From positions 43,405 through 107,404 of the IMG/VR virus record IMGVR_UViG_3300012662_000013: 64,000 nucleotides of DNA; one strand, 5' to 3'. Source of the stretch: a virus. Taxonomy: Duplodnaviria > Heunggongvirae > Uroviricota > Caudoviricetes. The notes below the pieces were generated by a model. It had not been told where the DNA came from and ran no database searches. It saw nothing but the letters and a program-made list of their open reading frames with translations. Positions 1 through 64,000 of the stretch are shown here, one piece after another (within the stretch, counting starts at the first letter, position 1; every line of letters starts with the position of its first letter). A program made the translations under genes and the position numbers.

Positions 1-2584
1 AGATATTACTAATTTTTCAGGCAGTATTTATGATTATGAGGTATTTTCGCCTTAGTATGCTATATATAACTTTCAAGGCATTGATTTATTAGGTGTAAAA
101 AAAATCACTTTTTTTCAAGAGCGTTTTGTTGATTATGATAAAGTATATAATGGTAAAAATGAATTAATTTAGACCTACGATGAAGATCCAAATATCTTTT
201 GTAAAAATATAAAACTTTGTTTTGTAGATTTACAAGATACTACTAAAGACTTATATTATGTAGGTATAAGTGCGCCACAAGGTTTATCATTAATTTACGA
301 TACAGATTCTATTATCTTAAAAGGTGTTTTTTATTATGCCAATAAAGATATTTTAGATAAAAAAAATTGTGTTTGTTATTGGTATAAATAGAACCCTGCG
401 ATATTATCGGGGGATGAAAAATATGACAAAATTGCCGGGCCAGGCTGGGAATTAATTGATGATAAAACAAAAGTTAGTTTTAATGAATTAACTGTTTCTG
501 GCAAAGATGTCTATCAATAGATAAGATATAAATTAGTTGTAATTTATAATTCATCAGTGACATTAAGTAAAGATGTTAGAGTTGTTAAATATTATAATGA
601 ACGTTTTACAATAATCCGCAATGATGTGAGCGATACAGAAGTTAAATTAGAAATCGTAGATGGACGCGAAAAGATAGAAATGGCAGATTGGTATGTCGAC
701 CTTATGGATGGCTCATACTTAGCTTTAGATAAAGATGCTAGTTCAATTGATGTATCTAAATATTTAGATTATGGAACAGTAATGTTTTATACTGTTAGTC
801 TATTGGAAGACGGTAATTATGTACCATGTGAGTATAAATTAACTAATTATCAATCTGATATTTCAGTAAGAGTAATATTTAATGGTAATGATACTTTTTA
901 GTACGATAAAAATAACAGTATTACAGTAGATTAGTCAGAATCAGAAATGATTATTACTCCAACAATTACTGTTAATAAAGATAATATAGGTATTAAAACA
1001 GTTACTTGGTATTCGCCTGATGGAGGATAGCTATTTGAATACCCTACTACTAAAATAACTAATTCAATGATTTCTAAATTATGGGTTAATACTAGTGATA
1101 ATTCAGTTCATTTTAATATTCGACAAAAACGTATTTCTAATTATACAAATAATACATTAATTTTAAAAGTTATTACCTTAACTGATAAAGAATATTATTT
1201 TAATAAAACTATTTATTTTAGTAAATAGGGTGAGTATGATTTAAATGGTAGAGACTATACTTTTATAATTAAACAATGTGATGAAAATGGAAATGAAATT
1301 TCTAAACGACCATTAAATAAAGTTGGAGATACTTATAATCCTATTTATTTTAAAGCTGAATTACGATTAGATGGAGAAATTATTACTGCTGATACTAAAT
1401 ATAAAGATGAAGATGGAAATATATTAGGGAGTTATGATTTAACTTTAAAACGTACAGATATTCACGTTTCTAGTGAAAAACTTACAGATACTATCTATAA
1501 AGTTAATAGTTTTATTGAAGATAAAGAAGGATAGTATTTTATTAAATTTAGTTTAACAGTTGGTATTAAAGGAAAAACTGAAGGTACTAAAGTATTAAAT
1601 TATTGGCAACCCATAATGGTTAGTGAAAATATTGAAGTTAATAATATAAAAGAAATAAGTATTCCTGATAGAATTACATATGATAGTTCTGGAACTGCAA
1701 GTTATCATTCATTAAATGCTATTTCATTTATTTATTATTGTAATAAAGTAAACGTATAGTTAATTGGACCTTATAGCTATTCAATGACAACTAATTTATT
1801 TTTATATCCTTTAGAAGAAGATGGTAAAAAAACAGGATATTATAAATTAGTGCCTACTTCCACTTTTGGAGGAGCTTATTTTGCTGAAGAAACTGATACA
1901 GTAGATACTTCTCCTATGGGAGCTATCTATATTACTATCCCAACTGATAGATATGGAGATAGTACTATTAGATATTTAATTTATCCAGTAGTAATGCTAA
2001 TAGAACGTGACGGGAATGTTACTGATGTAGAAGAAGATGATGGCACTGATATCACTGTAGTAGATGAAGAGAATCCAGAATTTACTAAGCCTATGAAACC
2101 TAGTTTTTCTCATTAGGGTGGTAAATATGATTAGACAACTAGAGATTAGGAAAATGAAAGTAAATGGAAAGAATACGTAGGCGGAAAAACTTATATAGGT
2201 GATACTTGGGAAAAACAGCGCAAAATTCCTGTTGAAAAACCAGTAGAACCTAAAGATCCTATTGTTACTTAGAGTTTATAGTTATTAACTGAAGAACTAA
2301 ATACTAGTGGTTATGTTTCTGGATTATATTAGTATGATAGTGATGATATACCTACTAATATTTTACGTGCTGATGGCCTTGTTAGATTAGGTGGAGATAA
2401 ATTAGTTATTGATATAGATGGAAATTTAAAATTAAATGAAGAAACTCCTAGCAATATATTAACTATAGCTAGATTATTGAATGAACTAACTTCTAATTTA
2501 GATTTTAAACAGGAATTAAGTAATAATATAGTTCCACCCCCTTAGAAAAATATTAAAATACGTAATTGGTATATTGAAGAATGA
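1..2584 (+). CDS. Large virion structural protein (tail fibre/baseplate-like), 5'-partial; >=15 in-frame TAG read as sense; ends TGA 2582-2584
   Basis: Frame 2 is open from nt 2 to 2584 with only TAG interruptions. ORFs 557..901 and 1784..2116 are same-frame pieces. A hairpin terminator follows. Confidence 0.6.
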
Positions 2585-2613
2585 TGGATTTTTATCCATC
2601 ATTCTTTTTTTTT
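2579..2613 (+). terminator. Rho-independent terminator (gaatgatggat/atccatcattc stem plus T9)
   Basis: Perfect 11-bp stem followed by a T-run directly after the TGA stop. Confidence 0.7.
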
Positions 2614-2690
2614 ATTTGGACCAAAATAGTATGTTTACAATATATAATTTTTAAAAATAAATAGAAATAAGAGTTAAAGGAGGTCAATAA

Positions 2691-5600
2691 ATGGCAACAT
2701 CTACAATAAATGTAAATAGAGTATATCCGCCTATAGTTAATAGCTCAATTCCAGCATATTTAGCTACTGCGGAATCTTTAAATATAAATTTTTCTTTGCC
2801 TAAATCATTGAATTATGATGATGTAAAAAATATTTCAATTAAATTTAGCCAATAGTCAAATAATAAAAGTGTAGTTAATACAGATGTTTATTATGATGGA
2901 ATTATTTATATGGAAAAGCCTACTACCTCTACTAATGGAATATATACAGTTACTGTAAAAAATTCGGATATAAAATTAGGAGATACCGTTGGTTGGGTTT
3001 CCAATACTTTTTATAAAATCCAAATCCGTTTTGGATATAGTAAATTAGATTATGAGAAAAACAAAATTGCATTTTTTAAATGGAAAAAAACACAAACATT
3101 AATAAATGGATTTTCAGAATGGTCTAATGTAATAATTACTAAAGCAATAGAAGAACCTATTGTAAATATTTTAAATAATAGAGAAATAACTAATCTTGAT
3201 GTTGGTTTTATATTAACCAAAAGTGAAAATGTAGAAACAACAAGATTTCCTAAATTTTAGGGTGGTTATCATTGTGCTGCCGAAGAACCTATGGATAAAT
3301 ATCGTTTTAGATTATATGAGGGTTCTTACACTAGTACAAATTAGCCTACAATTGATCCTTATTTGTCTAGCGATTGGTTATAGTTCAATGGTGGCGGCCA
3401 AGATTACTATACAGGATTGGTTGAATATAGTTTTAATAGATAGTTAGACTATTTGGGCCATAAAACTTATTCAGTAGTTTTAGATGTAATTACTGCTAAT
3501 GGGTATCAAAAATCTTCTGAATTTTATAATTTTACTATTACTGAAAATTATTTAAAATAGCTAGAGTCTTTAGTTTTTATTGTTAAAGATAATAGTGGAG
3601 ATACTACAATTTAGCAAAGATTATTTAATACAAACGAAACTAGCTTTGAAACTTATAAAAGTTATTTTAATATTGATGGAGAAAATCCTACATTCATTAG
3701 AGGATATTTTAATGATTGTATTGAAAATGGAATAAGCTATAAAACTGGCGATATTGTTTATAGAACTGGCACAGTTGGCATAGATGCTAAAGAATATATT
3801 TTATCTCGTGATACTAGAATTAACGCTGTTGAAAATTTCAGCCATAATATAAGAGCTGATGAAAATGCCAGTTTAGAAATTTATATAAAAAATAATCCCT
3901 ATAAAGTAACAGAGCATACTGTTGATACTACTATTACTGGGGATAAAATAGAATATGATAAAGTAGTTTTAAAATATTAGCCTCTTGACGGAACTTTTAT
4001 TTTATCTAGAGCTTGTGAAAAAGATAATTATACTTAGTGGGAAGATATAGCTTAGTTTGATTGGTATAATGAATCTAATTATGATAATGAATTAACTTTA
4101 TTATACGAAGATTTTACTGTTGAGAGTGGCGTTAAATACAAATATGCTTTACAGAAAAAAAATGTCGCAGGACTTAGAAGTGCGCCAAAATATGAAGCCT
4201 CTGATATTGATACTTCTCCGGCACATTGGTCTAATTTTTAGTATAGCTATATTTATAATAATGGTATTCAAGTTCGTTTAAATTTTGATTGCAAAATAAA
4301 TAGTTATAAACATACTACTTTATTCCAAAAACAAGATAGTTTAAATTCTAAATACCCTATTATATTACGAAATGGTCTTGCACATTATGCTGAATTTTAG
4401 TTAGGAGCTAAAATTTCTTTGCTTAGTGATGAAGATTCTTCTTTTTTAATGCGTAATGATGCGAAAGGCGGTTATTACCATAGTTGGTATGGTGACATAG
4501 TTATCTCAAAAGATAAATATATAGAGAATTTTACGCGAGATTTACAAGCACCATATAATAATAAATTAACATTGGGGCAATATATAGATATTGATGCTTC
4601 AGTTTTTAATACTTCTCCTACCAATAATAATATTTATATGGAGCGTATTTATCGTCATTGGGTAGAAGAATTCCTTAATGATGGTGGATATAAATTATTT
4701 AAATCAGCTACCGAGGGCAATCATATTGTTACATTAACTAATGTCTCTTGGACGCCACAAGCATCTTTGGGAAGAATGATTTATGATTTTAATTCTACTG
4801 CATATGAAGTAGCAGAATTTAATTGTGATAATATTAAATTATATAATATAAATCCTTTAACGACTTTATCTAATAATTCTAAATTAGCTATTCAAGATGC
4901 TAATACTAAAAATAAAGTAATTATTGGTCAAGTAGCTAGAACATTTAATGGATAGTTAGAGAAAGAAGTAAAAGGTAATTCATTAAAAATTATTTCTAAT
5001 CCTAAATTTAATGAAAAATATGATAACATTTATGAAGCTATTAAATTATAGGAAGAAATTGAAATTAGTGAAGAGAAGAAATACACGTTAATGAAGGTAC
5101 GAACTATTTGGGTAGAGCAATATCCTAAATTAAGTTTAAAAAATAGAATTGAATATTTAAAACATCAAAATGGATTATCAATGATAGAACAATTAGAAAA
5201 TGCAGTTGAATTATTACGTTGTGAATAGTTATTAAAAGAGTATGAAAAAAATCAAACTAATATAATAACTATGATAATAAATAATAAAGAAATTTCTATG
5301 ATGCCTAGCCGTATATACCATATTGATGATATGAATTTACAATCTATGTATTTAAAATTTACTCGTCCTGTTTTAATAAATTATATTGCTGAAATAGAAG
5401 AAGAAGATTATTCAGAAATGGTTACAGTGGCTACTCGTGAATTTGTTCAATGGGGACAAATAGGTGGAGTATTTACCGATACTAAAGATATATTAGATAA
5501 TCATCAATTTTTCAGAAATGATGATACTAATATTGTTAATGAAAATTATAATTATAGTTTGTACTCTACTCGAAATATTATGGAAGTATTAAAAGAAAAA

Positions 5601-6110
5601 ATACATACTTCTATTTTAAATGATTATAGCGGAGAAAAAATAAATTCTTCTTTTGAAATTTTATATAATAAAATAAATGAATTTTTAGATAAAATAGATG
5701 ATGATACAAATTCTATTGAAGATTTATTAATTGAAGGTACTGAATTATTAGAAGAATATCGTCCATTATCAGGATTAGTTTTAAATGATTAGACTGATGC
5801 TTGGATGAATGGTTCTGACCAATTAGTAGTTTATAACTTTAATGGTATAGAAAGCCTTGAAATTGAAGCTGATGCTAATACTGATATTGTTTTTGGTAGA
5901 AATAATGAAATTGATAGTAGCACTGGTTCTGTTTCTCCGGCGAATGAAGGTAATCATATTCGAGTTGGACCAACAAATAAGATAGTATTAAATCCTTTAA
6001 AAAGTACAATTAAATCATTGGAATTTGCACGTCCATCTTATGCTATCATTAATTATAAAGCTGTTTCTTCTCTAGAATTAAAAGGATATATTAATACAAA
6101 TGAGGAGTAA
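2691..6110 (+). CDS. Large structural protein (~1139 aa) with many in-frame TAG; ends TAA
   Basis: RBS aaggagg 8 nt upstream of ATG 2691. ORFs 2910..3260, 4419..4955, 5271..5792 and 5805..6110 are all same-frame pieces separated only by TAG. Confidence 0.6.
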
Positions 6111-6115
6111 GTAAT

Positions 6116-9100
6116 ATGAGAGAATATCTAACTGATTCAAAATTCTTGTCTATGTTAGATGAGATGCGTATAAAGAAACATTATGCAAAAATTACTATAT
6201 TATCATTTGTAGATGAAAAGCCTTTACGAGAAATTCAAGGAATAGCAACAGCTGGCTCTATTACTGTTAATGGGCAAGCAGCATTACGCCGCACAATAAG
6301 TTTAACAGTAAGCGGAGTAGAAAATGAAAATGATATAAATAATATTGAAAATATAATTTCAATAAATAAAAAAGTAAAAATAGAAGTTGGGCTTGAAAAT
6401 CCATTTAAAGATTATAAAAATTATGGAGATATTATTTGGTTTCCTCTTGGAACTTATGTAATTAATCAAGCCACTACTTCTACTACAGCCTCTTCAGCAA
6501 ATATTTCTATTTCAGGCAAAGATAAAATGTGTATGCTTGATGGTACTTGCGGAGGTACACTACCTTCAGCAGTTACTTTTCATGAGACGCAATATGAAGA
6601 TGATAATGGAGACATTACAATAGAGCAAGTGCCTATATTTACAATTATTAAAGAATGTGTAACACATTTTGGTAAAGAACCAGAATAGAATGTTATAATT
6701 AACGATGTAGATATGACCGCAAAACTTAGTACAAAATATATAGGCCAAAATCCTATATGGTTTTCTAAAGATTATAAAAGTTTTGTGATTAGCGAGAATG
6801 CTCCTGAAGATGAAAATTTTTTACAACATAAATTTATTTATGGATAGGATGTTGGATATCAAGAAACAGATTTTACTTATCCAGGAGAATTAGTGTTTTC
6901 TGCTGGAGATACAGTAACTTCTGTTCTTGATAAAATTATAGAATCTTTAGGTAATTATGAATATTTTTATGACTTAGATGGGCATTTTGTTTTTTAGCAG
7001 AAAAAAAATTACTTAAATTATTATTATACTCCAATTACTTAGATTAATGATAATTATTATATAAAAGCTTTTTCTGATAGTAAATATTATTATACTTTTA
7101 TTGATGCAAAAGATGCTTTATCTTATTATAACAGTCCTAAATATGAAAATATTAAAAACGATTTTATTGTTTGGGGTGATAAAACCAATAGTAATGGTGT
7201 AACTAAAACTATTTAGTATCATTTAGCTATTGATGAAAAACCGCAAATTGATTTAGCTAATCAATATATGTGGGATATTACTAGAGGCAATGGTGACCAC
7301 GCATATTATTTATTTGAGTATGAGAAAAATGATTATAATTAGACTCCTGAGTAGAAAGCTATTGAATTAATTTATACTCAAAATCATAATGAAATTACTG
7401 ATAGTTCAATAGAAACTGCTATTAAAAAAGATGTAGTAAATAATATTTTACAGAATTATTCTTTTTATAACGGAGATTAGTTTATACTTTATTATAAAGT
7501 TACTTTTTCTGATTAGATAAGATATTATAAAGTTATATTATTAAATAATGAAATAATTGATTTTGTATATCTTGAGGATTTGACTGATATTATTGATTTT
7601 ACTCATTTAGCTTTTGGAGTTTATCCTAAGAAAGACGAAGAAGAGGAAGAAGAAGATAATGATTCTCCAGAAGATGAACCGATAGGTTATCCTGATAATC
7701 CAAATCTTCCAGACATAGACCCTGATTTTGGCATACCTGATTCTTGGGAAAGAAATTCTAATTCTACTAAATCTTAGACTTCGTTAGACCCTGATTTTGG
7801 GGCAAATCCACAAGATCCTTCAGACGACACTAAAGATGATTCTGAGGATAAAAAAGATGATACTACAAAGGTAAAATATAAAGAATTTTATTTAGTACAA
7901 AAAAGAATTATAGATAATATAGATGTTTTAGGATATTATAATAAAAAAGGCGAATGGATATAGATTTTTGAATTATCAGAAGGATTAAATTTAACTAATA
8001 TAAATAATTTAATTAATAAAGTAAAATAGAATTATTATTTAAAAATTATAAAAGATATAAATTTTGATGAAATTAATAAAGAGTATGATTTTAATTTTAT
8101 AAATCAAAATAATGTTTTATTAATTTCAAATACTGATTTATTAATCTATAAATTAAATTCTTATGATTCTCAAGGCAATAAAAAAGAATTTAATTATAGT
8201 ATTCCTAATGACTATTCAGAAATAAAAGATTCTGAAGATAAAATATTAATATCTAAAGAAGAACATAAAGAATTAATTAAAGTTTTATTAGAATACTATA
8301 AATCAAATAAAGATGATTTAATTGATGATATTACTTTAATTTATAATTATACTGATATAGATGATATTTCTGATAGTGATTCTTCTGATTCAGATAGTAA
8401 TAATCCTACCCCAAGAGACTCTAATAATAATGTTATGCCTTTAGCTACAATTGATCCTGATTTTGAAGTAAATCCTGGAGAGGAAAGTAGCTCAGATACT
8501 AGTTCATCTACTACTGACAACAAAAAAGGTAGCGATTTGTTATTACCTTTTTTAGATCCAGTAGATGGGAAAAAAGATTAGCTAAAAGTTTTAAAAGATT
8601 AGGAAGATATAATAAAGAAAATTTTTATTTTACGAGATAATGGGAATTATTCTTTAAATGAAATAATTGAAGAAATAACTAATGCTTATAACTCTAATAT
8701 CATTGATTTTTCAATTCTTCCTGAAAAAAGTAAAATTAAAATTATTACTTATATTCCAGAAGAGCCAGAGTTTGATTATGAAGATAATTTTTATTTTACA
8801 TTAATTGGAACTCCTTGCAATGAATGGCGCGAGGAACTATTTAGATAGGCTTTACTAAATAATGAAAATGGCTCTCAAAAGGGAGACTATGATGATGAAT
8901 TATTAGCTAAAATAGATAATGAATATTTATGGCGTAAACAATTATTTGATCCCTAGAATGAAACTTGGCATGAAGAATGGAATAACTAGATTGACTCGGT
9001 TAATTTGGATGAAGAAAAAATAGATACTTGGGATGGATGGAATCCAGCTATTTATATTGATCCTAGTTTAATTACTTATTGGTTAGATTTTATTGATGTT

Positions 9101-9562
9101 GATTAGTTAGTATCAAAATATTCTGTTAATAAGATAGGCCGGCGCACTAAAGCCTTGACTAAAACTAATATGAGTTTATTATATAAATTAGATGTGCCTG
9201 ATATTATTTTTTTTGAAAATACTGGTGAAGCAGATTTAATTTAGAAAATTGAAGAATATACTTTAGAAGGCCAGGCGTATTGTGCCCTAAAACCGGGGCA
9301 AATGAAACTATTTAGTTCTAGCGGAACAGGTAGTACAGCATTTGATTATATTCGAGAAATGCTTTATTAGTATTTAATTTATAATTTAACTGTTACTATT
9401 AATTGTACCCCAAGGTATTATTTAGAGCCTAATAATTTAATTTATATAGATGATAAAAAAAGTAATATTAAAGGTGAATTTGTTATAACTTAGTACACTC
9501 TTCCTTTAACTTATAATGGAAATATGTCAATTACAACAAATGAAGCCTTAACAAGAGTATAA
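6116..9562 (+). CDS. Large structural protein (~1148 aa) with acidic DPDFG-type repeats and a poly-Glu tract; many in-frame TAG; ends TAA
   Basis: RBS aatgaggag upstream of ATG 6116. Frame 2 is continuous to TAA 9560-9562 (ORFs 6116..6688 and 7580..7777 are pieces). Repeats IDPDFGIPDSW / LDPDFGANPQDP / IDPDFEVNPGEE. Confidence 0.55.
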
Positions 9563-9572
9563 GGAGGTAACA

Positions 9573-10274
9573 ATGAGTATTGAATTAAAATAGATTGTTT
9601 ATAATCTTGAAGATTATGGAGGATCTGGTGGTTTAATCTCTACTAATAAAAATAATCATAATGAATTAATATATAGTATGGTTTATTAGAATAATGAAAA
9701 TGATTCTACAGAAACTACTTTAGTTGGCGATTTAGGATTAACTGATTATCTGGAAAATCGTATTAATATTTTTGATAAAAATATTTTAGCAAATTATACT
9801 AATGTAAAAAAAATAGGTATTTAGGCTCCTCCTGGAACTAAATTTACTTTTTCTGAATCAGTTACTCCAAATGCTGGACAATGGTTAATGATAGGTCGTA
9901 CTGGAATTTATGAATTAAATGATGATATAGTAATTAAATCATTACGATTTCAACATCCTAAAAATTATATTTTAAATAAAGAATTAAGTTAGGAATTATA
10001 GTCTAATGGAACAGCAATTATGAAACAAGCTAGAGATGAATTTTTAACTAAAGTAACTGAGTTAACTAAAAGCCAAGGGACAGTCCCAGATCGAACTGAA
10101 ACTGGTAATGACTATTGGATATAGTATAATAATCTCCATTAGCAATACGTTACTAAATACAGAAGCGGTTTAGGCTTGTATTTAAAAGGCAAAGCTGGAG
10201 TTTATGTTGATGGTTCTGAAGATGATTTATATAATATTATTATTGATTTTACTTATGGAGAAGAGGAGGGATAA
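9573..10274 (+). CDS. Structural protein (~233 aa), TAG-containing
   Basis: RBS aaggaggt upstream. Frame 0 is open to TAA 10272-10274. Confidence 0.5.
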
Positions 10275-10277
10275 TTA

Positions 10278-12928
10278 ATGTATAGTTTTTATGGCGGACA
10301 AAAAGGTTAGGATTTTAAAATAACAAGAATATTTTCTAACCGAGCAATAGATATGGTTGGAGATTTATAGATGCGTTGGACTTCACCAGTAAATGTAGGA
10401 GATTATATATTTATTAATTATGGTGATCCTTCATTTATGAATGAAGAAACTTCTAACTATAATACCAATTTATAGATAGATTTAAAAGCCAGCGGTAAAT
10501 CTTTTACTAATTCATTATGGCAAAAAATTTATGTAGATAGAAATTTAACAATTTCTCCTGAGTTCCCTGAGAATGATAATAATATTTATGTTTTCTTAAA
10601 TTTAGATGAAAGTAATACTGAGGAATACGGTAATTCTTTATAGGAAGTATCAGATATTGAAAGCGAAGAATGTTTTGGGTTTGGATATAGATTAATTGCT
10701 TGTGTAACTGGTGTTACTCCTCGAATTTAGGTATTCCATTAGACAATAGATATTGAAGATGGAGATCCTTATGTTACTTTAAATTTAACTAACCCTGATA
10801 CTCCTAAAATTAAATTTTATTTACAACGTGGATAGTGCATTGAAGATGTTTATAGAAATATTGTAGGATCTTAGGAAGAACCTAATGCTTATTTATACAC
10901 TGATGGTAGAACTTATATAGATAAAAATGGTGAAACAAAAACAGCCACTTTAACTAAGCCTTAGTTGATATTTGATTTGCCAAAGGCCCCTACGTTTTAT
11001 TATGGTATGTTATTTGGTACAGGTCCTTTAAATTTTTATCATAATTTTGGTACTTTATCTAGTAGAGAATATTATTTAAACAATGATACATATAAGATTT
11101 ATAAGAAAGAAATACAGTTAATAACCAGAATTAGTGATTTTTTACATAGAATTTTATTAAATGATGCTGTAACTTATACTTTAGATGAAAGCTCTAAAGA
11201 TAAAGATACTGGTATTTATAGTAATCTTCAATTTGATGATATAAAACATTTTTATTATATTGTAAATAATAATTTTTTTAAAGAAGGCAGTAATTTAAAT
11301 AGATCATTTATATACGTTCAAGAAGAAGACAAAAATGTTATTTTTAATCCATTGTCTAATAAAAATGATGAAGTGACAAAAAATAATGAGAAAAAAATTT
11401 TAAAATTATATAAAGAATTAAAAAATGATTATCATTTATCTGTACGTCCTTATGAACGTTATAAAGAAGATGGTTCAAAAGAGTTAATTCCTTAGTATAT
11501 GTGGACAAATGATGATGCCACTGAAGAAGTTAATACTTATTTATTATCATCTTCTATTTTCAAATCCTTCCCTAATTCGTTATATCCTTTAGGAATTATA
11601 ATAAATGATTTAATAGAAAAATTATTTAGTATTATTGTAGAAGATGAAAATGGAAATCCTTCAATAAAAGAAAATTACATTACTTCTGATGTATCTTATT
11701 CTTTTGAAACTTATAATACTGCTGATTATTTAATTGGAGTATTAGCACAAGGTTCTTATTTAAATGAACATTATTATGATGTATCAAAAGCTTATAAAGC
11801 TGATTTTTATGTTAATGAACCTACTGGTAAATTTTATATTTTAACAAATATAAATGAAATTTATATTGAAGGAAAATATATCGGAGCTATTACCGCCCCT
11901 GCTCCTATTGCTACGACCCAAATGACTTCTAGTTTTTATTTTGATAAAAAGGAACAAAAATATGTAAAAAATCAAAATAAAGTTATTAGTAGTTTAACTG
12001 AAGGTATGGGAGAAAATATTTATCAAGAAGAATTCTTATTTAAATTAGTAAATGATCCTATTACCTTGACAAAAATAAAATAGGTTGTTAATGACGCAGA
12101 TTTTACAATCGGAAAACCTATTCCTTAGAATGAAAATGAATAGTTAGTAAACATAGAAGTTCCTATGCCTATCCATGTATTTACTCCAGGGAGTAGTGGA
12201 TTAAGTGTTTTAAATAATAAAGTAATATGGAATTCTACTAATTATGAAGGACCATTATTTTCTAAAGGAGATCTATTTTTCAATATAACACGATTAGAGG
12301 ATAATAATGCTAACCGTGGTGATGTTTATAGATATAATTAGCTTCCTACAAATACAATCGAAGAATAGAAAGCTATTTTAAAAGATACAATGACTAATAG
12401 TTGGGAATTAGTTGGGAATATAAAAGGTATTCCAGGTATTCCTAATCCTACTAAAATTGTAAATATTACTTTAATTCCTACAACAAATCAAAGTGATAAT
12501 TTTAAAATAACTTATTTAGGCAGTAGTAATACTAGTACTTTTAATTATAAGATAAATAAATCTCCTAATAATGGAGCAGAAGTTAATCCAACTCCAACAT
12601 TAATGGCTATAATTCAAAATATAATTAATGGTAATAATATTTCAGTATCAAATAATGAATTAATTTTACCTGATTTATTAGTAGATACTAATAATGGAGA
12701 AATTTTATTAATAAATTACTTTGCTTCAGAAAATTCTACCCCTGAAAGTTATTGGGGAATTTATACTAATAATTCTTGGAATATAATGTCTTTCTCAGGT
12801 GGCGGGTCTTCATTCTTAAATGATTAGCCTAATAAATTAACGGAATAGCATAAACAATAGGGTTATTCAGTTGATTATTTAGAAACAAAATTTTTAAATA
12901 GCCATTTAATCTGGCATGATTGGGATTA
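10278..12928 (+). CDS. Large structural protein (~883 aa), TAG-containing
   Basis: RBS gaggaggg upstream. ORFs 10965..11495, 11499..12083 and 12390..12827 are in one frame joined by TAG. Ends TAA 12926-12928. Confidence 0.55.
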
Positions 12929-12942
12929 AGGAGGAATTTTAA

Positions 12943-13350
12943 ATGGATGCTCAATTAGTAGCGCAAATATTTCAAATTTGTATTATTCCTTTACTTGGAA
13001 TTTTAACAACGTTTTTAATTACTTGGATTAAATCTAAGAAAGATGCTTTAAAACAACAAACAGATAGTGAATTAGCTAAGAAATATTTGGATATGCTTGA
13101 TAATACAATTACTGACTGTGTTATTGCAATGAATCAGACTTATGTTAATTCATTAAAACAACAAGGTAAATTTGATAGTGAAGCACAAAAGAAAGCTTTT
13201 ACTGATGTATACAATAAAGTAATTGCTATTCTTGGCCAAGATGCTATTGAATATTTAAATTCGGCTATTGGAGATTTAAATGAATATATTACTTCTAAAA
13301 TTGAAAAAGAAGTCAGCTCAAATAAAATTACTCCAACAGAAGAAAAATAA
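12943..13350 (+). CDS. Holin, LL-H-like family (single N-terminal transmembrane segment)
   Basis: 135-aa uninterrupted ORF with RBS ggagga. N-terminal transmembrane segment, then NQTYV..LKQQGKF..KKAF..Y pattern typical of LL-H-type holins. Followed by a terminator. Confidence 0.55.
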   Translation: MDAQLVAQIFQICIIPLLGILTTFLITWIKSKKDALKQQTDSELAKKYLDMLDNTITDCVIAMNQTYVNSLKQQGKFDSEAQKKAFTDVYNKVIAILGQDAIEYLNSAIGDLNEYITSKIEKEVSSNKITPTEEK

Positions 13351-13354
13351 TAAA

Positions 13355-13390
13355 ATGGGAGAACTAAATGCGGTTCTCCCATTTTTTTTA
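13355..13390 (+). terminator. Rho-independent terminator (gggagaac/gttctccc plus T8)
   Basis: 8-bp GC-rich stem then TTTTTTTT. Confidence 0.75.
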
Positions 13391-13411
13391 TGCTTATTTA
13401 TTATAATAAAA

Positions 13412-13450
13412 TGCCCTAAATAATTTCCCAAAATTTTTGACAAAATTGGG
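13412..13450 (+). promoter_or_regulatory. Imperfect palindrome aatttcccaaaatttttgacaaaattgggaaatt carrying TTGACA; operator/promoter-like site ahead of the XhlA-like gene
   Basis: ~13-bp inverted arms centred on TTGACA, in the 120-nt gap after the holin terminator. Confidence 0.35.
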
Positions 13451-13512
13451 AAATTATTTGACAATAATTTTTATATAACTATGGAAAGAATAAATAAGAA
13501 AGGATTTTAGTT

Positions 13513-13944
13513 ATGAATTTATATCAAGGTTTTGGAAATAACCAAAGTTATTATCAACCACAAAGAACAAATACAATTGCACCACCGATCCAATAGCCAT
13601 AGGCTTTTATCGGATTAAAAGGTCGGCCAGTTTCTTCATTAGAAGAGGCTCGTGCGGCTGCTATTGATTTTGATGGTTCTGTATTTTTCTTTCCTGATTT
13701 GGCTAATAAAAGGATTTATACCAAACAAATTAATTTAGATGGAACGGCATCTATGAATATGTATGAGTATAAAGAAGTTCCTACTGAAGCTTTTAATTCA
13801 TCTAATTTCGTCACTCGTTAGGAATTTGATGAAACTTTAAATGATATTAAAGGGGCTTTAAACATGATAGCTTAGTAGACTTAGCAATAGATACAATAGT
13901 CAAAGCCAGAAGAGCAGCAACCTAAGCCGCAAATTAATTTTTAA
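13513..13944 (+). CDS. Lysis-associated protein with Gln-rich C-terminus, weak XhlA-like resemblance (FVTRQEFDETLN); 7 in-frame TAG
   Basis: RBS aagaaagga. Frame 1 is open to TAA 13942-13944. Confidence 0.35.
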
Positions 13945-13957
13945 GGAGTAATGGAAT

Positions 13958-14194
13958 ATGCAAATGAATCCTATACAGATTATTCAAATGATAAAAGGTG
14001 GGTCTAATCCTCAACAGTTAATGATGTCATTTTTATAGCAATAGAATAATCCAATGGCTAATAATTTGTTATAGATGGCTCAAAATGGAAATATCGGTGG
14101 AATTGAATAGGTAGCACGAAATATGTGTGCATAGAAAGGATTAGACTTTGATAAAGAATTTAGTTCCTTTAAGCAATAGCTAGGAATTAAATAA
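13958..14194 (+). CDS. Small Gln-rich protein (~78 aa), 6 in-frame TAG
   Basis: RBS aaggag 9 nt upstream. Ends TAA 14192-14194. Confidence 0.4.
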
Positions 14195-14221
14195 TATATT
14201 TTATTAAAGGAGGACATTTTT

Positions 14222-15312
14222 ATGTTCAACACAAGCAATGGTTATAGTTTAGCTGATATTGCCGCAGCCACAGGCGGCAATGGATACCATAATGGTGATG
14301 ATGGTATGTGGGGTAATGGCGCATGGTAAGGTAAAATCTGCCATGGATAAATCGCGGAATTAAGCGGGAAAGCTGAAATGCTAATCCGAACCGAAGGCTA
14401 GGTTTAACCTAGTCAGGGGCAACGCATAGATGGTGAAAAGATATAATCCATCCACGAGGCCGCGACATTTATTTAATAAATGAAAAGATATGCTGAACTA
14501 ATACGAATAAGTAAGTATTAGAACTATAAGACAAAAAACTTATAGGATAACATAATGGGATAATTATTTTATTCCTTTTCTGCTTCAATGGATGGGGCGG
14601 AAATGGTTGGGGTAATGGTGCCAATGGTGCTGGTTATCAGGGAACTACAACAAGAGAAGAATTAACTTATGGCTTTGATATGAGTGATATTAAGTCCGGC
14701 ATTAATTCTTTACAAACTGGTTTATGCAATGGCTTTGCTGGTGTTAATAATAATTTATTAACTGGCTTTGCTGGCATCACTGAAACTTTAAATGGTAATG
14801 CTCGTAGTTTACAATCTGATATTTGCAATATGGGTATGACTAATATGTAGAATACCTTTGGTATCACTCAGGCTATTAATGCTGATACAGTTGCTAATAT
14901 GCAGAATACTAATGCTCTTTCTCAATAGTTAAATAATATGGCTGCAACAAATGCCTAGTGTTGTTGTGAGAACAAAAATCTTATTACGTCAAGCTTTGCA
15001 GATTTAAATTATAATCTTGCTACTGAAGCTTGCCAGAATCGTCAAGCAGTTAACTAGGGTGTAAGAGATATCATTGACAATACTAATGCTAGTATGCGTT
15101 CTATCCTTGATTTCTTAGTCCAGGATAAGATTGATACTCTTACTGCTGAAAATACTAGTCTTAAGGGCCAGATTTCTTAGAACTTGCAGAATGCTTATTT
15201 GGTAGAACAACTTTCTCCTAAAGCACAGCCTGCTTATATTGTTGCTAACCCTTATACTGGCAATACCTATACTACTTATGGCTGTGGATATGGCTGTGGT
15301 TGCAATTCTTAA
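14222..15312 (+). CDS. Fibre-like structural protein split by a group I intron: Gly/Asn-rich (GNG repeats) N-terminus, coiled-coil, Cys-rich C-terminus (GCGYGCGCNS)
   Basis: Exon 1 from 14222 (frame 2) runs into TAA at 14327. The Gly-rich frame resumes near 14590 (frame 1) and runs to TAA 15310-15312 with 5 TAG. The intervening 260 nt carry group I core sequence. Confidence 0.5.
14327..14590 (+). ncRNA. ORF-less group I intron in the late fibre-like gene
   Basis: Contains S-element-like gaaaagatataatcc and ggtaaaatct near the 5' end. A 43-nt block (14418-14460) is near-identical to the dnaB-intron block at 36497-36540. Confidence 0.5.
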
Positions 15313-15332
15313 TAAGAAAAGAGGAAAAATAA

Positions 15333-15752
15333 ATGGAAATAACAGCTAATGCTTTACAAACGGTAAATGCCAATAGTAATGTAGTGTTTACTAATACCGC
15401 TGTTCCAGGTAGTTGTGCGATGGTGCATCGTGAAGGAAGTGGATTAGTAACTTTACGTGGTATGACTAATCAATGCAGAGCTAGATTTAGAGTAACCTTT
15501 GGAGCGAATGTCGCACTTCCAACAGGTGCTACAGTAGCTCCTATTTCTTTAGCAATAGCTATAAATGGTGAACCCGTTGCTGAAACTACTATGATTTCAA
15601 CGCCTGCGGCAGTTGAAGAATTTAATAGTATTTCTCGTGCCTTATTTTTGAATGTCCCTTCTGGATGTTGCCAATAGATAAGCGTAGAAAATACTAGTGC
15701 TTCTGCTATTAGTGTTGAAAATGCCAGTCTTATTATAGAAAGGGTGGCTTGA
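15333..15752 (+). CDS. BclA C-terminal domain-like (C1q/TNF-fold) protein; one in-frame TAG
   Basis: The C-terminus ...ENASLIIERVA* and the ..AINGEPV.. block resemble the BclA exosporium C-terminal domain (..SASIIIEKVA). RBS aagagga. Confidence 0.45.
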
Positions 15753-15757
15753 TTACA

Positions 15758-16309
15758 ATGGAGAAATTATGTTAGATTAAGGATACTTTAATAACTTTAG
15801 TCGAATAGCAAATGGCTAATCCTCAATGTGTAAATACACATGAAATGGGAGAAGTTATTGATATGATTAAAGATTTGGCCGAAGCCTGTTATTATGGGTC
15901 AGTCGTAGATGCTATGTTGGAAAATAAGGAAGAGGAAGAAATTTATGGTATTGGTATGATGAAAGACCCTCATAAACGCAAGAATCCATATCCTTATTAT
16001 GTAAATGGGGATTATCGTGAAGATAAATATTATACCAAAGATTACGATGGTGGATACAATGGATACAGTTATACAGGCACAGGCGGAATGAATGATGATA
16101 ATAAAAAAATGGGCCATAGCCCAATGAAACGTAAATCCTATATCGAGAGTAAGGAACGTCATATGGACTAGGCCCTGTAGATGAGAGAGTTAGAAGATTA
16201 TGCACAAGTTCTAACCTCTGATCTTATGGAAATGATTCAGGATGCAACTCCTGAAGAAAAACAATTATTACAAAGAAAGATAGCTACATTGGCTACGAAG
16301 ATTGTATAA
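15758..16309 (+). CDS. Hypothetical Tyr/Gly-rich late protein; 4 in-frame TAG
   Basis: ATG 15758 with aagggtgg upstream. ORF 15812..16171 is the central piece. Ends TAA 16307-16309. Confidence 0.4.
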
Positions 16310-16321
16310 GAATAAGAAATA

Positions 16322-16354
16322 AAGGGAAGCCATTGCTTCCCTTTATTTTTTTTT
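16322..16354. terminator. Bidirectional rho-independent terminator (aagggaagc/gcttccctt) at the convergence of the two modules
   Basis: 9-bp stem, T-run on the + side and A-run on the other side; overlaps the stop of the minus-strand gene. Confidence 0.7.
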
Positions 16355-16754
16355 AGTTTTGAGTTATTTGATTAGAATATTTTTTATGAACTAATTTAAA
16401 CATTTGATCACCCTAATGATTTCCCCCCAAAGCATTATATGCTTCATGGTCACTGTCTATATCAGTATATTCTTCTAAGGTAATAATATGTTCAGGTTCT
16501 AATAATTTCTAACATTTTGAAAGGAATAGCGGCCGCTATAAAGAAAGGATACCTTTTTTAAGAGCTTTTATTTCTTCCTCTTGGAAATCGTGTTTGGTTT
16601 GGATTTCTTCATGAAGTTCATTAAGAATTTTTTCCTATTTCTCTCCATATTCTTTTTTTACCATTTTAAAAAATTTTCTTAAGAACCAACCAAGACCCGC
16701 TATAATTAATCCAAATAATATTTCTAACCAATATTGCAGGATAAATTCTAACAT
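16353..16754 (-). CDS. Small membrane protein (133 aa; N-terminal transmembrane segment plus coiled-coil), 4 in-frame TAG
   Basis: RBS gggagg, ATG 16754, TAA 16353-16355. Not in the ORF track because of the TAGs. Confidence 0.4.
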
Positions 16755-16838
16755 TTATATAATCCTCCCGACATAAAAGTGTCGCTCTTTCTCATTATAA
16801 ATGAAAGTAGAAATTATATAATTGTATAGAATTGCCCG

Positions 16839-17345
16839 TTATTCCCAATTCAATTCATCCTGCTACGATTTAAAATATGCAGTATATAAACATATAGCAT
16901 CACAAACATCATCATTAGCCTATATACCATATGTATCTTTTACATATTTTATATCAAGAGGTTTAAGATTTTCACGTTTAATGCCGCGGCCTGTCTTAAT
17001 ACCTAAATTTTTACGCCATTCGCTAGCCTACATAAATTCTATACTTTTGGAATTTATATTATTATTTACACTATGTGCGCCAAGAACTATAGAACCCTAA
17101 AGCCACATAAGTAATCGGGCAGTGTCTGAATAACCATAAGCTTCTGGATGAACATCTTCAGCAATTAATTTTTCTATATTATATTGTTTTACTAATTCTA
17201 TAATTCCACTTTGTATCTTTTGGATGCGGCTTACATTATTAGAAGAAGATGCGGTAAGTAAACCATATGTAATTAACTTACCTTTATCATCTGATATAGC
17301 ATATCCAGTAGATTTAGTGGATAAGTCTAAAAATAAAAAATTCAT
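16839..17345 (-). CDS. ruvC: RuvC-like Holliday junction resolvase, 4 in-frame TAG
   Basis: N-terminus MNFLFLDLSTKSTGYAI (ORF 17097..17345) continues through TAG to ..DDVCDAICLYTAYF.., ending TAA 16839-16841. Confidence 0.6.
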
Positions 17346-17387
17346 ATAAATCTCCTCCTATTATAGAAGGAGATTATTATTTATTGA

Positions 17388-17936
17388 TTAATTATTAACG
17401 TCCTTGCTTGTGGAGCCAAATCCGCCGATTCTTTCACCTTCAGCTTTATCATCATCCGTAGTAAGATAATTACGGATTACTCCTTGGCCAATAATATCTC
17501 CCTTAGCAATTTCAATATCAAAGGGAGAAAGATTAATTAACTGGAAATAAATGTGTCCCTCATTGTCAGGATTATTATAATAATCAGCATCAATAATGCC
17601 AACTCCATTAGCAAGAATAATCCAATGCTTCAGAGGAAGTGAAGAACGAACAGATAGCTCAAGGAATTGGCCATCTTCCATATGACATTTCATTCCAGTA
17701 GGAACGAGAGTAGGTTTTAATTTAAGTTCTTTGGTAATTTTAGCCATTTCACTTAAAAAAATAATATCATTAGTAGCAGCGCTATTTCTAAAAGCTTCTA
17801 CAATATGCGTATATGAAGGAATTACAACATCTTCTGCTGATGCAAAATCATAGCCTGCACTATACTTTGTTTTGCGCTCAGGCATCGGTAAATCCCAATC
17901 ATTATACTTGCTCACTTTTTCAAAATAAATACTCAT
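17388..17936 (-). CDS. dut: dUTPase (trimeric dUTP diphosphatase)
   Basis: Motifs SAGYDF, RSSL, GIIDADY, GDIIGQGV and RIGGFGSTS. Confidence 0.8.
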   Translation of the reverse strand: MSIYFEKVSKYNDWDLPMPERKTKYSAGYDFASAEDVVIPSYTHIVEAFRNSAATNDIIFLSEMAKITKELKLKPTLVPTGMKCHMEDGQFLELSVRSSLPLKHWIILANGVGIIDADYYNNPDNEGHIYFQLINLSPFDIEIAKGDIIGQGVIRNYLTTDDDKAEGERIGGFGSTSKDVNN

Positions 17937-18211
17937 TAGTTAATTACAGTCTCCCCATCAAAAGTAGCTCTAGTTGTGTAACAAAGTGAAATATGGTCTG
18001 TTGGTTCTTTTTCATCATTGAATTTCTTTACAAGGGTTACTTGATACCATTCATCAATGATTTCGCCTTTCTATTTACGTTCTTTTTTTGTAGAAGAATA
18101 CTTAGCTAAATCATATTCTCTATCCTGCTTAGCATTATTAATAAGTTCAGCAGCTTCTTTTTCTGTATCTACTCTATATACTTCAGTAGTATTAATCAAA
18201 TATTCAAACAT
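17936..18211 (-). CDS. Hypothetical protein (91 aa), one TAG; stop overlaps the dut start (TAATG)
   Basis: RBS ataggag then ATG 18211. Frame is open through one TAG. Confidence 0.4.
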
Positions 18212-18222
18212 ATTTTCTCCTA

Positions 18223-18483
18223 TTAATTTACATAAACTTTAATATTGTTATTACTATATTTAGTTACTAAAGAATTTTCAATAGTTTCTTTAAGTCCTTC
18301 GCCATACGTTTGATTACCGTAAAGATGAATATCACTATCTTTATATTGTTCTGATAACTTAATTAAAGTATCACTAAGATTATCAAGACGGCATGTGCAA
18401 ACCATAGTGGGCTTCTTATCATTCGATCCTTGATAATAAATGATTTGTGTTGTATTAAATAAATCAAAATAAGTAAATAACAT
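18223..18483 (-). CDS. Hypothetical protein
   Basis: Uninterrupted 86-aa ORF ending TAA. Confidence 0.4.
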   Translation of the reverse strand: MLFTYFDLFNTTQIIYYQGSNDKKPTMVCTCRLDNLSDTLIKLSEQYKDSDIHLYGNQTYGEGLKETIENSLVTKYSNNNIKVYVN

Positions 18484-18485
18484 AA

Positions 18486-19001
18486 TTATCTCCCTATTAC
18501 TGGAACAATACCAGCATCATAATCAAATAAATGATAGCAATGAGTTTCATCATTATTTGTAATCCAAATTTCAATTGCACCAGAACCGCTATCATTAATA
18601 TCTTTGATTTGACCTAAATCTTTAATAATATCATAAACAGCAGAAGTCATATTAAGGTAAGGATTATCATTACTTAAGCTATCAGTCTCAAATACTGTAT
18701 AATAATTTAATTCATTACATAAAAGCATAAAATACTTGTTAGAACTTTCTTGAACATAAGTATCAATAACTTCTAATTTTTTATCTATTTCTTCTGGAGT
18801 TAGTTCTTTCATTTGGCTAATTACACATTTATTTAATTCATAATTGCTCATTTTAAAATCGACGCCATCTGATAATACACTCCATTCAGTGCCGGACCAG
18901 ACATAGTTATGAGTATCAGTTGTATTGTAAAATACATCTCCTACTAATGGCTCTTTCTATATAGCTTCTTCTAAAGTAGCAATTTTTCCTCTATATCTCA
19001 T
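18486..19001 (-). CDS. Hypothetical protein (~171 aa), one TAG
   Basis: RBS aaaggag plus ATG 19001; reads through TAG into ORF 18486..18851. Confidence 0.45.
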
Positions 19002-19486
19002 TCATTAATCTCCTTTAAATTTATGATACTTTGATTTTTACTACCTCTCATTGATAATGTAATATCTCTTTGAGATTGGATATAAGGACCGTCAATTAAT
19101 ACATCAGCTTTTTTGAGAATTTCTTGAAGCTTGCCGTTAGTAGTTTGTTTAACTAAATCCTCATAATAATATCCTGTCCAAATATAAATCTTAGTATCAG
19201 GAAGTTTTTCTTTTACTGTATTAATAAGAAGTAGAGTAAGTAATTGATTTTGTTCGCATAATGGTTCACCACCGAGTATACAAAAATCTCTATGAATACC
19301 ATTAATAGTTAATGCTTCAATTATTTTATTTAATGTATCATTGGTAAATTCTTTGCCTCCATTAAAATCCCAAGTTTCAGGATTCTAACACCCAATACAG
19401 TGATTGGGGCATCCCTAGACCCAAAATGATACGTTCACCCCTGGGCCGTTAGCCACATCATTATATTTTAAATTAGCATACTTCAT
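18998..19486 (-). CDS. nrdG: Anaerobic ribonucleotide reductase activating protein (radical SAM), 2 in-frame TAG
   Basis: MKYANLKYNDVANGPGVNVSFWV[TAG]GCPNHCIGC[TAG]NPETWDFNGG, with the CxxxCxxC radical-SAM motif. Confidence 0.75.
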
Positions 19487-19752
19487 TTTATAATCTCCCA
19501 AGAGCAACAATATAAATTACAGCAAGGAATAATTACTTGTTCTAATATTTCTTTATTATTATAATCTTTAGATATTTTTACTTTGTAAAATCTATATCCT
19601 CTAATATTATGTTTTATTGGAAACCATATCCATCGTTCATTATTTTCTTGCCATTCTATATAATTTTTTAATTTTCTAGTCGGTATAATATTATTTTTAT
19701 TTAGATAATTATAAATGTCTTGTAAATTATCTGTTATATAAGTACATATCAC
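19483..19752 (-). CDS. Small hypothetical protein between nrdD and nrdG (start uncertain, GTG)
   Basis: ORF track only; no clear RBS. Confidence 0.25.
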   Translation of the reverse strand: MICTYITDNLQDIYNYLNKNNIIPTRKLKNYIEWQENNERWIWFPIKHNIRGYRFYKVKISKDYNNKEILEQVIIPCCNLYCCSWEIIK

Positions 19753-19826
19753 TATCTAATTAGAACAAGGATATTCTCTTCCTTCCTACTAATTAAAATA
19801 ATTATTTGTCCACTTCATTAAATGAT

Positions 19827-21953
19827 TTATAGATGGCATACTCTATCCCTTATTTCATTAGTTCGACCATGATTCCAGAATTGGGAGCCAATATAGCCGC
19901 AGGTCCTGCGTGCGACATTAAGTGTTTCATGATCTCGATTACCACAATTAGGGCAATACCATTCGAGATTATTATCTATTAAAATTTCTCCATCGTAGCC
20001 ACATTTTTGGCAATAATCAGATTTAGTATTTAATTCAGCGTACATGATATGATTATAAATAAATTGCATTACAGTTTCTACTGCTTCAATATTATTTTGG
20101 AGATTAGGGGTTTCAATGTAACTAATCGCACCTCCTGGACTTAATGCTTGGAATTCAGCTTCAAGAGCCAATTTATTAAAGGCATCAATTTCTTCAAATA
20201 CTGGGACATGGTAACTATTTGTAATGTAATCTCTGTCTTTGCCATCTAGTTTTATAAAAATATCTTTGCCAAAACGCTTTTTAAGACACGTAGCAAATTT
20301 ATATGTTGTACTTTCAATTGGTGAACCATAAACGCTATAAGAAATATTCTCTTTGGCCCGCCATTTATTACAAGCATCATTTAAATGTTGCATAACTTTA
20401 AGCCCAAATGATTTACCGCCTTTGGTATGACTTTCTCCAGTCATATATTTAACACATTCATATAAAGCGGCATAACCGAGAGATAATGTAGAGTAATTAT
20501 CGTGAAGTAATTTATGAATACTTTCACCTTGGTTTAATCTCGCTAATGCGCCATATCGCCATAGTATAGGAGAAACATCTGCCGTGGCATGACTTAATCT
20601 TTCATGTCTGGCCTGCAATGCATGATGACATAGCTCAAGCCGTTCATCAAATAATTCCCAGAATTTAGTATAATCTTTTTTAGAACTAAATGCTATATCT
20701 GCAAGATTAATTGTAACCACTCCCTAGTTAAAGCGACCATAGTATTTATGCTCAATGGGGTCAGGCGTAAGGAATGAACGACATCCCATGCATGGATAAA
20801 CATCACCCTTTAATTCTTTCATTATTTTTTCAGAAATATAATCAGGGACTAAGCGCTTTGCAGTGCATTTGGCGGCGAGCTCAGTAAGATACCAATATTT
20901 TGTACTAGGATAAACATTATCAGGTTCAAGAACATATAAGAGTTTAGGGAAGGCTGGGGTAATATATACTCCTTTTTCATTTTTAAATCCGAGAATACGT
21001 TGATTTAAAAATTCTTCAATAAGCATTGCTAGTTCTTCTTTATATTCATTTGTCTCATTTAAATACATATATACTGATAAAAATGGAGCTTGGCCATTAG
21101 TATTAGTCATAGAATTGGTTTGATAATTAAATGTCTGAACTGCATCAATAATTTCTTTATGCAAATCTTCATTAACATATTTTTCAACCAATTCTTTATC
21201 AAAACCTCTATTTTGGTATTTTTTAATATATCTTTCTTTACTGCTTCTAACAAATGGGGCTAAATGTGTTAATGAAATAGTAGCTCCACCGTAAGAAGAA
21301 GAAGTTACAGCAGCGATAATTTGTGTAGCAATAGTAGTTGCAGTTAGAAGACGATGAGGTTTTTCAATCATTACCCCATTTACCACAGTACCGTTTTGTA
21401 ACATATCTTCTAAGTTAATTAACTCGCAGTTGTGTAATGCATTTTGAGCAAAATAATCTGCATCATGAAAATGGATAATACCTTCATCATGCGCTTTTAC
21501 GATATCTGAATCAAGTAAAAAACGGCGAGTAATATCAGTGCTAACAATACCAGCCATATAATCTCTTTGAACAGTAGTACGTTTAGCATTCTTATTAGAA
21601 TTTTCATTATTCCAATAATCGCTATTGCCTTCTAATAACTCTCTGATAGATTGATCAGTAGTATTAGATTGACGAACCATTTCTTTTTTATATCTATATC
21701 TAATATATGCACGAGCCACATCACGTCGCTCAGATTGCATTAAATAATCTTCAATTAAGTCTTGGATATCTTCTACTTCAATACTGCCATCAGGGCATTT
21801 ACTTATCCAAGATTCAATATCATTGGCGATATCAATAGCTGTATCATTTTCATAAAGCTACCCATCTACTTCTATAAATGCTTTATTAATAGCATTAGTT
21901 ATTTTATTTTTATCAAATAATACAACTGTGCCATCACGTTTAATTATATACAT
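19827..21953 (-). CDS. nrdD: Anaerobic ribonucleoside-triphosphate reductase (class III) with N-terminal ATP-cone; 2 in-frame TAG
   Basis: ATP-cone MYIIKRDGTVVLFDKNKITNAI..., then ORFs 20724..21740 and 19827..20720 joined by a single TAG (20724-20726). C-terminal CPNCG and glycyl-radical RRTCGYIGS motifs. RBS ggagg. Confidence 0.8.
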
Positions 21954-21989
21954 TCATTAACCTCCGCACTAAATATAATAGGAATTTAC

Positions 21990-22460
21990 TTATACATATT
22001 TAGAACTTTTTTCTAAATAACGTTGATAATTTTTATTTAAAATTTTAGGAGTTTTTTCATACCTCAAATTTCCATTTTTATCATTATAATACTAATCTTT
22101 TTCTGACAAATCAGAAATATTATTTTTTGGAGATTGTAAAATAATTATCTATCTGTCTTTGGATGCATTATTTCCGCCTTTAAGCTAATTATATCCATTT
22201 ATTGATTCTAAAGCTGAATATATTTCTATGAATTTTGGTTCTAAATTATTAGCTTCATCTAAAGACAAATTATCAGCTAAAATAATATGTTCAAAATTAT
22301 CCCAGCCATATTCTAGAATGTCTTTATAAAATTCTTTCTATTTAAAGTATCCTTTACCGCTTTTCCATCTTAAATTTGGATTTTTCCCGTGTTTTGTCTA
22401 TCCTATATAAACTTTATGATTTATTAAATTTCTATGTAAATAAATACAATAAATAAGCAA
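21990..22460 (-). CDS. Free-standing GIY-YIG homing endonuclease-like gene (~155 aa), 5 in-frame TAG
   Basis: ..CIYLHRNLINHKVYIG[TAG]TKHGKNPNLRWK.. with TAG at the conserved Q of YIGQT. RBS aaggaggg. Start is TTG or ATT (uncertain). Confidence 0.5.
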
Positions 22461-22519
22461 TCCCTCCTTAAATTTAAAAATATATATACCTATTATATTT
22501 AGTGTTTCTTTATTATAGA

Positions 22520-23104
22520 TTAATCATTCTTGCCTAATTCGGCATACCAAAAATGGTCTGTGATTTCAGCTACAATATTTTTTAAATCATTTCTATCTTC
22601 ATTTACAAATATTTTTACATCATTAAATTTTATATTATTAAAATCTTGTTCATCAGCCGCATAACGTCTAATAATTTCTGGAACGTTGGGTGATTCTTCT
22701 CTATTCAGTTGACGTAATAATCTTTGTTTATCTGAAGCTACAATACCATAAATCTTTAAATCAATTTCTGGAAACGCAGATAAAGCTTTAATTCCAGAAG
22801 GATTAAAGATACCGATATTAAGTTTATTCTTTCTTAAACAGTTAATACCAGTTCCATACCACCAATTATTAAATTGAACATATTCCAGCATTTGATGATT
22901 ATCTATCATTTGTTTAAATTCATTTTCAGTAACAAAATAATAATCTTTTCCTTCAACTTCTCCTTCACGGCCCGGACGAGTAGTGTAAGAAACTATAGAA
23001 TGAACTATAGGATTATTTAATTTTTCTATTTCCTTTAATATGGTGTCTTTGCCTGAACCGGCTTTACCCACTAAGGCGATTAATTTATATTTTTTATTCT
23101 TCAT
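22520..23104 (-). CDS. gmk: Guanylate kinase
   Basis: GKAGSGKDT P-loop, ..TTRPGREGEVEGKDYYFV.. Confidence 0.7.
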   Translation of the reverse strand: MKNKKYKLIALVGKAGSGKDTILKEIEKLNNPIVHSIVSYTTRPGREGEVEGKDYYFVTENEFKQMIDNHQMLEYVQFNNWWYGTGINCLRKNKLNIGIFNPSGIKALSAFPEIDLKIYGIVASDKQRLLRQLNREESPNVPEIIRRYAADEQDFNNIKFNDVKIFVNEDRNDLKNIVAEITDHFWYAELGKND

Positions 23105-26100
23105 CTTCAGCTTCTCCTTGGGAACGGTTATTTCTTAATACTAAATCACCATTAGATTGAATTCCATCAATGTGATAAAGTTGATGTCCGGCTGTTGATG
23201 CATACTTCTTAACAATAAAATCATCTCCAGAACGGATGCCTTGGGCTACAATCATATTACCGCGATTAAACCAAGATTTTTCAATAATTTTTTTAGTTCC
23301 ATCAGGTTGTTTTTGAGAAATTTGTTTGTCAAACAATGTAAAATATTCTTTTCTGAACTTTACATTTACTACTCCTGTTGGAGTAAGAATAGTTACAATA
23401 CTCTTATTCTTATTTTTAGCGATACAAGTGCCGCACAACTTAGAAAGATAATAAATATTTATTGTTTTTCCAGCCTTAATAAAGCTTCTTTCTACGACTG
23501 GGTCTTCTGGAAGTTTATAGAAATCAACAAATCCATATTTACCTTGATTAACTTTTGCTAATTCATGTTCGTGGTAATAGAAACATAATACTTCCATTTC
23601 CCACGCAGAATAATTTACTTTAGGACAATATTTATCCCAATCCATTTTAAATACAATTTCATTTAATTTATTTAAAATTTCTTCTTTATTATCAGCAATT
23701 TGTTTACGATAAACATCCATCCATCCTTGGTAAACCTTATCATTCCAATCCTTAATATTTAAAAAGAAATTAGAATTATTGCTTTGGATTAAGTCATCTT
23801 TATCAATCTTTTGTAAAAATCCAATAGCTCTTTCATCTAGTTTATAATTAACTTTATCATATTTACAAATTTGTTTTAAATAACGAGTAAATTCATAAAT
23901 ATGTAAAGCCTGTTGTCTTTCATCTGTATCTGCTGGAAGAAGATTTAATTTCATTAAAGTAGCTAAATTTTGAAGATTAAGATTTTTCTTTTTATCACAA
24001 GTTTCCCAAATATACCAAGCCATACAAAGTTTTCTATCCATCATATGGTCAAAAGCCCCACCCTTGATAAGAGAAATCATAGCTTGTTTATTAGGATTAA
24101 CTTTATTTAAGAAATCTCTAGGAGAGATATAAGGTCTGTTATCAATAATTGTGCGAACTACATCATCACCAACATTTAGCATACCTTTTAAGCCGAACAG
24201 AATTTGATTATTTTCAACATCAGGGATAAAACTAAATTCTGATTTATTAATATCAGCAAGACTTACTTTAATACCAGCCTTACGAATATCACCAATGGCC
24301 TTAGCAATTTTTCCATAGTCAGTAGAATTAGTTTTTCTTACCTTAGATTTTTTATCAGGTAAATCTTCAAAAGTAACTCCGTTAGCTAAATCATCAGCTT
24401 CTGGATCATAAATATCTACTATTTCTTCTTCACTATTATCTTCTAAAGAACCACTATTGACAATTAAACAAGCACAATTCCAGTAGATAGGATTGTAATG
24501 AATAACAAAATAAATCATTTGAATAGCTACAAATGAATAAGGGAGTGAGTGATTACGTATACTCTGACTATTTCTTACGGACTTTGTAGTGAAAGTGGTA
24601 AATTTTCTCGTCCGCACACCATTTCCAACAACGTGTCAATAGTTGTTGTACTCCAAGTCTAACCTTGGATAGTCGATACAATAGATTAAAAATAAAGTTA
24701 TTTTTTCCTTAAAGGATAATTTAAATTATCTTTTTTATGAGAGCGGCCAGTATTTATATTGGTTACTGTAGATCTTGATTTATTATATTTTTTAGCAATT
24801 TCATTTTGAGTTAAATTAGTATTTAATAAATCATTAATAATTTTATTAACCCAAATTTCATTAGCTTTTTTGTTACATCCTTTTATATATAAAGGATAAG
24901 TTTCATTTTTATCAAAAAAATATCTACCACTATTAATACCAGAAATAAAACCAATACTTTTAATATTAAAATCTTTTGCTATTGTTTTATAAATTTCTCC
25001 AGACTTTATTCTATCTTTAATTTGTTTTATTTCTTCTTTAGAGAAATGGCTTCTATTTATTTCTTTTTTTAAAGGATAATCAAATAAAGGATTTTTAAAA
25101 TTTAACCCGCTATTAATATTTATAAGATATGAATACTTTAAACGTGGAGAATATTTTTTTAAAATTTCATTAAAATCTTTATTGGCTATTAATAAATTCT
25201 GTATATTAATAATTTCATTTCCAGTAAATAGTTTTGAAGATTGTAATTTTTCTTTATAAGTTTTTTCCTTCGGAGAAAATCCTTGTCCTCCTTGAGAAAC
25301 ATTATATCCATTTAAAGAAATTAAACTTTGATATTGTTCTATATAATATTTTTCTTTATCATCTATATAATTTTGGTCTTTACTATCATCAATTTCTTCT
25401 AATATAATAAAATCAAAATTATTTAATCCATATTTTCTAATAGCATTATGGAATGGTATATTATAATCATTTGATTTAGGATTAAAAGAACAACTTTTAT
25501 GTCCATTTTTTCTTTTTTGGATATTATTTGTTTGACCAATATAAATCTTCCCATTTATTTTATTTTCGTATTTATATATATATTTCATTTTTGCACCTCC
25601 TTATAATCTATTTCTACTTTTAATCTATCACGAGATTTTACCCTCGTTAGCAATTAATTTTATAATACTACCAATATTATAATGTAAATTAATTACCCCT
25701 ATGACGAATAGGTTAAGTGTGTAAGCCCCAATCTCTCAAGGCTAAAAGCATATCCTAACTGCGGTGCTACTGCTGTTTCCCAAAAATATTCTGCATCACT
25801 TTTATTATTAAAACGACTAAATACCTGTTCCTTTAATTGAGGAATCTTAGCCATTTGTTTTTTAGCAACAACTTTACGTGCTGAGTTAGCTTCACCTAAT
25901 GTAAAATGAGCTATATCCATAAGGATTTCCATCATTTGTTCTTGTAAAGGGCAACAACCATAATATTTATCACAGTGTTTATGAAATTTATTAATAAGTT
26001 CTTGAGGCAAATGATGTTGTTTCATTTCTTGATCAAAGGCTTGGATACCTTGGTGTTGAATTCGATAAAATCTATCTTGTTGTGATTCTTTACCTTTTTC

Positions 26101-28281
26101 AGACATAAGACGCATCATAGCATTAGCCGCAGTCATTTCCATAGGGTCTTGCGGTTTTAGTTTTTTGGCAATAGCTAATCCTACACCAGTAGAAAACTGG
26201 AAACAGTCTAATACATCGCCTGCTGCAAGATGGTCCCAAATATTTTGGTCTTTTGTATCTATTACTTCTGGATGAATATATTGATTGTAAAATTCTCTTA
26301 AAGATAAATCAGGAATTTCTTTTGCCTTTAATAGTAATTCATAACAAGTAATAATCTTGTCAGAAGCTTCAGTCACAAGGAAATCATATTTAGTATCTCC
26401 AGCTGCTTCCGCCTGATGCAAATCCCAGCAAGTAATTAAATTACCACTAGGCGTTCTCATAAATGCTGCTGTATCATAAGGATCATCCCCATAAAGAATA
26501 ACGCCAGAAGCGTGAGAAGAACGTTTATTAACAATACCGCCAATATAAATAATTATATCAAGAAGTCCTGGATATTCATTTACTTTATTAATAAATGTTT
26601 TAACAGGCTTTCTATCTTTGGCTTCATTACCATAAATAACATCGTCAATTTCCCATAAGAATCCACGTTCTTGCGGGATAAGAGAAGACATATACTGTGC
26701 TTCATCTACGTCAATACCATTTGGATATTCTTCTGACCTATAACCACGACAAGCAGTGAGAATAGCAGATTTAGTAGTTTCAGTGCCAAAGGTAGCAACC
26801 TGAATTAATCCTAATTCTCCACGTTCTTTGCGAATAGCTTCAAAAATTGCAGGACGTTTTGAAGGAGCTAAGTCAATATCAATATCAGGTAATTCAGCAC
26901 GTTCTTTGTTTAAAAAACGCCAATAAGGCAAGCCCCAACGAATAGGGTCAAGCTGAGTAATACCCAATAGATAATTAGATAGGAAGCCGGTGGCTGAGCC
27001 ACGTCCTGGGCCTACAATAGAGCCGCAATTCCAAAACAAATCAATATAATGCTTAAAAGTATTGAAATAAGCAAAAAGACAGTCATCCAATTTCTCACCA
27101 ATATCTTTTATAATATCAGCTTCAGTTTCAAGACGACTTAAATAAATTTCTAACTTATCATCTGAAATACTTTTATTATACATCTTTTCTAATAAAGACA
27201 TATAACATTCATTAACCCAATAACGTTCTTGAGGATTATCGCTCATCAATAAACTACATAAAACAGGATATTTTTCTTCACGTTCACCGTACCATCCAGC
27301 TAATGATTGAGGATAATCTGTTACTTCTACTTTTGGAATTATTTGTTTTCTTTCAAGAGAAAAATCTTCAATCTTATTTTGAATTTCAAGAGTATTATTT
27401 AAAATTTCTTTAGCTATTTCTTCTGGTTGTTTTTCTATGTCTAAATATACAAAACAAGGTTCAATTAATTTAAAAACTTCATCATAAGTCATTAAATGAG
27501 CGAACTCATAGAATTTATCAACTTCTCGTTCACCGTCTTTTGAATTAAGATAAGCTTTATGAATTGGTCTATCTTCTTTGGTTAAATAATGACTATCTGT
27601 AGCAACTTCTACTTTAATTCTATATTTACGACCAATTTTATAAATCATATGATTTACAAGTTTTTGATCTGCGGCTGTTGATGGTGCAATCTCTAAATAA
27701 AAATCCTCGCCAAATAAATCTTGGCAAAAAGTAAGGAAAGTATCTATTTGTTTTAGAGTCTGATACAATTCATAATTATTTTCTTGCTCTTTATATTCTA
27801 CAGCTTTTAAAAGACAAGTTCCTAATTCGCCGCCAATACAAGCTGTAGTAGCAATTAAATGCCCTTTATACTTTTCTACTATTGGTTTTAATTCACTTTT
27901 TAAAAGTGGAACACGTTCCATTTTTCTGTCAACATACAAATTTTGCCAAGCAATTGAACTTAATTCTTTTAATGCTCGATAGCCTATAGCATCTTTAGCA
28001 ATTAGAATAAAGTGATAATATTTTTGTCCTGTACTTCTATCATCAGTTAAATAAATTTCATTACCTAATGCTATTTTAAAATCTGGATGTTTTTCTTTAA
28101 TTTTTTTAGCATATTGATTTACTGTCATATGTGCAGAAAGACTTTCATGGTCTGTTATAGCAATTCCCGAAAGTCCTAATTCAATAGCCTTATCAATTAA
28201 AGTTTCTGGTTTATTTATGCAATCAAGTAAACGGAGGTTCGAATAATCAGTATGATTATGGCAACCAAAATAAGTACTCAA
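23094..28281 (-). CDS. dnaE: DNA polymerase III alpha subunit (DnaE-type; PHP domain at the N-terminus) split by a group I intron
   Basis: Exon 1 is ORF 25699..28281 (860 aa; HNHTDYS PHP motif), ending ..LGYAF. Exon 2 lies within ORF 23094..24617 from ..NHSLPYSFVAIQMIYFVIHYNPIYW.., which aligns to DnaE ..[30 protein letters not shown]. Confidence 0.75.
24556..25743 (-). mobile_element. Group I intron in dnaE carrying a GIY-YIG homing endonuclease gene
   Basis: Interrupts the conserved GYxFNKSH motif. 5' part contains gctaacgagggtaaaatctcg; 3' part contains gtatcgactatcc core. Boundaries +/- 10 nt. Confidence 0.6.
24698..25588 (-). CDS. GIY-YIG homing endonuclease (intron-encoded; the only homing endonuclease here without TAG codons)
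   Basis: MKYIYKYENKINGKIYIGQTNNIQKRKNGH..; uninterrupted 296-aa ORF with its own RBS aaggaggtg. Confidence 0.7.
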   Translation of the reverse strand: MKYIYKYENKINGKIYIGQTNNIQKRKNGHKSCSFNPKSNDYNIPFHNAIRKYGLNNFDFIILEEIDDSKDQNYIDDKEKYYIEQYQSLISLNGYNVSQGGQGFSPKEKTYKEKLQSSKLFTGNEIINIQNLLIANKDFNEILKKYSPRLKYSYLININSGLNFKNPLFDYPLKKEINRSHFSKEEIKQIKDRIKSGEIYKTIAKDFNIKSIGFISGINSGRYFFDKNETYPLYIKGCNKKANEIWVNKIINDLLNTNLTQNEIAKKYNKSRSTVTNINTGRSHKKDNLNYPLRKK

Positions 28282-28315
28282 TTCCCTACCTCCTTAATTC
28301 TATTATTTTCTGTAA

Positions 28316-28341
28316 ATATTATATCATATAATTCTATCAAA
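28316..28341 (-). promoter_or_regulatory. Extended -10 promoter (TGaTATAAT) ahead of dnaE
   Basis: tgatataat about 25 nt upstream of RBS aaggagg and ATG 28281; an upstream TTGATA has a short spacer. Confidence 0.35.
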
Positions 28342-28539
28342 ATCAATTTTAAAAATCATCTATATCATTAGCGATTTTATTTATCATAGCAGCCAATTCA
28401 ATTAAATTCTACCTATACGTTGATAAATTATTTTTTAATTTTTGGTTTTCACTGAATAAATAAGAAATCTGATTTTCATTCTATTGCTACTGTTTTTCTA
28501 ATTCATTACCTAGCTAATTAAGTAAATTTTGTATTTCCA

Positions 28540-29139
28540 TTATCCTATAATCTCCAAATGATAATCATTCTTTTCATTTAAACAATCCAAAAGAGTATAA
28601 AACAGACTATGATAATAAGGCGGAACCCACTCTGGTGATAAACAAATAAAATACTTATCATAAGAATCAGTAAATTTAAATTCTTTAAATGGTATTTTAT
28701 TATATTTAAAATTTACTTCAAAATTTGGGTCACAAGAATTATCATTATGAACCCAAGTGTAGTCTTTCAACTGCCCTTGGTCGTGAAAATATTTAACCCA
28801 GTCCGCACAATTACATTCTTCTAATTTTTTATCTTTATCTTTAATATCATAAAAAATATCGTGATGATGGTCTATATTAGTAATATTTAAGTTGGTATCA
28901 TTTTTTAAATAATCTTGAATAAATGAATGACTATAACTAATAAAAATAGAAGAAGTTTTATCTATAGTTCGTAATAAATATCTAAGTATTTTAGAATAAA
29001 TATTTAAATCAGCAGGTGTAGTGGTAAGATTGGGTAAACTCTTTAATAAATCATCCCAATGATTTGCTGGCACCATGTTATTATATAAATTAATACTTGG
29101 TGCCATAATAATGTCAAAATCTACGCTTAATACATTCAT
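28540..29139 (-). CDS. Hypothetical protein (DHHHD motif)
   Basis: Uninterrupted 199-aa ORF. Confidence 0.4.
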   Translation of the reverse strand: MNVLSVDFDIIMAPSINLYNNMVPANHWDDLLKSLPNLTTTPADLNIYSKILRYLLRTIDKTSSIFISYSHSFIQDYLKNDTNLNITNIDHHHDIFYDIKDKDKKLEECNCADWVKYFHDQGQLKDYTWVHNDNSCDPNFEVNFKYNKIPFKEFKFTDSYDKYFICLSPEWVPPYYHSLFYTLLDCLNEKNDYHLEIIG

Positions 29140-29206
29140 ATATATATTATTTCCTTATAACAACTAATTTTTTACTGGCTCTAGTAATACCAGTATATAA
29201 ATATTT

Positions 29207-30337
29207 CTAATGGTCTAATTTATTAAAAGGATGTACTTCTTCAATTAATAATACCTTATCCCATTCACTGCCTTGTGCCTTCCAAACTGTTATAGCATAA
29301 GCATAAGCAAAGTAATAAGGAGCTTCTAAAGCATCAGAATTTCTAGCAAAACTATTCATTCTAAATTCTTGTTTTTTATCAAAAGCTTGCTCTCCTATAA
29401 GTAAAGCATCATAATCAATTGGAATAGATTCAAATCTTCCATTTTCAATATCCATACCAGTAAACATATATTGCAATTCTTTATTATAAATAAAGCTTGG
29501 ATAATGATAAGGAACTATTTGATAATTAGTAATTGTCCCAATAGACCCATTAGTGAGTGGCCATAAACCATTAGTGGAGATAAAATTCCAATGATTGGTT
29601 AATCCTATGATTTTATCTCCTATTTCTGGTATAGGTCCTCGACCCTGTCTTTCTCGAACTTTATTATTTATTTCAATACGTTTCTTATTAGAGGCGCATA
29701 AAGTTTGGTCTGCCCATTCATACATTTCAGGAATAAGTTCATAAGGTCTTAGAATTTGAACTTGTTCTTTGGCTACTGGAAATTGCCCCAAGGGCTTACC
29801 TTCACGCACCCACATAGATAAACGAATAATTTCACTATCTTGTGCTTGCCGCATAATTTCATCTAGAAAGATATGTGGTTTATCTAATACATGGTTATCT
29901 TCATTTTGATCTACAGGAGGAAGCTGAAAAGGGTCACCACAGGCAATTACATATTTATGATGGGAAAGAAGTAAATCCCACATTGTTTTAGGCAGCATTG
30001 ATATTTCATCTACAATAATTACTTTATATGGGATAGGCCATCTTTTTTTTAAATAAAATGTGCCGTTAGGTCTCGGTTTAGCTTCATACAATAATTTATG
30101 TGCTGTAGTTGCATTAGGGCATCCTTTTGTTTGAAGAACGGTTGCTGCTTTACCAGTATAAGCCACATAAGCTACATCAGTTTCAGGATTCAAATTTAAT
30201 GATTGAACTATGAATTTTACTAATGTAGATTTGCCTGTGCCAGTTAAGCGTAGCCAGCAATACAAGTATAAGATTCGTGGCTCTTGTATCTGGCTACGGC
30301 AATTTTCAATCCAGCATTTTGTTTATCAGTTAGTGTC
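29207..30337 (-). CDS. dda: Dda/RecD-like SF1 DNA helicase; needs a -1 frame change at TAA (30246-30248) inside the Walker A region
   Basis: N-terminus MTLTDKQNAGLKIAVARYKSHESYTCIAGYA* (RBS aaggag, TTG 30337) matches T4 Dda MTFDDLTEGQKNAFNIV...GPAGTGKT. The body (ORF 29207..30265) carries TGTGKST, VIIVDEISM, ACGDPFQLPPV and AITVWKAQGSEWDKV. Confidence 0.55.
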
Positions 30338-30727
30338 AAGCGGATTTACTTCTCCTTTCTATATAAATTTATCATTTTCAAAAACCACTTTCATTGGTTT
30401 TTCTTGAGCTGTGGGAATGATATAAACATAATCTTCAGTAAATGGCATTTTAAATCTAGTATCACCATTTTCATCAAAAATTTCTAAATCGTATTTTTGA
30501 TTTGAACCTTCGGTTTCTGCATCTGTACTCGGTCGGAGCTAAGCCATTTTTTTATTACCCTTGCCGCCTCTAATTTCATAAATATCGCAAGAAGTAGTTT
30601 TATTAAGCTCAGTGAGTTTAGCACTTAATTCTTTAATTGCTCTAGTAGCTTCTTCAGCAGAAATACCAAAACTACCCCAAGAAGCTATTTCTTTTACTAA
30701 TTCATTAAATTCATCTTCATTAAACAA
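30333..30727 (-). CDS. Hypothetical protein (~131 aa), 2 TAG; overlaps the helicase start
   Basis: ORF 30539..30727 continues through TAG to TGA 30333-30335. Confidence 0.35.
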
Positions 30728-31445
30728 AGTATTTGTAAGCTATTGTGGCATATTGTTGTCTAACGTAATTTGATTGCGATAATCCTCTTTCATAACATTT
30801 CATAAAAGCTAAAGCAGCTTCTTGCTCGTTCTCCAATTCTAAAAATTTTTCAAAATTAAAATTATTTGAATAACAAAAACCAAACATATCAATTTGATAT
30901 TTAATATCATCACGAAGAAAATCCATTTGACCTTTTAAATCTGCTCCCCATACTCTATCAGTAAATACTTGATTCCATTGGCATAATCCATAAAATCCAT
31001 TGCCATAAATGGTAGTTTGCAAATCTAATGTCCCACCGCCAACCTCAGCCATCATATTACCTAAAATACCAGCACATACATAATCATTCCAGCCAAGATT
31101 TTTCATATATTCCCAAATAAGAGTAGCATCTTTATATTCAAGTCCATCTAATTCTTCATCAACTTTATCTAATTGATTTTGATAGAATTTAATAATTTCA
31201 TTATAAAAATGCCATTTACCTTTAAGATTCATAATTACATCACTATCATCAGTATAACCGATTAACCGAGCATTATTAGCATTATTATGAATTTCTTCTT
31301 TTTTTAAAGTATATTCATCAATTAAATTGATAAGTTCCCAATAATTATTAGTTTCTTTTAAGGGAGTATATTCAACAGTTATTGCATTAACATTAATAGT
31401 TAAAATTAAAAGGATACTAATAATTATAATAATTTTTGTTTTCAT
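30720..31445 (-). CDS. Secreted lysozyme-like protein (phage-tail-lysozyme family motif AGILGNMMAEVGGG...YGLCQWN) with signal peptide
   Basis: N-terminal signal peptide MKTKIIIIISILLILTINVNA. GILGN...E.GGG...YGLxQW pattern. Confidence 0.45.
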   Translation of the reverse strand: MKTKIIIIISILLILTINVNAITVEYTPLKETNNYWELINLIDEYTLKKEEIHNNANNARLIGYTDDSDVIMNLKGKWHFYNEIIKFYQNQLDKVDEELDGLEYKDATLIWEYMKNLGWNDYVCAGILGNMMAEVGGGTLDLQTTIYGNGFYGLCQWNQVFTDRVWGADLKGQMDFLRDDIKYQIDMFGFCYSNNFNFEKFLELENEQEAALAFMKCYERGLSQSNYVRQQYATIAYKYFV

Positions 31446-31462
31446 ATTTTTCTCTCTATCTA

Positions 31463-33205
31463 TTAAAAATAATATTTTACATTTTTAGTAACATGATAAT
31501 CAGTAATAAAAATTTCTGGATTAGTTTTTCCTAAAAATTCATTTATTTTACAAATACCAATAATATCAACAATTATACAGCCTGTTTCACTATGTAAATA
31601 ATTATATTCTTCTTGATTAACATTAAATTTAATTAAATCTAAATCATTTGGTAATTTAATTTTTAATGTTCCAGTAGTTTCTTTAGGATAATAAATTACA
31701 TTATTATTAGTAAGTTTTAAATTTTTAATAACTATATATGGTTCTTTAAAATTCTATCCCCACAAAGGTTCAAACTCTGGTATTTCTAATATAGTATTTA
31801 TATCAATATTATTACTATCAAAAATATAATCAGCTAAATAAACTGGCTAACCATCATAACCATATAATTTACTATTTGTATCTCTTATGAATTTTCTTAT
31901 ATTATTATCAGCAATTTTCGCACCAAATGCTCCTTGATGACCTTCTGCAAATTCAAAATATCCAGTAGAATTAAGATAAGCTTTAAAATCTTTTATAGGC
32001 TCAAAAAATTCATACCCACGACCAGATCCTTCCCAGTATTTAATTCCATTTTCAATTACTTCATTAAGTATAAGAGTCGGCTTCTAAAATCTATTAGCAA
32101 ATTCATTTGCTATTAATCCAGTTAAATTTTTATTTACTTCATATTTTTTATCCAACTAAACAACTAGAATTTTATCATTTAATAAACCTTGTTCTTCAAT
32201 TAACTTTTCTATTATTTCAACATTGGCATCACGGATTTTAGTCTATCGTGTTTTTACATTACCACTAACGCGACATGCCTGTTCTACAATAGTTTCAGCT
32301 TGTCCTCTGCATCCTCTTTTGGTTGATGGAATTAAATCATAGGCAAGAAAATCTAACATACTCTAAAATACTACTTGTCGTTCATCAGTTTCTCCAACAC
32401 GAGTAACTGCATTAATGAGTGGAGCAATATAGAAAGCGACACCCATAGGAGTTAAAGTTTCTTTTAATTTAAATTTATTTTTTTCCATCATACCTTTAAT
32501 ATAAGGATTTTGAGGATTCTTTAATCCTTGATTAATAAAATATCGAGTTTCATAAGGCCTACTATCCATCATATCGCCGATTAATCCAAGAGCTACTAAA
32601 TCTAAATATTTATTTGAATAATTAGTATTAAGAATTTCATCAATAGCATTACAAAATTTATAAACAATAGCGACGCCAGATAATGCTTTATTAGGATAGT
32701 TATCTAATTGATTATTAATTACACAAGCATAAGGAGAAATTTCATCTGCTTCATGATGATCTAAAATTAATATATCAATACCCTTATTATAAAGTGCTTT
32801 ATGTTCTTTATACTAATTACTTCCTGCATCAGGAATTATTACTAATTTAGTATCTTCTGGAATAGTATCTAAAATAATACCGTGAGTTTTCTAGATATGA
32901 ACTCTATAATATACATTATTAGATACATAATAAGGGAATAAATCATATAAATAATTAATCAGCAATGCTGAAGATGTATAACCATCGCAATCAGCATCTA
33001 CCTAAATAAAAATTTTATCATTTTGTTTAATATGTTTTAATAATAATTTAATTCCCTATTCTATATTATTTAATAATTTATTGGGATATACATCAGATTG
33101 TGTGGGATTAAGAAAATGCTAAATATTCTCAGTCTTAATCCCACGATTATTCATTATTGTTTCTAATGGAGTTTTTTGTGTATCATTAATTAATTTATAA
33201 TTCAT
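31463..33205 (-). CDS. RecJ-like DHH-family ssDNA exonuclease (~580 aa), ~9 in-frame TAG
   Basis: DHH motifs DADCDG, ILDHH and AEGHQGAFG. ORF 32363..32572 is one internal piece. RBS taaggag. Confidence 0.55.
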
Positions 33206-33216
33206 ATACTTACTCC

Positions 33217-35332
33217 TTATATAATAATTCTTTCTTTATATAATTTAAGAAATAAATCTGGCCCTTCATCAGTTGGACTATCCTTATAATTAGTAAGCAT
33301 ATTCTTATCAAAAATAAAAGATATGTTAAAATAATTTCCATACTTAGCCTTTATTTTTAATAAGTTATTTTTTAAATGATAAAATTCTTCATCACCTATT
33401 TTTTGGAATTGTCTATCAAAAGCAATAATAATATCTTTCGCACCGACTTGCTCTAATAATTTCATTTGCTGAGCCGATACGCTGCTGCCGCAACAAGCTA
33501 CCGTTATATCATTTTCAAAACCAAAATAACTTTGATATTGTAAGGTTGACTTTTCCATATAATCCATTATTTCTAATGGTACTGACTATATCTTCCAACT
33601 ACTAATTATAGTTGCCACTGTTTCGAGATATGTACCAATAATATCTCTACTCCCTTTAACAGGATAGTCGATACAGGTTATCTATTTTTCCACATCTATT
33701 TTGCTCCTACTGAATGATTATTTCTTAGAGGATAATTATATCCATCAAGCCTATAAGATTGAGTTTTTCCATTTATTATATCTGAAATAGTGGAAGAAGA
33801 ACAATTGAACATTTTTGCTAATTCTTTTAAATTTTTATCATTTTTTAAAATTTCTTCATGAATTTTTTTACATTCTTCAGGAGAAAATTTTAATCCTTTA
33901 GTGCCTTTAGCTTTATTAGAACGAATAGGATATTTAATTCCAGACTAAGGTCTTCGTGCTCCAATATTTATATTGTATATGTGAGTTAGTGAAAATCCAG
34001 TTTTTTCACTTATTTCTTTAAAAGAATATTTTTCATTCTTTAAATACTCAATAACTTCTAATATTTTTTTATCTTCATACATTGGTTTAACAGGATTTTT
34101 TCCACCAGTTGATTGATTATAACCATTAAAATATGTATCATAATATTTTATCCAATATTTTTCTCTATTGTCTAATTCTTCAAGTGGAACATTTTCTTCT
34201 AAAACTATTAATTGATACTCTTCTTCTCCATATTTTCTTATCCCTCGACTTAAAGGATAATCATACTCTGCTTTATTCATATTAAATGGGTCATATTGAA
34301 TATGCTATTTATGTCTATTTTTTAAGTTATTAGTTTGACCTACATAAACAATTTTACCATTACTTTTTTTCTTATAAGCATAAATTACATTCATAAAATC
34401 AACTCCTTTTCTCACTATTATATGAAAAATGAAGTTAGATGTTTAAATAGATTTTCCCACGGAACCACCTTGAATTTAAAAAAATTTTTAGGCTCCTCCG
34501 TTAGCTTGTTAAAAATAACAAACCCCATTGGTAAATGGTAAAGTGGACTAGGGCGAAACTTTCTTTTACCCTCAAATATTATTGCTTTTCCTATCCTATT
34601 TATATTTGCTTTACTATTATTTAAATTATATAAATTCATACCAAGAGGATGAGAATAAAGAATCTTATTAATTTTTAATGGTCTATATTTGCCATACAAT
34701 AGAGCTTCCTCTTTTCCTAACACTCTTCCTCTTAGTCCTATAAAATTTCCATCTATGTCAAAATGAGGAATTGTAATAGCATCGCCGCCAGGGTAATAAC
34801 CAATTATTGCTTGGTCTATCGCCTCTTGGCTTATTCCTTCTTTTAGCCACGGAGTTAATTTTACACAATAATTAAATCTACTTAAAATTTTACTATCATA
34901 AGTTTTTAATTCAACTTTAGAATTTAAATTTTCTTCTATGTTATTCTTATCATAATTAGCTAAAAATTTCCAATCTTCTAAGCCTAAATCTTCAGCATCG
35001 TCTTCCACTGAACCGGCAATACCAAAATAATTAGCTATCCAACGAACTGCATCATTTAGGTCATACTCTTTATTAGATTGGATATGAGCTACTTTAATTA
35101 CTAATTCAAATATATCAAATATATCATCACAGCCGGTGTAGCATTTAAATAATTGACTATTTGAATAGTAATAAAGTTTCTTACTTCCTGCTCCTGGTTC
35201 ATTATGACAGATAGTTTCAGAAAGGATACCGAATTCACTATATTCAGGATTACCGCCCCAAATATTTAGTAATTCAAAAATATTGTCTAAAGTTAAATTA
35301 TTTTTTATCTCAGCTTTATCATAGTTAATCAT
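33217..35332 (-). CDS. DnaG/T7-type DNA primase (CHC2 zinc finger plus TOPRIM) split by a group I intron
   Basis: Exon 1 is in ORF 34418..35332 (zinc finger CHNEPGAGSKKLYYYSNSQLFKCYTGC; ends ..KAIIFEGK). Exon 2 is ORF 33217..33567 (..ITVACCGSSVSAQQMKLLEQVGAKDIIIAFDRQF), aligning to the TOPRIM EG..D...G...FD.D.AG. Confidence 0.65.
33578..34562 (-). mobile_element. Group I intron in the primase TOPRIM region carrying a GIY-YIG homing endonuclease gene
   Basis: 5' core gctaacggaggagcc...ccgtgggaaaatc; 3' core aacctgtatcgactatcc directly after the endonuclease stop. Confidence 0.55.
33678..34394 (-). CDS. GIY-YIG homing endonuclease (~238 aa), 3 in-frame TAG
   Basis: MNVIYAYKKKSNGKIVYVGQTNNLKNRHK[TAG]H..YWIKYYDTYFNGYN, plus YPIRSNKAKG/NYPLRNNH DNA-binding repeats. 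RBS aaaggag. Confidence 0.65.
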
Positions 35333-35350
35333 TATTAACTTAATAAATTA

Positions 35351-35533
35351 TTAGAATGTAATTACATTAATACAAGTGCCTTTAATACCAAATTCTTCAT
35401 TAACTACTTTAATAAGGTATTCCTTTGGATGTTTCTTTGCAAATTCACCCTTAGCAGTCTTTAGATACATCGCTGCCATTTCCTTCGGCATCTTATATTC
35501 AATAGTTCCATTCATAATATCTTTGTTAAACAT
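35351..35533 (-). CDS. Small hypothetical protein
   Basis: 60-aa ORF between primase and dnaB. Confidence 0.3.
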   Translation of the reverse strand: MFNKDIMNGTIEYKMPKEMAAMYLKTAKGEFAKKHPKEYLIKVVNEEFGIKGTCINVITF

Positions 35534-35549
35534 AATTTAATCTCCTTAT

Positions 35550-38192
35550 TTAAAAAGCGCTATCTTCAGCAATTCTAATTTTTACATTTTCCATATCTAC
35601 TAATTCATAACTCCAATCAGTGCAAAAGATTGGAATAATACGACAGCAACCTAAATCAGCCTTACACCATAGATAAATTCCTTTATATTTACCTCGACGA
35701 TTTTTATATACTGATAATTTTATTGTTGGACGTTCAAAAGTATTTGTTTCAAGTATTTTCTCTAACGATTGATAATCATTATCACGAGCTTGAAGAAGTA
35801 GCATACCTACGTCAATTTTATCTGCAATGGCTTTTGAACCACGCAGAACATTTTGGTCTGGCGTTTCACTATATTGATAATCAGCATTTAACTAAGTAGC
35901 AGACATAATAAAAATACCATATTGATTACAAATATCTTTTAATCTAGTAGAAAGCATAAAAAGGATATTATCTTCTCTTAATTTTACGCCGCCGCTTCGT
36001 TTACTAATTTCTTCAAGAATTTTCATACTTGTATGAATATAATCGTGAAATATGTATTTAACCCCGTGGTCTCGAATATTTTTCTTAATAACATTTTCTA
36101 CATCCCGTAAAGAAAAATCTGGCATTTCTACAACAAATAAATCTGCTTTACAAAGATATTGTGCTGCTTCCCTTACTCGCGACAATTCATCCCCAACATA
36201 TTTACCATTCAAAATATGGTCTTCATTTACGTTAGATAGGAAAGCCAACATCATAGTTTGGATTTCATCTTTAGTCTGTTCAGTAGAAATAAATAAAACA
36301 GGTTCTCCGCCCCCACCGGACTTAATCCATCCAATTCCTTCTTGGTAATATTTTTCACAAGAAAGATAACAAGCATCAGCAATCATACTACGAGACTTCA
36401 GTTTTGTTATCCTATGGGCTTTTTATCCCATAGTTCTTATGGTTTCCCATAAGCTCAGCATATCTTTTCATCTTCACCTTTAAGTGTTAAGAGTAGGGGC
36501 CTCGTGGATGGATTATATCTTTTCACCATCTATGCGTTGTGGCTGGTTATAGTTCCTATAACCTTCACCTCTGATTACCTTGCTTAATAAATTAAGTTTA
36601 GGCTTCCAGATTTTTTCCCCTATAATTATCCTTAAAATTTCTTTTAAGGACGGCAATTTTTTAAAACAATATATTTTTCATATTTTCTATCTAAATATAT
36701 AGAAGCATTTAAATATAACTAATCTAAATAATCAAATACATAATTTCCACTCCACTCAATAGCATAAGCATTAGAAGGATGCTAAATTTTACATTGGCGC
36801 CATTGAGTTCTTTGTAGTAATTCTTCAATAAATTCTTTAGTGCTTAATAATGATAGTCTTGGCTTATTATAAATCCCTTTATGATTTTTTCCAATCATAA
36901 TACTACCATCACCATCAATATACCCTCTTATAAAATCAAATAAAAATTTATCTGAGACTTGTTCTTTAGTAGGAAATATTAATGTCAATGATTTTTTAGG
37001 AGTACAACCTAAGTTAATTAAACTTTGTCTTAGATGTTTATTACTTACCTAAATTCTACATCTAATATCATCCTAAAAAATATGTTTGTCTTTAGAAAAT
37101 CCTAAGTTATCTCGAAATTTTTCTAAATGCTTAATATCAGAAGATTTTAAACTTAATTCTACAGTATTATTATTACTGCTAATAGCTCCATCAGCATATA
37201 AAAATCCTAGCCAATAAGCTTTATCTGGATTATCGATTACGTCAAAATAATTTTCATTGAATTTAGTTATATTTTGTTTATTAATAATTTCAATACCTTC
37301 GGCTTTAAAATTATTACTTAATGTTCCTCTATCCAAATGTAATTCTTTACTAATCTAAGCAAGACTTTTACCTTCTTCAAGATACATTCTTTTTGCTTCT
37401 TTATATTTTTCTTTATATATATTAGATTGTCCCATATCATTTAAGGACCTCCTTTTTAATATATATAAATTTTTAATTATATGAATTCAACAGAATTGTC
37501 CGTAAATTACCTACACCAGTTGCCGCAGACCGCAAATAAAATTTATTCAATCTTGCTCCACGAGTAACTGTATTAATCAATGGACCAAATAAAGGAGCAC
37601 CAACTTCAGGATGTTCCAAAAGGTCATCAATTAATTCATCAATATTATTGCCAGCTTGGTATGCATCATTTTCCATTTCTGCTACATATTGATATTTAAT
37701 TTCTTCAATTTTATCATCAATACGTTGAGCAATTTTTTCTAATGAAGCATTATCTAACCATTCTTCTTGGAGTTGACGTTTTTTAGTATCTAAAATATTA
37801 TCAGGGTCATAAATATCGCTTACATCAAAACCATACCTATCATACGCTCGAAGTAATGACATCTTTTTTAGACGTCCATAATAATAATCAAAAGTAGTAT
37901 TATCACTATGAAGGCTAGCTTCTTTAATCCATTTGTCACCTTTTTGTGCAACATAGATAGCTTGATATTTTGGTCGAGTGCTTAAAAAATCTCCAATTGC
38001 ATCTAATGTAATGCTTTCGGCGCCAAGTTCATGTAGTTTATATATTGAACCATATACTATTTTATGAAAATCATTATCAAAATCATCTTCAGTAATAACA
38101 TATTTATCAGTATAATCCAATAGCTTAGGATTATTATATACGCAACCGATTGTCTAGATAATGGCTGTTGTATCAATATATTTTGATGCCAT
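35550..38192 (-). CDS. dnaB: Replicative DnaB-family helicase split by a group I intron after the Walker A glycine run
   Basis: N-terminal domain plus ..FYLRSAATGVG (ORF 37473..38120, real start ATG 38192 with RBS gataaggagg). Exon 2 is ORF 35892..36386 (..VLFISTEQTKDEIQ..), then TAG, then ORF 35550..35804 (SAT[Q]LNA..). Confidence 0.7.
36497..36540 (-). repeat. 43-nt near-identical block (caacgcatagatggtgaaaagatataatccatccacgaggc) shared between the dnaB intron and the late-gene intron at 14418-14460 (inverted)
   Basis: Direct comparison of the two strands; adjacent gatgaaaagatatgctga and ataggataaca blocks are also shared. Confidence 0.65.
36644..37440 (-). CDS. LAGLIDADG homing endonuclease (two motifs: AYWLGFLYADGAIS, RGYIDGDGSI), 5 in-frame TAG; N-terminal mini-ORF in the -1 frame
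   Basis: ORFs 37073..37336 and 36782..36988 are same-frame pieces. The body frame has ATG 37387 (weak RBS). An upstream ORF (ATG 37440, strong RBS aaaggagg) ends at TAA 37318-37320 in the +1 register. Confidence 0.5.
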
Positions 38193-38727
38193 TAGTCCTC
38201 CTTATCATCCAAGAAAGAAAACAGATGTTTTTTATAAGGCTTAGGTTTAGGGCGTGGTATCACAATTTCTGTTTCTTTTGGAACATAATTTTCAACTGTT
38301 TTATTTGTATTTTTTTGTTGAGCTAACCAAATAGCATAGTAATAGTTAAATGCTTGCTTATAGACCCAGGGTACTATACCAATACCATCATTTGATTTCT
38401 CTACTGGATTTTGTTTTACTTCATAAAAATAAACTAAAGATTTTAAAATTCCACTATAAGTAAAATTATATTCTTTAATATAATTTTTAATTTGTTTTTG
38501 AATACGAGGGTCTACATAATCAGTATGAAATAATTGATTAATATACTAATCTAATTTCATTTTATCTAAATCCTCTTTACTCATAACTTCTTCTTTGCGT
38601 TCAGCACACTCTGGATGGGCATAACGCTTGGAACTTACTTGAACAAAAGGCTACTTATCTCTATCAAAAGTTTTTCCACAATATAAACATTTTACGTTAT
38701 GTGCTATTGGTTCTCACCACCAAACAT
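38192..38727 (-). CDS. C4 zinc-finger protein upstream of dnaB (possible helicase loader); body lacks ATG and needs a -1 shift from an 11-codon leader ORF at TAA
   Basis: ATG 38727 then MFGGENQ[TAG]HIT*. -1 frame body ..VKCLYCGKTF..HPECAERKEE.. (176 codons, 3 TAG) ends TAA 38192-38194, overlapping the dnaB ATG. Confidence 0.35.
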
Positions 38728-38757
38728 TATAATTTCTATATATATTATATCAAAAAA

Positions 38758-38792
38758 TAGATAAAAAATCAACCCAGAGTTTCCTCTGGGTT
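38758..38792 (-). terminator. Rho-independent terminator (aacccagag/ctctgggtt)
   Basis: Stem-loop followed by a T-run on the minus strand after the sak4-like gene. Confidence 0.6.
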
Positions 38793-38797
38793 AATAA

Positions 38798-39781
38798 TTA
38801 TTTATTTACAAGTTCGTCCTTAATATCATCAATAATAAGGCTTACAAATTCTGCTTGGTCAATAGAAGTTTCAGAAATCTTCTTTCCCTTACCAAGATAT
38901 TTTTCAACAATCTTAGTAACACGAGGAGCATAATACTCAGAATTCTTTGCCATAAGTTCACTAGCAATTTGCTGGAATTCATTCATAAGAGCTTCATAAT
39001 CATAAGTAGGCGCTTCAGGAGCTACAGTCATTTTTTCTTCAGTTACGAACTGACCCTTTGTTTCAAGAGCTTCTTTGTCAATAGCCTTATGAATAGCATC
39101 AACAAGATTTTCATAACTCATAGGAATTTCAGGCTCAATATACTTAAAACGACCACCGCAATCAATTGCATCAGTACCAGAGCGAAGAGTTAATACAGAC
39201 ATCTGACCCGGTGCCTTCTGATGAGCATAACCATAAATATCGGCCATGCCAGTAATAACTGTTCGAGTAGACTGAGACAAGCTAGGTCTAATAATATTTG
39301 CTTCAGTCCCATCAGGGCGAGTAATTGTCTGTTCTTTTTCATGCCCAAGGAAGAAAACAGCATATCCAAGACGAGTTAAGCCACGGAATACTTCATTAAA
39401 TTCATCCTTAAACTTAATCCAGCCCTTACCATACCCAAGATCACCAAGGGATTCAATACCATTCTGATTACAAATATATTTTTCGCAATATTTTGCAGCT
39501 TCATCAATAGTATCGACAATAATTGCATCATATGCTTCTTTTACTTCTGGACGCTTAAGGTCACGATAAACCTACTTCATTTCAGTCCAAGAAGTAATAT
39601 CTGCCGCCATAACGCCAGGCAAACAGTTATAGCCTTGCTCAAATGCTAACAAAAGAGATTTTGGCATCTAAGTAGCTAATGTAGTTTTACCAGTCTTAGG
39701 CTTACCATAAATAAAGGTAATATATCCGCCTAAATCCTTACTAACCTTATGAGGCTAAATTTTTAAAAGGTCAATAGCCAT
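38798..39781 (-). CDS. AAA_24/Sak4-like RecA-fold ATPase (~328 aa), 3 in-frame TAG
   Basis: ITFIYGKPKTGKTTLAT Walker A, ..AIIVDTIDEA.. Walker B. ORF 38798..39280 is the C-terminal piece. RBS aaaggag. Confidence 0.55.
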
Positions 39782-39931
39782 TATTCAATTTTCTCCTTTT
39801 TCTCCAAATTAAATGGTTTACAGTATTTATTTATAAATTTTTCTATTTCTTTATAATCTATTAAATCATCATATATTATATTTAGTTTAGCTCGATGCCC
39901 TCTAATGAGGTCATCATTATTTGGCTATTTA

Positions 39932-40879
39932 TTAGAAGTTAAATCCTGCATTTCCATTAGAAGTTGTAGCGGTCTTAGTTCCACCATTATTCTTAGTAGC
40001 AAGATATTCGTCTCTACGCTGCTTAATAGTAGCAAGATAAGTTTCACGGTCAGCAATTGCCTTAGCGAGTTCTTCAGAAGTATAAGTATCTTCCATATCA
40101 AATACAAAAGGCTCTTTCTGAGAACCGGTAATTACATAATCTTTATAAGTATTCTTAAATTCCTGAACTTCAGCATCGCCCCAAGAGCTTTCCTTAGTGA
40201 CCTTTTTTACAACAGTTCTGGAAACCTGTTTGCCCCAAACTTCAGTAAGAACAGGATTTTTTTCAGAAGCTTCAAGACCTTCAAAATAATTCATACCACC
40301 TTCGTTAAGAACAGTATAAGATACAGGAAGAAGAGCCTTGCGGAAGTCAAAAGCATAGCCACTGATAGTTACCTTTTCAGGAGTTTCTTTCTCAGGGTCA
40401 GCTTCAGTACGACGAACCTTAGTAATAAGCATTGTAGTCTTAAACTTGCAACGTTCGATTTCCTTCTCATTAAATGGTTCATTCACCATAATATGAACAA
40501 ATCCGCCTTCATTACGCTTAATACTTACAAGTTCTTCCTTACCATCACGTTCAGCATAAAACTCATTAAGACCAACAGTAGAATCAACACGAATACGAGT
40601 TGCATTTTCAACTCCATCGCCCATTACTGTATTATATTCACCATCAATAATCTTACGAAGAGTAGTAAATGTAGCATTAGTCTTACCCTTAGATGTAGTT
40701 TCAGTTACATAAGTAAAATGAACCTACAGAACATTTGTCAAAGCATTATCAGTGACAATACTAATAGTGCCGCTAATAAAAGGAGTACCAGGATTCTTTG
40801 AATTAGGACCGCTTTCCTTCATTTCCAGATTATGCTCATATAGATAACCTTCAATATGTGTTTCATTAACAAATTTCAT
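39932..40879 (-). CDS. Putative ssDNA-binding/recombination mediator protein (~316 aa; acidic C-terminal end ..NGNAGFNF)
   Basis: ORF 39932..40624 extended upstream through TAG to ATG 40879 (RBS aaggag). Sits next to the Sak4-like gene. GC is elevated to ~40%. Confidence 0.35.
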
Positions 40880-40898
40880 TTAATATTTTTCTCCTTAA

Positions 40899-41261
40899 TT
40901 ATTCTTCAATTGTAATTTCTTTTCCTTTATTAGTAATAGCATAAACAACTGGATTATCATTCAATTTTTCTACAAATCCATCATTTACCAGTTTTCGCAT
41001 TCCGCCAGAAACACTACGAGAACTAATACCAAGTTCATCAGCCACTTCACGTGCTTTCCATGTCTCTTTTTCTGGATGCTCTTGAAGACAAATCAAAAGA
41101 CGTTTTCCATTCTCAGTAAATAAAGGATTTTCAATTTCATTATCATTACTATTTTTAAGGTAATTCCAATAGAATTCAACATCTTCATTCATTTCTACTG
41201 GATATTTACAATTTTCAATCAAGTCATTTACAAAATTAATAAATGCTTGTTTTCTATTCAT
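40899..41261 (-). CDS. Winged-helix DNA-binding regulator
   Basis: ..AREVADELGISSRSVSGGMRKLVNDGFVEK.. helix-turn-helix. Confidence 0.45.
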   Translation of the reverse strand: MNRKQAFINFVNDLIENCKYPVEMNEDVEFYWNYLKNSNDNEIENPLFTENGKRLLICLQEHPEKETWKAREVADELGISSRSVSGGMRKLVNDGFVEKLNDNPVVYAITNKGKEITIEE

Positions 41262-41331
41262 TTATATTAATCTCACTTTCTACTCTTTTATATAAATATT
41301 ATATCATATTTTATATAAATTTTCAAAGTAA

Positions 41332-41979
41332 TTAATTAATCAATAACTCTTGTGCGTAAGGCAAGGTTTCAATCCAAGAGCAGAAGGCTTTCCATTCGGG
41401 AAGCCTGTGATTTTTTCGCTGCTTATAAATATTCCTTAAACAACGATAATTAGTTGTCATACGAGCTGTTAAAGTAAATCCAGCAGGATTAGAATAAAGA
41501 ATTTCAAGATACATTCTCTTAATCCAATCTTCTTGCTGCTTAATTAATTCAGCACTGGCATTTTCTTTAACCATATTTTTTTTAAGCTCAACTTGAGTAT
41601 TATAAGCATCAACTTTTTCTTTCATAATCTTGACGATTCTATCATCAACATATTCATTATAAGCTTCATCTAAGTTAAACTTAGTAATTCTATGCATTGT
41701 AGATTGAGAACTTACAAACTCTAAAAATCTATAACGTTCTGCTTCAACCCACATTTTATTAGAACAAGTTAAATCAAAATTAACTCGAATACCTGTTAAG
41801 AATTGTCCATGCGCCTAATTATCTTTTACGCAAGCATTAATAAGAGTATTACAACGCTTAAAATCATTTTCATCTAAATCTCTATCCTACTGATTTTCAA
41901 TATCTACTGACATTGGATAGCCCGCGGCAATAATTGATTTGCCTAAATCATAAATACATACATTACTTACAATATCCAT
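41332..41979 (-). CDS. thyX: ThyX-like flavin-dependent thymidylate synthase (216 aa), 2 in-frame TAG
   Basis: R-Y-R-x7-S (RYRFLEFVSSQS) at the position of the ThyX RHRx7S motif. C-terminus ..YKQRKNHRLPEWKAF.. RBS ggaggatg. Confidence 0.45.
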
Positions 41980-42260
41980 TAATTTTCATCCTCCGATAAA
42001 GAATAACCAATTACATTTCCAAGACATTTAACAAGCAATTCAATTTCATCAATTAAAAACTTTTGACTATAGCCGCGTCCTTTATAGCAGTTAACATAAT
42101 CAGCATAAGACATAAAACTTAAATCCTTAAACCCATAATATAGAGCCTTTTCCTACATCATTGCAGGATTGGAGCATACAATAGTTGCTCCTGTATCTTT
42201 AGCAATCAGGAATAATCTTCCTGTTTTACCAGTGCCACGTTTATCAATAATTCTATACAT
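41979..42260 (-). CDS. Small P-loop protein (MYRIIDKRGTGKTGRL), one TAG
   Basis: RBS ggagaaa, ATG 42260; the TAA overlaps the thyX ATG. Confidence 0.35.
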
Positions 42261-42271
42261 TTTATTTCTCC

Positions 42272-44523
42272 TTATTTAATACTATAACCAAATTCTTTTG
42301 CTTGATAGAACTCTTGCCAATAATCTTCTCGGCTATCCAATAGGGATTTATCACAATCTTCAAGAATTTCAAAAGTAAATTGTTCCGGCCCTAATTCATA
42401 CATTGCCGGATAAAGTTTATTGCGGGTTGGAGCTTCTGCTCCTACTCCACGCTTTATATGTTGTTTCCAGCGGTCAGCGATATTGCAAATTATTTTATAA
42501 TTCTGACTATCTTTTACTGTTAAAATTTTAACAGGAAACCATTTCGGCATTTAAAGGACTTCATTTCTTAAAATCCTACTACGTATCAATAGTAGCCCTA
42601 CTTCCCCGCCCAAAAGGCCTAGGGAATAGTCGATACAGGTTCTTTGATTAGCGTGCTGGATAATCATAATCTTTTATAGAATATGACTTTCCTTTATTAA
42701 TTTTACTAACTGTATTTCGATGTATATTATATTTAATACCAATATCAGACATTGATTTAGAACTATTTCTTAAATCTGATAAAATATTTTTTACTTCTTC
42801 AATAGTAAAATTTTGATTATTTCTAATATTTTTATTTCTAATAGGATAACTATAATTGCCATTTTCTTTGAATAAAGTCCCTTGATTAATTGCTCTAATT
42901 ACTTTTAAAGGAACTTTATACTTTTGAATTAAATCTGTTTCAATCTATAAATCCCAACGATATAATAAATCTTCTTTCAAATTTAATAATTCCTACTCAT
43001 TAAGAAAATAATCTAAAACATTATCTTTTTTCGCAAAATCATGATTATTTTGCCTTAATGGGTATGAAAGATTGGAATTAAAATACGTATTTCCTTGAGA
43101 TATATTAAAAATAGTGTCTTGACTAACTTGATATAAATTAGCAATATCTTTATAAGATAATTTAGTATTATTTACTAATAAATCTATAATTTCATTTAAT
43201 TGCTATTCATCAAATTTAGAATTACAATTCTCTACTCCTCGTTTACCAGAAACATTCCCATTTTTTAATACATTATATCCTATAGATTTATCTGTAGCAT
43301 TATAAAAATCAATCCATTTAGTTTCTATGGCATCAAGCTATAAAATATCAAAAACCTATTCCAATACTTCAATTGTAGCTTGATGTTTTTTTAAAGCCTA
43401 ATCACAAATTTGAATATTTTTATTATTATGCTCATTGGCTCTAGACCAAATACTTAAAGCCTAACCGATATAGATTTTACCATTATCATAATTTATTTTA
43501 TAAATACCACAGACTTTTAAATTATTATTAATATTAGTAATCATTGTTGTTTCCACCGTCCTTCTATATATTATTAATTTTTATGGAGGGTGGATTAATC
43601 AAAGTTTCCCACGGGATTGATTAAACTTAATTTTCCCCGTTAGCTTGCCATTTTCTAAATTTTGGTAAATGGCAAACCCCATTGATTAATGGAAAAGTTT
43701 TTCATCGGCCAATGTTGACCGCTTGACCTATATAACATTTTTGACTTTCTATATTAGTAATCTTATAAATACCTGTGCGGATTTTCTGACCAACTACTCG
43801 GCCGATTAAATCACTATAAGGTTTTTCATAATATACTTTCCAAATTACTTTATTAATTGGTTCAGCACTTCTTAAATAAGGAACAATTGAACGAATTTTT
43901 TTAATTTCTTCAATATCAATTTCACTTAAATTAAGTTTATAAAACTATTCTTTTTGTTTTACTTCTTCGGCACGTTTATTAGCTTCAACAATAGCATCTT
44001 GTTTTGCCTTTGCATCAGCCAATTCTTGAGATACCTTATTTAATTCTTCTTGCTTTTGGATAATTAAATTAGCATATTCTTTTGTGCTTTCTTCAATAGC
44101 TTTTAAATATTCTTGTTGATAATTATCTTCTGCCTATTGGTATTTCTAAGCCATCTATTCAGCAGACTAAGCAAGTTTTTCAGATGCTAATTCGTTTGCT
44201 TTTTGGCAATACATTTCAGCGTTTAAACTTGCTTGCTAATAATTTTCATCAAGAGTTTTCTTTTTATCTTTTAAAAAATCTATTTCTTTAATTAATAAAT
44301 TATAATCATTATTTAGATTAAAGATTTTTTCATTTAACTCATTTTGTTTTTGAAGAAGCCTTTGACTTTCTTCAATTATTTTTGCGTTTTCTTCTCTAGT
44401 TTGATTATCTAACTCAATTGTGGCTTTTAATTTATTACGCAGACCTAAATATAAAAGACCAGCACCGAGAAGAAAACATATTACGCAATAAATTACAGTC
44501 ATATTTAAAAAGAAAAAGGGCAA
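42272..44523 (-). CDS. Membrane-anchored coiled-coil protein whose C-terminal GIY-YIG nuclease domain is split by a group I intron
   Basis: Exon 1: ATG 44523 (ORF 44236..44523), transmembrane segment plus coiled coil read through 7 TAG to ..KIRTGIYKITNIESQKCYIGQAVNIGR then TGA 43702. Exon 2 lies within ORF 42272..42550: ..WKQHIKRGVGAEAPTRNKLYPAMYELGPEQFTFEILED..REDYWQEFYQAKEFGYS, the second half of a GIY-YIG domain. Confidence 0.5.
42480..43705 (-). mobile_element. Group I intron, homologous to the topoisomerase intron, inside a GIY-YIG nuclease gene and itself encoding a GIY-YIG homing endonuclease
   Basis: Shares tgaaaaacttttc, gctaacggggaa...cccgtgggaaac, aacctgtatcgactat...ctactattgatacgtag and gtaaaagatagtcag blocks with the intron at 49376-50428. 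Confidence 0.55.
42648..43544 (-). CDS. GIY-YIG homing endonuclease (~298 aa), 8 in-frame TAG
   Basis: MITNINNNLKVCGIYKINYDNGKIYIG[TAG]ALSIWSRANEH.., then repeated YPLRQNNH / YSYPIRNKN / YDYPAR motifs. Confidence 0.6.
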
Positions 44524-44525
44524 AT

Positions 44526-44560
44526 TACTTTGCCCTTTTAAATTTTATATTAAATTACTC
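44526..44560 (-). terminator. Hairpin terminator (aaagggcaa/ttgcccttt) with T-runs on both sides
   Basis: Lies between the GC-rich small gene and the start of the coiled-coil gene. Confidence 0.55.
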
Positions 44561-44575
44561 AGCGTCTTCTGCGTC

Positions 44576-44821
44576 AAGGTCAAGAGCAAGACCAGCATCA
44601 GTAAGAGAAAGGAATTTTACTGCACGATGGGTACCATCATCAAGTTCAACCTCAGCGGGGGTGCGAACACCAAAGCCCTTGCGCTGGATAGCAGAAGTGA
44701 AGATGCCATCAACAGTACGCTTCTCAAGACCGAGAGCCTCAGCAACATCAGCAGCGGTGACCTATTCACCATTAACACTCTTTAGATAACTAAAAACTTT
44801 CTTAGTATTTTCCTTCATCAT
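44576..44821 (-). CDS. Small helix-turn-helix / winged-helix DNA-binding protein in a ~50% GC island; one TAG
   Basis: MMKENTKKVFSYLKSVNGE[TAG]VTAADVAEALGLEKRTVDGIF.. The segment is ~20% higher in GC than its surroundings. RBS aaggag. Confidence 0.45.
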
Positions 44822-44923
44822 AATAAATAATAATCTCCTTAAATATTTTTTTATTTTTATTGTTTTTTTCTTTTTTCAAGCATTTAGCTTATGTAAATAT
44901 TCTACTAAAAAATTTTTTTAAAA

Positions 44924-45115
44924 TCAAGAATTTTTTAGAATATCCTAAATAAGTTCATCCATAAGCATAATATCTTCCAAACTATCTACATGGCCTGAAA
45001 GCTTCATAATTTCATCTTTAGCTTGCTGAACTTGCTTCGGGTCTTCATTACGCTGAACTATCTATTCTAGCTTAGCGATTTTATTAGCTAAATTTTTTAG
45101 CTCTTTTCTTTTCAT
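44924..45115 (-). CDS. Small coiled-coil protein (~63 aa), 2 TAG
   Basis: ATG 45115 .. TGA 44924. Confidence 0.3.
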
Positions 45116-45174
45116 ATAGAAAAATTTTTTCTTCCTTATTTACGAATCTATTATATTATTTTTTTTGAACTTTG

Positions 45175-46284
45175 TCAAAATATTGTATTCAATAAACAGT
45201 CCTGTGAATTTTTATCATCACGGAATCCTTTAAAGAAAGCGTGACGTAATGTATGTTCCTTGTTATCCTTTTCCATGCATTGCAAAGAAACTACCCTATT
45301 AAGATATTTTTCAGGATGTTTTGCAAAATCTTCTCGCAATTCATCAGTTAGGCCAGATGAAACAGTTCCAATTTTTACAATATTACCATCATCATCATAG
45401 GCCCCAATGCGAATCGCAGTTTTCCATCCATAAAAATATCCTTTAGTAACTGGTTGCCAACCAATACACCCATATTGACAAATATGAGTATGAATAGTAT
45501 TATCATCATCTAAAACTTTTTCCCAATAAGGCCAAGTTTTAATTTCCTTACCTTCATATTCTTTAGTCGCATCATCAAAACCAATAAGAATTGCATCAAG
45601 GTAATCAATCTTTTTAATTTTAATAGACGACCAAGCTGGTCTTTTATCAGGAGCATATTGAGCTGTTTTCAATTTAAGAACAACACCTTCTTCTCCATCT
45701 TTAAGAGCTTGGGCAGTAAAATCATAAATATCTTCATATACTGCTTCAGCCAATTCCATAAAAGAATATTGACTTAAATTAAATTTTTCCCAAATCTTTC
45801 GTAAAACTTTATAACGAGTTAATGCACCATAAGATTGTAAATCTATTCCATTATATTTAATTACATCATGTAAATAAAAATGAACTGGATTATCTTTTTG
45901 GCGGCTAATGGCCTCATCAGCCAAACAACCCATTACTCGTGTTACATCTTTAGACGTTTTACCTGGATAATAAATTTCACCAATTAATATTGTCCCTTCT
46001 GGAACAACTTGTAAAGCTTCTTTAATATGAGGAACATTTGCTAATTTCTCAGTAAGAATGCCAGTATTTTTACTAACATTCCTACTGAAAAGATACATAT
46101 GATTATTGGTTTTTTCAAATTCATACCAATATCCATCTTTTTTTAATTCAGCAAAATAATTCCCATTGATACACATTTCTGGAAACATATTTTCTTTTCC
46201 ATCAGGAAGTTTCCAAATTTTCATTGCTTGAATACACTCGGCTTCAGGAGCATATTTATCAATAAGTTCTTGAGAGAAAGACAT
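45175..46284 (-). CDS. ATP-dependent DNA ligase
   Basis: Adenylation motif ELKKDGYW (KxDG), then IGEIYY, EGVVLK and WSSIKIKK motifs. Confidence 0.75.
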   Translation of the reverse strand: MSFSQELIDKYAPEAECIQAMKIWKLPDGKENMFPEMCINGNYFAELKKDGYWYEFEKTNNHMYLFSRNVSKNTGILTEKLANVPHIKEALQVVPEGTILIGEIYYPGKTSKDVTRVMGCLADEAISRQKDNPVHFYLHDVIKYNGIDLQSYGALTRYKVLRKIWEKFNLSQYSFMELAEAVYEDIYDFTAQALKDGEEGVVLKLKTAQYAPDKRPAWSSIKIKKIDYLDAILIGFDDATKEYEGKEIKTWPYWEKVLDDDNTIHTHICQYGCIGWQPVTKGYFYGWKTAIRIGAYDDDGNIVKIGTVSSGLTDELREDFAKHPEKYLNRVVSLQCMEKDNKEHTLRHAFFKGFRDDKNSQDCLLNTIF

Positions 46285-46339
46285 AAGTTATGTCCCTTTC
46301 TTTATTTATATTATATTAAAATATTTTTTTAAAAGCAAA

Positions 46340-46639
46340 TCAAATTTTAAATTGCATTAAACTATCTAAACATTCTGCGATATATTTTCCAAAAGGAGAT
46401 TTAGAACAATTAATAAAGACCTCGTGTTTTTCAGGAGACTCAAATAAAATTTGTCTTTCATTATTATCATACCAGCAGATAGACCAAGGCTCGATAGATA
46501 CTATTTCTTCTTTACCTAAATAATTTTTTACATTCAAAAATTCAATATCGTTTTTATAACTTTCTGGATGCTTATATTCATAATCATCGCACAAATGTCT
46601 AAAATCATAATCTTTATAAATAATTTTTATTCTTTTCAT
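46340..46639 (-). CDS. Hypothetical protein
   Basis: 99-aa ORF. Confidence 0.35.
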   Translation of the reverse strand: MKRIKIIYKDYDFRHLCDDYEYKHPESYKNDIEFLNVKNYLGKEEIVSIEPWSICWYDNNERQILFESPEKHEVFINCSKSPFGKYIAECLDSLMQFKI

Positions 46640-46649
46640 TTTACGCCTT

Positions 46650-49031
46650 TCAAATTTTAGTAATTGATTTTACTCTACTATTTTTAATTACTGATGAACC
46701 AACAGCATACTTAGAACCTAATGTAATATCTTTTGCAGAAATACAAATATTATGCTTATCGCCGCCAATAAATAAATTGTCAGTATCATTAATTAAAGAA
46801 CCGCCGATAATAGGCCCAGTCATTTTATCTACTTTATATAGATTAATGCCGCGACCACCACGCTTTTGCACCGGCAATTCGCTTAATTTAACTTTCTTAG
46901 CAAATCCATTTTGAGTAAATAGACCTAAATAATCATTGCTATCTCTTAATGGCAAAACACAAACAATTTCATCATCTACTAGATTAATACCTTTGACGCC
47001 GCTGCTATTTCGAGAAGTAGTAGCAATTTCATTACTATTAAATCTAATAGCATAACCATTCTTTGTAAGAACAATCAATTGCTCATCTTTAATTAAAGAA
47101 ACATCAGCCAAAGCATCATTTTCTCTAATAATTACAGCAGACATACCAGTTTTCTTTTTTGTTTTAATATATTCTTCAAGAGTAGTCTTTTTAATTAAAC
47201 TATTCTTTGAAGCAAATAAAACAAATTCGGCATTTGTATCTCTATAAATAGAATACATTGTTACTGCCTTTTCACCCGGTTCCATTGTAATTAATGCTGA
47301 AATAGGCGTTCCCGCACTTACATTTGTTCCTACTGGAATATTATTTACTAATAGACGATACATTTGACCTTTATTAGTAAATAACATAAGATTATCAATA
47401 GTATTAGTTCTTAATACGCAATAAGTAATATCTTCTTGCGATTTGATTCCTTTACCATTTTTCTTTTGGGTTTTAAAGCTAGCGACAGGGATACGCTTAA
47501 TAGTGCCGCCTTCAGTCATTACAACTACACATTTTTCAGGCTCTACATTGATAATTTCTTTTTCAGCTTTTTCTTCAATAATTTGTGTTAATTCAGTTCT
47601 GCGGTCATCGCCATATTTATCGACTAGAGTTTTAAGACGAGAACGCAATTCAGGAATAGGATTTTCACAAATAGCTTTAAGTTTAATAATTAATGCTTCA
47701 AGTTCAGCTTTTTCTTTTTCTAAATCCATTTTATCTAATTTAGACAATTTAGATAATTTCATATCAAGAATAGCTTGGGCTTGAACATCTGTGAAGCCCC
47801 AAGAAATTAATGTTTGCTTTGCTGCATTAGATGATTCAGATTGTTTAATCATTGCAATAATTTTATCAATCATATCTAGTGCTTTCAAAAGCCCTACAAT
47901 GATGTGCAATCTATTTTCAGCTTTATTAATATCAAACTTACATTCCCTAATAATGCAATTAGAATTAAAATCAATATAAAGCTTAATACAATCTTTAAGG
48001 TTTAATTCTGTAGGAGTTTTATTAACTAGAGCTACTTGATTATAAGAAAAAGTAGTTTGAAGATTAGTTTTGGCGAATAATTTACTTAAAACTGATTTAA
48101 TAGGAGTATTTTTTTCACATTCAATAACAAGACGGAAACCTTGTTTTCTATTACTTTCATTGCGAATATCTTCAATACCAGTAATATCCCCAGAATCACA
48201 TAATTCACCAATTTGAGTCATTAAATCTTCAGTGCTAATTCCATAAGGCATTTCAGTAAATACAATATTATTATTTTCAAATTTATATTTACCCCTAACC
48301 TTCACAGAACCATGGCCTGATTTCATAATTGCCGGAATATCATTTTTATTAATAACTACGCCACCAGTGGGAAAATCAGGGCCGGGAAGCATAGGCTCTT
48401 TACCATCAATATAATCATAAATAGTTTGAGCTACCTCTCTTAAATTATGCGGTGCCCAAGAACAAGCCATTGCGACACCAATACCCGAATTAGGATTACA
48501 AAGTAGGTTAGGAAAAATAGAAGGTAATTCAACAGGTTCTTGTTTAGTTTCTGAATAATTAGGAATAAAATCAACACTATCTTTTTTAATCGAAGATAAC
48601 ATTCCTTCTTCAGTAATTTTAGCTAAACGAGCTTCTGTATAACGTTGAGCAGCAGGAGGATCACCACCAATATTACCATTTGCACCGTGGAAATCAATTA
48701 GAGGATAACGCATAACCCAATTCTGACTTAATCTGATAAGAGCACCATAAATAGAAGTATCTCCATGAGGATGCCAATCAGCCATTACATTGCCAACAAT
48801 ATTAGCACACTTAACATGAGGTTTATCATTCTTAAAACCACAATCATACGCTCCATAAAGTATCCTCTTTGCCACTGGTTTTAATCCATCAGTAGCACTA
48901 GGGATAGCTCTATCAGTATTTACCGCAACTGCATACTCAATAAAATTAGTGCCTAATTCGTGCAATACATCATTATTCAGCATTGTAAGTTGCCTCCTTT
49001 GAATGTTCTTTGATATAGGCTTTTCGAGCAT
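46650..49031 (-). CDS. Type II topoisomerase breakage-reunion subunit (GyrA/ParC-like; T4 gp52-like)
   Basis: ..AAQRYTEARL.. active-site Tyr region and GyrA-like N-terminus. The start may be the internal Met MLNNDV.. (overlaps the upstream gene). Confidence 0.75.
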   Translation of the reverse strand: MLEKPISKNIQRRQLTMLNNDVLHELGTNFIEYAVAVNTDRAIPSATDGLKPVAKRILYGAYDCGFKNDKPHVKCANIVGNVMADWHPHGDTSIYGALIRLSQNWVMRYPLIDFHGANGNIGGDPPAAQRYTEARLAKITEEGMLSSIKKDSVDFIPNYSETKQEPVELPSIFPNLLCNPNSGIGVAMACSWAPHNLREVAQTIYDYIDGKEPMLPGPDFPTGGVVINKNDIPAIMKSGHGSVKVRGKYKFENNNIVFTEMPYGISTEDLMTQIGELCDSGDITGIEDIRNESNRKQGFRLVIECEKNTPIKSVLSKLFAKTNLQTTFSYNQVALVNKTPTELNLKDCIKLYIDFNSNCIIRECKFDINKAENRLHIIVGLLKALDMIDKIIAMIKQSESSNAAKQTLISWGFTDVQAQAILDMKLSKLSKLDKMDLEKEKAELEALIIKLKAICENPIPELRSRLKTLVDKYGDDRRTELTQIIEEKAEKEIINVEPEKCVVVMTEGGTIKRIPVASFKTQKKNGKGIKSQEDITYCVLRTNTIDNLMLFTNKGQMYRLLVNNIPVGTNVSAGTPISALITMEPGEKAVTMYSIYRDTNAEFVLFASKNSLIKKTTLEEYIKTKKKTGMSAVIIRENDALADVSLIKDEQLIVLTKNGYAIRFNSNEIATTSRNSSGVKGINLVDDEIVCVLPLRDSNDYLGLFTQNGFAKKVKLSELPVQKRGGRGINLYKVDKMTGPIIGGSLINDTDNLFIGGDKHNICISAKDITLGSKYAVGSSVIKNSRVKSITKI

Positions 49032-51924
49032 TAATGCCTTGTCCCATTAAGTCTTCAAATAACTTATCAGTAGCTTCTACGTCTTCTACAGTGATTTGTT
49101 TGATAATACGGTTTTCAGGATCAGTTAAAGTTTCTTCTGTTTCATCAACATCCATTTCGCCAAGGCCCTTCATACGATTGACAATATATTTTTTACCTAC
49201 ATTTTCTTTGCGGAAAACTTCAAGAGCTTCATCATTTTTAAGATATTTATATTTTTTACCAATCGTAATTTTATAAAGCGGTGGCACACCAGCGTATACA
49301 TATCCATCTTTAATCAATTCAGGGCAAAAATTCCAAATGAAAGTATAAAACAGATTTTTAATATGTGCGCCGTCGCGTGTTATTCTTATGTTTCCATAAG
49401 CACTGACTATCTTTTACTTTCTAAATATTAGAAAGGAAACCATTTCGACATTTAACTCACTTCGTTTCCTAAAATGAGACTACGTATCAATAGTAGCTCT
49501 ACTCCCCTGCCCATAAGGCTTAGGGGATAGTCGATACAGGTTCAAATATTAATCCATCGCTTTTCTTTCTTTTTATATAAAGGTAAAGAGGAATAAGAAC
49601 GGCCCCATAATATTGCCTAAAAACCTTGAAAACTAATTCTATCTTTATAATCTTTATATATTTCTTTAGCATTTTCATTTACATATCTTTTTCTAATTTG
49701 AATTATCTCTTTATCAGAAAATTTAGCGTTAGAGCCATTTTCATTTTTACTGTTATTATAAATATAATATTTTTTATTTTCTATAGTAAAAACTTCAGGC
49801 ATTACATTAGACCAACATTTTCCAGACCAAACATTCTAAAAATGATTGAAAGAAATTTTATCTTTAAATAATTCATAAATATCTTTCTAACGATAGTGTT
49901 TAGCATAAGCTTGTCTAATAATTTTTACGTCATTTTCTGTTAATTTAGCTCTACCATTATTTTCTCCAATTGAGGATTGATTTCCTCCTGGATTACAATT
50001 ATAACCTTTATTAAAAGTATTATAATATTTAATCCAATATTCTTCTTTATCATTTAATTGACTAATAGAGCATAATTCAATTATTTCATAAGTAAATGAA
50101 TTTTTTCCATATTTTTGAATAGCGATATCAACAGGAATTCTGCTTTTCTCTCCAACAGTCTAATGTTCTTTAAATCTACGTTCTATATCATTAGACTAAC
50201 CGATATAAGATTTTCCTGTTTTTTTATTAGTTATTTTATAAATACCAATCATTTTACCATCCTCCTATGAAGATGGATTAATATTTGTTTCCCACGGGAT
50301 TCTCCTGCGTTTCCGTTTAGAGTTCCCCGTTAGCCATCTTCTATTATTATATGAGAACCATCAATGTATAATTAATAGAAGTTGACCCGCCTGATTAGAC
50401 GAAAAGTTTTTCATACGCCGTTTTGCTGACGTCTGCATCGCTCATTATGATAATTTTGCCATATCGTAAATCTTCTGGATGATATGTAATTTTCATATTC
50501 TTAGGGTCAATGGTTAAACCGAATGCTTGAATCATAGTCATAATTTCTGCATTCTTTTGGATTTTATCAAGACTTGCTTTTTGAGTATTAAGAATTTTGC
50601 CACGGACAGGTAAAACTGCTTGGAACTCATTATTACGAGCATCTTTTAAATTACCGCTTGCACTATCGCCCTCAGTGATATAAATTTCACATTGACTACG
50701 TTTTTTGCTATAGCAGTCAGCTAATTTACTATCAAACTTTAAAGCTTTCTGCTTCTTTTCATTTTGATTACGAACAGTTTCTCTAGCTTTTCTAGCTGCC
50801 TCTCTAGCACGACGTGCATTAAGAGCTTTATCTGCAATAATCTTAATTGATTTTTCATTAAGCTCAAGCCATTGTCTAATACTTTCAGTAATCCAAGGAG
50901 TAAACGGAGACATATCCAATTTCACGATTCGGCTCTTGGTCTGAGCATCATAACTTACTCCAGGAGTAGTGAGATTGAATACAAGATACAAACCTTCTTG
51001 GCAATCATCACCTGAAAGGTTTTCTTCTTTATCTTTTAACCATTTCTTTTCACGGAAAAATTTATTTAATTCACGAGTAAGAATAGTTTTAATTAAAGTA
51101 ATGTGCGGACCGCTATCAGTAAGTCCAGTATTTACATAGGGAACAATAATAGATGAATAACTGTCAGTATAAGTTAATTCAAAATCTAATTTATTCTTTC
51201 CTTCATCTTTTTTAAGAATTAGCCTATTATCAATGATTTCAGTGTTTTTAACTGCATCATTTACTAAATCAGTTAACCCATTAGCTGAATAATATTCTTC
51301 GCCATTAAGGAGAATTTTTAGACCGGGGCATAAGCATACAAGAACTTTAAATAACTGTTTAATAGTATTTAAATTAACTTCTGTATGAGTGAAAAACTCT
51401 TCACTAGGTTGCCATTGGACCAAAGTTCCTGAGGGATTATCTTTGTTATTCCAATCTCCGCATTCGCGTTTAACAAACTCACCTTCTTTGAACCAAATAT
51501 GTTCATATTTACCATCTCGATGTGTAATTACTTCAAGCCGGTGAGAAAGATACGTGGCTAATTTGCTACCAATACCATTAAGACCAAGGGCAGTTCCTTC
51601 ATATACGCCATCATCATCATATTTACCTGACGTATTTAATACTCCAAAAGATGCCTCAAGGATAGTCTTACCATCTTCTCGCATTGCATTTGGAATAAAT
51701 CCTTGTCCATTATCCTCAACGATAATTACATTATCTTTATTAATATCAACTTTGATAGTATCGCCGTGGCCTGCGGCATACTCATCGACCGCATTTGATA
51801 CAATCTCAATAAGTAATTGAGTTGAATATTCAGTAGAACCACAATAGACACCTGGTCTAAGGCGAGTAAATTGTAAAGGGCTTAGCGACTGTATACTATC
51901 TTCTGTATATACTTTATTAGCCAT
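48973..51924 (-). CDS. Type II topoisomerase ATPase/TOPRIM subunit (GyrB-like; T4 gp39-like) split by a group I intron
   Basis: Exon 1 is ORF 50395..51924, ending ..YGKIIIMSDADV at 50429. Exon 2 starts at 49375 (DGAHIKNLFYTFIW..PPLYK..KGLGEM..). The splice restores GyrB ..[24 protein letters not shown].. Confidence 0.75.
49481..49545 (-). repeat. Group I intron 3'-core repeat (..ctactattgatacgtag..aacctgtatcgactatcc..), copy in the topoisomerase intron
   Basis: ~85% identical to 42581-42645; a shorter match at 33640-33677 and partial matches at 24640-24680 and 58060-58080. Confidence 0.6.
49542..50252 (-). CDS. GIY-YIG homing endonuclease (~236 aa), 5 in-frame TAG
   Basis: MIGIYKITNKKTGKSYIG[TAG]SNDIERRFKEH..EEYWIKYYNTFNKGYN. 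ORF 49617..49802 is the C-terminal piece. RBS ggaggatgg. Confidence 0.65.
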
Positions 51925-52414
51925 TCATATCTGCTCCTTTCTTTAAATTAACAGGGTCAATTTTTCCAGTAGCAATCTTATCAGCCAATTCATTACCATT
52001 AATGCCAGAATGCCCTGCTACTTTACGTAAATCAATCCTATATCCTTTTTTAACTAAATTATAATAAGCTTGAATTAAATCAAGATTTTCGGGAATCTTT
52101 TTATCACTTTTACGCCATCCATTGTTTGCCCAACCATACATCCATTTTGTAAATGTTTGATGGACATAAGAGCTATCTGTGTATACAATAGGAGTAAACC
52201 TAGGGTCATTGCCATATTGTATCATTGCATAGAGAACAGCTTTTAATTCCTGAATATTATTCGTAGTATTAGTTTCCCAATGGCCATAAGCATCTATTAA
52301 TTTACCATTGTTATCACAAACCACTACGCCATATCCGCCTTTGCTATTGGCTCTGCCATTTTGGCTACAAGCTCCATCTGTATAAATAATCATAGAGAAG
52401 GTCCTTTCTGCCAA
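51917..52414 (-). CDS. rnhA: Ribonuclease H
   Basis: IYTDGAC, NNIQELKA, VYTDSSYV and GHSG..GNELAD motifs. Confidence 0.75.
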   Translation of the reverse strand: MAERTFSMIIYTDGACSQNGRANSKGGYGVVVCDNNGKLIDAYGHWETNTTNNIQELKAVLYAMIQYGNDPRFTPIVYTDSSYVHQTFTKWMYGWANNGWRKSDKKIPENLDLIQAYYNLVKKGYRIDLRKVAGHSGINGNELADKIATGKIDPVNLKKGADMNG

Positions 52415-52983
52415 TTTTCAGGATTATCAATACGATATTTACGAACTAACTGATTATAAGTTCCTCTAAGGAATTCTTCATTTAAAATGGCTTTTGGATT
52501 AGTATGATATTTTTTAAGAAAGACAAATACTACATCTACAAATTCTTTAACTACAGGATGCATTAAAACGTGTTTACGTTTTTCAAGCCACCATTTGTAT
52601 TCTGCTGAATAAGTGAATTTAGAACCCATATAAGCTCTCGCCGCACCTAAGTAATCACAAACCATTTCTACACAATCCTTATAGGGCATAAGAATTGCAT
52701 TAGGATGTCCATCACCAATGTTATCAATCCAATATTCCCAATGATGTGTATTGCGGCCTTTATGATGTTGCCAAGCTTCACTATATCCATTCTTATCTTT
52801 GCAGTTGTCTATTGGACTTCTATCGCCAGTCCAATATTTACAGCTTTCTTTAAATTCAATACTAGAGAATTTAGATAAATCATGTTTTAAACCCCGCCAA
52901 GGGATACCAGCCATTTTACAATATCTATTAACCCATTTCTTATGAGTTAAGACAGTCTTCAAATGGTTGAAGTAATTCATCAA
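52390..52983 (-). CDS. His-rich hypothetical protein (possible metal-dependent hydrolase)
   Basis: KHD..HHKGRNTHHWEYW.. The start may be an internal Met. Confidence 0.3.
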   Translation of the reverse strand: MMNYFNHLKTVLTHKKWVNRYCKMAGIPWRGLKHDLSKFSSIEFKESCKYWTGDRSPIDNCKDKNGYSEAWQHHKGRNTHHWEYWIDNIGDGHPNAILMPYKDCVEMVCDYLGAARAYMGSKFTYSAEYKWWLEKRKHVLMHPVVKEFVDVVFVFLKKYHTNPKAILNEEFLRGTYNQLVRKYRIDNPENWQKGPSL

Positions 52984-53180
52984 ATTCAGTCCTTTCTTTT
53001 AAAATATCAATACCATCTATGAATAAGTTGTGAATAATTATAATTTTATTATCAGGAAATTGTTTTTGCATAATTTTATAAATAGACATTATTTCTTCAA
53101 CTGCAACATCTTTATTTATATATACTAAAATTTTATCCTATTTACTTAATACTTTACAATCTATATCTTTCATAATTAGT

Positions 53181-53209
53181 ATTTTACCATAATTTTTTTT
53201 TAAAGTCAA
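53181..53209 (-). promoter_or_regulatory. Sigma-A-type promoter TTGACT-N17-TAAAAT
   Basis: Consensus-like -35 and -10 with a 17-nt spacer. An ATG sits 8 nt past the -10 (possible leaderless small ORF); the next RBS-bearing gene starts at 52983. Confidence 0.55.
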
Positions 53210-53284
53210 TGAACGTATTTTGACCTTGATTTTCTTAAAATTTTTTTGTATTCTAAATATAGAAAATATCTATATTCTTTCTTA

Positions 53285-53332
53285 TATATATTATATAATA
53301 TTTTATTAAAAAAATAAATAAAAAAAATAAAT
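53285..53332 (-). terminator. Rho-independent terminator (atggagga/tcctccat plus T/A runs)
   Basis: Stem-loop flanked by A-rich sequence on the + strand (a T-run on the - strand) after the 53356..53643 gene. Confidence 0.6.
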
Positions 53333-53355
53333 GGAGGATTTCTCCTCCATTTATA

Positions 53356-53643
53356 TTAATCAGTAGTATTAATTTCGAGCTTATTATCGCCAAACGTTGC
53401 AGTCCAGCTTGTGACTGTCGGATAATTTTTACGGACAAAATCAAGTTCCAAATCAGCCTTAGCCTTAGTATAACGAATAAGAGCATTCTTATAAAGATTA
53501 GTAATCTTAGTTAAAGTATCATTATCACAATCTCTATCACGAACAATTACTTCAGCCATAATATCTTTATAAGCTTCAGTCTCAAAATAACTATCTTTTA
53601 GTTCATCAAGATATTCAGCAGGAATATCAATAAAATACTTCAT
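53356..53643 (-). CDS. Hypothetical protein (95 aa)
   Basis: ORF with RBS aaaaggag. Confidence 0.4.
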   Translation of the reverse strand: MKYFIDIPAEYLDELKDSYFETEAYKDIMAEVIVRDRDCDNDTLTKITNLYKNALIRYTKAKADLELDFVRKNYPTVTSWTATFGDNKLEINTTD

Positions 53644-53701
53644 AATTTATATCTCCTTTTTATCTTTTTATAATATATTTTATTATATTATATTATAAAA
53701 G

Positions 53702-54160
53702 TCAAATGCCGTAATCCATATCTAACTCTTCAGCATTCTAACTATCAGTATAAACTGTTAAATTGGTTGTCGAGGTAGAACTAGATGAAGAAGTAGAAGT
53801 CTAATTATTTTTAATTAATTCTTTAATAACTTCATTAAAATCAGTATTATTAGTATAAGTCATATCTAAATATTTTTCTAACTAAGCATCTAATTCTTTC
53901 ATTACAGTATCATATTTAATACCACCTTTTGTATTTTCAAGCATACTTTTTTTATAATAAAATACTTGGCTAACTCCATAAGCCGCCCATGGTAAGGAAG
54001 CTGAGGCAGTTATCCAAGGTAAAGAACCTGTATAATCTCCTTTAATACAAAAGAATGCTAAAGCAATATACAGAAGACTAGTTATCCATATAAGAGCTGA
54101 TTCTTGAATAAGCAGCCCTTTTGAATATTCCCGTTTTGGTTTCTTCTATTTAATATACAT
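53702..54160 (-). CDS. Putative holin / small membrane protein next to the endolysin (~152 aa, 2 transmembrane segments), 4 in-frame TAG
   Basis: RBS aaaggagaaatg. Transmembrane segments ALIWITSLLYIALAFFCI and WITASASLPWAAYGVSQVFYY. Immediately downstream of the endolysin. Confidence 0.4.
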
Positions 54161-54180
54161 TTCATTTCTCCTTTTGGAGA

Positions 54181-56476
54181 TTATTTATTATTCATAAGAC
54201 GATAAAGGACTTGAATCATTTCTTCACGAGTCATAAATTTTTTATACATTTTACGGCCTTTTTCATCACCTTTAACTAATCCAGTATTTTCTGCCCAAGA
54301 GCGAGCATCACCAGACCAAGCACTAGGGTCTTTCGTGGCGAGTTCAGTCAAATAGTTATTCATCATTTCATTAAATTTTTCTTGAGTCATATCTTCATCT
54401 TCCTCCTCTACTCCTAATAATTGATTTACTTTTTCGGCGATCTCATAATGTTTATTATATAAATAATCACCGGGACAAGATTTATTAGCAAACCATCTAT
54501 GGACTGTCATATTCTATTCTTCTGGATGACCAATTAAATTTTTATCAGCTTTCCATTTGAGTGATTTTATGTTATTACGTTTACAAATATCAGCAAGTAA
54601 TTTAATTAAAGAATTAAATGCTGCATCAGTCACCTTATAGGGTGATGTAGTATCACTAGCTACTTCAATAGTAATTGCACGATTATCATTTGCGGCATTT
54701 GAAGAACACCAAGAACGGTCTTTTTCTTCAACATACATACCAATTCTACCATCTGGTCCAATACCATAATTAGAAGAAGCTTGTTTAGAAGTTGGTGCAA
54801 ATATACTACCAAGCGTTTCAACCGAACATTGACCTACAACACAATGAATAGTAACTGTGTCAATTACATGATTACGGGGACTAGTTTTATTAGGGCTAAT
54901 CTATGTATAATTTACTAATGAGCTATTAGTTTTGCCATATCCATATCCAGCAGTTGGGTCTTCATCTACAGTATCGCTATCTTTTACAGCAGGGTTATAA
55001 ATAAAACCTAAGAATTTATATCCAGAACCAGCGCCCCAGTTGCCATTTCCTTTTTTGCGTGTAGCATTCCAAAATGGATTTTTGCTACCCCAGCCACTTT
55101 CAGATGTAATAACTTCAGTAGAACTTACTACTTTTTCTACAATAGCTACGTGACCGACGCCATCACTACCCTTTTTAGTAGCGCCACCCTGCCAAACCAT
55201 ACAAGCACCAAGTTTAGGGGTCTATCCAATAGGTATACCAGTATTATTATATTCAGTAAAACGCTCGGCATTTACAGGACTTAAATATTTACAATAGCCC
55301 CAATTGCCGATTTCATTAAATCTTCCGTATGCGTCATTCTGTTGCTTTAAGACCTTAGATATAAGGCGGATAGGACGTTAATCCTATCTCTATGGTTTCA
55401 TTTTTAGATTATAGCCATAGTTCAGACTGTATATTACTTTCATTTAGAAAGAACTCACTTCAATAACAATATTACTATTGTTATCCTGCAGTCGTTAAGG
55501 TTTCTCAATAAAGAGTCTTACCTCGGTCTGAAGTGTCTCCACCCTTTAACCGATATAGTGAGTTATGGGCACTTATAATATTCCCAATGTAAATTTCCAG
55601 ATGTTTTTTGTTTTCCTCTACAACAATTACGTATACCAGCCATACTAATATTTTTCTAGCGGCCAGCTTCTGAAGCACTTTCAAATATTTCATTAGTTTC
55701 AATACATCTTACTGGTTTACTATTTGCTTCAATTACTTTTTGACGTAAATTAGAATTTTTCCACTGCTTTTTTGTAGCTTCAGAATTATGCTCTCGCCAT
55801 TCTTTTGAATCATAAATTTCTCGCATTTTTTCTTTTATTATCGGGTTATTCATTGCTTCTTTCGTTTTATTTGAAATTAATTTTTTTTGTTCTTTAGTAC
55901 GAGTTTTTCCTTTATTTTTATGGCCGCTCTATTTCATTTTTTCTAAAGCTTGTTCTGTGAAAGTAATATTGTCTATTCCGCCACTCTATTTATTGTATCC
56001 GCAATCTGGATTACACAAGTCATATTTTTCTACAAATTCTTTTTCTAATTTTCCAGCTTCTTCTTTGGTTAAATTATTAAATAAAATTTTATGCTCAAAA
56101 TTGTCCCATCCGTATTTCTTAATAGCATTGGTAAAATGCTAGTTAGTTTCATAATGGGTTCCATTTTTCCATCGTAAGTTAGGATTATTACCATATTTAG
56201 TAATTCCTATATATCTTTTATTGTTTATTTTATTTATATGTATATAAACACAATAATTGTTTTCCAAAGTTAAATCATTCCCTTATATTTATTTTCTAAT
56301 AAATATAAAGTTTAAGAATTTGTAATTATAAAATTTTACCCCACGCAATTGGAAAGTACATTGCATTTGCTATCAGTCGGGTTTCCCTTAATAGCATAGG
56401 AATAGCCGCCATTAGCTCTTGTAATGTAATATTTATTACCAGCTTCTGGTCGTGTTGTTCTCATTTTAAAAGCCAT
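54181..56476 (-). CDS. Multidomain endolysin: CHAP peptidase plus Amidase_2 (N-acetylmuramoyl-L-alanine amidase), interrupted near its 5' end by a group I intron
   Basis: Exon 1: RBS plus ATG 56476 (MAFKMRTT..SNCVG, then TAA plus ggggtaaaatttt). Exon 2 from ~55395: CHAP ..GNWGYCKY..TPKLGACMVWQ..GHVAIVEKV..ITSESGWG (ORF 54901..55200), then amidase ..VTIHCVVG..GHPEE[TAG]..HRWFANKSCPG (ORFs 54514..54738 and 54181..54510). Confidence 0.55.
55395..56338 (-). mobile_element. Group I intron in the endolysin gene carrying a GIY-YIG homing endonuclease gene
   Basis: The 5' end ggggtaaaatttt resembles gagggtaaaatctcg (dnaE intron) and ggtaaaatctgcc (late-gene intron). The structured 3' region is 55400-55560. 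Confidence 0.45.
55563..56267 (-). CDS. GIY-YIG homing endonuclease with NUMOD-like and C-terminal HTH tail (~234 aa), 4 in-frame TAG
   Basis: ..NNYCVYIHINKINNKRYIGITK..YDLCNPDCGYN..GHKNKGKTRTKEQKK..KPVRCIETNEIFESASEAGR[TAG]KNISMAGIRNCCRGK.. ORF 55656..55853 is a piece. TTG start after aaggga. Confidence 0.55.
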
Positions 56477-56489
56477 TATTAATCTCCTT

Positions 56490-56528
56490 TCTCTTATATA
56501 AAAAGAGAAGAAGGTTGCCCTTCTTCTC
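56490..56528 (-). terminator. Hairpin terminator (gagaagaagg/ccttcttctc) after phoH, before the endolysin RBS
   Basis: 10-bp stem plus tttttata. Confidence 0.55.
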
Positions 56529-59072
56529 ACATTTGTTCTGCTAATTCAGCAATTTTAGAACGATGAATTTGTTTTAATTCAACTTCACCATATATATTAT
56601 TATTACGTAATACCTCTGATGCACGACGCATACCATTATTTAATCCAGAAAAATTAATATCATCAACCTGAGTTTTTAAATCGCCGTCGATAATACAAAT
56701 ACTATCTTCGCCAATACGTTGAAGGCTTAATTTCATAAGGCCAATATCCATATTCTACGCTTCTGAGATATAAATACCTGCACGCATACCTGTTGTGTCA
56801 TAACCACGAATATCTGATAAGGGTAGCAAAACTAATTTATTTTCATCAATTAATTTTTCCACCATCATTTTATCTCCAAGCTTACTACTTAATAGATTAC
56901 CGATTTGGCTATCTAAAAGTTTTTCATCACGAGTGCCGGGGTAAACAAAACTTTATAACTTTCATTATAAAACTGACTATATCTTAATTTAAACTATTTT
57001 TTAAAGCAAGATAAATATTATGTTTGCGCTTTAAGAATCTCGGACAATTGTTGTATAAAATATCTAAAATATGAAGAACTTGTAAACGTCCTCGCCATTG
57101 TGTGTGCCAAGCACTGGTATAGAAATTTTTATTCTTTTTTTCAATTCCTGTTAAAGAATTTATTAAATTCTAAAAATCTATCACTTCTGTTTCGTGGTAA
57201 GCGGTATAATTAATAGAGACATCTGTACTATGATTAGAACTACAATATAAAGAACCATCTCCATCAAAAAGGCCTAAAGCAAATGCCGGTTGGAATTCTA
57301 AAGGAATTTTTTCATATGGAATATGGTTTACATTATAAGTTTTTTTAGGAATAATATTATAATTAGCTAAATCCTAAAAAATTTGTTCATCAGTAAATTC
57401 TATTGAACAACAAGTACTATTAGGACGAATATTATAAATTATTTTACAATCTAATTGTAAATCTTCTTTAAACTTTTCTAATATCTCTTTGTCACATTCC
57501 TGTAGCTATAATCTAATACGTCCTGTTGTTTTTAATTTATCAACACAGCCATCAGTAAATAAAAAACCTAACCAGTAAGCTTTTTCTGGTTTATCTATAA
57601 TAGAAAAATAATTACTATTAATACGTCGATTGACTCTATTTAATGTTTTTAATTCAAGATTCATTTCAGACATTAAATTTTTGATAGTTTCTTCTGAGGC
57701 ATTAAAATATTTAGCAATATCTTTTAAAAAAGAACCTTTATTTAACATTTCTTTAAGTTCTTTTTTTTGCTCTAATGACCATTCTCTTTTTTTTCTTCCA
57801 CCTCTAATAGTAATATTATTCTCTTTCAGAAGTTTATTTATTTGTCGTCTATTAAAAGAGGGATATTCTATTAATAATTTATTAATTGAATATCCATTTA
57901 GATATTTTTTTATAATTTCTTCTTTCAAACTTATTCCTCTTTTATTATATATATAAAATTTTAAGGCATAAGTTTTTCAGTTCTTGTCCAAAATTTTTCA
58001 GTTTAAATCCCTTGCGCTTCGGCCTAAGCCTACTCTACTTACTTCCACTGTATAGTGTGCTTTCGATAGTCGATGAGCCTTTCCCTATTCGGGACTTGGT
58101 TGCTGATTGTCCAATCCAATTAATTTTTAAACATTCACACTTCGATTTATTTCATTCGTATGTTGTAGTTTAATCGGCTCTAAGGGTGTTCCAGCAATTC
58201 ACAAGGTTTTACTTGAGCCTTACCCTTTAAATTAACCCAAGTTTTGCGGAATTTTTAGTAGCAACAGTATTACAAAATACAATTATTTTATCAATTTTAT
58301 TTCTTTCAAGAGCATTTAATAAAAATGCTAATGATAAAAATGTTTTACCTGAGCCGGCTGGCCCTTTAATCATAGTAATTTTATTATTTAAAAAGCTATC
58401 AACAGCTAAAGCTTGATAAGGATCATTTTTAAAGGGTTTTACATTACCAAAATAGGTAGAATTTAAATTACCATAAGAAATAGTTCTATATGTATCACCA
58501 TCCCATACTATTTTGTCTATTATTTCTTTCTCTTGGTTATAAATAATAGCGTATTGGTTAATTAATAAATTAAATTTATTAATTTTTAAATTTTGATATA
58601 GTTCAATAATTTCATCTTCATTTAAACTTACTTCAATATATCCGCTATATGGGTCATGACGTTCTTCCTCAATAGATGATACATTTGATAAAAATAATTT
58701 AGCAATACATTTTAAAGTTAAATCATTAGTAATAAAATTATCAATAGGATGGCTCTTATTATTTTTATTATAACTTAATGCAGTTGCTAATATTTTCATA
58801 TCATTAGTTATTGATAAATCATATTTTCGTATAGGTTTTATCATTTTTTCTTTATAGATAATTACTTGACATAAGTCAGGGTTATCATTTAAAGCTCTTA
58901 ATAACTAACGAGCAGTATATTTTGTATTAGCATCTTTATTAGCTGATGTTTTAATATTTTCTAACTCATCTAATGTAATAGATGAAATTATAATCTATTC
59001 ATTTTTATCTTCCAATAAAGTTCCCTTAGTTAATAAACTACAAGTGTCATAAAAATTATATATCATCTTCAT
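56527..59072 (-). CDS. phoH: PIN-domain plus PhoH-like ATPase (YlaK-type) split by a group I intron; TAG at the Q of DEAQN
   Basis: N-terminal PIN domain (..FYDTCSLL..ITLDELENIK.., 2 TAG), PhoH Walker A GPAGSGKTFLSLA (ORF 58227..58844 ends ..NSAKLG). Exon 2 from ~56949: FVYPGTRDEKL..YISEA[TAG]NM..KLSLQRIGEDSICIIDGDLKTQVD.. (ORF 56527..56751). Confidence 0.65.
56950..58235 (-). mobile_element. Group I intron in phoH carrying a double-motif LAGLIDADG homing endonuclease gene
   Basis: The exon-1 frame hits TAA 2 codons after KLG. 58040-58230 is structured non-coding sequence with a gatagtcgat-like core. Confidence 0.5.
56984..57928 (-). CDS. LAGLIDADG homing endonuclease (~314 aa; AYWLGFLFTDGCV and LGLFDGDGSL), 3 in-frame TAG
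   Basis: ORF 57506..57928 (TTG start, RBS aagagga) continues through TAG to TAA 56984-56986. N-terminal HTH resembles that of the dnaB-intron endonuclease. Confidence 0.6.
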
Positions 59073-59295
59073 ATTCAACCTCGTCTTCCTATGGTATTGA
59101 GAATCCAATAACGTGTGTATTAGTATCAGATTCAGTCAAGTTTGTAATTTGATTGTTATGTTCTGCTATTTTAACAGAAAACCAACCTTTGACCAATTCG
59201 GCAAGATTTGCTATTAATGCTGTAATAAAATCTAATAAAGTTAGTCCAACAGTAGCAAATATAATACCTAGAATAAAATATAATATAAGAACCAA
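59056..59295 (-). CDS. Small membrane protein (~79 aa), one TAG
   Basis: ORF 59089..59295 extended through TAG; overlaps the phoH start. Confidence 0.35.
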
Positions 59296-59333
59296 CTCCT
59301 TTTAAGGGTTTTTATTCCTATTATTATTAAATT

Positions 59334-59903
59334 TTATTGTAGTATATTTACCTATCCTGGACCACTTAATTTATTCCAGCTTTTGGATAAGTCTTCTAAA
59401 ACATCTTTAGTAGATTTAAAAGTACCATCAGAATTAGTAAGATTAATTCCTACGTCTCGGAATAATTTTTCTTTTTCTTTTGTTTTCTTTAATTTAATAA
59501 GTTTATTTACCTATTCTTTATTTGAAATATATTCTCTTAGTTTGCTTTGAGAATATTTAATTTTATTTTTAATAGCTGTATATTGTTTTAACAGATTATC
59601 ATATTCAGCTTTAATGCGTTTAAATTCATAAGATTGCGGGTTTAATTGCTTACTATTCAACATAGTGCTAATTAAATGCTCATATGCTTGGATTTGCGGA
59701 ATAATCTGATTATTTTTAATATGTTGTAAAATTTTAATTTTGCAACGACGTTCAGCAATTTCGCATCCAGTAAATTCACTCATATAATCCCAATCGTCTG
59801 GATGGCATTTGGCTATTCCAACAAAAGTATTTTGTCCATCAAAAATAGTACAAGTAGCTCTTCCTCGATGTTTATTATAATCAAATATAGGTTTTCCTAT
59901 CAA
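59334..59903 (-). CDS. Hypothetical Cys/His-containing protein (~189 aa), 2 TAG
   Basis: TTG start 9 nt after aaggagg. ORF 59511..59903 continues through TAG to TAA 59334-59336. Motif CHPDDWDY..GCEIAERRC. Confidence 0.4.
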
Positions 59904-59928
59904 AAGAAAAATCCTCCTTTTTTATTTT

Positions 59929-59957
59929 AGTATATAATAAAAAAGGAGGATTGTCAA
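59929..59957 (-). promoter_or_regulatory. Sigma-A-type promoter TTGACA-N17-TATACT embedded in a 17-bp inverted repeat that includes the downstream RBS
   Basis: Consensus -35 and near-consensus -10. Inverted-repeat arms 59907-59922 and 59938-59951 (aatcctcctttttt / aaaaaaggaggatt). Confidence 0.5.
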
Positions 59958-59958
59958 T

Positions 59959-60870
59959 TTATTTTACAGGAGCTACTAATTCATAAATTTTCTTTAAACA
60001 TTCAATCCAATATAATGCGGCATTTCTATCTACAGTATTTAATTGGATTTTTTTAGTTTTTGTAAAGTCATTAGGGTCAGGAATCTATACTGTCCAAATT
60101 TTTATTGGATTCATTTTATCCTAATCTATATCTATACGATCTTGGTTAAGATTATTTAAATTGGTAATAATTGTTTCAAAAGTTTTATTTAATAATAAAG
60201 TAAATGTCATTTTACCGTCTTTATCTTCATTCCAATTATTAACTAATCCAGCTATTGTATTATCTCCAAATTCATTAATATAGTCTTGATTTTTATATAT
60301 GGTACTAATTTTTAAATTTTCAAATAAACGGAAAATAATCTTTTTTAAAGTATTAATATCATCACTTTCAGCAATACGAGAAAGATGTAAATTCTCTATT
60401 AATTTATTCACTTCTTCACTAGTACATCCATAATTACAATGACCAACACAACCTGCAGAACAAGCACCTGAACATTGTTCAGCACAAGCAGTAGTACAAG
60501 TACCAGAGCAACCTCCTGAACAAGTGCCAGAGCAATCTCCTGAACAAGAGCCAGTGCAGCTGCTACAATCTCCAGTGCAACTGCTACAATCACCACTACA
60601 AGTTCCATTACAAGAAGGGGAAGGACCACAATTAGCAGAGCAAGGGCCACATCCAGACTAACAAGAAGCGGTACAAGAACAATTATTTTGTTTATTATCT
60701 CCTTCATCTCCAGGCTAGCTACTTGAAAAACAACTTCCTCCACAGGCTGCTTCTTGAGCGTCCTAAGTGTAGTCTCCAGGCTCATTAGTATTTGCATTAT
60801 TTGAAACACAATTTTCTGGTCTATCATAACTGCCCATTTGGACACTATTACTACCTGAATTACAAGCCAT
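59959..60870 (-). CDS. Cysteine-repeat protein (~303 aa): N-terminal ~130-aa tract of CxxxC/CxxC repeats (..CSGDCSSCTGDCSSCTGSCSGDCSGTCSGGCSGTC..) plus a C-terminal globular part; 5 in-frame TAG
   Basis: RBS aaaggagg plus ATG 60870, starting 1 nt after the rSAM TAA. Verified codon by codon. ORF 60121..60411 is the C-terminal piece. ORF 60408..60845 (LVLV..) is its out-of-frame artefact. Confidence 0.55.
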
Positions 60871-60872
60871 AT

Positions 60873-62171
60873 TTATTCCTCCTTTATTAATTCATTAAAT
60901 TCTTCTAAAGAAATAATTTCTTTTACAAAATTATAATCTACTTTACTCATTACGTTTAAACTTTGTTTATCATTTAGTATTTTATAATAATAAAAAGTAG
61001 CTAAGTATTCAGCTTTATGGCATTGACAAATTGTTGTAGTTCGATGACATAAATCTCCTGTCATCTAATAGCTACATCCAGCGCACCAGCTACATCCTGT
61101 CTCTATCGGGCATTTTAAGCATTTGTCTTCTGAAATATTACGCTTAGTATATTTTGAAAATTCTTCTAAAATTTGTTTTTCTTTTGGCAAAGTTCCAATT
61201 CCTCTATCTACATTTCCTAATATTAATGGTTCAACTTCATTTCCCAAAGAACTTTCCATAAAGCGCAAGCAAGAATAAATATCTCCTTTATAATCAAGTG
61301 CATACATACTAGCTGTAGTTCCGCACCATTGGGTATCTAAATCCCATTCTAATAATTTTTTATATCCATAAGGATTAAAAATCCTAAAAAATATTTTATC
61401 ATTATAATTATTATTTTTAATCCATTCAGCTACTTTTTTTAATTCTTGATAATACAATTTTATATCTTCGATATTTTTCCAAACATTTTCAAAAACACAA
61501 TTAGCATAAATATTTTTAAAACCTAAAGACATAATATTAGTTAATCCTTGATAAACATAATTTACATTATCTGGGCTAAAAGTAATTTTTGTACTATTAA
61601 AACCTAATCTTTTGGCATCTAAAGCAGCAGCTACTGCTAAATCATAGCTACCTTGTCCATTAGGAAATAAACGACATTTATCATGTAATTCCTTACATCC
61701 ATCTAGAGTAATATTTAGACTAAGTAAATTTTTATATTTTTTTATAAATTTCTAAACGGCGGGAGTGAAGTATAAAACTCCATTTGAACAAATATTATAA
61801 ATATGAAATAATTGCCAAGGACTATTATATGGAATTTCATTTAATTTTGTTTCAAAATATTCACATATCTAATCTATTAAATTAATTTCTAACAGAGGCT
61901 CTCCCCCAATAAATTCTAAAGTTAGTCCTCTTACTGTTTTATCACAAAAAGGACTATTTTCGATGGTTCTATTATTAAAGACATAATCAATAAATTTTTT
62001 AGCAGTTTCAAAAGACATTTTGTGATGTCCTTTATTTTGCTAATAACAATATGAACAACATAAATTACAGTCATCAGTTACCTAAAAGGTTAAAGATTTC
62101 ATTTGTCTCTATGGTAATTCAGGAAATAAATTAATTATATATGTATTATATTCATATCCAGGATTTAACAT
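60873..62171 (-). CDS. Radical SAM enzyme with C-terminal SPASM domain (anSME/peptide-maturase-like, ~432 aa), 4 in-frame TAG
   Basis: CNLCCSYCY (Cx3Cx2C), GGEP, ..LDGCKELHDKCR.., then the SPASM Cys cluster CLKCPIETGCSWCAGCSY..CHRTTTICQCH (ORFs 61065..61532 and 60873..61064). RBS aaggag. Confidence 0.65.
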
Positions 62172-62178
62172 AAATTAT

Positions 62179-62421
62179 TTACTCCTTTATCTCTATAAAA
62201 AAATTTGGTAAATCTACATCAATAACATTACTTTTTAAAATATTATATTTTTGTTTAAATTTAGAAGTAGAGATACCAGCTTTTTTATACTAATCTACAT
62301 ATTTATTTAAATAATAAAAATCAAAAGAAAATAAAAATCTCGTTTTTAAAATGTCTTTTAAATATTCTTCTCGAACGAACTAATAAATATCTTCTGAAGA
62401 AACATTAATTCTTTTAATCAT
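62179..62421 (-). CDS. Small protein (80 aa) upstream of the rSAM gene, 2 TAG (possible partner/recognition protein)
   Basis: RBS aaaggag plus ATG 62421. Ends TAA just before the rSAM RBS. Confidence 0.35.
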
Positions 62422-62547
62422 TTATTTACTCCTTTTTCACTATATTCTTTATTTATATTAAAATTATAAAATATAGAGTAAATCTAAATTGCCCTTTTTA
62501 TATAAAAAATTGCCTAGGACGGACAATTCCAAATCTCGGTCGTTATT

Positions 62548-62588
62548 GGATACAAAAAAAAATAAGTAAGGGATTTAAATCCCTTACT
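62548..62588 (-). terminator. Rho-independent terminator (aagtaagggatt/aatcccttactt plus T9)
   Basis: 12-bp stem directly after the flotillin stop, then TTTTTTTTT. Confidence 0.75.
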
Positions 62589-62590
62589 TA

Positions 62591-63973
62591 TTACTTCTTC
62601 AGATAATTACCAAGAACTTCCTTCAAATTAATACCTGTTGCTTCAGAAAGACCATTCATAATTTTATCTGCTGTCTGCATTACATCAGACACAAGCTTGG
62701 TGTTTCCACCTTCACCATAAACGGTAATCTTATCAACATTATTAAGAGGTTCAGCGGCATTTTTAACAACTTCAGGCAATGCCTTGAGATACATTTCAAG
62801 GACGGAAGCTTCGCCCATCTTCTTCTGAGCTTCAGCTTTCTTTTCGATAGCAGATGCTTCTGCTTCACCAACTGCGGCAATACCAGCAGCCTTCTGTTCG
62901 GCAGCATACTTTTCTGCTTCTGCTCTAGCCTTCATAGCTCGTGCTTCCTGCTCCATTTCATAAGCTTTAGCTTCTGCTTCCTTCTGACGCTTAATCAGAT
63001 TTGCAGCAGCCTGCTGTTCAGCAGCATACTTATCAGCATCAGCCTGCTTACGAACAAGAGCATCAAGTTCATATTCCTTCAGCTGAATCTGCTTCTGCTT
63101 CAACTCAGCTTCGCGTTCTGCCTTAGCGATATTAGCATCAGTAGCTGCTACATCACGAAGCTTACGCTGATTCTCAGCCTCAATGCTTGCCGCAGCATCA
63201 GCTTGGGCCTGGCGAGTATCAGCTTCCTGCTTCAACTGAGCCTGCTTAATAGCAAGGTCATTGTTGCGAGTAGCCATATCTTCAGCAGCCTTAACTCGTG
63301 CGTCATTAGCTTCTTTATTATTGGCAGCTTCAGCAATCGCAATTTCACGTTGAGCGTTAGACTTTGCAATCATTGCATCCTTACGAATCTGTTCAACATT
63401 GTCAATACCGAGATTGGTAATTACATCATTATCATCAGAGAAATTCTGAACATTAAATGTAATTAATTCAAGACCCAACTTCGCCAAATCCGGCACACTA
63501 TTTTCCTGGACTCTCATGGAGAATTCCTTGCGGTCATTAATCATCTGAACAAGCCCAAGAGTGCCAACAATCTCACGCAAGTTACCTTCAAGGAGGTCAT
63601 TAACCTTATTCATAATTTCATCATGCTTTGCATTAAGGAAGTTCTGTGCGGCGACTTCAATCAATTCAGGCGTCTGACTAATTTTAACAATCGCGGTTGC
63701 ATCTACTTTAATATTAATGAAATCATTAGTAGGAATAGATGTTTTTGTTTTTACATCAATCTGCATTGCCTTGAGCGAAAGCTTATCAATCCTTTCAAGG
63801 AATGGAACTCGCAATCCTGACTTACCTACGACAATTCTTGGATTTTTACACAAACCTGATACAATATAAGCTACATCAGGCGGAGCTTTAAAATATCCAA
63901 GTCCAATGATAACACCGACGAGAATTACTCCAAGAATAATCCAAATGTGAGACAAAATTGCTGACAAAATCAT
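62591..63973 (-). CDS. SPFH/band-7 flotillin-like membrane protein (YqiK/FloT-like) in a ~45-48% GC island; no TAG codons
   Basis: N-terminal transmembrane segment, SPFH domain, then a long Ala/Glu/Lys-rich coiled-coil (..AEQKAAGIAAVGEAEASAIEKKAEAQKK..). RBS aaggag. Base composition is distinct from the ~28% GC flanks. Confidence 0.7.
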   Translation of the reverse strand: MILSAILSHIWIILGVILVGVIIGLGYFKAPPDVAYIVSGLCKNPRIVVGKSGLRVPFLERIDKLSLKAMQIDVKTKTSIPTNDFINIKVDATAIVKISQTPELIEVAAQNFLNAKHDEIMNKVNDLLEGNLREIVGTLGLVQMINDRKEFSMRVQENSVPDLAKLGLELITFNVQNFSDDNDVITNLGIDNVEQIRKDAMIAKSNAQREIAIAEAANNKEANDARVKAAEDMATRNNDLAIKQAQLKQEADTRQAQADAAASIEAENQRKLRDVAATDANIAKAEREAELKQKQIQLKEYELDALVRKQADADKYAAEQQAAANLIKRQKEAEAKAYEMEQEARAMKARAEAEKYAAEQKAAGIAAVGEAEASAIEKKAEAQKKMGEASVLEMYLKALPEVVKNAAEPLNNVDKITVYGEGGNTKLVSDVMQTADKIMNGLSEATGINLKEVLGNYLKK

Positions 63974-64000
63974 TTTATATTCTCCTTAATATTTAATTTT

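What the first reader, a model, noticed from the sequence alone, without database searches (positions are those of the whole stretch)
54181..56476. Endolysin (CHAP plus Amidase_2) interrupted by a homing-endonuclease intron, with a downstream 2-TM holin candidate
The only RBS and ATG for the lysin is at 56476 (46 codons, ending in TAA followed by ggggtaaaatttt, the same intron-start signature as the dnaE and late-gene introns). The CHAP domain has no start of its own and resumes ~1 kb downstream after a GIY-YIG endonuclease gene (NUMOD/HTH tail) and ~160 nt of structured RNA. Introns in lysis genes are uncommon; splicing could gate lysis timing. A 152-aa membrane protein with two transmembrane segments (53702..54160, 4 TAG) follows the lysin.
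Basis: partly seen in the sequence, partly recalled or inferred. Interest (0 to 1): 0.6.

Follow-up and report, generated by a model that had tools for sequence, protein, structure and literature searches.

The report
Phage lysin gene split by intron
The cell-wall-degrading enzyme gene of this gut phage is interrupted by a 1003-base self-splicing (group I) intron carrying its own mobility nuclease gene; the call is correct, but this kind of element is already well documented in phage lysin genes.

Summary
Confirmed and largely ordinary. On the minus strand, a CHAP + Amidase_2 endolysin (430 aa once joined) is split after the first base of Tyr47, three codons past the catalytic Cys44, by a 1003-nt insertion (56337..55335). 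Closely related phages carry the same gene uninterrupted (430 aa). Two others carry a 245-246-nt ORF-less intron at exactly this site. The window's version is that intron plus a 758-nt cassette encoding a GIY-YIG homing endonuclease, inserted in the P1 loop.

The 236-nt core (55570..55335) belongs to a large phage intron family. Across 106 distinct sequences 92% of cells are paired, 57 of 61 pairs show compensatory changes, and the unmodelled P3/P7 pseudoknot is 100% paired. My covariance model also hits the self-splicing Twort orf142 introns. Rfam's group I model misses the whole family.

The 13-mer "intron signature" is not enriched and no sibling intron of this family is in the window. Lysin-gene introns are not uncommon (20 of 205 Staphylococcus phages; frequent in S. 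thermophilus phages). The structured part is about 236 nt, not 160.

TAG is read as a sense codon, probably Gln. The "holin" rests only on position and topology. This is a new member of a known kind.

The parts
56484..56490 (-). Shine-Dalgarno sequence AAAGGAG, 7 nt upstream of the lysin ATG
   Evidence: Read directly from the sequence.
56505..56528 (-). Terminator-like hairpin followed by a T-run, between the PhoH-like gene and the lysin gene
   Evidence: Consensus scan: 10-bp stem with 5 GC pairs. This is a pattern match only.
56338..56476 (-). Lysin exon 1: 46 codons plus the first base of Tyr47. It contains the catalytic Cys44 of the CHAP domain.
   Evidence: Translation. The alignment to uninterrupted homologues has N43 C44 V45 G46 invariant. 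The intron-less relatives L001 and L159-L162 are colinear up to 56337 by blastn, and the codon alignment places the junction after 56338.
55335..56337 (-). Group I intron, 1003 nt. The 5' splice site follows U56338 and the 3'-terminal G (omega-G) is at 55335.
   Evidence: Exactly this stretch is absent from intron-less alleles. The same site is occupied by 245/246-nt ORF-less introns in L158 and L169.
56337..56341 (-). P1 5' strand: exon GGGU (56341-56338) plus the first intron base A56337. U56338 forms the U.G wobble at the splice site.
   Evidence: Homology to L158, L169, TR-TP1, L049 and others. P1 forms in the minimum-free-energy fold. The exon end and IGS covary across the family.
55575..56332 (-). 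758-nt HEG cassette inserted in the P1 loop (L1). It is absent from the otherwise 93%-identical introns of L158 and L169. The boundaries are ambiguous by 1-2 nt.
   Evidence: blastn and direct comparison: window AAAAU[cassette]AAGUGCCC against L158 AAAAUAAGUGCCC.
55563..56267 (-). GIY-YIG homing endonuclease ORF: TTG start, 234 aa, 4 in-frame TAG, stop TAA at 55565-55563. Its last three codons (AAG UGC CCA) and the stop codon lie in ancestral intron sequence; UGC CCA overlaps the internal guide sequence.
   Evidence: Pfam GIY-YIG 27.2 bits (cutoff 22.6); phrog_314 homing endonuclease E = 1e-36. Coordinates.
55567..55571 (-). Internal guide sequence UGCCC (P1 3' strand)
   Evidence: It sits in the same register relative to P3 as the IGS of family members (GCCCU, GCCAG, GCCGA...) that covary with their exons. 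It is the only candidate at the homologous position.
55335..55570 (-). Ribozyme core, from the IGS to omega-G.
- P3 55562-55557 / 55459-55454
- P4 55552-55548 / 55528-55524
- P5 55543-55540 / 55535-55532 (GAGA loop)
- P6 55522-55520 / 55501-55499
- P6a 55515-55513 / 55506-55504
- P7 55493-55489 / 55429-55425
- P7.1-type hairpin 55484-55476 / 55471-55463 (GUAA loop)
- P8 55451-55447 / 55441-55437
- P9 55420-55415 / 55395-55390
- P9.1 55388-55382 / 55375-55369
- P9.2 55366-55362 / 55357-55353
   Evidence: RNAalifold on 6 sequences. Covariance model R1 and 133 matches. Pair counts: 92% paired, 57 of 61 pairs with two-sided changes, P7 pseudoknot 100% paired. Compensatory changes among the window, L158 and L169. 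P9.2 is from inspection only.
54181..55334 (-). Lysin exon 2: the rest of the CHAP domain (His108, Glu125), a linker, Amidase_2 and a C-terminal region. It has 3 in-frame TAG and ends in TAA.
   Evidence: Pfam CHAP 42-126 and Amidase_2 202-336 on the joined protein. PHROG endolysin families give E = 7e-59. Uninterrupted 430-aa orthologues occur in L159-L161.
53702..54160 (-). 152-aa membrane protein immediately downstream of the lysin, with 4 in-frame TAG. It is a holin candidate by position only.
   Evidence: Strong hydrophobic segment at about aa 21-40 and a weaker one at about 47-68. Conserved synteny in all relatives. No Pfam or PHROG family.

Best explanation
A mobile group I intron of the phage IA2-like (Twort-type) class interrupts the CHAP + Amidase_2 endolysin gene of a TAG-recoded gut phage whose host is probably a Clostridia member.

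How it works:
1. The pre-mRNA is translated from the single RBS and ATG at 56476. Without splicing, translation stops after 46 codons.
2. The intron folds into the P3-P9 core.
3. Its guide sequence UGCCC (55571-55567) pairs with the exon end GGGU plus A56337 to form P1, with a U.G wobble at the splice site.
4. Guanosine-initiated transesterification removes 56337..55335 and ligates ...GGGGU to ACGCA....
5. This recreates the Tyr47 codon and a 430-aa lysin whose catalytic Cys44 (exon 1) and His108 (exon 2) are reunited.

The intron is a composite. An ancestral ORF-less intron of about 245 nt is still present at the same site in relatives L158 and L169. It acquired a 758-nt cassette in its P1 loop that encodes a GIY-YIG homing endonuclease. 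That enzyme presumably cuts intron-less or HEG-less alleles during co-infection and spreads the element by recombinational repair.

What is shown: the insertion and its exact borders; the allele series; the conserved junction; the covariation-supported fold; membership of an RNA family that includes proven self-splicing introns; the domain content.

What is inferred: actual self-splicing; endonuclease activity and its target; the direction of the HEG gain; any regulatory role.
For: 1. Precise insertion. The intron-less relatives L001, L159, L160, L161 and L162 align colinearly and lack exactly 1003 nt. Their lysins are 429-430 aa, matching the predicted spliced product.
2. Junction. The ligated sequence SNCVGYAYGRFNEIG reproduces invariant residues of 12 aligned homologues, drawn from 1571 hits. 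Pfam CHAP spans the junction.
3. Boundary rules. U precedes the 5' splice site and G ends the intron.
4. ORF-less alleles at the same site. L158 has a 245-nt intron (R1 227 bits) and L169 a 246-nt intron (R1 225 bits). Neither was used to build the model.
5. Structure. 39 of 63 alifold pairs are compensatory in 6 sequences. On 106 distinct sequences 92% of cells are paired, against 34-39% when partners are slid; 57 of 61 pairs change on both sides; 0 of 500 shuffles reach the observed values. The unmodelled P7 pseudoknot is 100% paired, with GC:37 and AU:36 at one pair.
6. Selection within this intron. Substitutions among the window, L158 and L169 lie in loops or are compensatory: P7.1 C-G to U-A, P8 U-A to C-G, P9.1 A-U to G.U.
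7. P1. The exon end and IGS covary across family members: AGGGU/GCCCU, UCUGGU/GCCAGG, UCGGU/GCCGA, GAGGU/GCCUC and others. P1 appears in the minimum-free-energy folds.
8. Link to proven ribozymes. R1 hits the Twort orf142 introns I2 (36 bits, E = 5e-11) and I3 (23.5 bits), and weakly the S. thermophilus phage DT1 lysin intron (18 bits).
9. HEG. GIY-YIG scores above the Pfam cutoff and matches a PHROG homing-endonuclease family at 1e-36.
10. No alternative expression route for exon 2.
11. The intron core is more conserved than the exons: 93.4% against 79-86% between the window and L158.
12. The HEG-plus allele recurs in at least 24 contigs (54 blocks of the assembly collection), so a phage carrying it is viable.
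Against: - No RNA data exist here, so splicing is inferred.
- Rfam's Intron_gpI model gives no hit at gathering score, nor at E <= 10 over the intron region or E <= 0.5 over the whole window. The same model also misses compact members of the family, and published work notes that Rfam and GISSD models miss phage introns (PMC11878797).
- P1 has only 5 pairs, and in the window it must close a loop of 765 nt (56336..55572). The proposed loop-closing extension helix is only a free-energy prediction.
- The contigs with the HEG-plus allele are about 100% identical to the window. They represent one clone and give no independent evidence that the HEG is under selection.
- The HEG start codon (TTG, with a weak and distant SD) is uncertain.
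- The NUMOD-like match is below its cutoff.
Confidence: 0.92

Rival explanations
1. The gene is split by a free-standing endonuclease gene and there is no splicing. The 46-aa peptide and a separately translated C-terminal fragment either reassemble, or only the amidase domain is used. This would resemble split genes caused by free-standing homing endonucleases in T4-like phages.
For: The HEG cassette is a separable unit that is absent from L158 and L169. Relatives of the HEG are never found next to introns of this family. The amidase domain lies entirely in exon 2.
Against: - A 245-nt non-coding element with a covariation-supported group I fold remains at the site when the HEG is absent. It still splits the ORF in L158 and L169.
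- Exon 2 has no in-frame start codon with an RBS.
- The catalytic Cys and His are on different exons.
- The borders obey the U / omega-G rule.
Confidence: 0.03
2. The ribozyme was disabled by the 758-nt insertion in its P1 loop. The lysin gene would then be a pseudogene in this strain, and lysis would rely on another enzyme encoded elsewhere in the genome of about 150-190 kb.
For: - Among the 22 best-scoring intact family members, the window is the only one with an ORF in L1. All others have P1 loops of 7-21 nt.
- The ORF's last codons overlap the guide sequence.
- All HEG-plus contigs are one clone, so the allele could be recent.
Against: - Both exons are intact with no frameshifts or TAA/TGA stops, and exon 2 differs by at most 1 nt among contigs from different samples.
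- The core is 93% identical to the ORF-less alleles, and its differences are compensatory.
- The ends of the cassette can pair to close the loop.
- HEGs in P1 loops are tolerated in other group I introns (PMC4964425).
- The strain recurs in many samples.
Confidence: 0.04
3. The insertion is another kind of intervening element, such as an intein, a group II intron or an IS-like insertion.
For: None beyond the bare fact that the gene is interrupted.
Against: - The insertion is not in frame and begins with a stop codon, so it is not an intein.
- No reverse transcriptase was found, and no group II family reached Rfam's thresholds.
- No transposase was found. Terminal repeats were not searched for.
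- The group I core is positively identified.
Confidence: 0.01

Closest known systems
[quoted passage not shown] 2000; DT1, TP-EW; cited in PMC3952083)
   Same: A group I intron of about 1 kb with an endonuclease ORF interrupts a phage lysin gene (TP-EW: 1016 bp, 205-aa HEG). HEG-deleted derivatives coexist in related phages. The 5' half of the core (P3-P6 and GUAACGACU) aligns to my model (18 bits).
   Different: The lysin family and insertion site differ. The 3' half of the core is td-like (GAUAUAGUC P7'), so it is not the same RNA family. In DT1 the ORF remnant lies downstream of the P3' strand and before P7', not in L1. Those phages use the standard genetic code.
Endolysin-gene introns of Staphylococcus phages (phage K/812/G1 LysK-type CHAP + Amidase_2 + SH3b lysins; PMC6507118, PMC6445280)
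   Same: The lysin has the same catalytic architecture (N-terminal CHAP, central Amidase_2) interrupted by a group I intron that often encodes a HEG. Of 205 staphylococcal phages, 20 have such endolysin introns.
   Different: The CHAP family is different: the nearest PDB match here is a Peptidase C51 domain protein, 9eum. There is no SH3b domain. I did not test whether the LysK intron belongs to family R1. My recollection that the LysK intron carries an HNH-type enzyme is from memory only.
Phage Twort orf142 introns I2/I3 (self-splicing IA2 ribozymes; record AF132670.1)
   Same: The helix order P3-P4-P5-P6-P7-P3'-P8-P7'-P9-P9.1 is the same, and J6/7-P7 (AACGACU) and P7'-J7/9 (AGUCUGAAC) are conserved. 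R1 scores 36 and 23.5 bits.
   Different: They are only distant relatives, against more than 220 bits for the true lysin-intron alleles. They are ORF-less and lie in a tail gene.
Thomasclavelia phage TR-TP1/TP2 tape-measure-gene intron (PQ571309; unannotated)
   Same: It belongs to the same RNA family (R1 153 bits for the 3' part and 36 bits for the 5' part). The IGS register is the same, and there are compensatory changes in P3, P5, P6, P7.1, P8 and P9.
   Different: It has an HNH endonuclease ORF in the P6a loop rather than a GIY-YIG ORF in L1, and it interrupts a different host gene.
T4 td intron / I-TevI (from general knowledge)
   Same: A GIY-YIG homing endonuclease is encoded in a loop of a phage IA2 group I intron, inside a conserved, functionally critical coding region.
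   Different: The I-TevI ORF is in P6a. There is no detectable PDB-level sequence similarity of this HEG to I-TevI.

Membership tests
Group I self-splicing intron | The 5' exon ends in U, which forms a U.G wobble with an internal guide sequence (P1) | tested here: met
   Exon GGGU (56341-56338) pairs with GCCC (55570-55567), and A56337 pairs with U55571. The IGS is at the homologous position to family members whose IGS covaries with their exon.
Group I self-splicing intron | The intron ends in G (omega-G), and excision is exact and restores the reading frame | tested here: met
   G at 55335. Removing 1003 nt gives the same 430-aa protein as uninterrupted orthologues and the invariant NCVGYAYGRF motif.
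Group I self-splicing intron | A conserved core P3-P8 with the P3/P7 pseudoknot, supported by covariation | tested here: met
   92% of cells paired; 57 of 61 pairs with two-sided changes; 0 of 500 shuffles reach the observed values. P7, which is not in the model, is 100% paired with compensatory changes in 3 of 5 pairs.
Group I self-splicing intron | A guanosine-binding G-C pair in P7 | tested here: inconclusive
   G261-C421 and A262-U420 of P7 are invariant in 73 of 73 sequences. This is consistent with a G-binding site, but its identity cannot be shown from sequence.
Group I self-splicing intron | Recognised by the curated model Rfam RF00028 | tested here: not met
   No hit at gathering score, none at E <= 10 over the intron region, and none at E <= 0.5 over the whole window. 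The control shows the model also misses compact members of the family, whereas R1 links the family to the Twort introns. The failure therefore reflects model coverage (see PMC11878797).
Group I self-splicing intron | Homology to an experimentally proven self-splicing intron | tested here: met
   R1 hits Twort orf142-I2 (36 bits, E = 5e-11) and I3 (23.5 bits, E = 4e-7) with the helices colinear.
Group I self-splicing intron | Autocatalytic splicing with GTP and Mg2+ | not testable with these tools
   Requires in-vitro transcription and splicing, or RT-PCR.
GIY-YIG homing endonuclease | A GIY-YIG catalytic domain | tested here: met
   PF01541 scores 27.2 bits (cutoff 22.6) over residues 4-82, and phrog_314 gives E = 1e-36. 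By eye: CVY...YIG, R32, H38, an acidic residue at about 74-76, N92.
GIY-YIG homing endonuclease | A C-terminal DNA-binding module (NUMOD/HTH) | tested here: inconclusive
   I-HmuI NUMOD-like scores 16.2 bits, below the 27-bit cutoff. The PHROG alignment covers the full length.
GIY-YIG homing endonuclease | Site-specific cleavage of the intron-less allele | not testable with these tools
   Needs enzyme expression with TAG changed to CAG, and a cleavage assay on L160-type target DNA.
CHAP + Amidase_2 endolysin | A CHAP Cys-His catalytic pair and an Amidase_2 domain in one polypeptide | tested here: met
   CHAP E = 1.2e-11 and Amidase_2 E = 1.2e-19 on the joined protein. C44, H108 and E125 are invariant. 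PHROG endolysin E = 7e-59.
Holin | A small membrane protein with at least one TM segment, next to the lysin, and belonging to a recognised holin family | tested here: inconclusive
   Adjacent and syntenic in all relatives, with one strong and one weak hydrophobic segment. No Pfam or PHROG family even at E <= 10. Unrelated to the ORF in the holin position of non-recoded relatives.
TAG-to-Gln recoded phage (code 15-like) | In-frame TAG in essential genes, aligned to Gln in relatives, plus a suppressor tRNA | tested here: inconclusive
   26 of 39 long TAA/TGA-free stretches contain TAG, 157 in total. The lysin's TAGs align to Q, K and Q in TAG-free orthologues, and Q84 is invariant. No tRNA gene lies in this 64-kb window.

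The most novel reading that the evidence does not exclude
Lysin maturation may be coupled to the phage's genetic-code switch through the intron.

The TAG-recoded HEG sits in the P1 loop, and its last codons (UGC CCA) overlap the internal guide sequence. While TAG still means stop, ribosomes would terminate at the first in-frame TAG of the HEG (codon 43), far from P1, so the intron could fold and splice. Once TAG is read as Gln, ribosomes would translate through the guide sequence of any still-unspliced precursor and unwind P1. Splicing, endonuclease production and translation of the lysin (which has three TAGs of its own) would then be linked in time.

A weaker novel reading is that this allele series captures a HEG invading an ORF-less intron at an unusual site (L1), which makes it a natural test case for how mobile introns are assembled.
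Probability: 0.1. Interest if true: 0.6.

Novelty: new member of a known kind. Interest (0 to 1): 0.3.

Why it matters
Practically, the lysin of this widespread gut phage lineage will be mis-annotated unless the intron is removed and TAG is read as a sense codon. Assembly gene callers currently report a 46-aa ORF, HEG fragments and an N-terminally truncated 'amidase' that lacks the CHAP catalytic cysteine.

The work also exposed a large phage group I intron family: more than 130 copies in 99 viral loci (the window itself was also in that search). Rfam RF00028 does not detect it, which adds to the published concern that phage introns are under-counted (PMC11878797).

The three allelic states in one lineage (no intron, ORF-less intron, and intron with a HEG in the P1 loop) illustrate that the ribozyme and the nuclease are independent mobile elements. 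That principle, however, is already established.

Tried and rejected
1. Rfam at gathering score on the whole window, at E <= 10 on the intron region and at E <= 0.5 on the whole window: no group I hit. It also missed compact family members, so it is uninformative here.
2. The best other site, at 12730, shows no intron features.
3. blastn of the intron ends against the window: no sibling copy. R1 on the window: a single hit.
4. An exact 21-mer from the core searched in viral contigs: 0 hits. Gapped degenerate motifs were needed instead.
5. blastn of the region against phage records: only amidase-domain and weak HEG hits, and no related genome in INPHARED. tblastn of the CHAP part: only two distant records.
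6. The Staphylococcus phage f2b1 hit: not an intron context, and R1 scores 12.9 bits. Dropped.
7. PDB search with the HEG: nothing, so no detectable similarity to I-TevI.
8. HEG relatives in viral and metagenome contigs: at most 40% identity over the full length, and none adjacent to an R1 intron. The origin of the HEG is unresolved.
9. Holin candidate: no Pfam or PHROG family at E <= 10, and unrelated to the holin-position ORF of L003.
10. Alternative IGS sites within the intron (GCCUUAU, GUCCUAU and others): rejected because they are rich in wobble pairs and lie inside the P9.1/P9.2 hairpins, not at the homologous position.
11. RNAalifold's pairing of CAGUCUG with the 3' end CAGAUUG: replaced by the P7 pseudoknot, which covaries.
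12. Foley et al. 2000 (PMC111580) is not held in the library, so it is cited only through PMC3952083. A 'LysK intron' text hit turned out to be a company name.
Full report
**Observation**

All features lie on the minus strand. The lysin gene starts at ATG 56476, preceded by AAAGGAG (56490-56484). It reads 46 codons and then meets TAA. TAG is plainly a sense codon in this genome:
- The lysin has 3 in-frame TAGs, the endonuclease ORF 4 and the downstream membrane protein 4.
- Across the window, 26 of 39 long TAA/TGA-free stretches contain TAG, 157 in total.
- In TAG-free orthologues the lysin's three TAG positions are Q, K and Q. Q84 is invariant in the homologue alignment.
- No tRNA gene is in the window.

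Joining 56338 to 55334 gives an in-frame 430-aa protein. Pfam CHAP covers residues 42-126, spanning the junction at residue 47, and Amidase_2 covers 202-336. PHROG endolysin families score up to E = 7e-59. The ORF in between (56267..55563, TTG start, 234 aa) has a GIY-YIG domain above the Pfam cutoff and matches phrog_314 'homing endonuclease' at E = 1e-36. Its NUMOD-like tail is below threshold.

**Is it really an insertion in one gene?**

A search with the joined CHAP region found 1571 homologues. The best are 72-78% identical, uninterrupted, and cover 91-100% of the query. In the alignment, N43 C44 V45 G46 A48 G50 R51 F52 N53 E54 are invariant and Y47 is nearly so. The predicted ligation (T|AC, forming Tyr47) therefore recreates a conserved motif three codons after the catalytic cysteine. 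His108 and Glu125 lie in exon 2.

Nucleotide comparison with close relatives settles the matter. L001 (91% identity) and L159-L162 are colinear with the window and lack exactly the 1003 nt 56337..55335. Their lysins are 429-430 aa. The same comparisons revealed a second, unrelated insertion in the upstream PhoH-like gene (58233..56946).

**What the insertion is**

Rfam found no group I intron. A marginal blastn hit led to Thomasclavelia phage TR-TP1. There, a homologous element splits the tape-measure gene and carries an HNH ORF. Two degenerate motifs taken from the shared core retrieved more than 120 viral loci.

A six-sequence alignment gave an RNAalifold structure with P3, P4, P5, P6/P6a, a P7.1-type hairpin, P8, P9 and P9.1. 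Of 63 pairs, 39 are compensatory. A covariance model, R1, found 133 matches in a search of the window plus 99 viral loci. On the resulting alignment of 106 distinct sequences:
- 92% of cells are paired, against 34-39% when partners are slid.
- 57 of 61 pairs change on both sides.
- No shuffle out of 500 reaches the observed values.
- The P7 helix, which forms the group I P3/P7 pseudoknot and was not in the model, is 100% paired with a 37:36 GC/AU split at one position.

R1 also matches the self-splicing Twort orf142 introns I2 (36 bits) and I3 (23.5 bits), with the helices colinear. It matches weakly the 5' core of the S. thermophilus phage DT1 lysin intron. Rfam's model misses even compact members of the family, which agrees with published remarks on its coverage of phage introns (PMC11878797).

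**Anatomy: a composite element**

Relatives found through the downstream membrane protein gave the key allele series:
- **L158** (211-kb contig) has a 46-aa ORF, a 245-nt gap and then the rest of the lysin. R1 scores that gap at 227 bits.
- **L169** (a Clostridia MAG) has a 246-nt version at the same site.
- Both read ...GCGUGGGGU|AAAAU...GCCCAUAACUCACU... This is a compact P1 hairpin (GGGUA/UGCCC, with a 7-9-nt loop inside the A-U pair) followed directly by P3.
- **The window** has the same intron, 93.4% identical in the core against 79-86% in the exons, plus a 758-nt cassette (56332..55575) inside that loop.

The HEG ORF reads out of the cassette into ancestral intron sequence. Its final codons UGC CCA overlap the guide sequence.

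Substitutions among the three alleles are confined to loops or are pair-preserving: P7.1 C-G to U-A, P8 U-A to C-G, P9.1 A-U to G.U.

Across the family, the exon end and the IGS covary: AGGGU/GCCCU, UCUGGU/GCCAGG, UCGGU/GCCGA, GAGGU/GCCUC and others. Of the 22 best intact members, only the window has an ORF in L1. Where HEGs were seen in other members, they interrupt the core: TR-TP1's HNH ORF lies in the P6a loop, and several other loci match R1 in two separated parts. Free-energy folding recovers P1 in L158. In the window it also recovers an extension helix, UUUAUAAU/AUUAUAAG, that would close the big loop.

Distant relatives of the HEG (at most 40% identity) are never adjacent to R1 introns. 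The nuclease and ribozyme lineages are therefore independent. The simplest history is invasion of an ORF-less lysin intron by a HEG cassette.

**Alternative expression routes**

Exon 2 has no in-frame start codon with an SD sequence. Promoter-like sites are at chance level, 16 against 15.9 expected. A terminator-like hairpin (56528-56505) separates the PhoH-like gene from the lysin gene.

**Population context**

The exact exon-1 ORF occurs in 54 blocks of the assembly collection, on contigs up to 194 kb with the same layout. These contigs are about 100% identical to the window. They show that a phage carrying this allele persists, but they count as one clone.

Exon sequence immediately flanking the intron is identical in the window and L158. 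It differs at about 8 synonymous sites from intron-less alleles. This fits co-conversion, the pairing requirements of P1, or both.

Lysin relatives in Oscillibacter, Ruminococcus and Oscillospiraceae genomes suggest a Clostridia host.

**Holin candidate**

The 152-aa ORF (54160..53702) is syntenic in every relative. It has one strong hydrophobic segment (about aa 21-40) and one weaker one (about aa 47-68). It matches no Pfam or PHROG family even at E <= 10, and it is unrelated to the holin-position ORF of non-recoded relatives. It remains a positional candidate only.

**Comparison with what is known**

Group I introns in phage lysin genes are well documented:
- They are 'frequently' found in S. 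thermophilus phages; TP-EW has a 1016-bp intron with a 205-aa HEG (PMC3952083, citing Foley et al. 2000).
- 20 of 205 Staphylococcus phages have them in endolysin genes (PMC6507118).
- Kayvirus introns occur in lysis genes (PMC6445280).

Recoded intron endonucleases in alternatively coded phages, and the idea that recoding delays their expression, have been described (bioRxiv 10.1101/2021.08.26.457843). HEGs in P1 loops occur in fungal mitochondrial IA1 introns (PMC4964425).

**Verdict**

This is a new member of a known kind. Its modest points of interest are the L1 location of the HEG, the complete allele series, and an intron family that Rfam does not detect. The suggestion that splicing times lysis is untested.

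Noticed in passing
window 56946-58233 (minus strand): A second, unrelated group I-like intron (1288 nt) interrupts the PhoH-like gene. The exon ends in U (58234) and the intron ends in G (56946). It has td-like P7 strands CGACUAUC / GAUAUAGUC and carries a LAGLIDADG-type ORF. It is polymorphic: present in L159 and L163-L166, absent in L001, L158 and L160-L162. Neither R1 nor Rfam detects it.
   Followed up: partly
viral loci L019-L155 (e.g. L049:6369-6626, L022:1641-1901, L098 with three copies): A large phage group I intron family gives 133 model matches in a search of the window plus 99 viral loci. Rfam RF00028 detects none of the compact members tested. Several contigs carry 2-3 copies, and many copies are split by ORFs inside the core, as in TR-TP1's P6a loop.
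   Followed up: partly
L001:1595-2186: The closest intron-less lysin allele (94% aa identity) has an in-frame TAA (...NATRK*GNGNWG...) where the window has AAA. It could be an assembly error, a pseudogene or something else.
   Followed up: no
L158:11901-12611: A relative with a 211-kb contig has a GIY-YIG ORF splitting gyrB (DNA_gyraseB / GIY-YIG / DNA_gyraseB_C). This HEG is unrelated to the lysin-intron HEG (BLASTP E = 0.05), and R1 finds no family intron there.
   Followed up: partly
window 56343-56347 and 55330-55334 (minus strand): The 5' exon sequence UGCGU is complementary to the first five bases of the 3' exon, ACGCA. This holds only in the intron-containing alleles (window, L158, L169); intron-less alleles have different synonymous codons. 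It could be chance, a co-conversion tract or an exon-exon helper pairing.
   Followed up: no
window, whole (e.g. 53702-54160, 54181-55334, 55563-56267): TAG is used as a sense codon genome-wide: 157 in-frame TAGs in 26 of 39 long TAA/TGA-free stretches, aligning mostly to Gln. No suppressor tRNA gene lies in these 64 kb. The membrane protein next to the lysin keeps a TAG at codon 5 in the relatives L158 and L160.
   Followed up: partly
L005 (PQ571309.1 27382-32457), about 1144-2666: The tape-measure gene of Thomasclavelia phage TR-TP1 is split by an unannotated intron of the same family that carries an HNH ORF. The GenBank record annotates the two halves as separate genes ('tail length tape measure protein' and 'hypothetical protein').
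   Followed up: partly

What the first reader, a model, noticed from the sequence alone, without database searches (positions are those of the whole stretch)
59959..62421. Radical-SAM/SPASM enzyme coupled to a CxxxC cysteine-repeat protein and a small upstream protein
A 432-aa radical SAM enzyme has the Cx3Cx2C motif CNLCCSYC and a full C-terminal SPASM cysteine cluster. This is the architecture of anSME, sactipeptide/ranthipeptide and other peptide-modifying maturases. It is not QueE, viperin or NrdG.

It is followed 1 nt later by a protein whose first ~150 residues are a dense array of Cys every 3-4 residues with Asp/Thr/Ser/Gly spacers: CSGDCSSCTGDCSSCTGSCSGDCSGTCSGGC... That is more than 30 Cys, reminiscent of the Cys-x3-Asp/Thr repeats that ranthipeptide-type enzymes crosslink. 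A ~150-aa non-repetitive C-terminal domain follows.

An 80-aa protein precedes the enzyme and could be a recognition or chaperone partner. A promoter and hairpin close the cassette. I know of no described phage system of this kind. Candidate roles are a thioether-crosslinked structural or adhesion protein, a modified toxin/antitoxin, or an anti-defence product.
Basis: partly seen in the sequence, partly recalled or inferred. Interest (0 to 1): 0.8.

Follow-up and report, generated by a model that had tools for sequence, protein, structure and literature searches.

The report
Phage radical-SAM enzyme with cysteine-repeat protein
A large gut phage carries a three-gene operon (a small helper protein, a radical-SAM enzyme and a protein with a cysteine at every fourth residue) of a kind so far known only from database models; in hundreds of other phages the cysteine-repeat gene sits right after the tail-fibre gene, so the enzyme probably cross-links a virion fibre rather than making a small antibiotic peptide.

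Summary
Read with TAG as glutamine, which this phage does, the minus strand at 59959-62421 encodes three genes. They are an 80-aa protein, a 432-aa radical SAM/SPASM enzyme, and a 303-aa protein with 23 cysteines at CxxxC/CxxC spacing in residues 64-149. Two strong hairpins bracket the cassette.

The enzyme scores 349.7 bits against NCBIfam TIGR04115 ("radical SAM peptide maturase, CXXX-repeat target family", cut-off 350). PapB, SCIFF and QhpD thioether-forming maturases rank next. It lacks the fused recognition domain of CteB and PapB. The 80-aa gene is a conserved partner, distantly linked to TIGR04116; a PqqD-like fold was not supported.

In 162 of 177 related loci a Cys-run protein lies beside the enzyme. 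Most are large proteins (up to 650 aa, 145 Cys) in (pro)phage tail modules, in the order tail fibre, Cys protein, small ORF, rSAM, then (seen in prophage loci) holin/endolysin. In one phage group they carry swappable C-terminal tips.

Best reading: an iterative thioether-crosslinking system acting on a late, probably virion-associated phage protein. The chemistry and the virion location are inferred, not shown. I rate it a new variant of a known, in-silico-only kind.

The parts
62561..62592 (-). Terminator-like hairpin (14-bp stem, T-run) between the flotillin-like gene and the cassette. It marks the 5' boundary of the transcription unit.
   Evidence: -20.9 kcal/mol, z = -6.5
62179..62421 (-). 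80-aa accessory protein (2 TAG codons; GGAG ribosome-binding site). It is the conserved small ORF found immediately upstream of the maturase, and a distant relative of TIGR04116 'CXXX repeat peptide modification system protein'.
   Evidence: (P0184 is 99% identical)
60873..62171 (-). 432-aa radical SAM/SPASM maturase (6 TAG codons) of the TIGR04115 family, with no fused N-terminal RRE.
62046..62069 (-). CX3CX2C radical-SAM cluster motif (C35, C39, C42; CNLCCSYC).
61026..61325 (-). SPASM region with invariant C283, C301, C351, C354, C360, C363 and C382 (auxiliary Fe-S clusters).
   Evidence: (TIGR04085, residues 283-376)
59959..60870 (-). 303-aa Cys-repeat substrate protein (5 TAG codons). Layout: variable N-terminus, CxxxC array, then a 154-aa domain specific to this phage clade.
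60424..60681 (-). CxxxC/CxxC array, residues 64-149, 23 Cys. The unit is C-[S/T]-G-x. The repeats next to the C-terminal domain are the most conserved.
59911..59951 (-). 15-bp perfect hairpin plus T-run directly after the Cys-protein stop. Its 3' arm contains the GGAGG ribosome-binding site of the next gene (TTG at 59903).
   Evidence: -19.6 kcal/mol, z = -5.05

Best explanation
This is a self-contained three-gene operon of a TAG-recoded jumbo-type phage of gut Bacillota, with the codon signature of late genes. It encodes a divergent CXXX-repeat modification system.

The 432-aa radical SAM/SPASM enzyme has one SAM cluster and two auxiliary clusters. It lacks the fused recognition domain that CteB and PapB carry. 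It is helped by the 80-aa partner, whose role is unknown (docking or chaperone). The enzyme acts repeatedly on the 23-Cys C-[S/T]-G-x array of the 303-aa protein encoded directly downstream.

By analogy with its nearest characterised relatives (PapB, SCIFF/CteB, QhpD), it most likely abstracts a hydrogen from a neighbouring residue and joins each Cys sulfur to a carbon. The result would be a ladder of small thioether rings: a rigid segment insensitive to reduction and resistant to proteases.

The substrate is a protein, not a leader-core peptide. No protease or exporter accompanies it. In most related (pro)phages the substrate gene lies directly after the tail-fibre gene, and in one phage group it can end in exchangeable tip domains. 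The product is therefore most likely a late, virion-associated fibre or stalk component. In strict anaerobes such cross-links would take the place of disulfides.

Shown: the gene set, family assignment, co-occurrence, synteny, the TAG = Gln reading and the hairpin boundaries. Inferred: the thioether chemistry, the role of the partner, late expression and virion association. For this phage in particular the cassette is not inside the structural block.
For: Family assignment:
- TIGR04115 at 349.7 bits (cut-off 350; E = 2.4e-104). PapB 171.6, SCIFF 103.6, QhpD 97.6 and anSME 45.6 bits follow.
- A 43%-identical viral homologue (L008) passes the cut-off at 402.5 bits.
- The closest solved structure is CteB 5WGG (E = 6.8e-17). 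Query residues 23-385 align to chain residues 95-438, so the N-terminal RRE is missing here. PapB's RRE is residues 1-85 (PMC12715619).

Co-occurrence:
- A Cys-run protein lies on the same strand in 90/97 loci and in 72/80 further viral loci.
- At least 474 IMG/VR stretches and at least 555 stretches in bacterial genomes encode a relative of the enzyme.

Small partner:
- It is present upstream of the maturase in 45 loci.
- hhalign of the window-type alignment against the prophage-type alignment gives 68%, E = 4.7e-5, full length; the reversed control gives E = 0.27.
- The prophage type matches a TIGR04116-positive protein at 94%.

Tail context:
- PHROG annotation of the conserved neighbours gives tail protein, baseplate wedge, baseplate J-like, tail fibre, then Cys protein, small ORF, rSAM, holin, endolysin.
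- 32 of 50 large-substrate genome loci hold an annotated tail or baseplate family; 0 of 9 small-peptide loci do.
- 34 of the 80 viral loci place a recognised tail-fibre gene immediately upstream of the Cys protein, or of the small ORF and rSAM where the Cys gene comes last.
- One phage group has a conserved N-domain, a Cys stalk and a CQAQAFGAVV junction, followed by alternative tips A, A' or B, or none.

This phage:
- TAG density in the cassette (1.4-2.5 per 100 codons) matches that of the structural genes and not the replication genes.
- The N-terminal and Cys part is 34-47% identical among relatives whose C-terminal domain is 93-95% identical.
- No ABC transporter or peptidase is nearby, unlike the small-peptide loci.
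Against: - No experiment exists on any TIGR04115-family member that I could find, so thioether formation is by analogy only.
- The repeat lacks the Cys-x3-Asp/Glu acceptor of PapA, and no acceptor residue can be named.
- In this window the cassette lies about 44 kb from the structural block (680-16309, plus strand). It sits between a flotillin-like gene and a PhoH/PIN gene, not beside tail genes.
- The C-terminal domain of the window's Cys protein shows no significant similarity to the conserved domain of the tail-module proteins (hhalign 0.5-6%). It has only 3-4 true relatives among 1.84 billion representatives.
- No PHROG or Pfam tail-family hit exists for any Cys protein.
- The AlphaFold model of the Cys protein is unusable (pLDDT 38).
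- The junction between tail fibre and lysis genes is also a classic site for cargo (moron) genes in prophages.
- The rSAM score is 0.3 bit below the curated cut-off.
Confidence: 0.5

Rival explanations
1. Cargo RiPP or toxin. The Cys protein is a giant, multi-core precursor with a protein-sized leader or follower. The modified product is released at lysis, or from lysogens, as an antimicrobial or signalling peptide that benefits the phage or host. Its position next to tail and lysis genes reflects a moron insertion site.
For: - The enzyme family includes genuine small-peptide loci: 54-80-aa precursors with 8-10 Cys, a TIGR04116 protein and ABC transporters.
- Long leaders are known in RiPP biology.
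- The repeats next to the conserved domain are the most conserved, as a leader-proximal recognition site would be.
- The tail-lysis junction is a known moron site (general knowledge).
Against: - No protease, exporter or immunity gene occurs in any of the large-substrate loci examined.
- No GG-type cleavage motif was seen by eye at the domain/array junction; no motif search was run.
- Substrates reach 650 aa and 145 Cys.
- Some carry folded-looking, exchangeable C-terminal domains after the array.
- The gene order relative to the tail fibre is fixed across very different phages.
Confidence: 0.17
2. Intracellular take-over or anti-defence factor. The modified Cys protein acts inside the infected cell, for example as a metal or Fe-S sink, a redox buffer or a decoy, and is not part of the particle.
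For: - In this phage clade the cassette sits among non-structural genes: flotillin-like, NADAR, phosphoesterases, kinase, PhoH/PIN.
- The Cys density is metallothionein-like.
- The N-terminal and Cys part evolves fast, as in arms-race genes.
Against: - The TAG-codon density is that of late genes, not early ones.
- A dedicated radical SAM enzyme is unnecessary for simple metal binding.
- The bulk of homologous systems sit in tail modules.
- No PADLOC or anti-defence evidence was sought or found.
Confidence: 0.15
3. The enzyme performs a different chemistry on the array (Cys to formylglycine or dehydroalanine, epimerisation, C-C cross-links or methylation) rather than thioether formation.
For: - SPASM enzymes are chemically diverse. 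anSME, cyclophane and dynobactin maturases all give weak hits.
- No Asp/Glu/Thr acceptor is conserved at a fixed offset. Only S/T at position +1 (66%) and G at +2 (61%) are enriched.
Against: - The four best-scoring characterised families (PapB, SCIFF, CcpM, QhpD) all act on Cys-rich targets. Three of them are shown thioether formers (PMC9413430, PMC12715619 for PapB).
- Strict conservation of every Cys implies that the sulfur itself is used.
Confidence: 0.18

Closest known systems
CXXX-repeat peptide modification system (NCBIfam/TIGRFAMs TIGR04115 maturase, TIGR04116 associated protein, TIGR04114/TIGR04117 Cys-rich repeat targets); defined in silico
   Same: - The enzyme family is the same (349.7 bits; a viral relative scores 402.5).
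- The three-part gene set is the same.
- The target has the same CxxxC periodicity.
- The enzyme likewise has no fused RRE.
   Different: - The typical small-peptide loci seen here have 54-80-aa precursors, a 711-745-aa enzyme with an extra C-terminal Cys-cluster extension, and ABC exporters.
- The window has a 432-aa enzyme and a 303-aa protein substrate with a folded-looking extra domain. It has no exporter and sits in a phage.
- Its small partner and its target do not reach the TIGR04116/TIGR04114 models.
PapB/PapA (freyrasin) ranthipeptide system
   Same: - Second-best family hit.
- An iterative radical SAM/SPASM enzyme acting on a Cys-repeat substrate.
- PapB tolerates very varied sequence around the Cys (PMC12715619, PMC10739248).
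   Different: - PapB scores 171.6 bits against a cut-off of 340.
- PapB has a fused N-terminal RRE (residues 1-85).
- PapA uses Cys-x3-Asp, six repeats and a short leader. Here the unit is C-[S/T]-G-x, there are 23 Cys, and the substrate is protein-sized.
CteB / SCIFF maturase (PDB 5WGG)
   Same: - The only solved structure detected by sequence (E = 6.8e-17 over the whole catalytic and SPASM core).
- It forms a thioether on a Cys-rich peptide in Clostridia.
   Different: - CteB's first 94 residues (the RRE) have no counterpart here.
- TIGR03974 scores 103.6 bits against a cut-off of 425.
- The SCIFF substrate is a roughly 45-aa peptide with six Cys.
Phage tail fibres with repetitive stalks and exchangeable receptor-binding tips (for example collagen-like or Gly-rich fibres)
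   Same: - In relatives, the position is directly after the tail-fibre gene and before the lysis genes.
- The architecture is a conserved anchor-like domain, a repetitive stalk and a variable tip.
- Tip modules are swapped between near-identical phages.
   Different: - No sequence or profile similarity to any annotated tail protein.
- No virion evidence.
- A dedicated radical SAM enzyme for a structural protein has no precedent that I know of.
- The window's own copy lies outside the structural block.

Membership tests
TIGR04115 radical SAM peptide maturase, CXXX-repeat target family | Whole-protein score at or above the curated cut-off (350 bits) | tested here: inconclusive
   349.7 bits, E = 2.4e-104, model positions 2-359 of 359. 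That is 0.3 bit short, with Gln assumed at six TAG codons. The 43%-identical viral homologue L008 scores 402.5.
TIGR04115 radical SAM peptide maturase, CXXX-repeat target family | CX3CX2C SAM-cluster motif and SPASM auxiliary-cluster cysteines | tested here: met
   C35/C39/C42 are present. TIGR04085 scores 30.1 bits against a cut-off of 27. C283, C301, C351, C354, C360, C363 and C382 are invariant in 14 sequences.
CXXX-repeat modification system (TIGR04114/04115/04116) | Adjacent target with runs of Cys-Xaa-Xaa-Xaa | tested here: met
   18 of 26 spacings equal 4; 23 Cys in 86 residues; the gene starts 2 nt after the maturase. The TIGR04114/04117 HMMs themselves gave no hit at E <= 0.1 for the window protein, and only weak hits for L008.
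CXXX-repeat modification system (TIGR04114/04115/04116) | TIGR04116-type small associated protein next to the maturase | tested here: inconclusive
   The 80-aa ORF gives no HMM hit. The homology is chained: window-type alignment to prophage-type alignment at 68%, E = 4.7e-5 (reversed control 0.27); prophage type to a TIGR04116-positive protein (100.9 bits) at 94%.
PapB-family ranthipeptide maturase (NF047865) | Score at or above 340 bits; fused N-terminal RRE; Cys-x3-Asp/Glu substrate motif | tested here: not met
   171.6 bits. The N-terminus is only about 24 aa before the core, and the CteB alignment starts at chain residue 95. Asp occurs at position +3 in 17% of units, and position +4 is the next Cys.
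SCIFF maturase (TIGR03974) / QhpD (TIGR03906) / anSME (TIGR03942) | Score at or above the curated cut-offs (425 / 453 / 349) | tested here: not met
   103.6, 97.6 and 45.6 bits.
PqqD-like RiPP recognition element (for the 80-aa protein) | Pfam PqqD hit or a winged-helix fold (three-stranded sheet plus three helices) | tested here: not met
   No Pfam hit at E <= 0.1. A profile search against PDB sequences found nothing below E = 0.1. The AlphaFold model (pLDDT 62) is three helices without a sheet. Foldseek against PDB gave a best E of 0.58. The model confidence is low, so this is not a firm exclusion.
Phage tail fibre / receptor-binding protein (for the Cys protein) | Gene inside the tail/baseplate module | tested here: not met
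   In the window the gene is about 44 kb from the structural block, between flotillin-like and PhoH genes. It is met in relatives: 32 of 50 large-substrate genome loci, and a recognised tail-fibre gene immediately upstream in 34 of 80 viral loci.
Phage tail fibre / receptor-binding protein (for the Cys protein) | Presence in purified virions; fibre-like structure | not testable with these tools
   This needs proteomics or cryo-EM. The AlphaFold model was unusable.

The most novel reading that the evidence does not exclude
Phages of strictly anaerobic gut Bacillota build part of a tail fibre or stalk from a CxxxC-repeat protein that a phage-encoded radical SAM enzyme staples with tens to more than a hundred thioether bridges. 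This would be the first RiPP-type post-translational cross-linking of a virion structural protein. It would also be an anaerobe's substitute for disulfides, with the repeat stalk carrying exchangeable receptor-binding tips.
Probability: 0.3. Interest if true: 0.85.

Novelty: new variant of a known kind. Interest (0 to 1): 0.66.

Why it matters
Radical SAM/SPASM maturases are studied almost only as makers of small secreted peptides. This case would extend them in three ways.

- **Substrate size.** The same enzyme family is paired, in hundreds of viral contigs and prophages, with protein-sized substrates carrying up to 145 cysteines. That would make it one of the most iterative protein cross-linkers known.
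- **Phage biology.** If the product is a virion fibre, it adds a new chemical way of hardening phage particles, alongside HK97-type isopeptide chainmail and disulfides. It would also explain why the trait is confined to phages of anaerobes.
- **Enzyme use.** The enzyme lacks a fused leader-recognition domain and may tolerate very varied spacers, which matters for peptide and protein stapling technology, where PapB is already being exploited.

The hypothesis can be tested directly with three small genes.

Tried and rejected
- **Table-11 ORF calling.** It gave only fragments of the three genes. I rejected it in favour of TAG = Gln.
- **Conservation of the 80-aa ORF.** My first impression was that it is not conserved (L001). 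That was wrong: it has a non-ATG start there and is conserved in L003, L007 and L018.
- **A contaminated hhalign run.** The first comparison of small-ORF families included a window-type sequence in the template. I discarded it and redid it with a reversed control.
- **Structure of the Cys protein.** The ortholog P0121 gave pLDDT 38, so no fold search was attempted.
- **Structure of the small protein.** pLDDT 62, with no Foldseek match.
- **An eyeballed similarity.** The window's 'DDINTLKKIIFRLFENL' looks like the 'LKxKVKxEMxRR' domain of the tail-module proteins. hhalign does not support this (0.5-6%), so I left it as a weak positional resemblance.
- **Searches with no result.** tblastn of the tail-module domain against cultured phage genomes gave no hit. 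Pfam and PHROG scans of the tip domains, the F1 domain and the L102 protein gave nothing informative. No tRNA and no Rfam family was found in the window.
- **Literature.** Eight full-text searches found nothing on this system. The Haft & Basu 2011 paper is not held in the library.
Full report
**1. What is in the sequence**

Under the standard bacterial code the region 59959-62421 holds only fragments. The window as a whole behaves as a TAG-recoded phage. Removing TAG from the stop set raises the length of long ORFs far more sensibly than removing TGA. It also yields a coherent gene map: structural genes on the plus strand at 680-16309 and the rest on the minus strand.

Every in-frame stop in the three genes of the finding is TAG. 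In the enzyme, TAG falls on alignment columns where homologues, including ones from standard-code contigs, have Gln. At residue 30 this is 13 of 13; at residue 44 it is 12 of 13. I therefore read TAG as Gln. No suppressor tRNA lies in the window.

With that code the minus strand encodes three genes:
- an 80-aa protein at 62421-62179, with a GGAG ribosome-binding site;
- a 432-aa protein at 62171-60873, with an AGGAG site overlapping the first gene's stop;
- a 303-aa protein at 60870-59959, starting 2 nt after the second gene's stop.

A strong hairpin with a T-run (62592-62561; z = -6.5) follows the preceding flotillin-like gene. A 15-bp perfect hairpin with a T-run (59951-59911; z = -5.05) follows the third gene. 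Its 3' arm carries the ribosome-binding site of the next gene. The trio therefore looks like one transcription unit. Promoter-like matches are no more frequent than in shuffled sequence.

**2. The enzyme**

Pfam sees only a weak Radical_SAM/Fer4_12 signal. NCBIfam places the protein in TIGR04115, 'radical SAM peptide maturase, CXXX-repeat target family'. The score is 349.7 bits, E = 2.4e-104, over the whole model, against a curated cut-off of 350.

Lower-scoring families follow: PapB (171.6), SCIFF maturase (103.6), CcpM (103.0) and QhpD (97.6). anSME (45.6), MoaA and viperin are far behind. The SPASM domain model is passed.

In a 14-sequence alignment the CX3CX2C cysteines (C35, C39, C42) are invariant. 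So are seven C-terminal cysteines: C283, C301, C351, C354, C360, C363 and C382.

The only solved structure found by sequence is CteB, the SCIFF thioether synthase (5WGG; E = 6.8e-17). The alignment starts at CteB residue 95. The window enzyme therefore lacks the N-terminal peptide-recognition domain that CteB has. PapB has one too, at residues 1-85 (PMC12715619).

**3. The Cys protein**

It has 28 Cys. Twenty-three of them lie in residues 64-149, and 18 of the 26 spacings are exactly four residues. The unit is C-[S/T]-G-x: S/T at position +1 in 66% of units, G at +2 in 61%, and a variable +3. Cys is 26.7% of that segment, against 1.5% of the window's proteome.

In 11 homologues the Cys columns are invariant while the spacers vary. 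The repeats next to the C-terminal domain (CTTACAEQCSGxCSxGCVGxCNYGC) are the best conserved.

The 154-aa C-terminal domain is 93-95% identical in the five closest relatives. Their N-terminal and Cys part is only 34-47% identical. The domain continues in frame across two TAG codons, and this continuation is conserved in a relative that has a sense codon at one of those positions.

The domain is confined to this phage clade. I found 27 relatives among 5.8 billion clustered proteins and three or four true ones among 1.84 billion representatives. It has no Pfam, NCBIfam or informative PHROG match. An AlphaFold model of a 77%-identical ortholog was unusable (pLDDT 38).

**4. The 80-aa protein**

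A near-identical protein exists in the databases (P0184). Related phages have a 77-92-aa ORF at the same place with recognisable similarity. A 94-143-aa ORF sits immediately upstream of the maturase in most other loci.

Profile-profile comparison gave these links:
- The window-type family matches the prophage-type family over the full length: 68% probability, E = 4.7e-5. A reversed-sequence control gave E = 0.27.
- The prophage-type family matches a protein that passes TIGR04116, 'CXXX repeat peptide modification system protein' (100.9 bits, cut-off 50), at 94%.

The gene is therefore a conserved third component. I found no support for a PqqD-like recognition element:
- no Pfam hit;
- no PDB sequence hit with the family profile;
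- a modest AlphaFold model (pLDDT 62) of three helices;
- no Foldseek match.

Its role remains open.

**5. Related loci**

The enzyme has more than 1,800 relatives in the protein collection. I examined 177 loci.

A protein with a run of closely spaced Cys lies on the same strand near the enzyme in 90 of 97 loci (run of at least 8 Cys) and in 72 of 80 further viral loci (run of at least 10 Cys). Two classes appear.

*Class B* (9 of the 80 genome loci). These are classical RiPP-style clusters. They have 54-80-aa precursors with 8-10 Cys, a TIGR04116 protein, a 711-745-aa enzyme with an extra C-terminal Cys-cluster extension, and ABC transporters. None has phage tail or lysis neighbours.

*Class A* (most loci, and the closer relatives of the window enzyme). 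The substrate is a protein of 140-650 aa with 11-145 Cys.
- It usually has a conserved domain of about 105 aa (LKxKVKxEMxRR...YDF...EH) in front of the array.
- In some loci the same domain lies behind the array instead (hhalign 98%, 96% and 81% between the versions).
- PHROG annotation of the conserved neighbours gives the order: tail protein, baseplate wedge subunits, baseplate J-like, tail fibre, Cys protein, small ORF, rSAM, holin, endolysin.
- 32 of 50 class A genome loci contain an annotated tail or baseplate family. This is a lower bound.
- In 34 of the 80 viral loci a recognised tail-fibre gene lies immediately upstream of the Cys protein, or of the small ORF and rSAM where the Cys gene comes last.

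In one group of roughly 30-60-kb phages the Cys protein has the conserved N-domain, about 250 aa of repeats and a conserved CQAQAFGAVV junction. After the junction come one of at least three alternative C-terminal domains, nothing, or the domain as a separate ORF. This is the pattern of modular tip exchange known from receptor-binding proteins. None of these domains matches a known family.

The tail-module domain was not found in cultured phage genomes. The best cultured or deposited matches to the enzyme are uncultured 'Bacteriophage sp.' records, plus distant (25%) radical SAM genes of SPN3US-like jumbo phages.

**6. The window's own context**

Relatives of this phage on contigs of about 105-211 kb keep the order: flotillin-like, small ORF, rSAM, Cys protein, 184-aa protein, small membrane protein, PhoH/PIN, endolysin, holin-like. 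The cassette is thus not in the structural block. It lies about 5 kb upstream of the lysis genes in the same orientation.

Its TAG density (2 in 80, 6 in 432 and 5 in 303 codons) resembles the structural genes (13 in 634, 16 in 1139, 21 in 1148). Replication genes and the adjacent flotillin-like gene have mostly 0-1. In TAG-recoded phages this is usually taken as a mark of late expression (general knowledge).

The window's C-terminal domain shows only a weak, positionally consistent resemblance to the tail-module domain (E = 0.006, 6% probability). I do not count that as homology.

**7. How it most likely works**

*Shown:*
- A radical SAM/SPASM enzyme of the CXXX-repeat-target family is encoded here.
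- It has a conserved small partner and an adjacent CxxxC-array protein.
- The three form one operon.
- The same trio is widespread in phages, mostly in tail modules.

*Inferred:*
- The enzyme acts repeatedly on the array. Because its closest characterised relatives are Cys-to-carbon thioether synthases, it probably forms many small thioether rings.
- The conserved repeats next to the non-repeat domain may be where processing starts.
- The small partner may replace the missing fused recognition domain, but its fold gives no support for this.
- No protease or exporter is present, and relatives have an anchor-stalk-tip layout after the tail-fibre gene. The matured protein is therefore most likely a late, virion-associated fibre component.
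- Every host named in a record title but three is a Bacillota anaerobe (the exceptions are Raoultibacter, Planctomycetaceae and Chitinivibrionales MAGs). That fits oxygen-sensitive chemistry replacing disulfides.

I put about 0.9 on the system identity, about 0.55 on thioether chemistry, about 0.5 on a virion role for class A in general and about 0.35 for this phage's copy. The main rivals are a released RiPP-like product, an intracellular factor, and a different chemistry.

**8. Comparison and novelty**

The system belongs, at threshold level, to a family defined only by database models (TIGR04114-04117). I found no paper on it in 8 million full texts. It is not a PapB, SCIFF, QhpD or anSME family member by their own cut-offs.

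What is new relative to the catalogued system:
- the protein-sized substrate;
- the short enzyme without the C-terminal extension;
- the phage and tail-module setting;
- in this window, a clade-specific substrate domain in a TAG-recoded jumbo-type phage.

I rate it a new variant of a known kind, with interest 0.66.

Noticed in passing
window 1-64000: The whole window uses TAG as a sense codon (Gln). TAG is dense in the plus-strand structural genes (680-16309) and in some minus-strand genes. It is nearly absent from replication genes and from the flotillin-like gene. No tRNA and no Rfam family was found in the window, so the suppressor tRNA must lie elsewhere.
   Followed up: partly
window 56527-59072 (minus strand): The PIN/PhoH-like gene is split. 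The N-part is at 58227-59072 and the C-part at 56527-56868, with a LAGLIDADG endonuclease ORF (56984-57748) between them. Related phages have an intact 430-aa gene (L003). This is probably an intron or other homing-element insertion; no group I intron model matched.
   Followed up: partly
window 54181-55937 (minus strand): The Amidase_2 endolysin (339 aa) starts with a truncated CHAP domain. A 64-aa fragment of the same family and a NUMOD-like endonuclease ORF (55563-55937) lie upstream. Relatives have a 430-aa intact gene, so this looks like a second gene interrupted by a homing element.
   Followed up: partly
window 24698-25588, 33678-34394, 42648-43544, 49542-50252 (minus strand): Several ORFs with the GIY-YIG motif (one confirmed by Pfam) are scattered among the replication genes. 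The phage appears heavily colonised by homing endonucleases.
   Followed up: partly
window 62591-63973 (minus strand): A 460-aa SPFH/flotillin-like protein with an N-terminal membrane segment and no TAG codon. It is conserved directly upstream of the cassette in all relatives of this phage clade. This is an unusual phage gene of unknown role.
   Followed up: no
window 59334-59903 (minus strand): The 189-aa gene after the cassette is conserved in this phage clade (family F7). Its last 50 residues or so resemble a tape-measure-protein segment (weak Pfam and PHROG hits). A 68-79-aa membrane protein follows at 59089-59295.
   Followed up: no
window 60408-60845 (minus strand, other frame): The 145-aa Val/Leu/Ala-rich ORF listed under table 11 is the out-of-frame reading of the Cys array. 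It is an artefact of the repeat's codon periodicity, not a gene.
   Followed up: yes
L124-L169 (IMG/VR contigs of about 30-60 kb): Near-identical phages differ in the C-terminal end of their Cys-repeat protein. After a conserved CQAQAFGAVV junction they carry tip A (7), a divergent A' (4), tip B (3), no tip (5), or the tip as a separate ORF (2).
   Followed up: partly
L103 and L149 (IMGVR_UViG_3300029305_001878, 185.5 kb): One jumbo viral contig carries two copies of the system. In L149 Cys-repeat proteins flank the maturase on both sides.
   Followed up: no
L083, L087, L088, L095, L096 (Clostridium, Paenibacillus, Halanaerobiales genomes): The small-peptide (RiPP-type) members have 711-745-aa maturases. 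Their extra C-terminal region of about 280 aa holds another CxxC...CxxC cluster. They also have tandem precursor genes ending in a GPG motif.
   Followed up: no
L066 (uncultured Tenericutes MAG): The largest substrate seen: a 650-aa protein with 145 Cys, almost entirely CxxxC/CxxC repeats after the 105-aa conserved domain.
   Followed up: no
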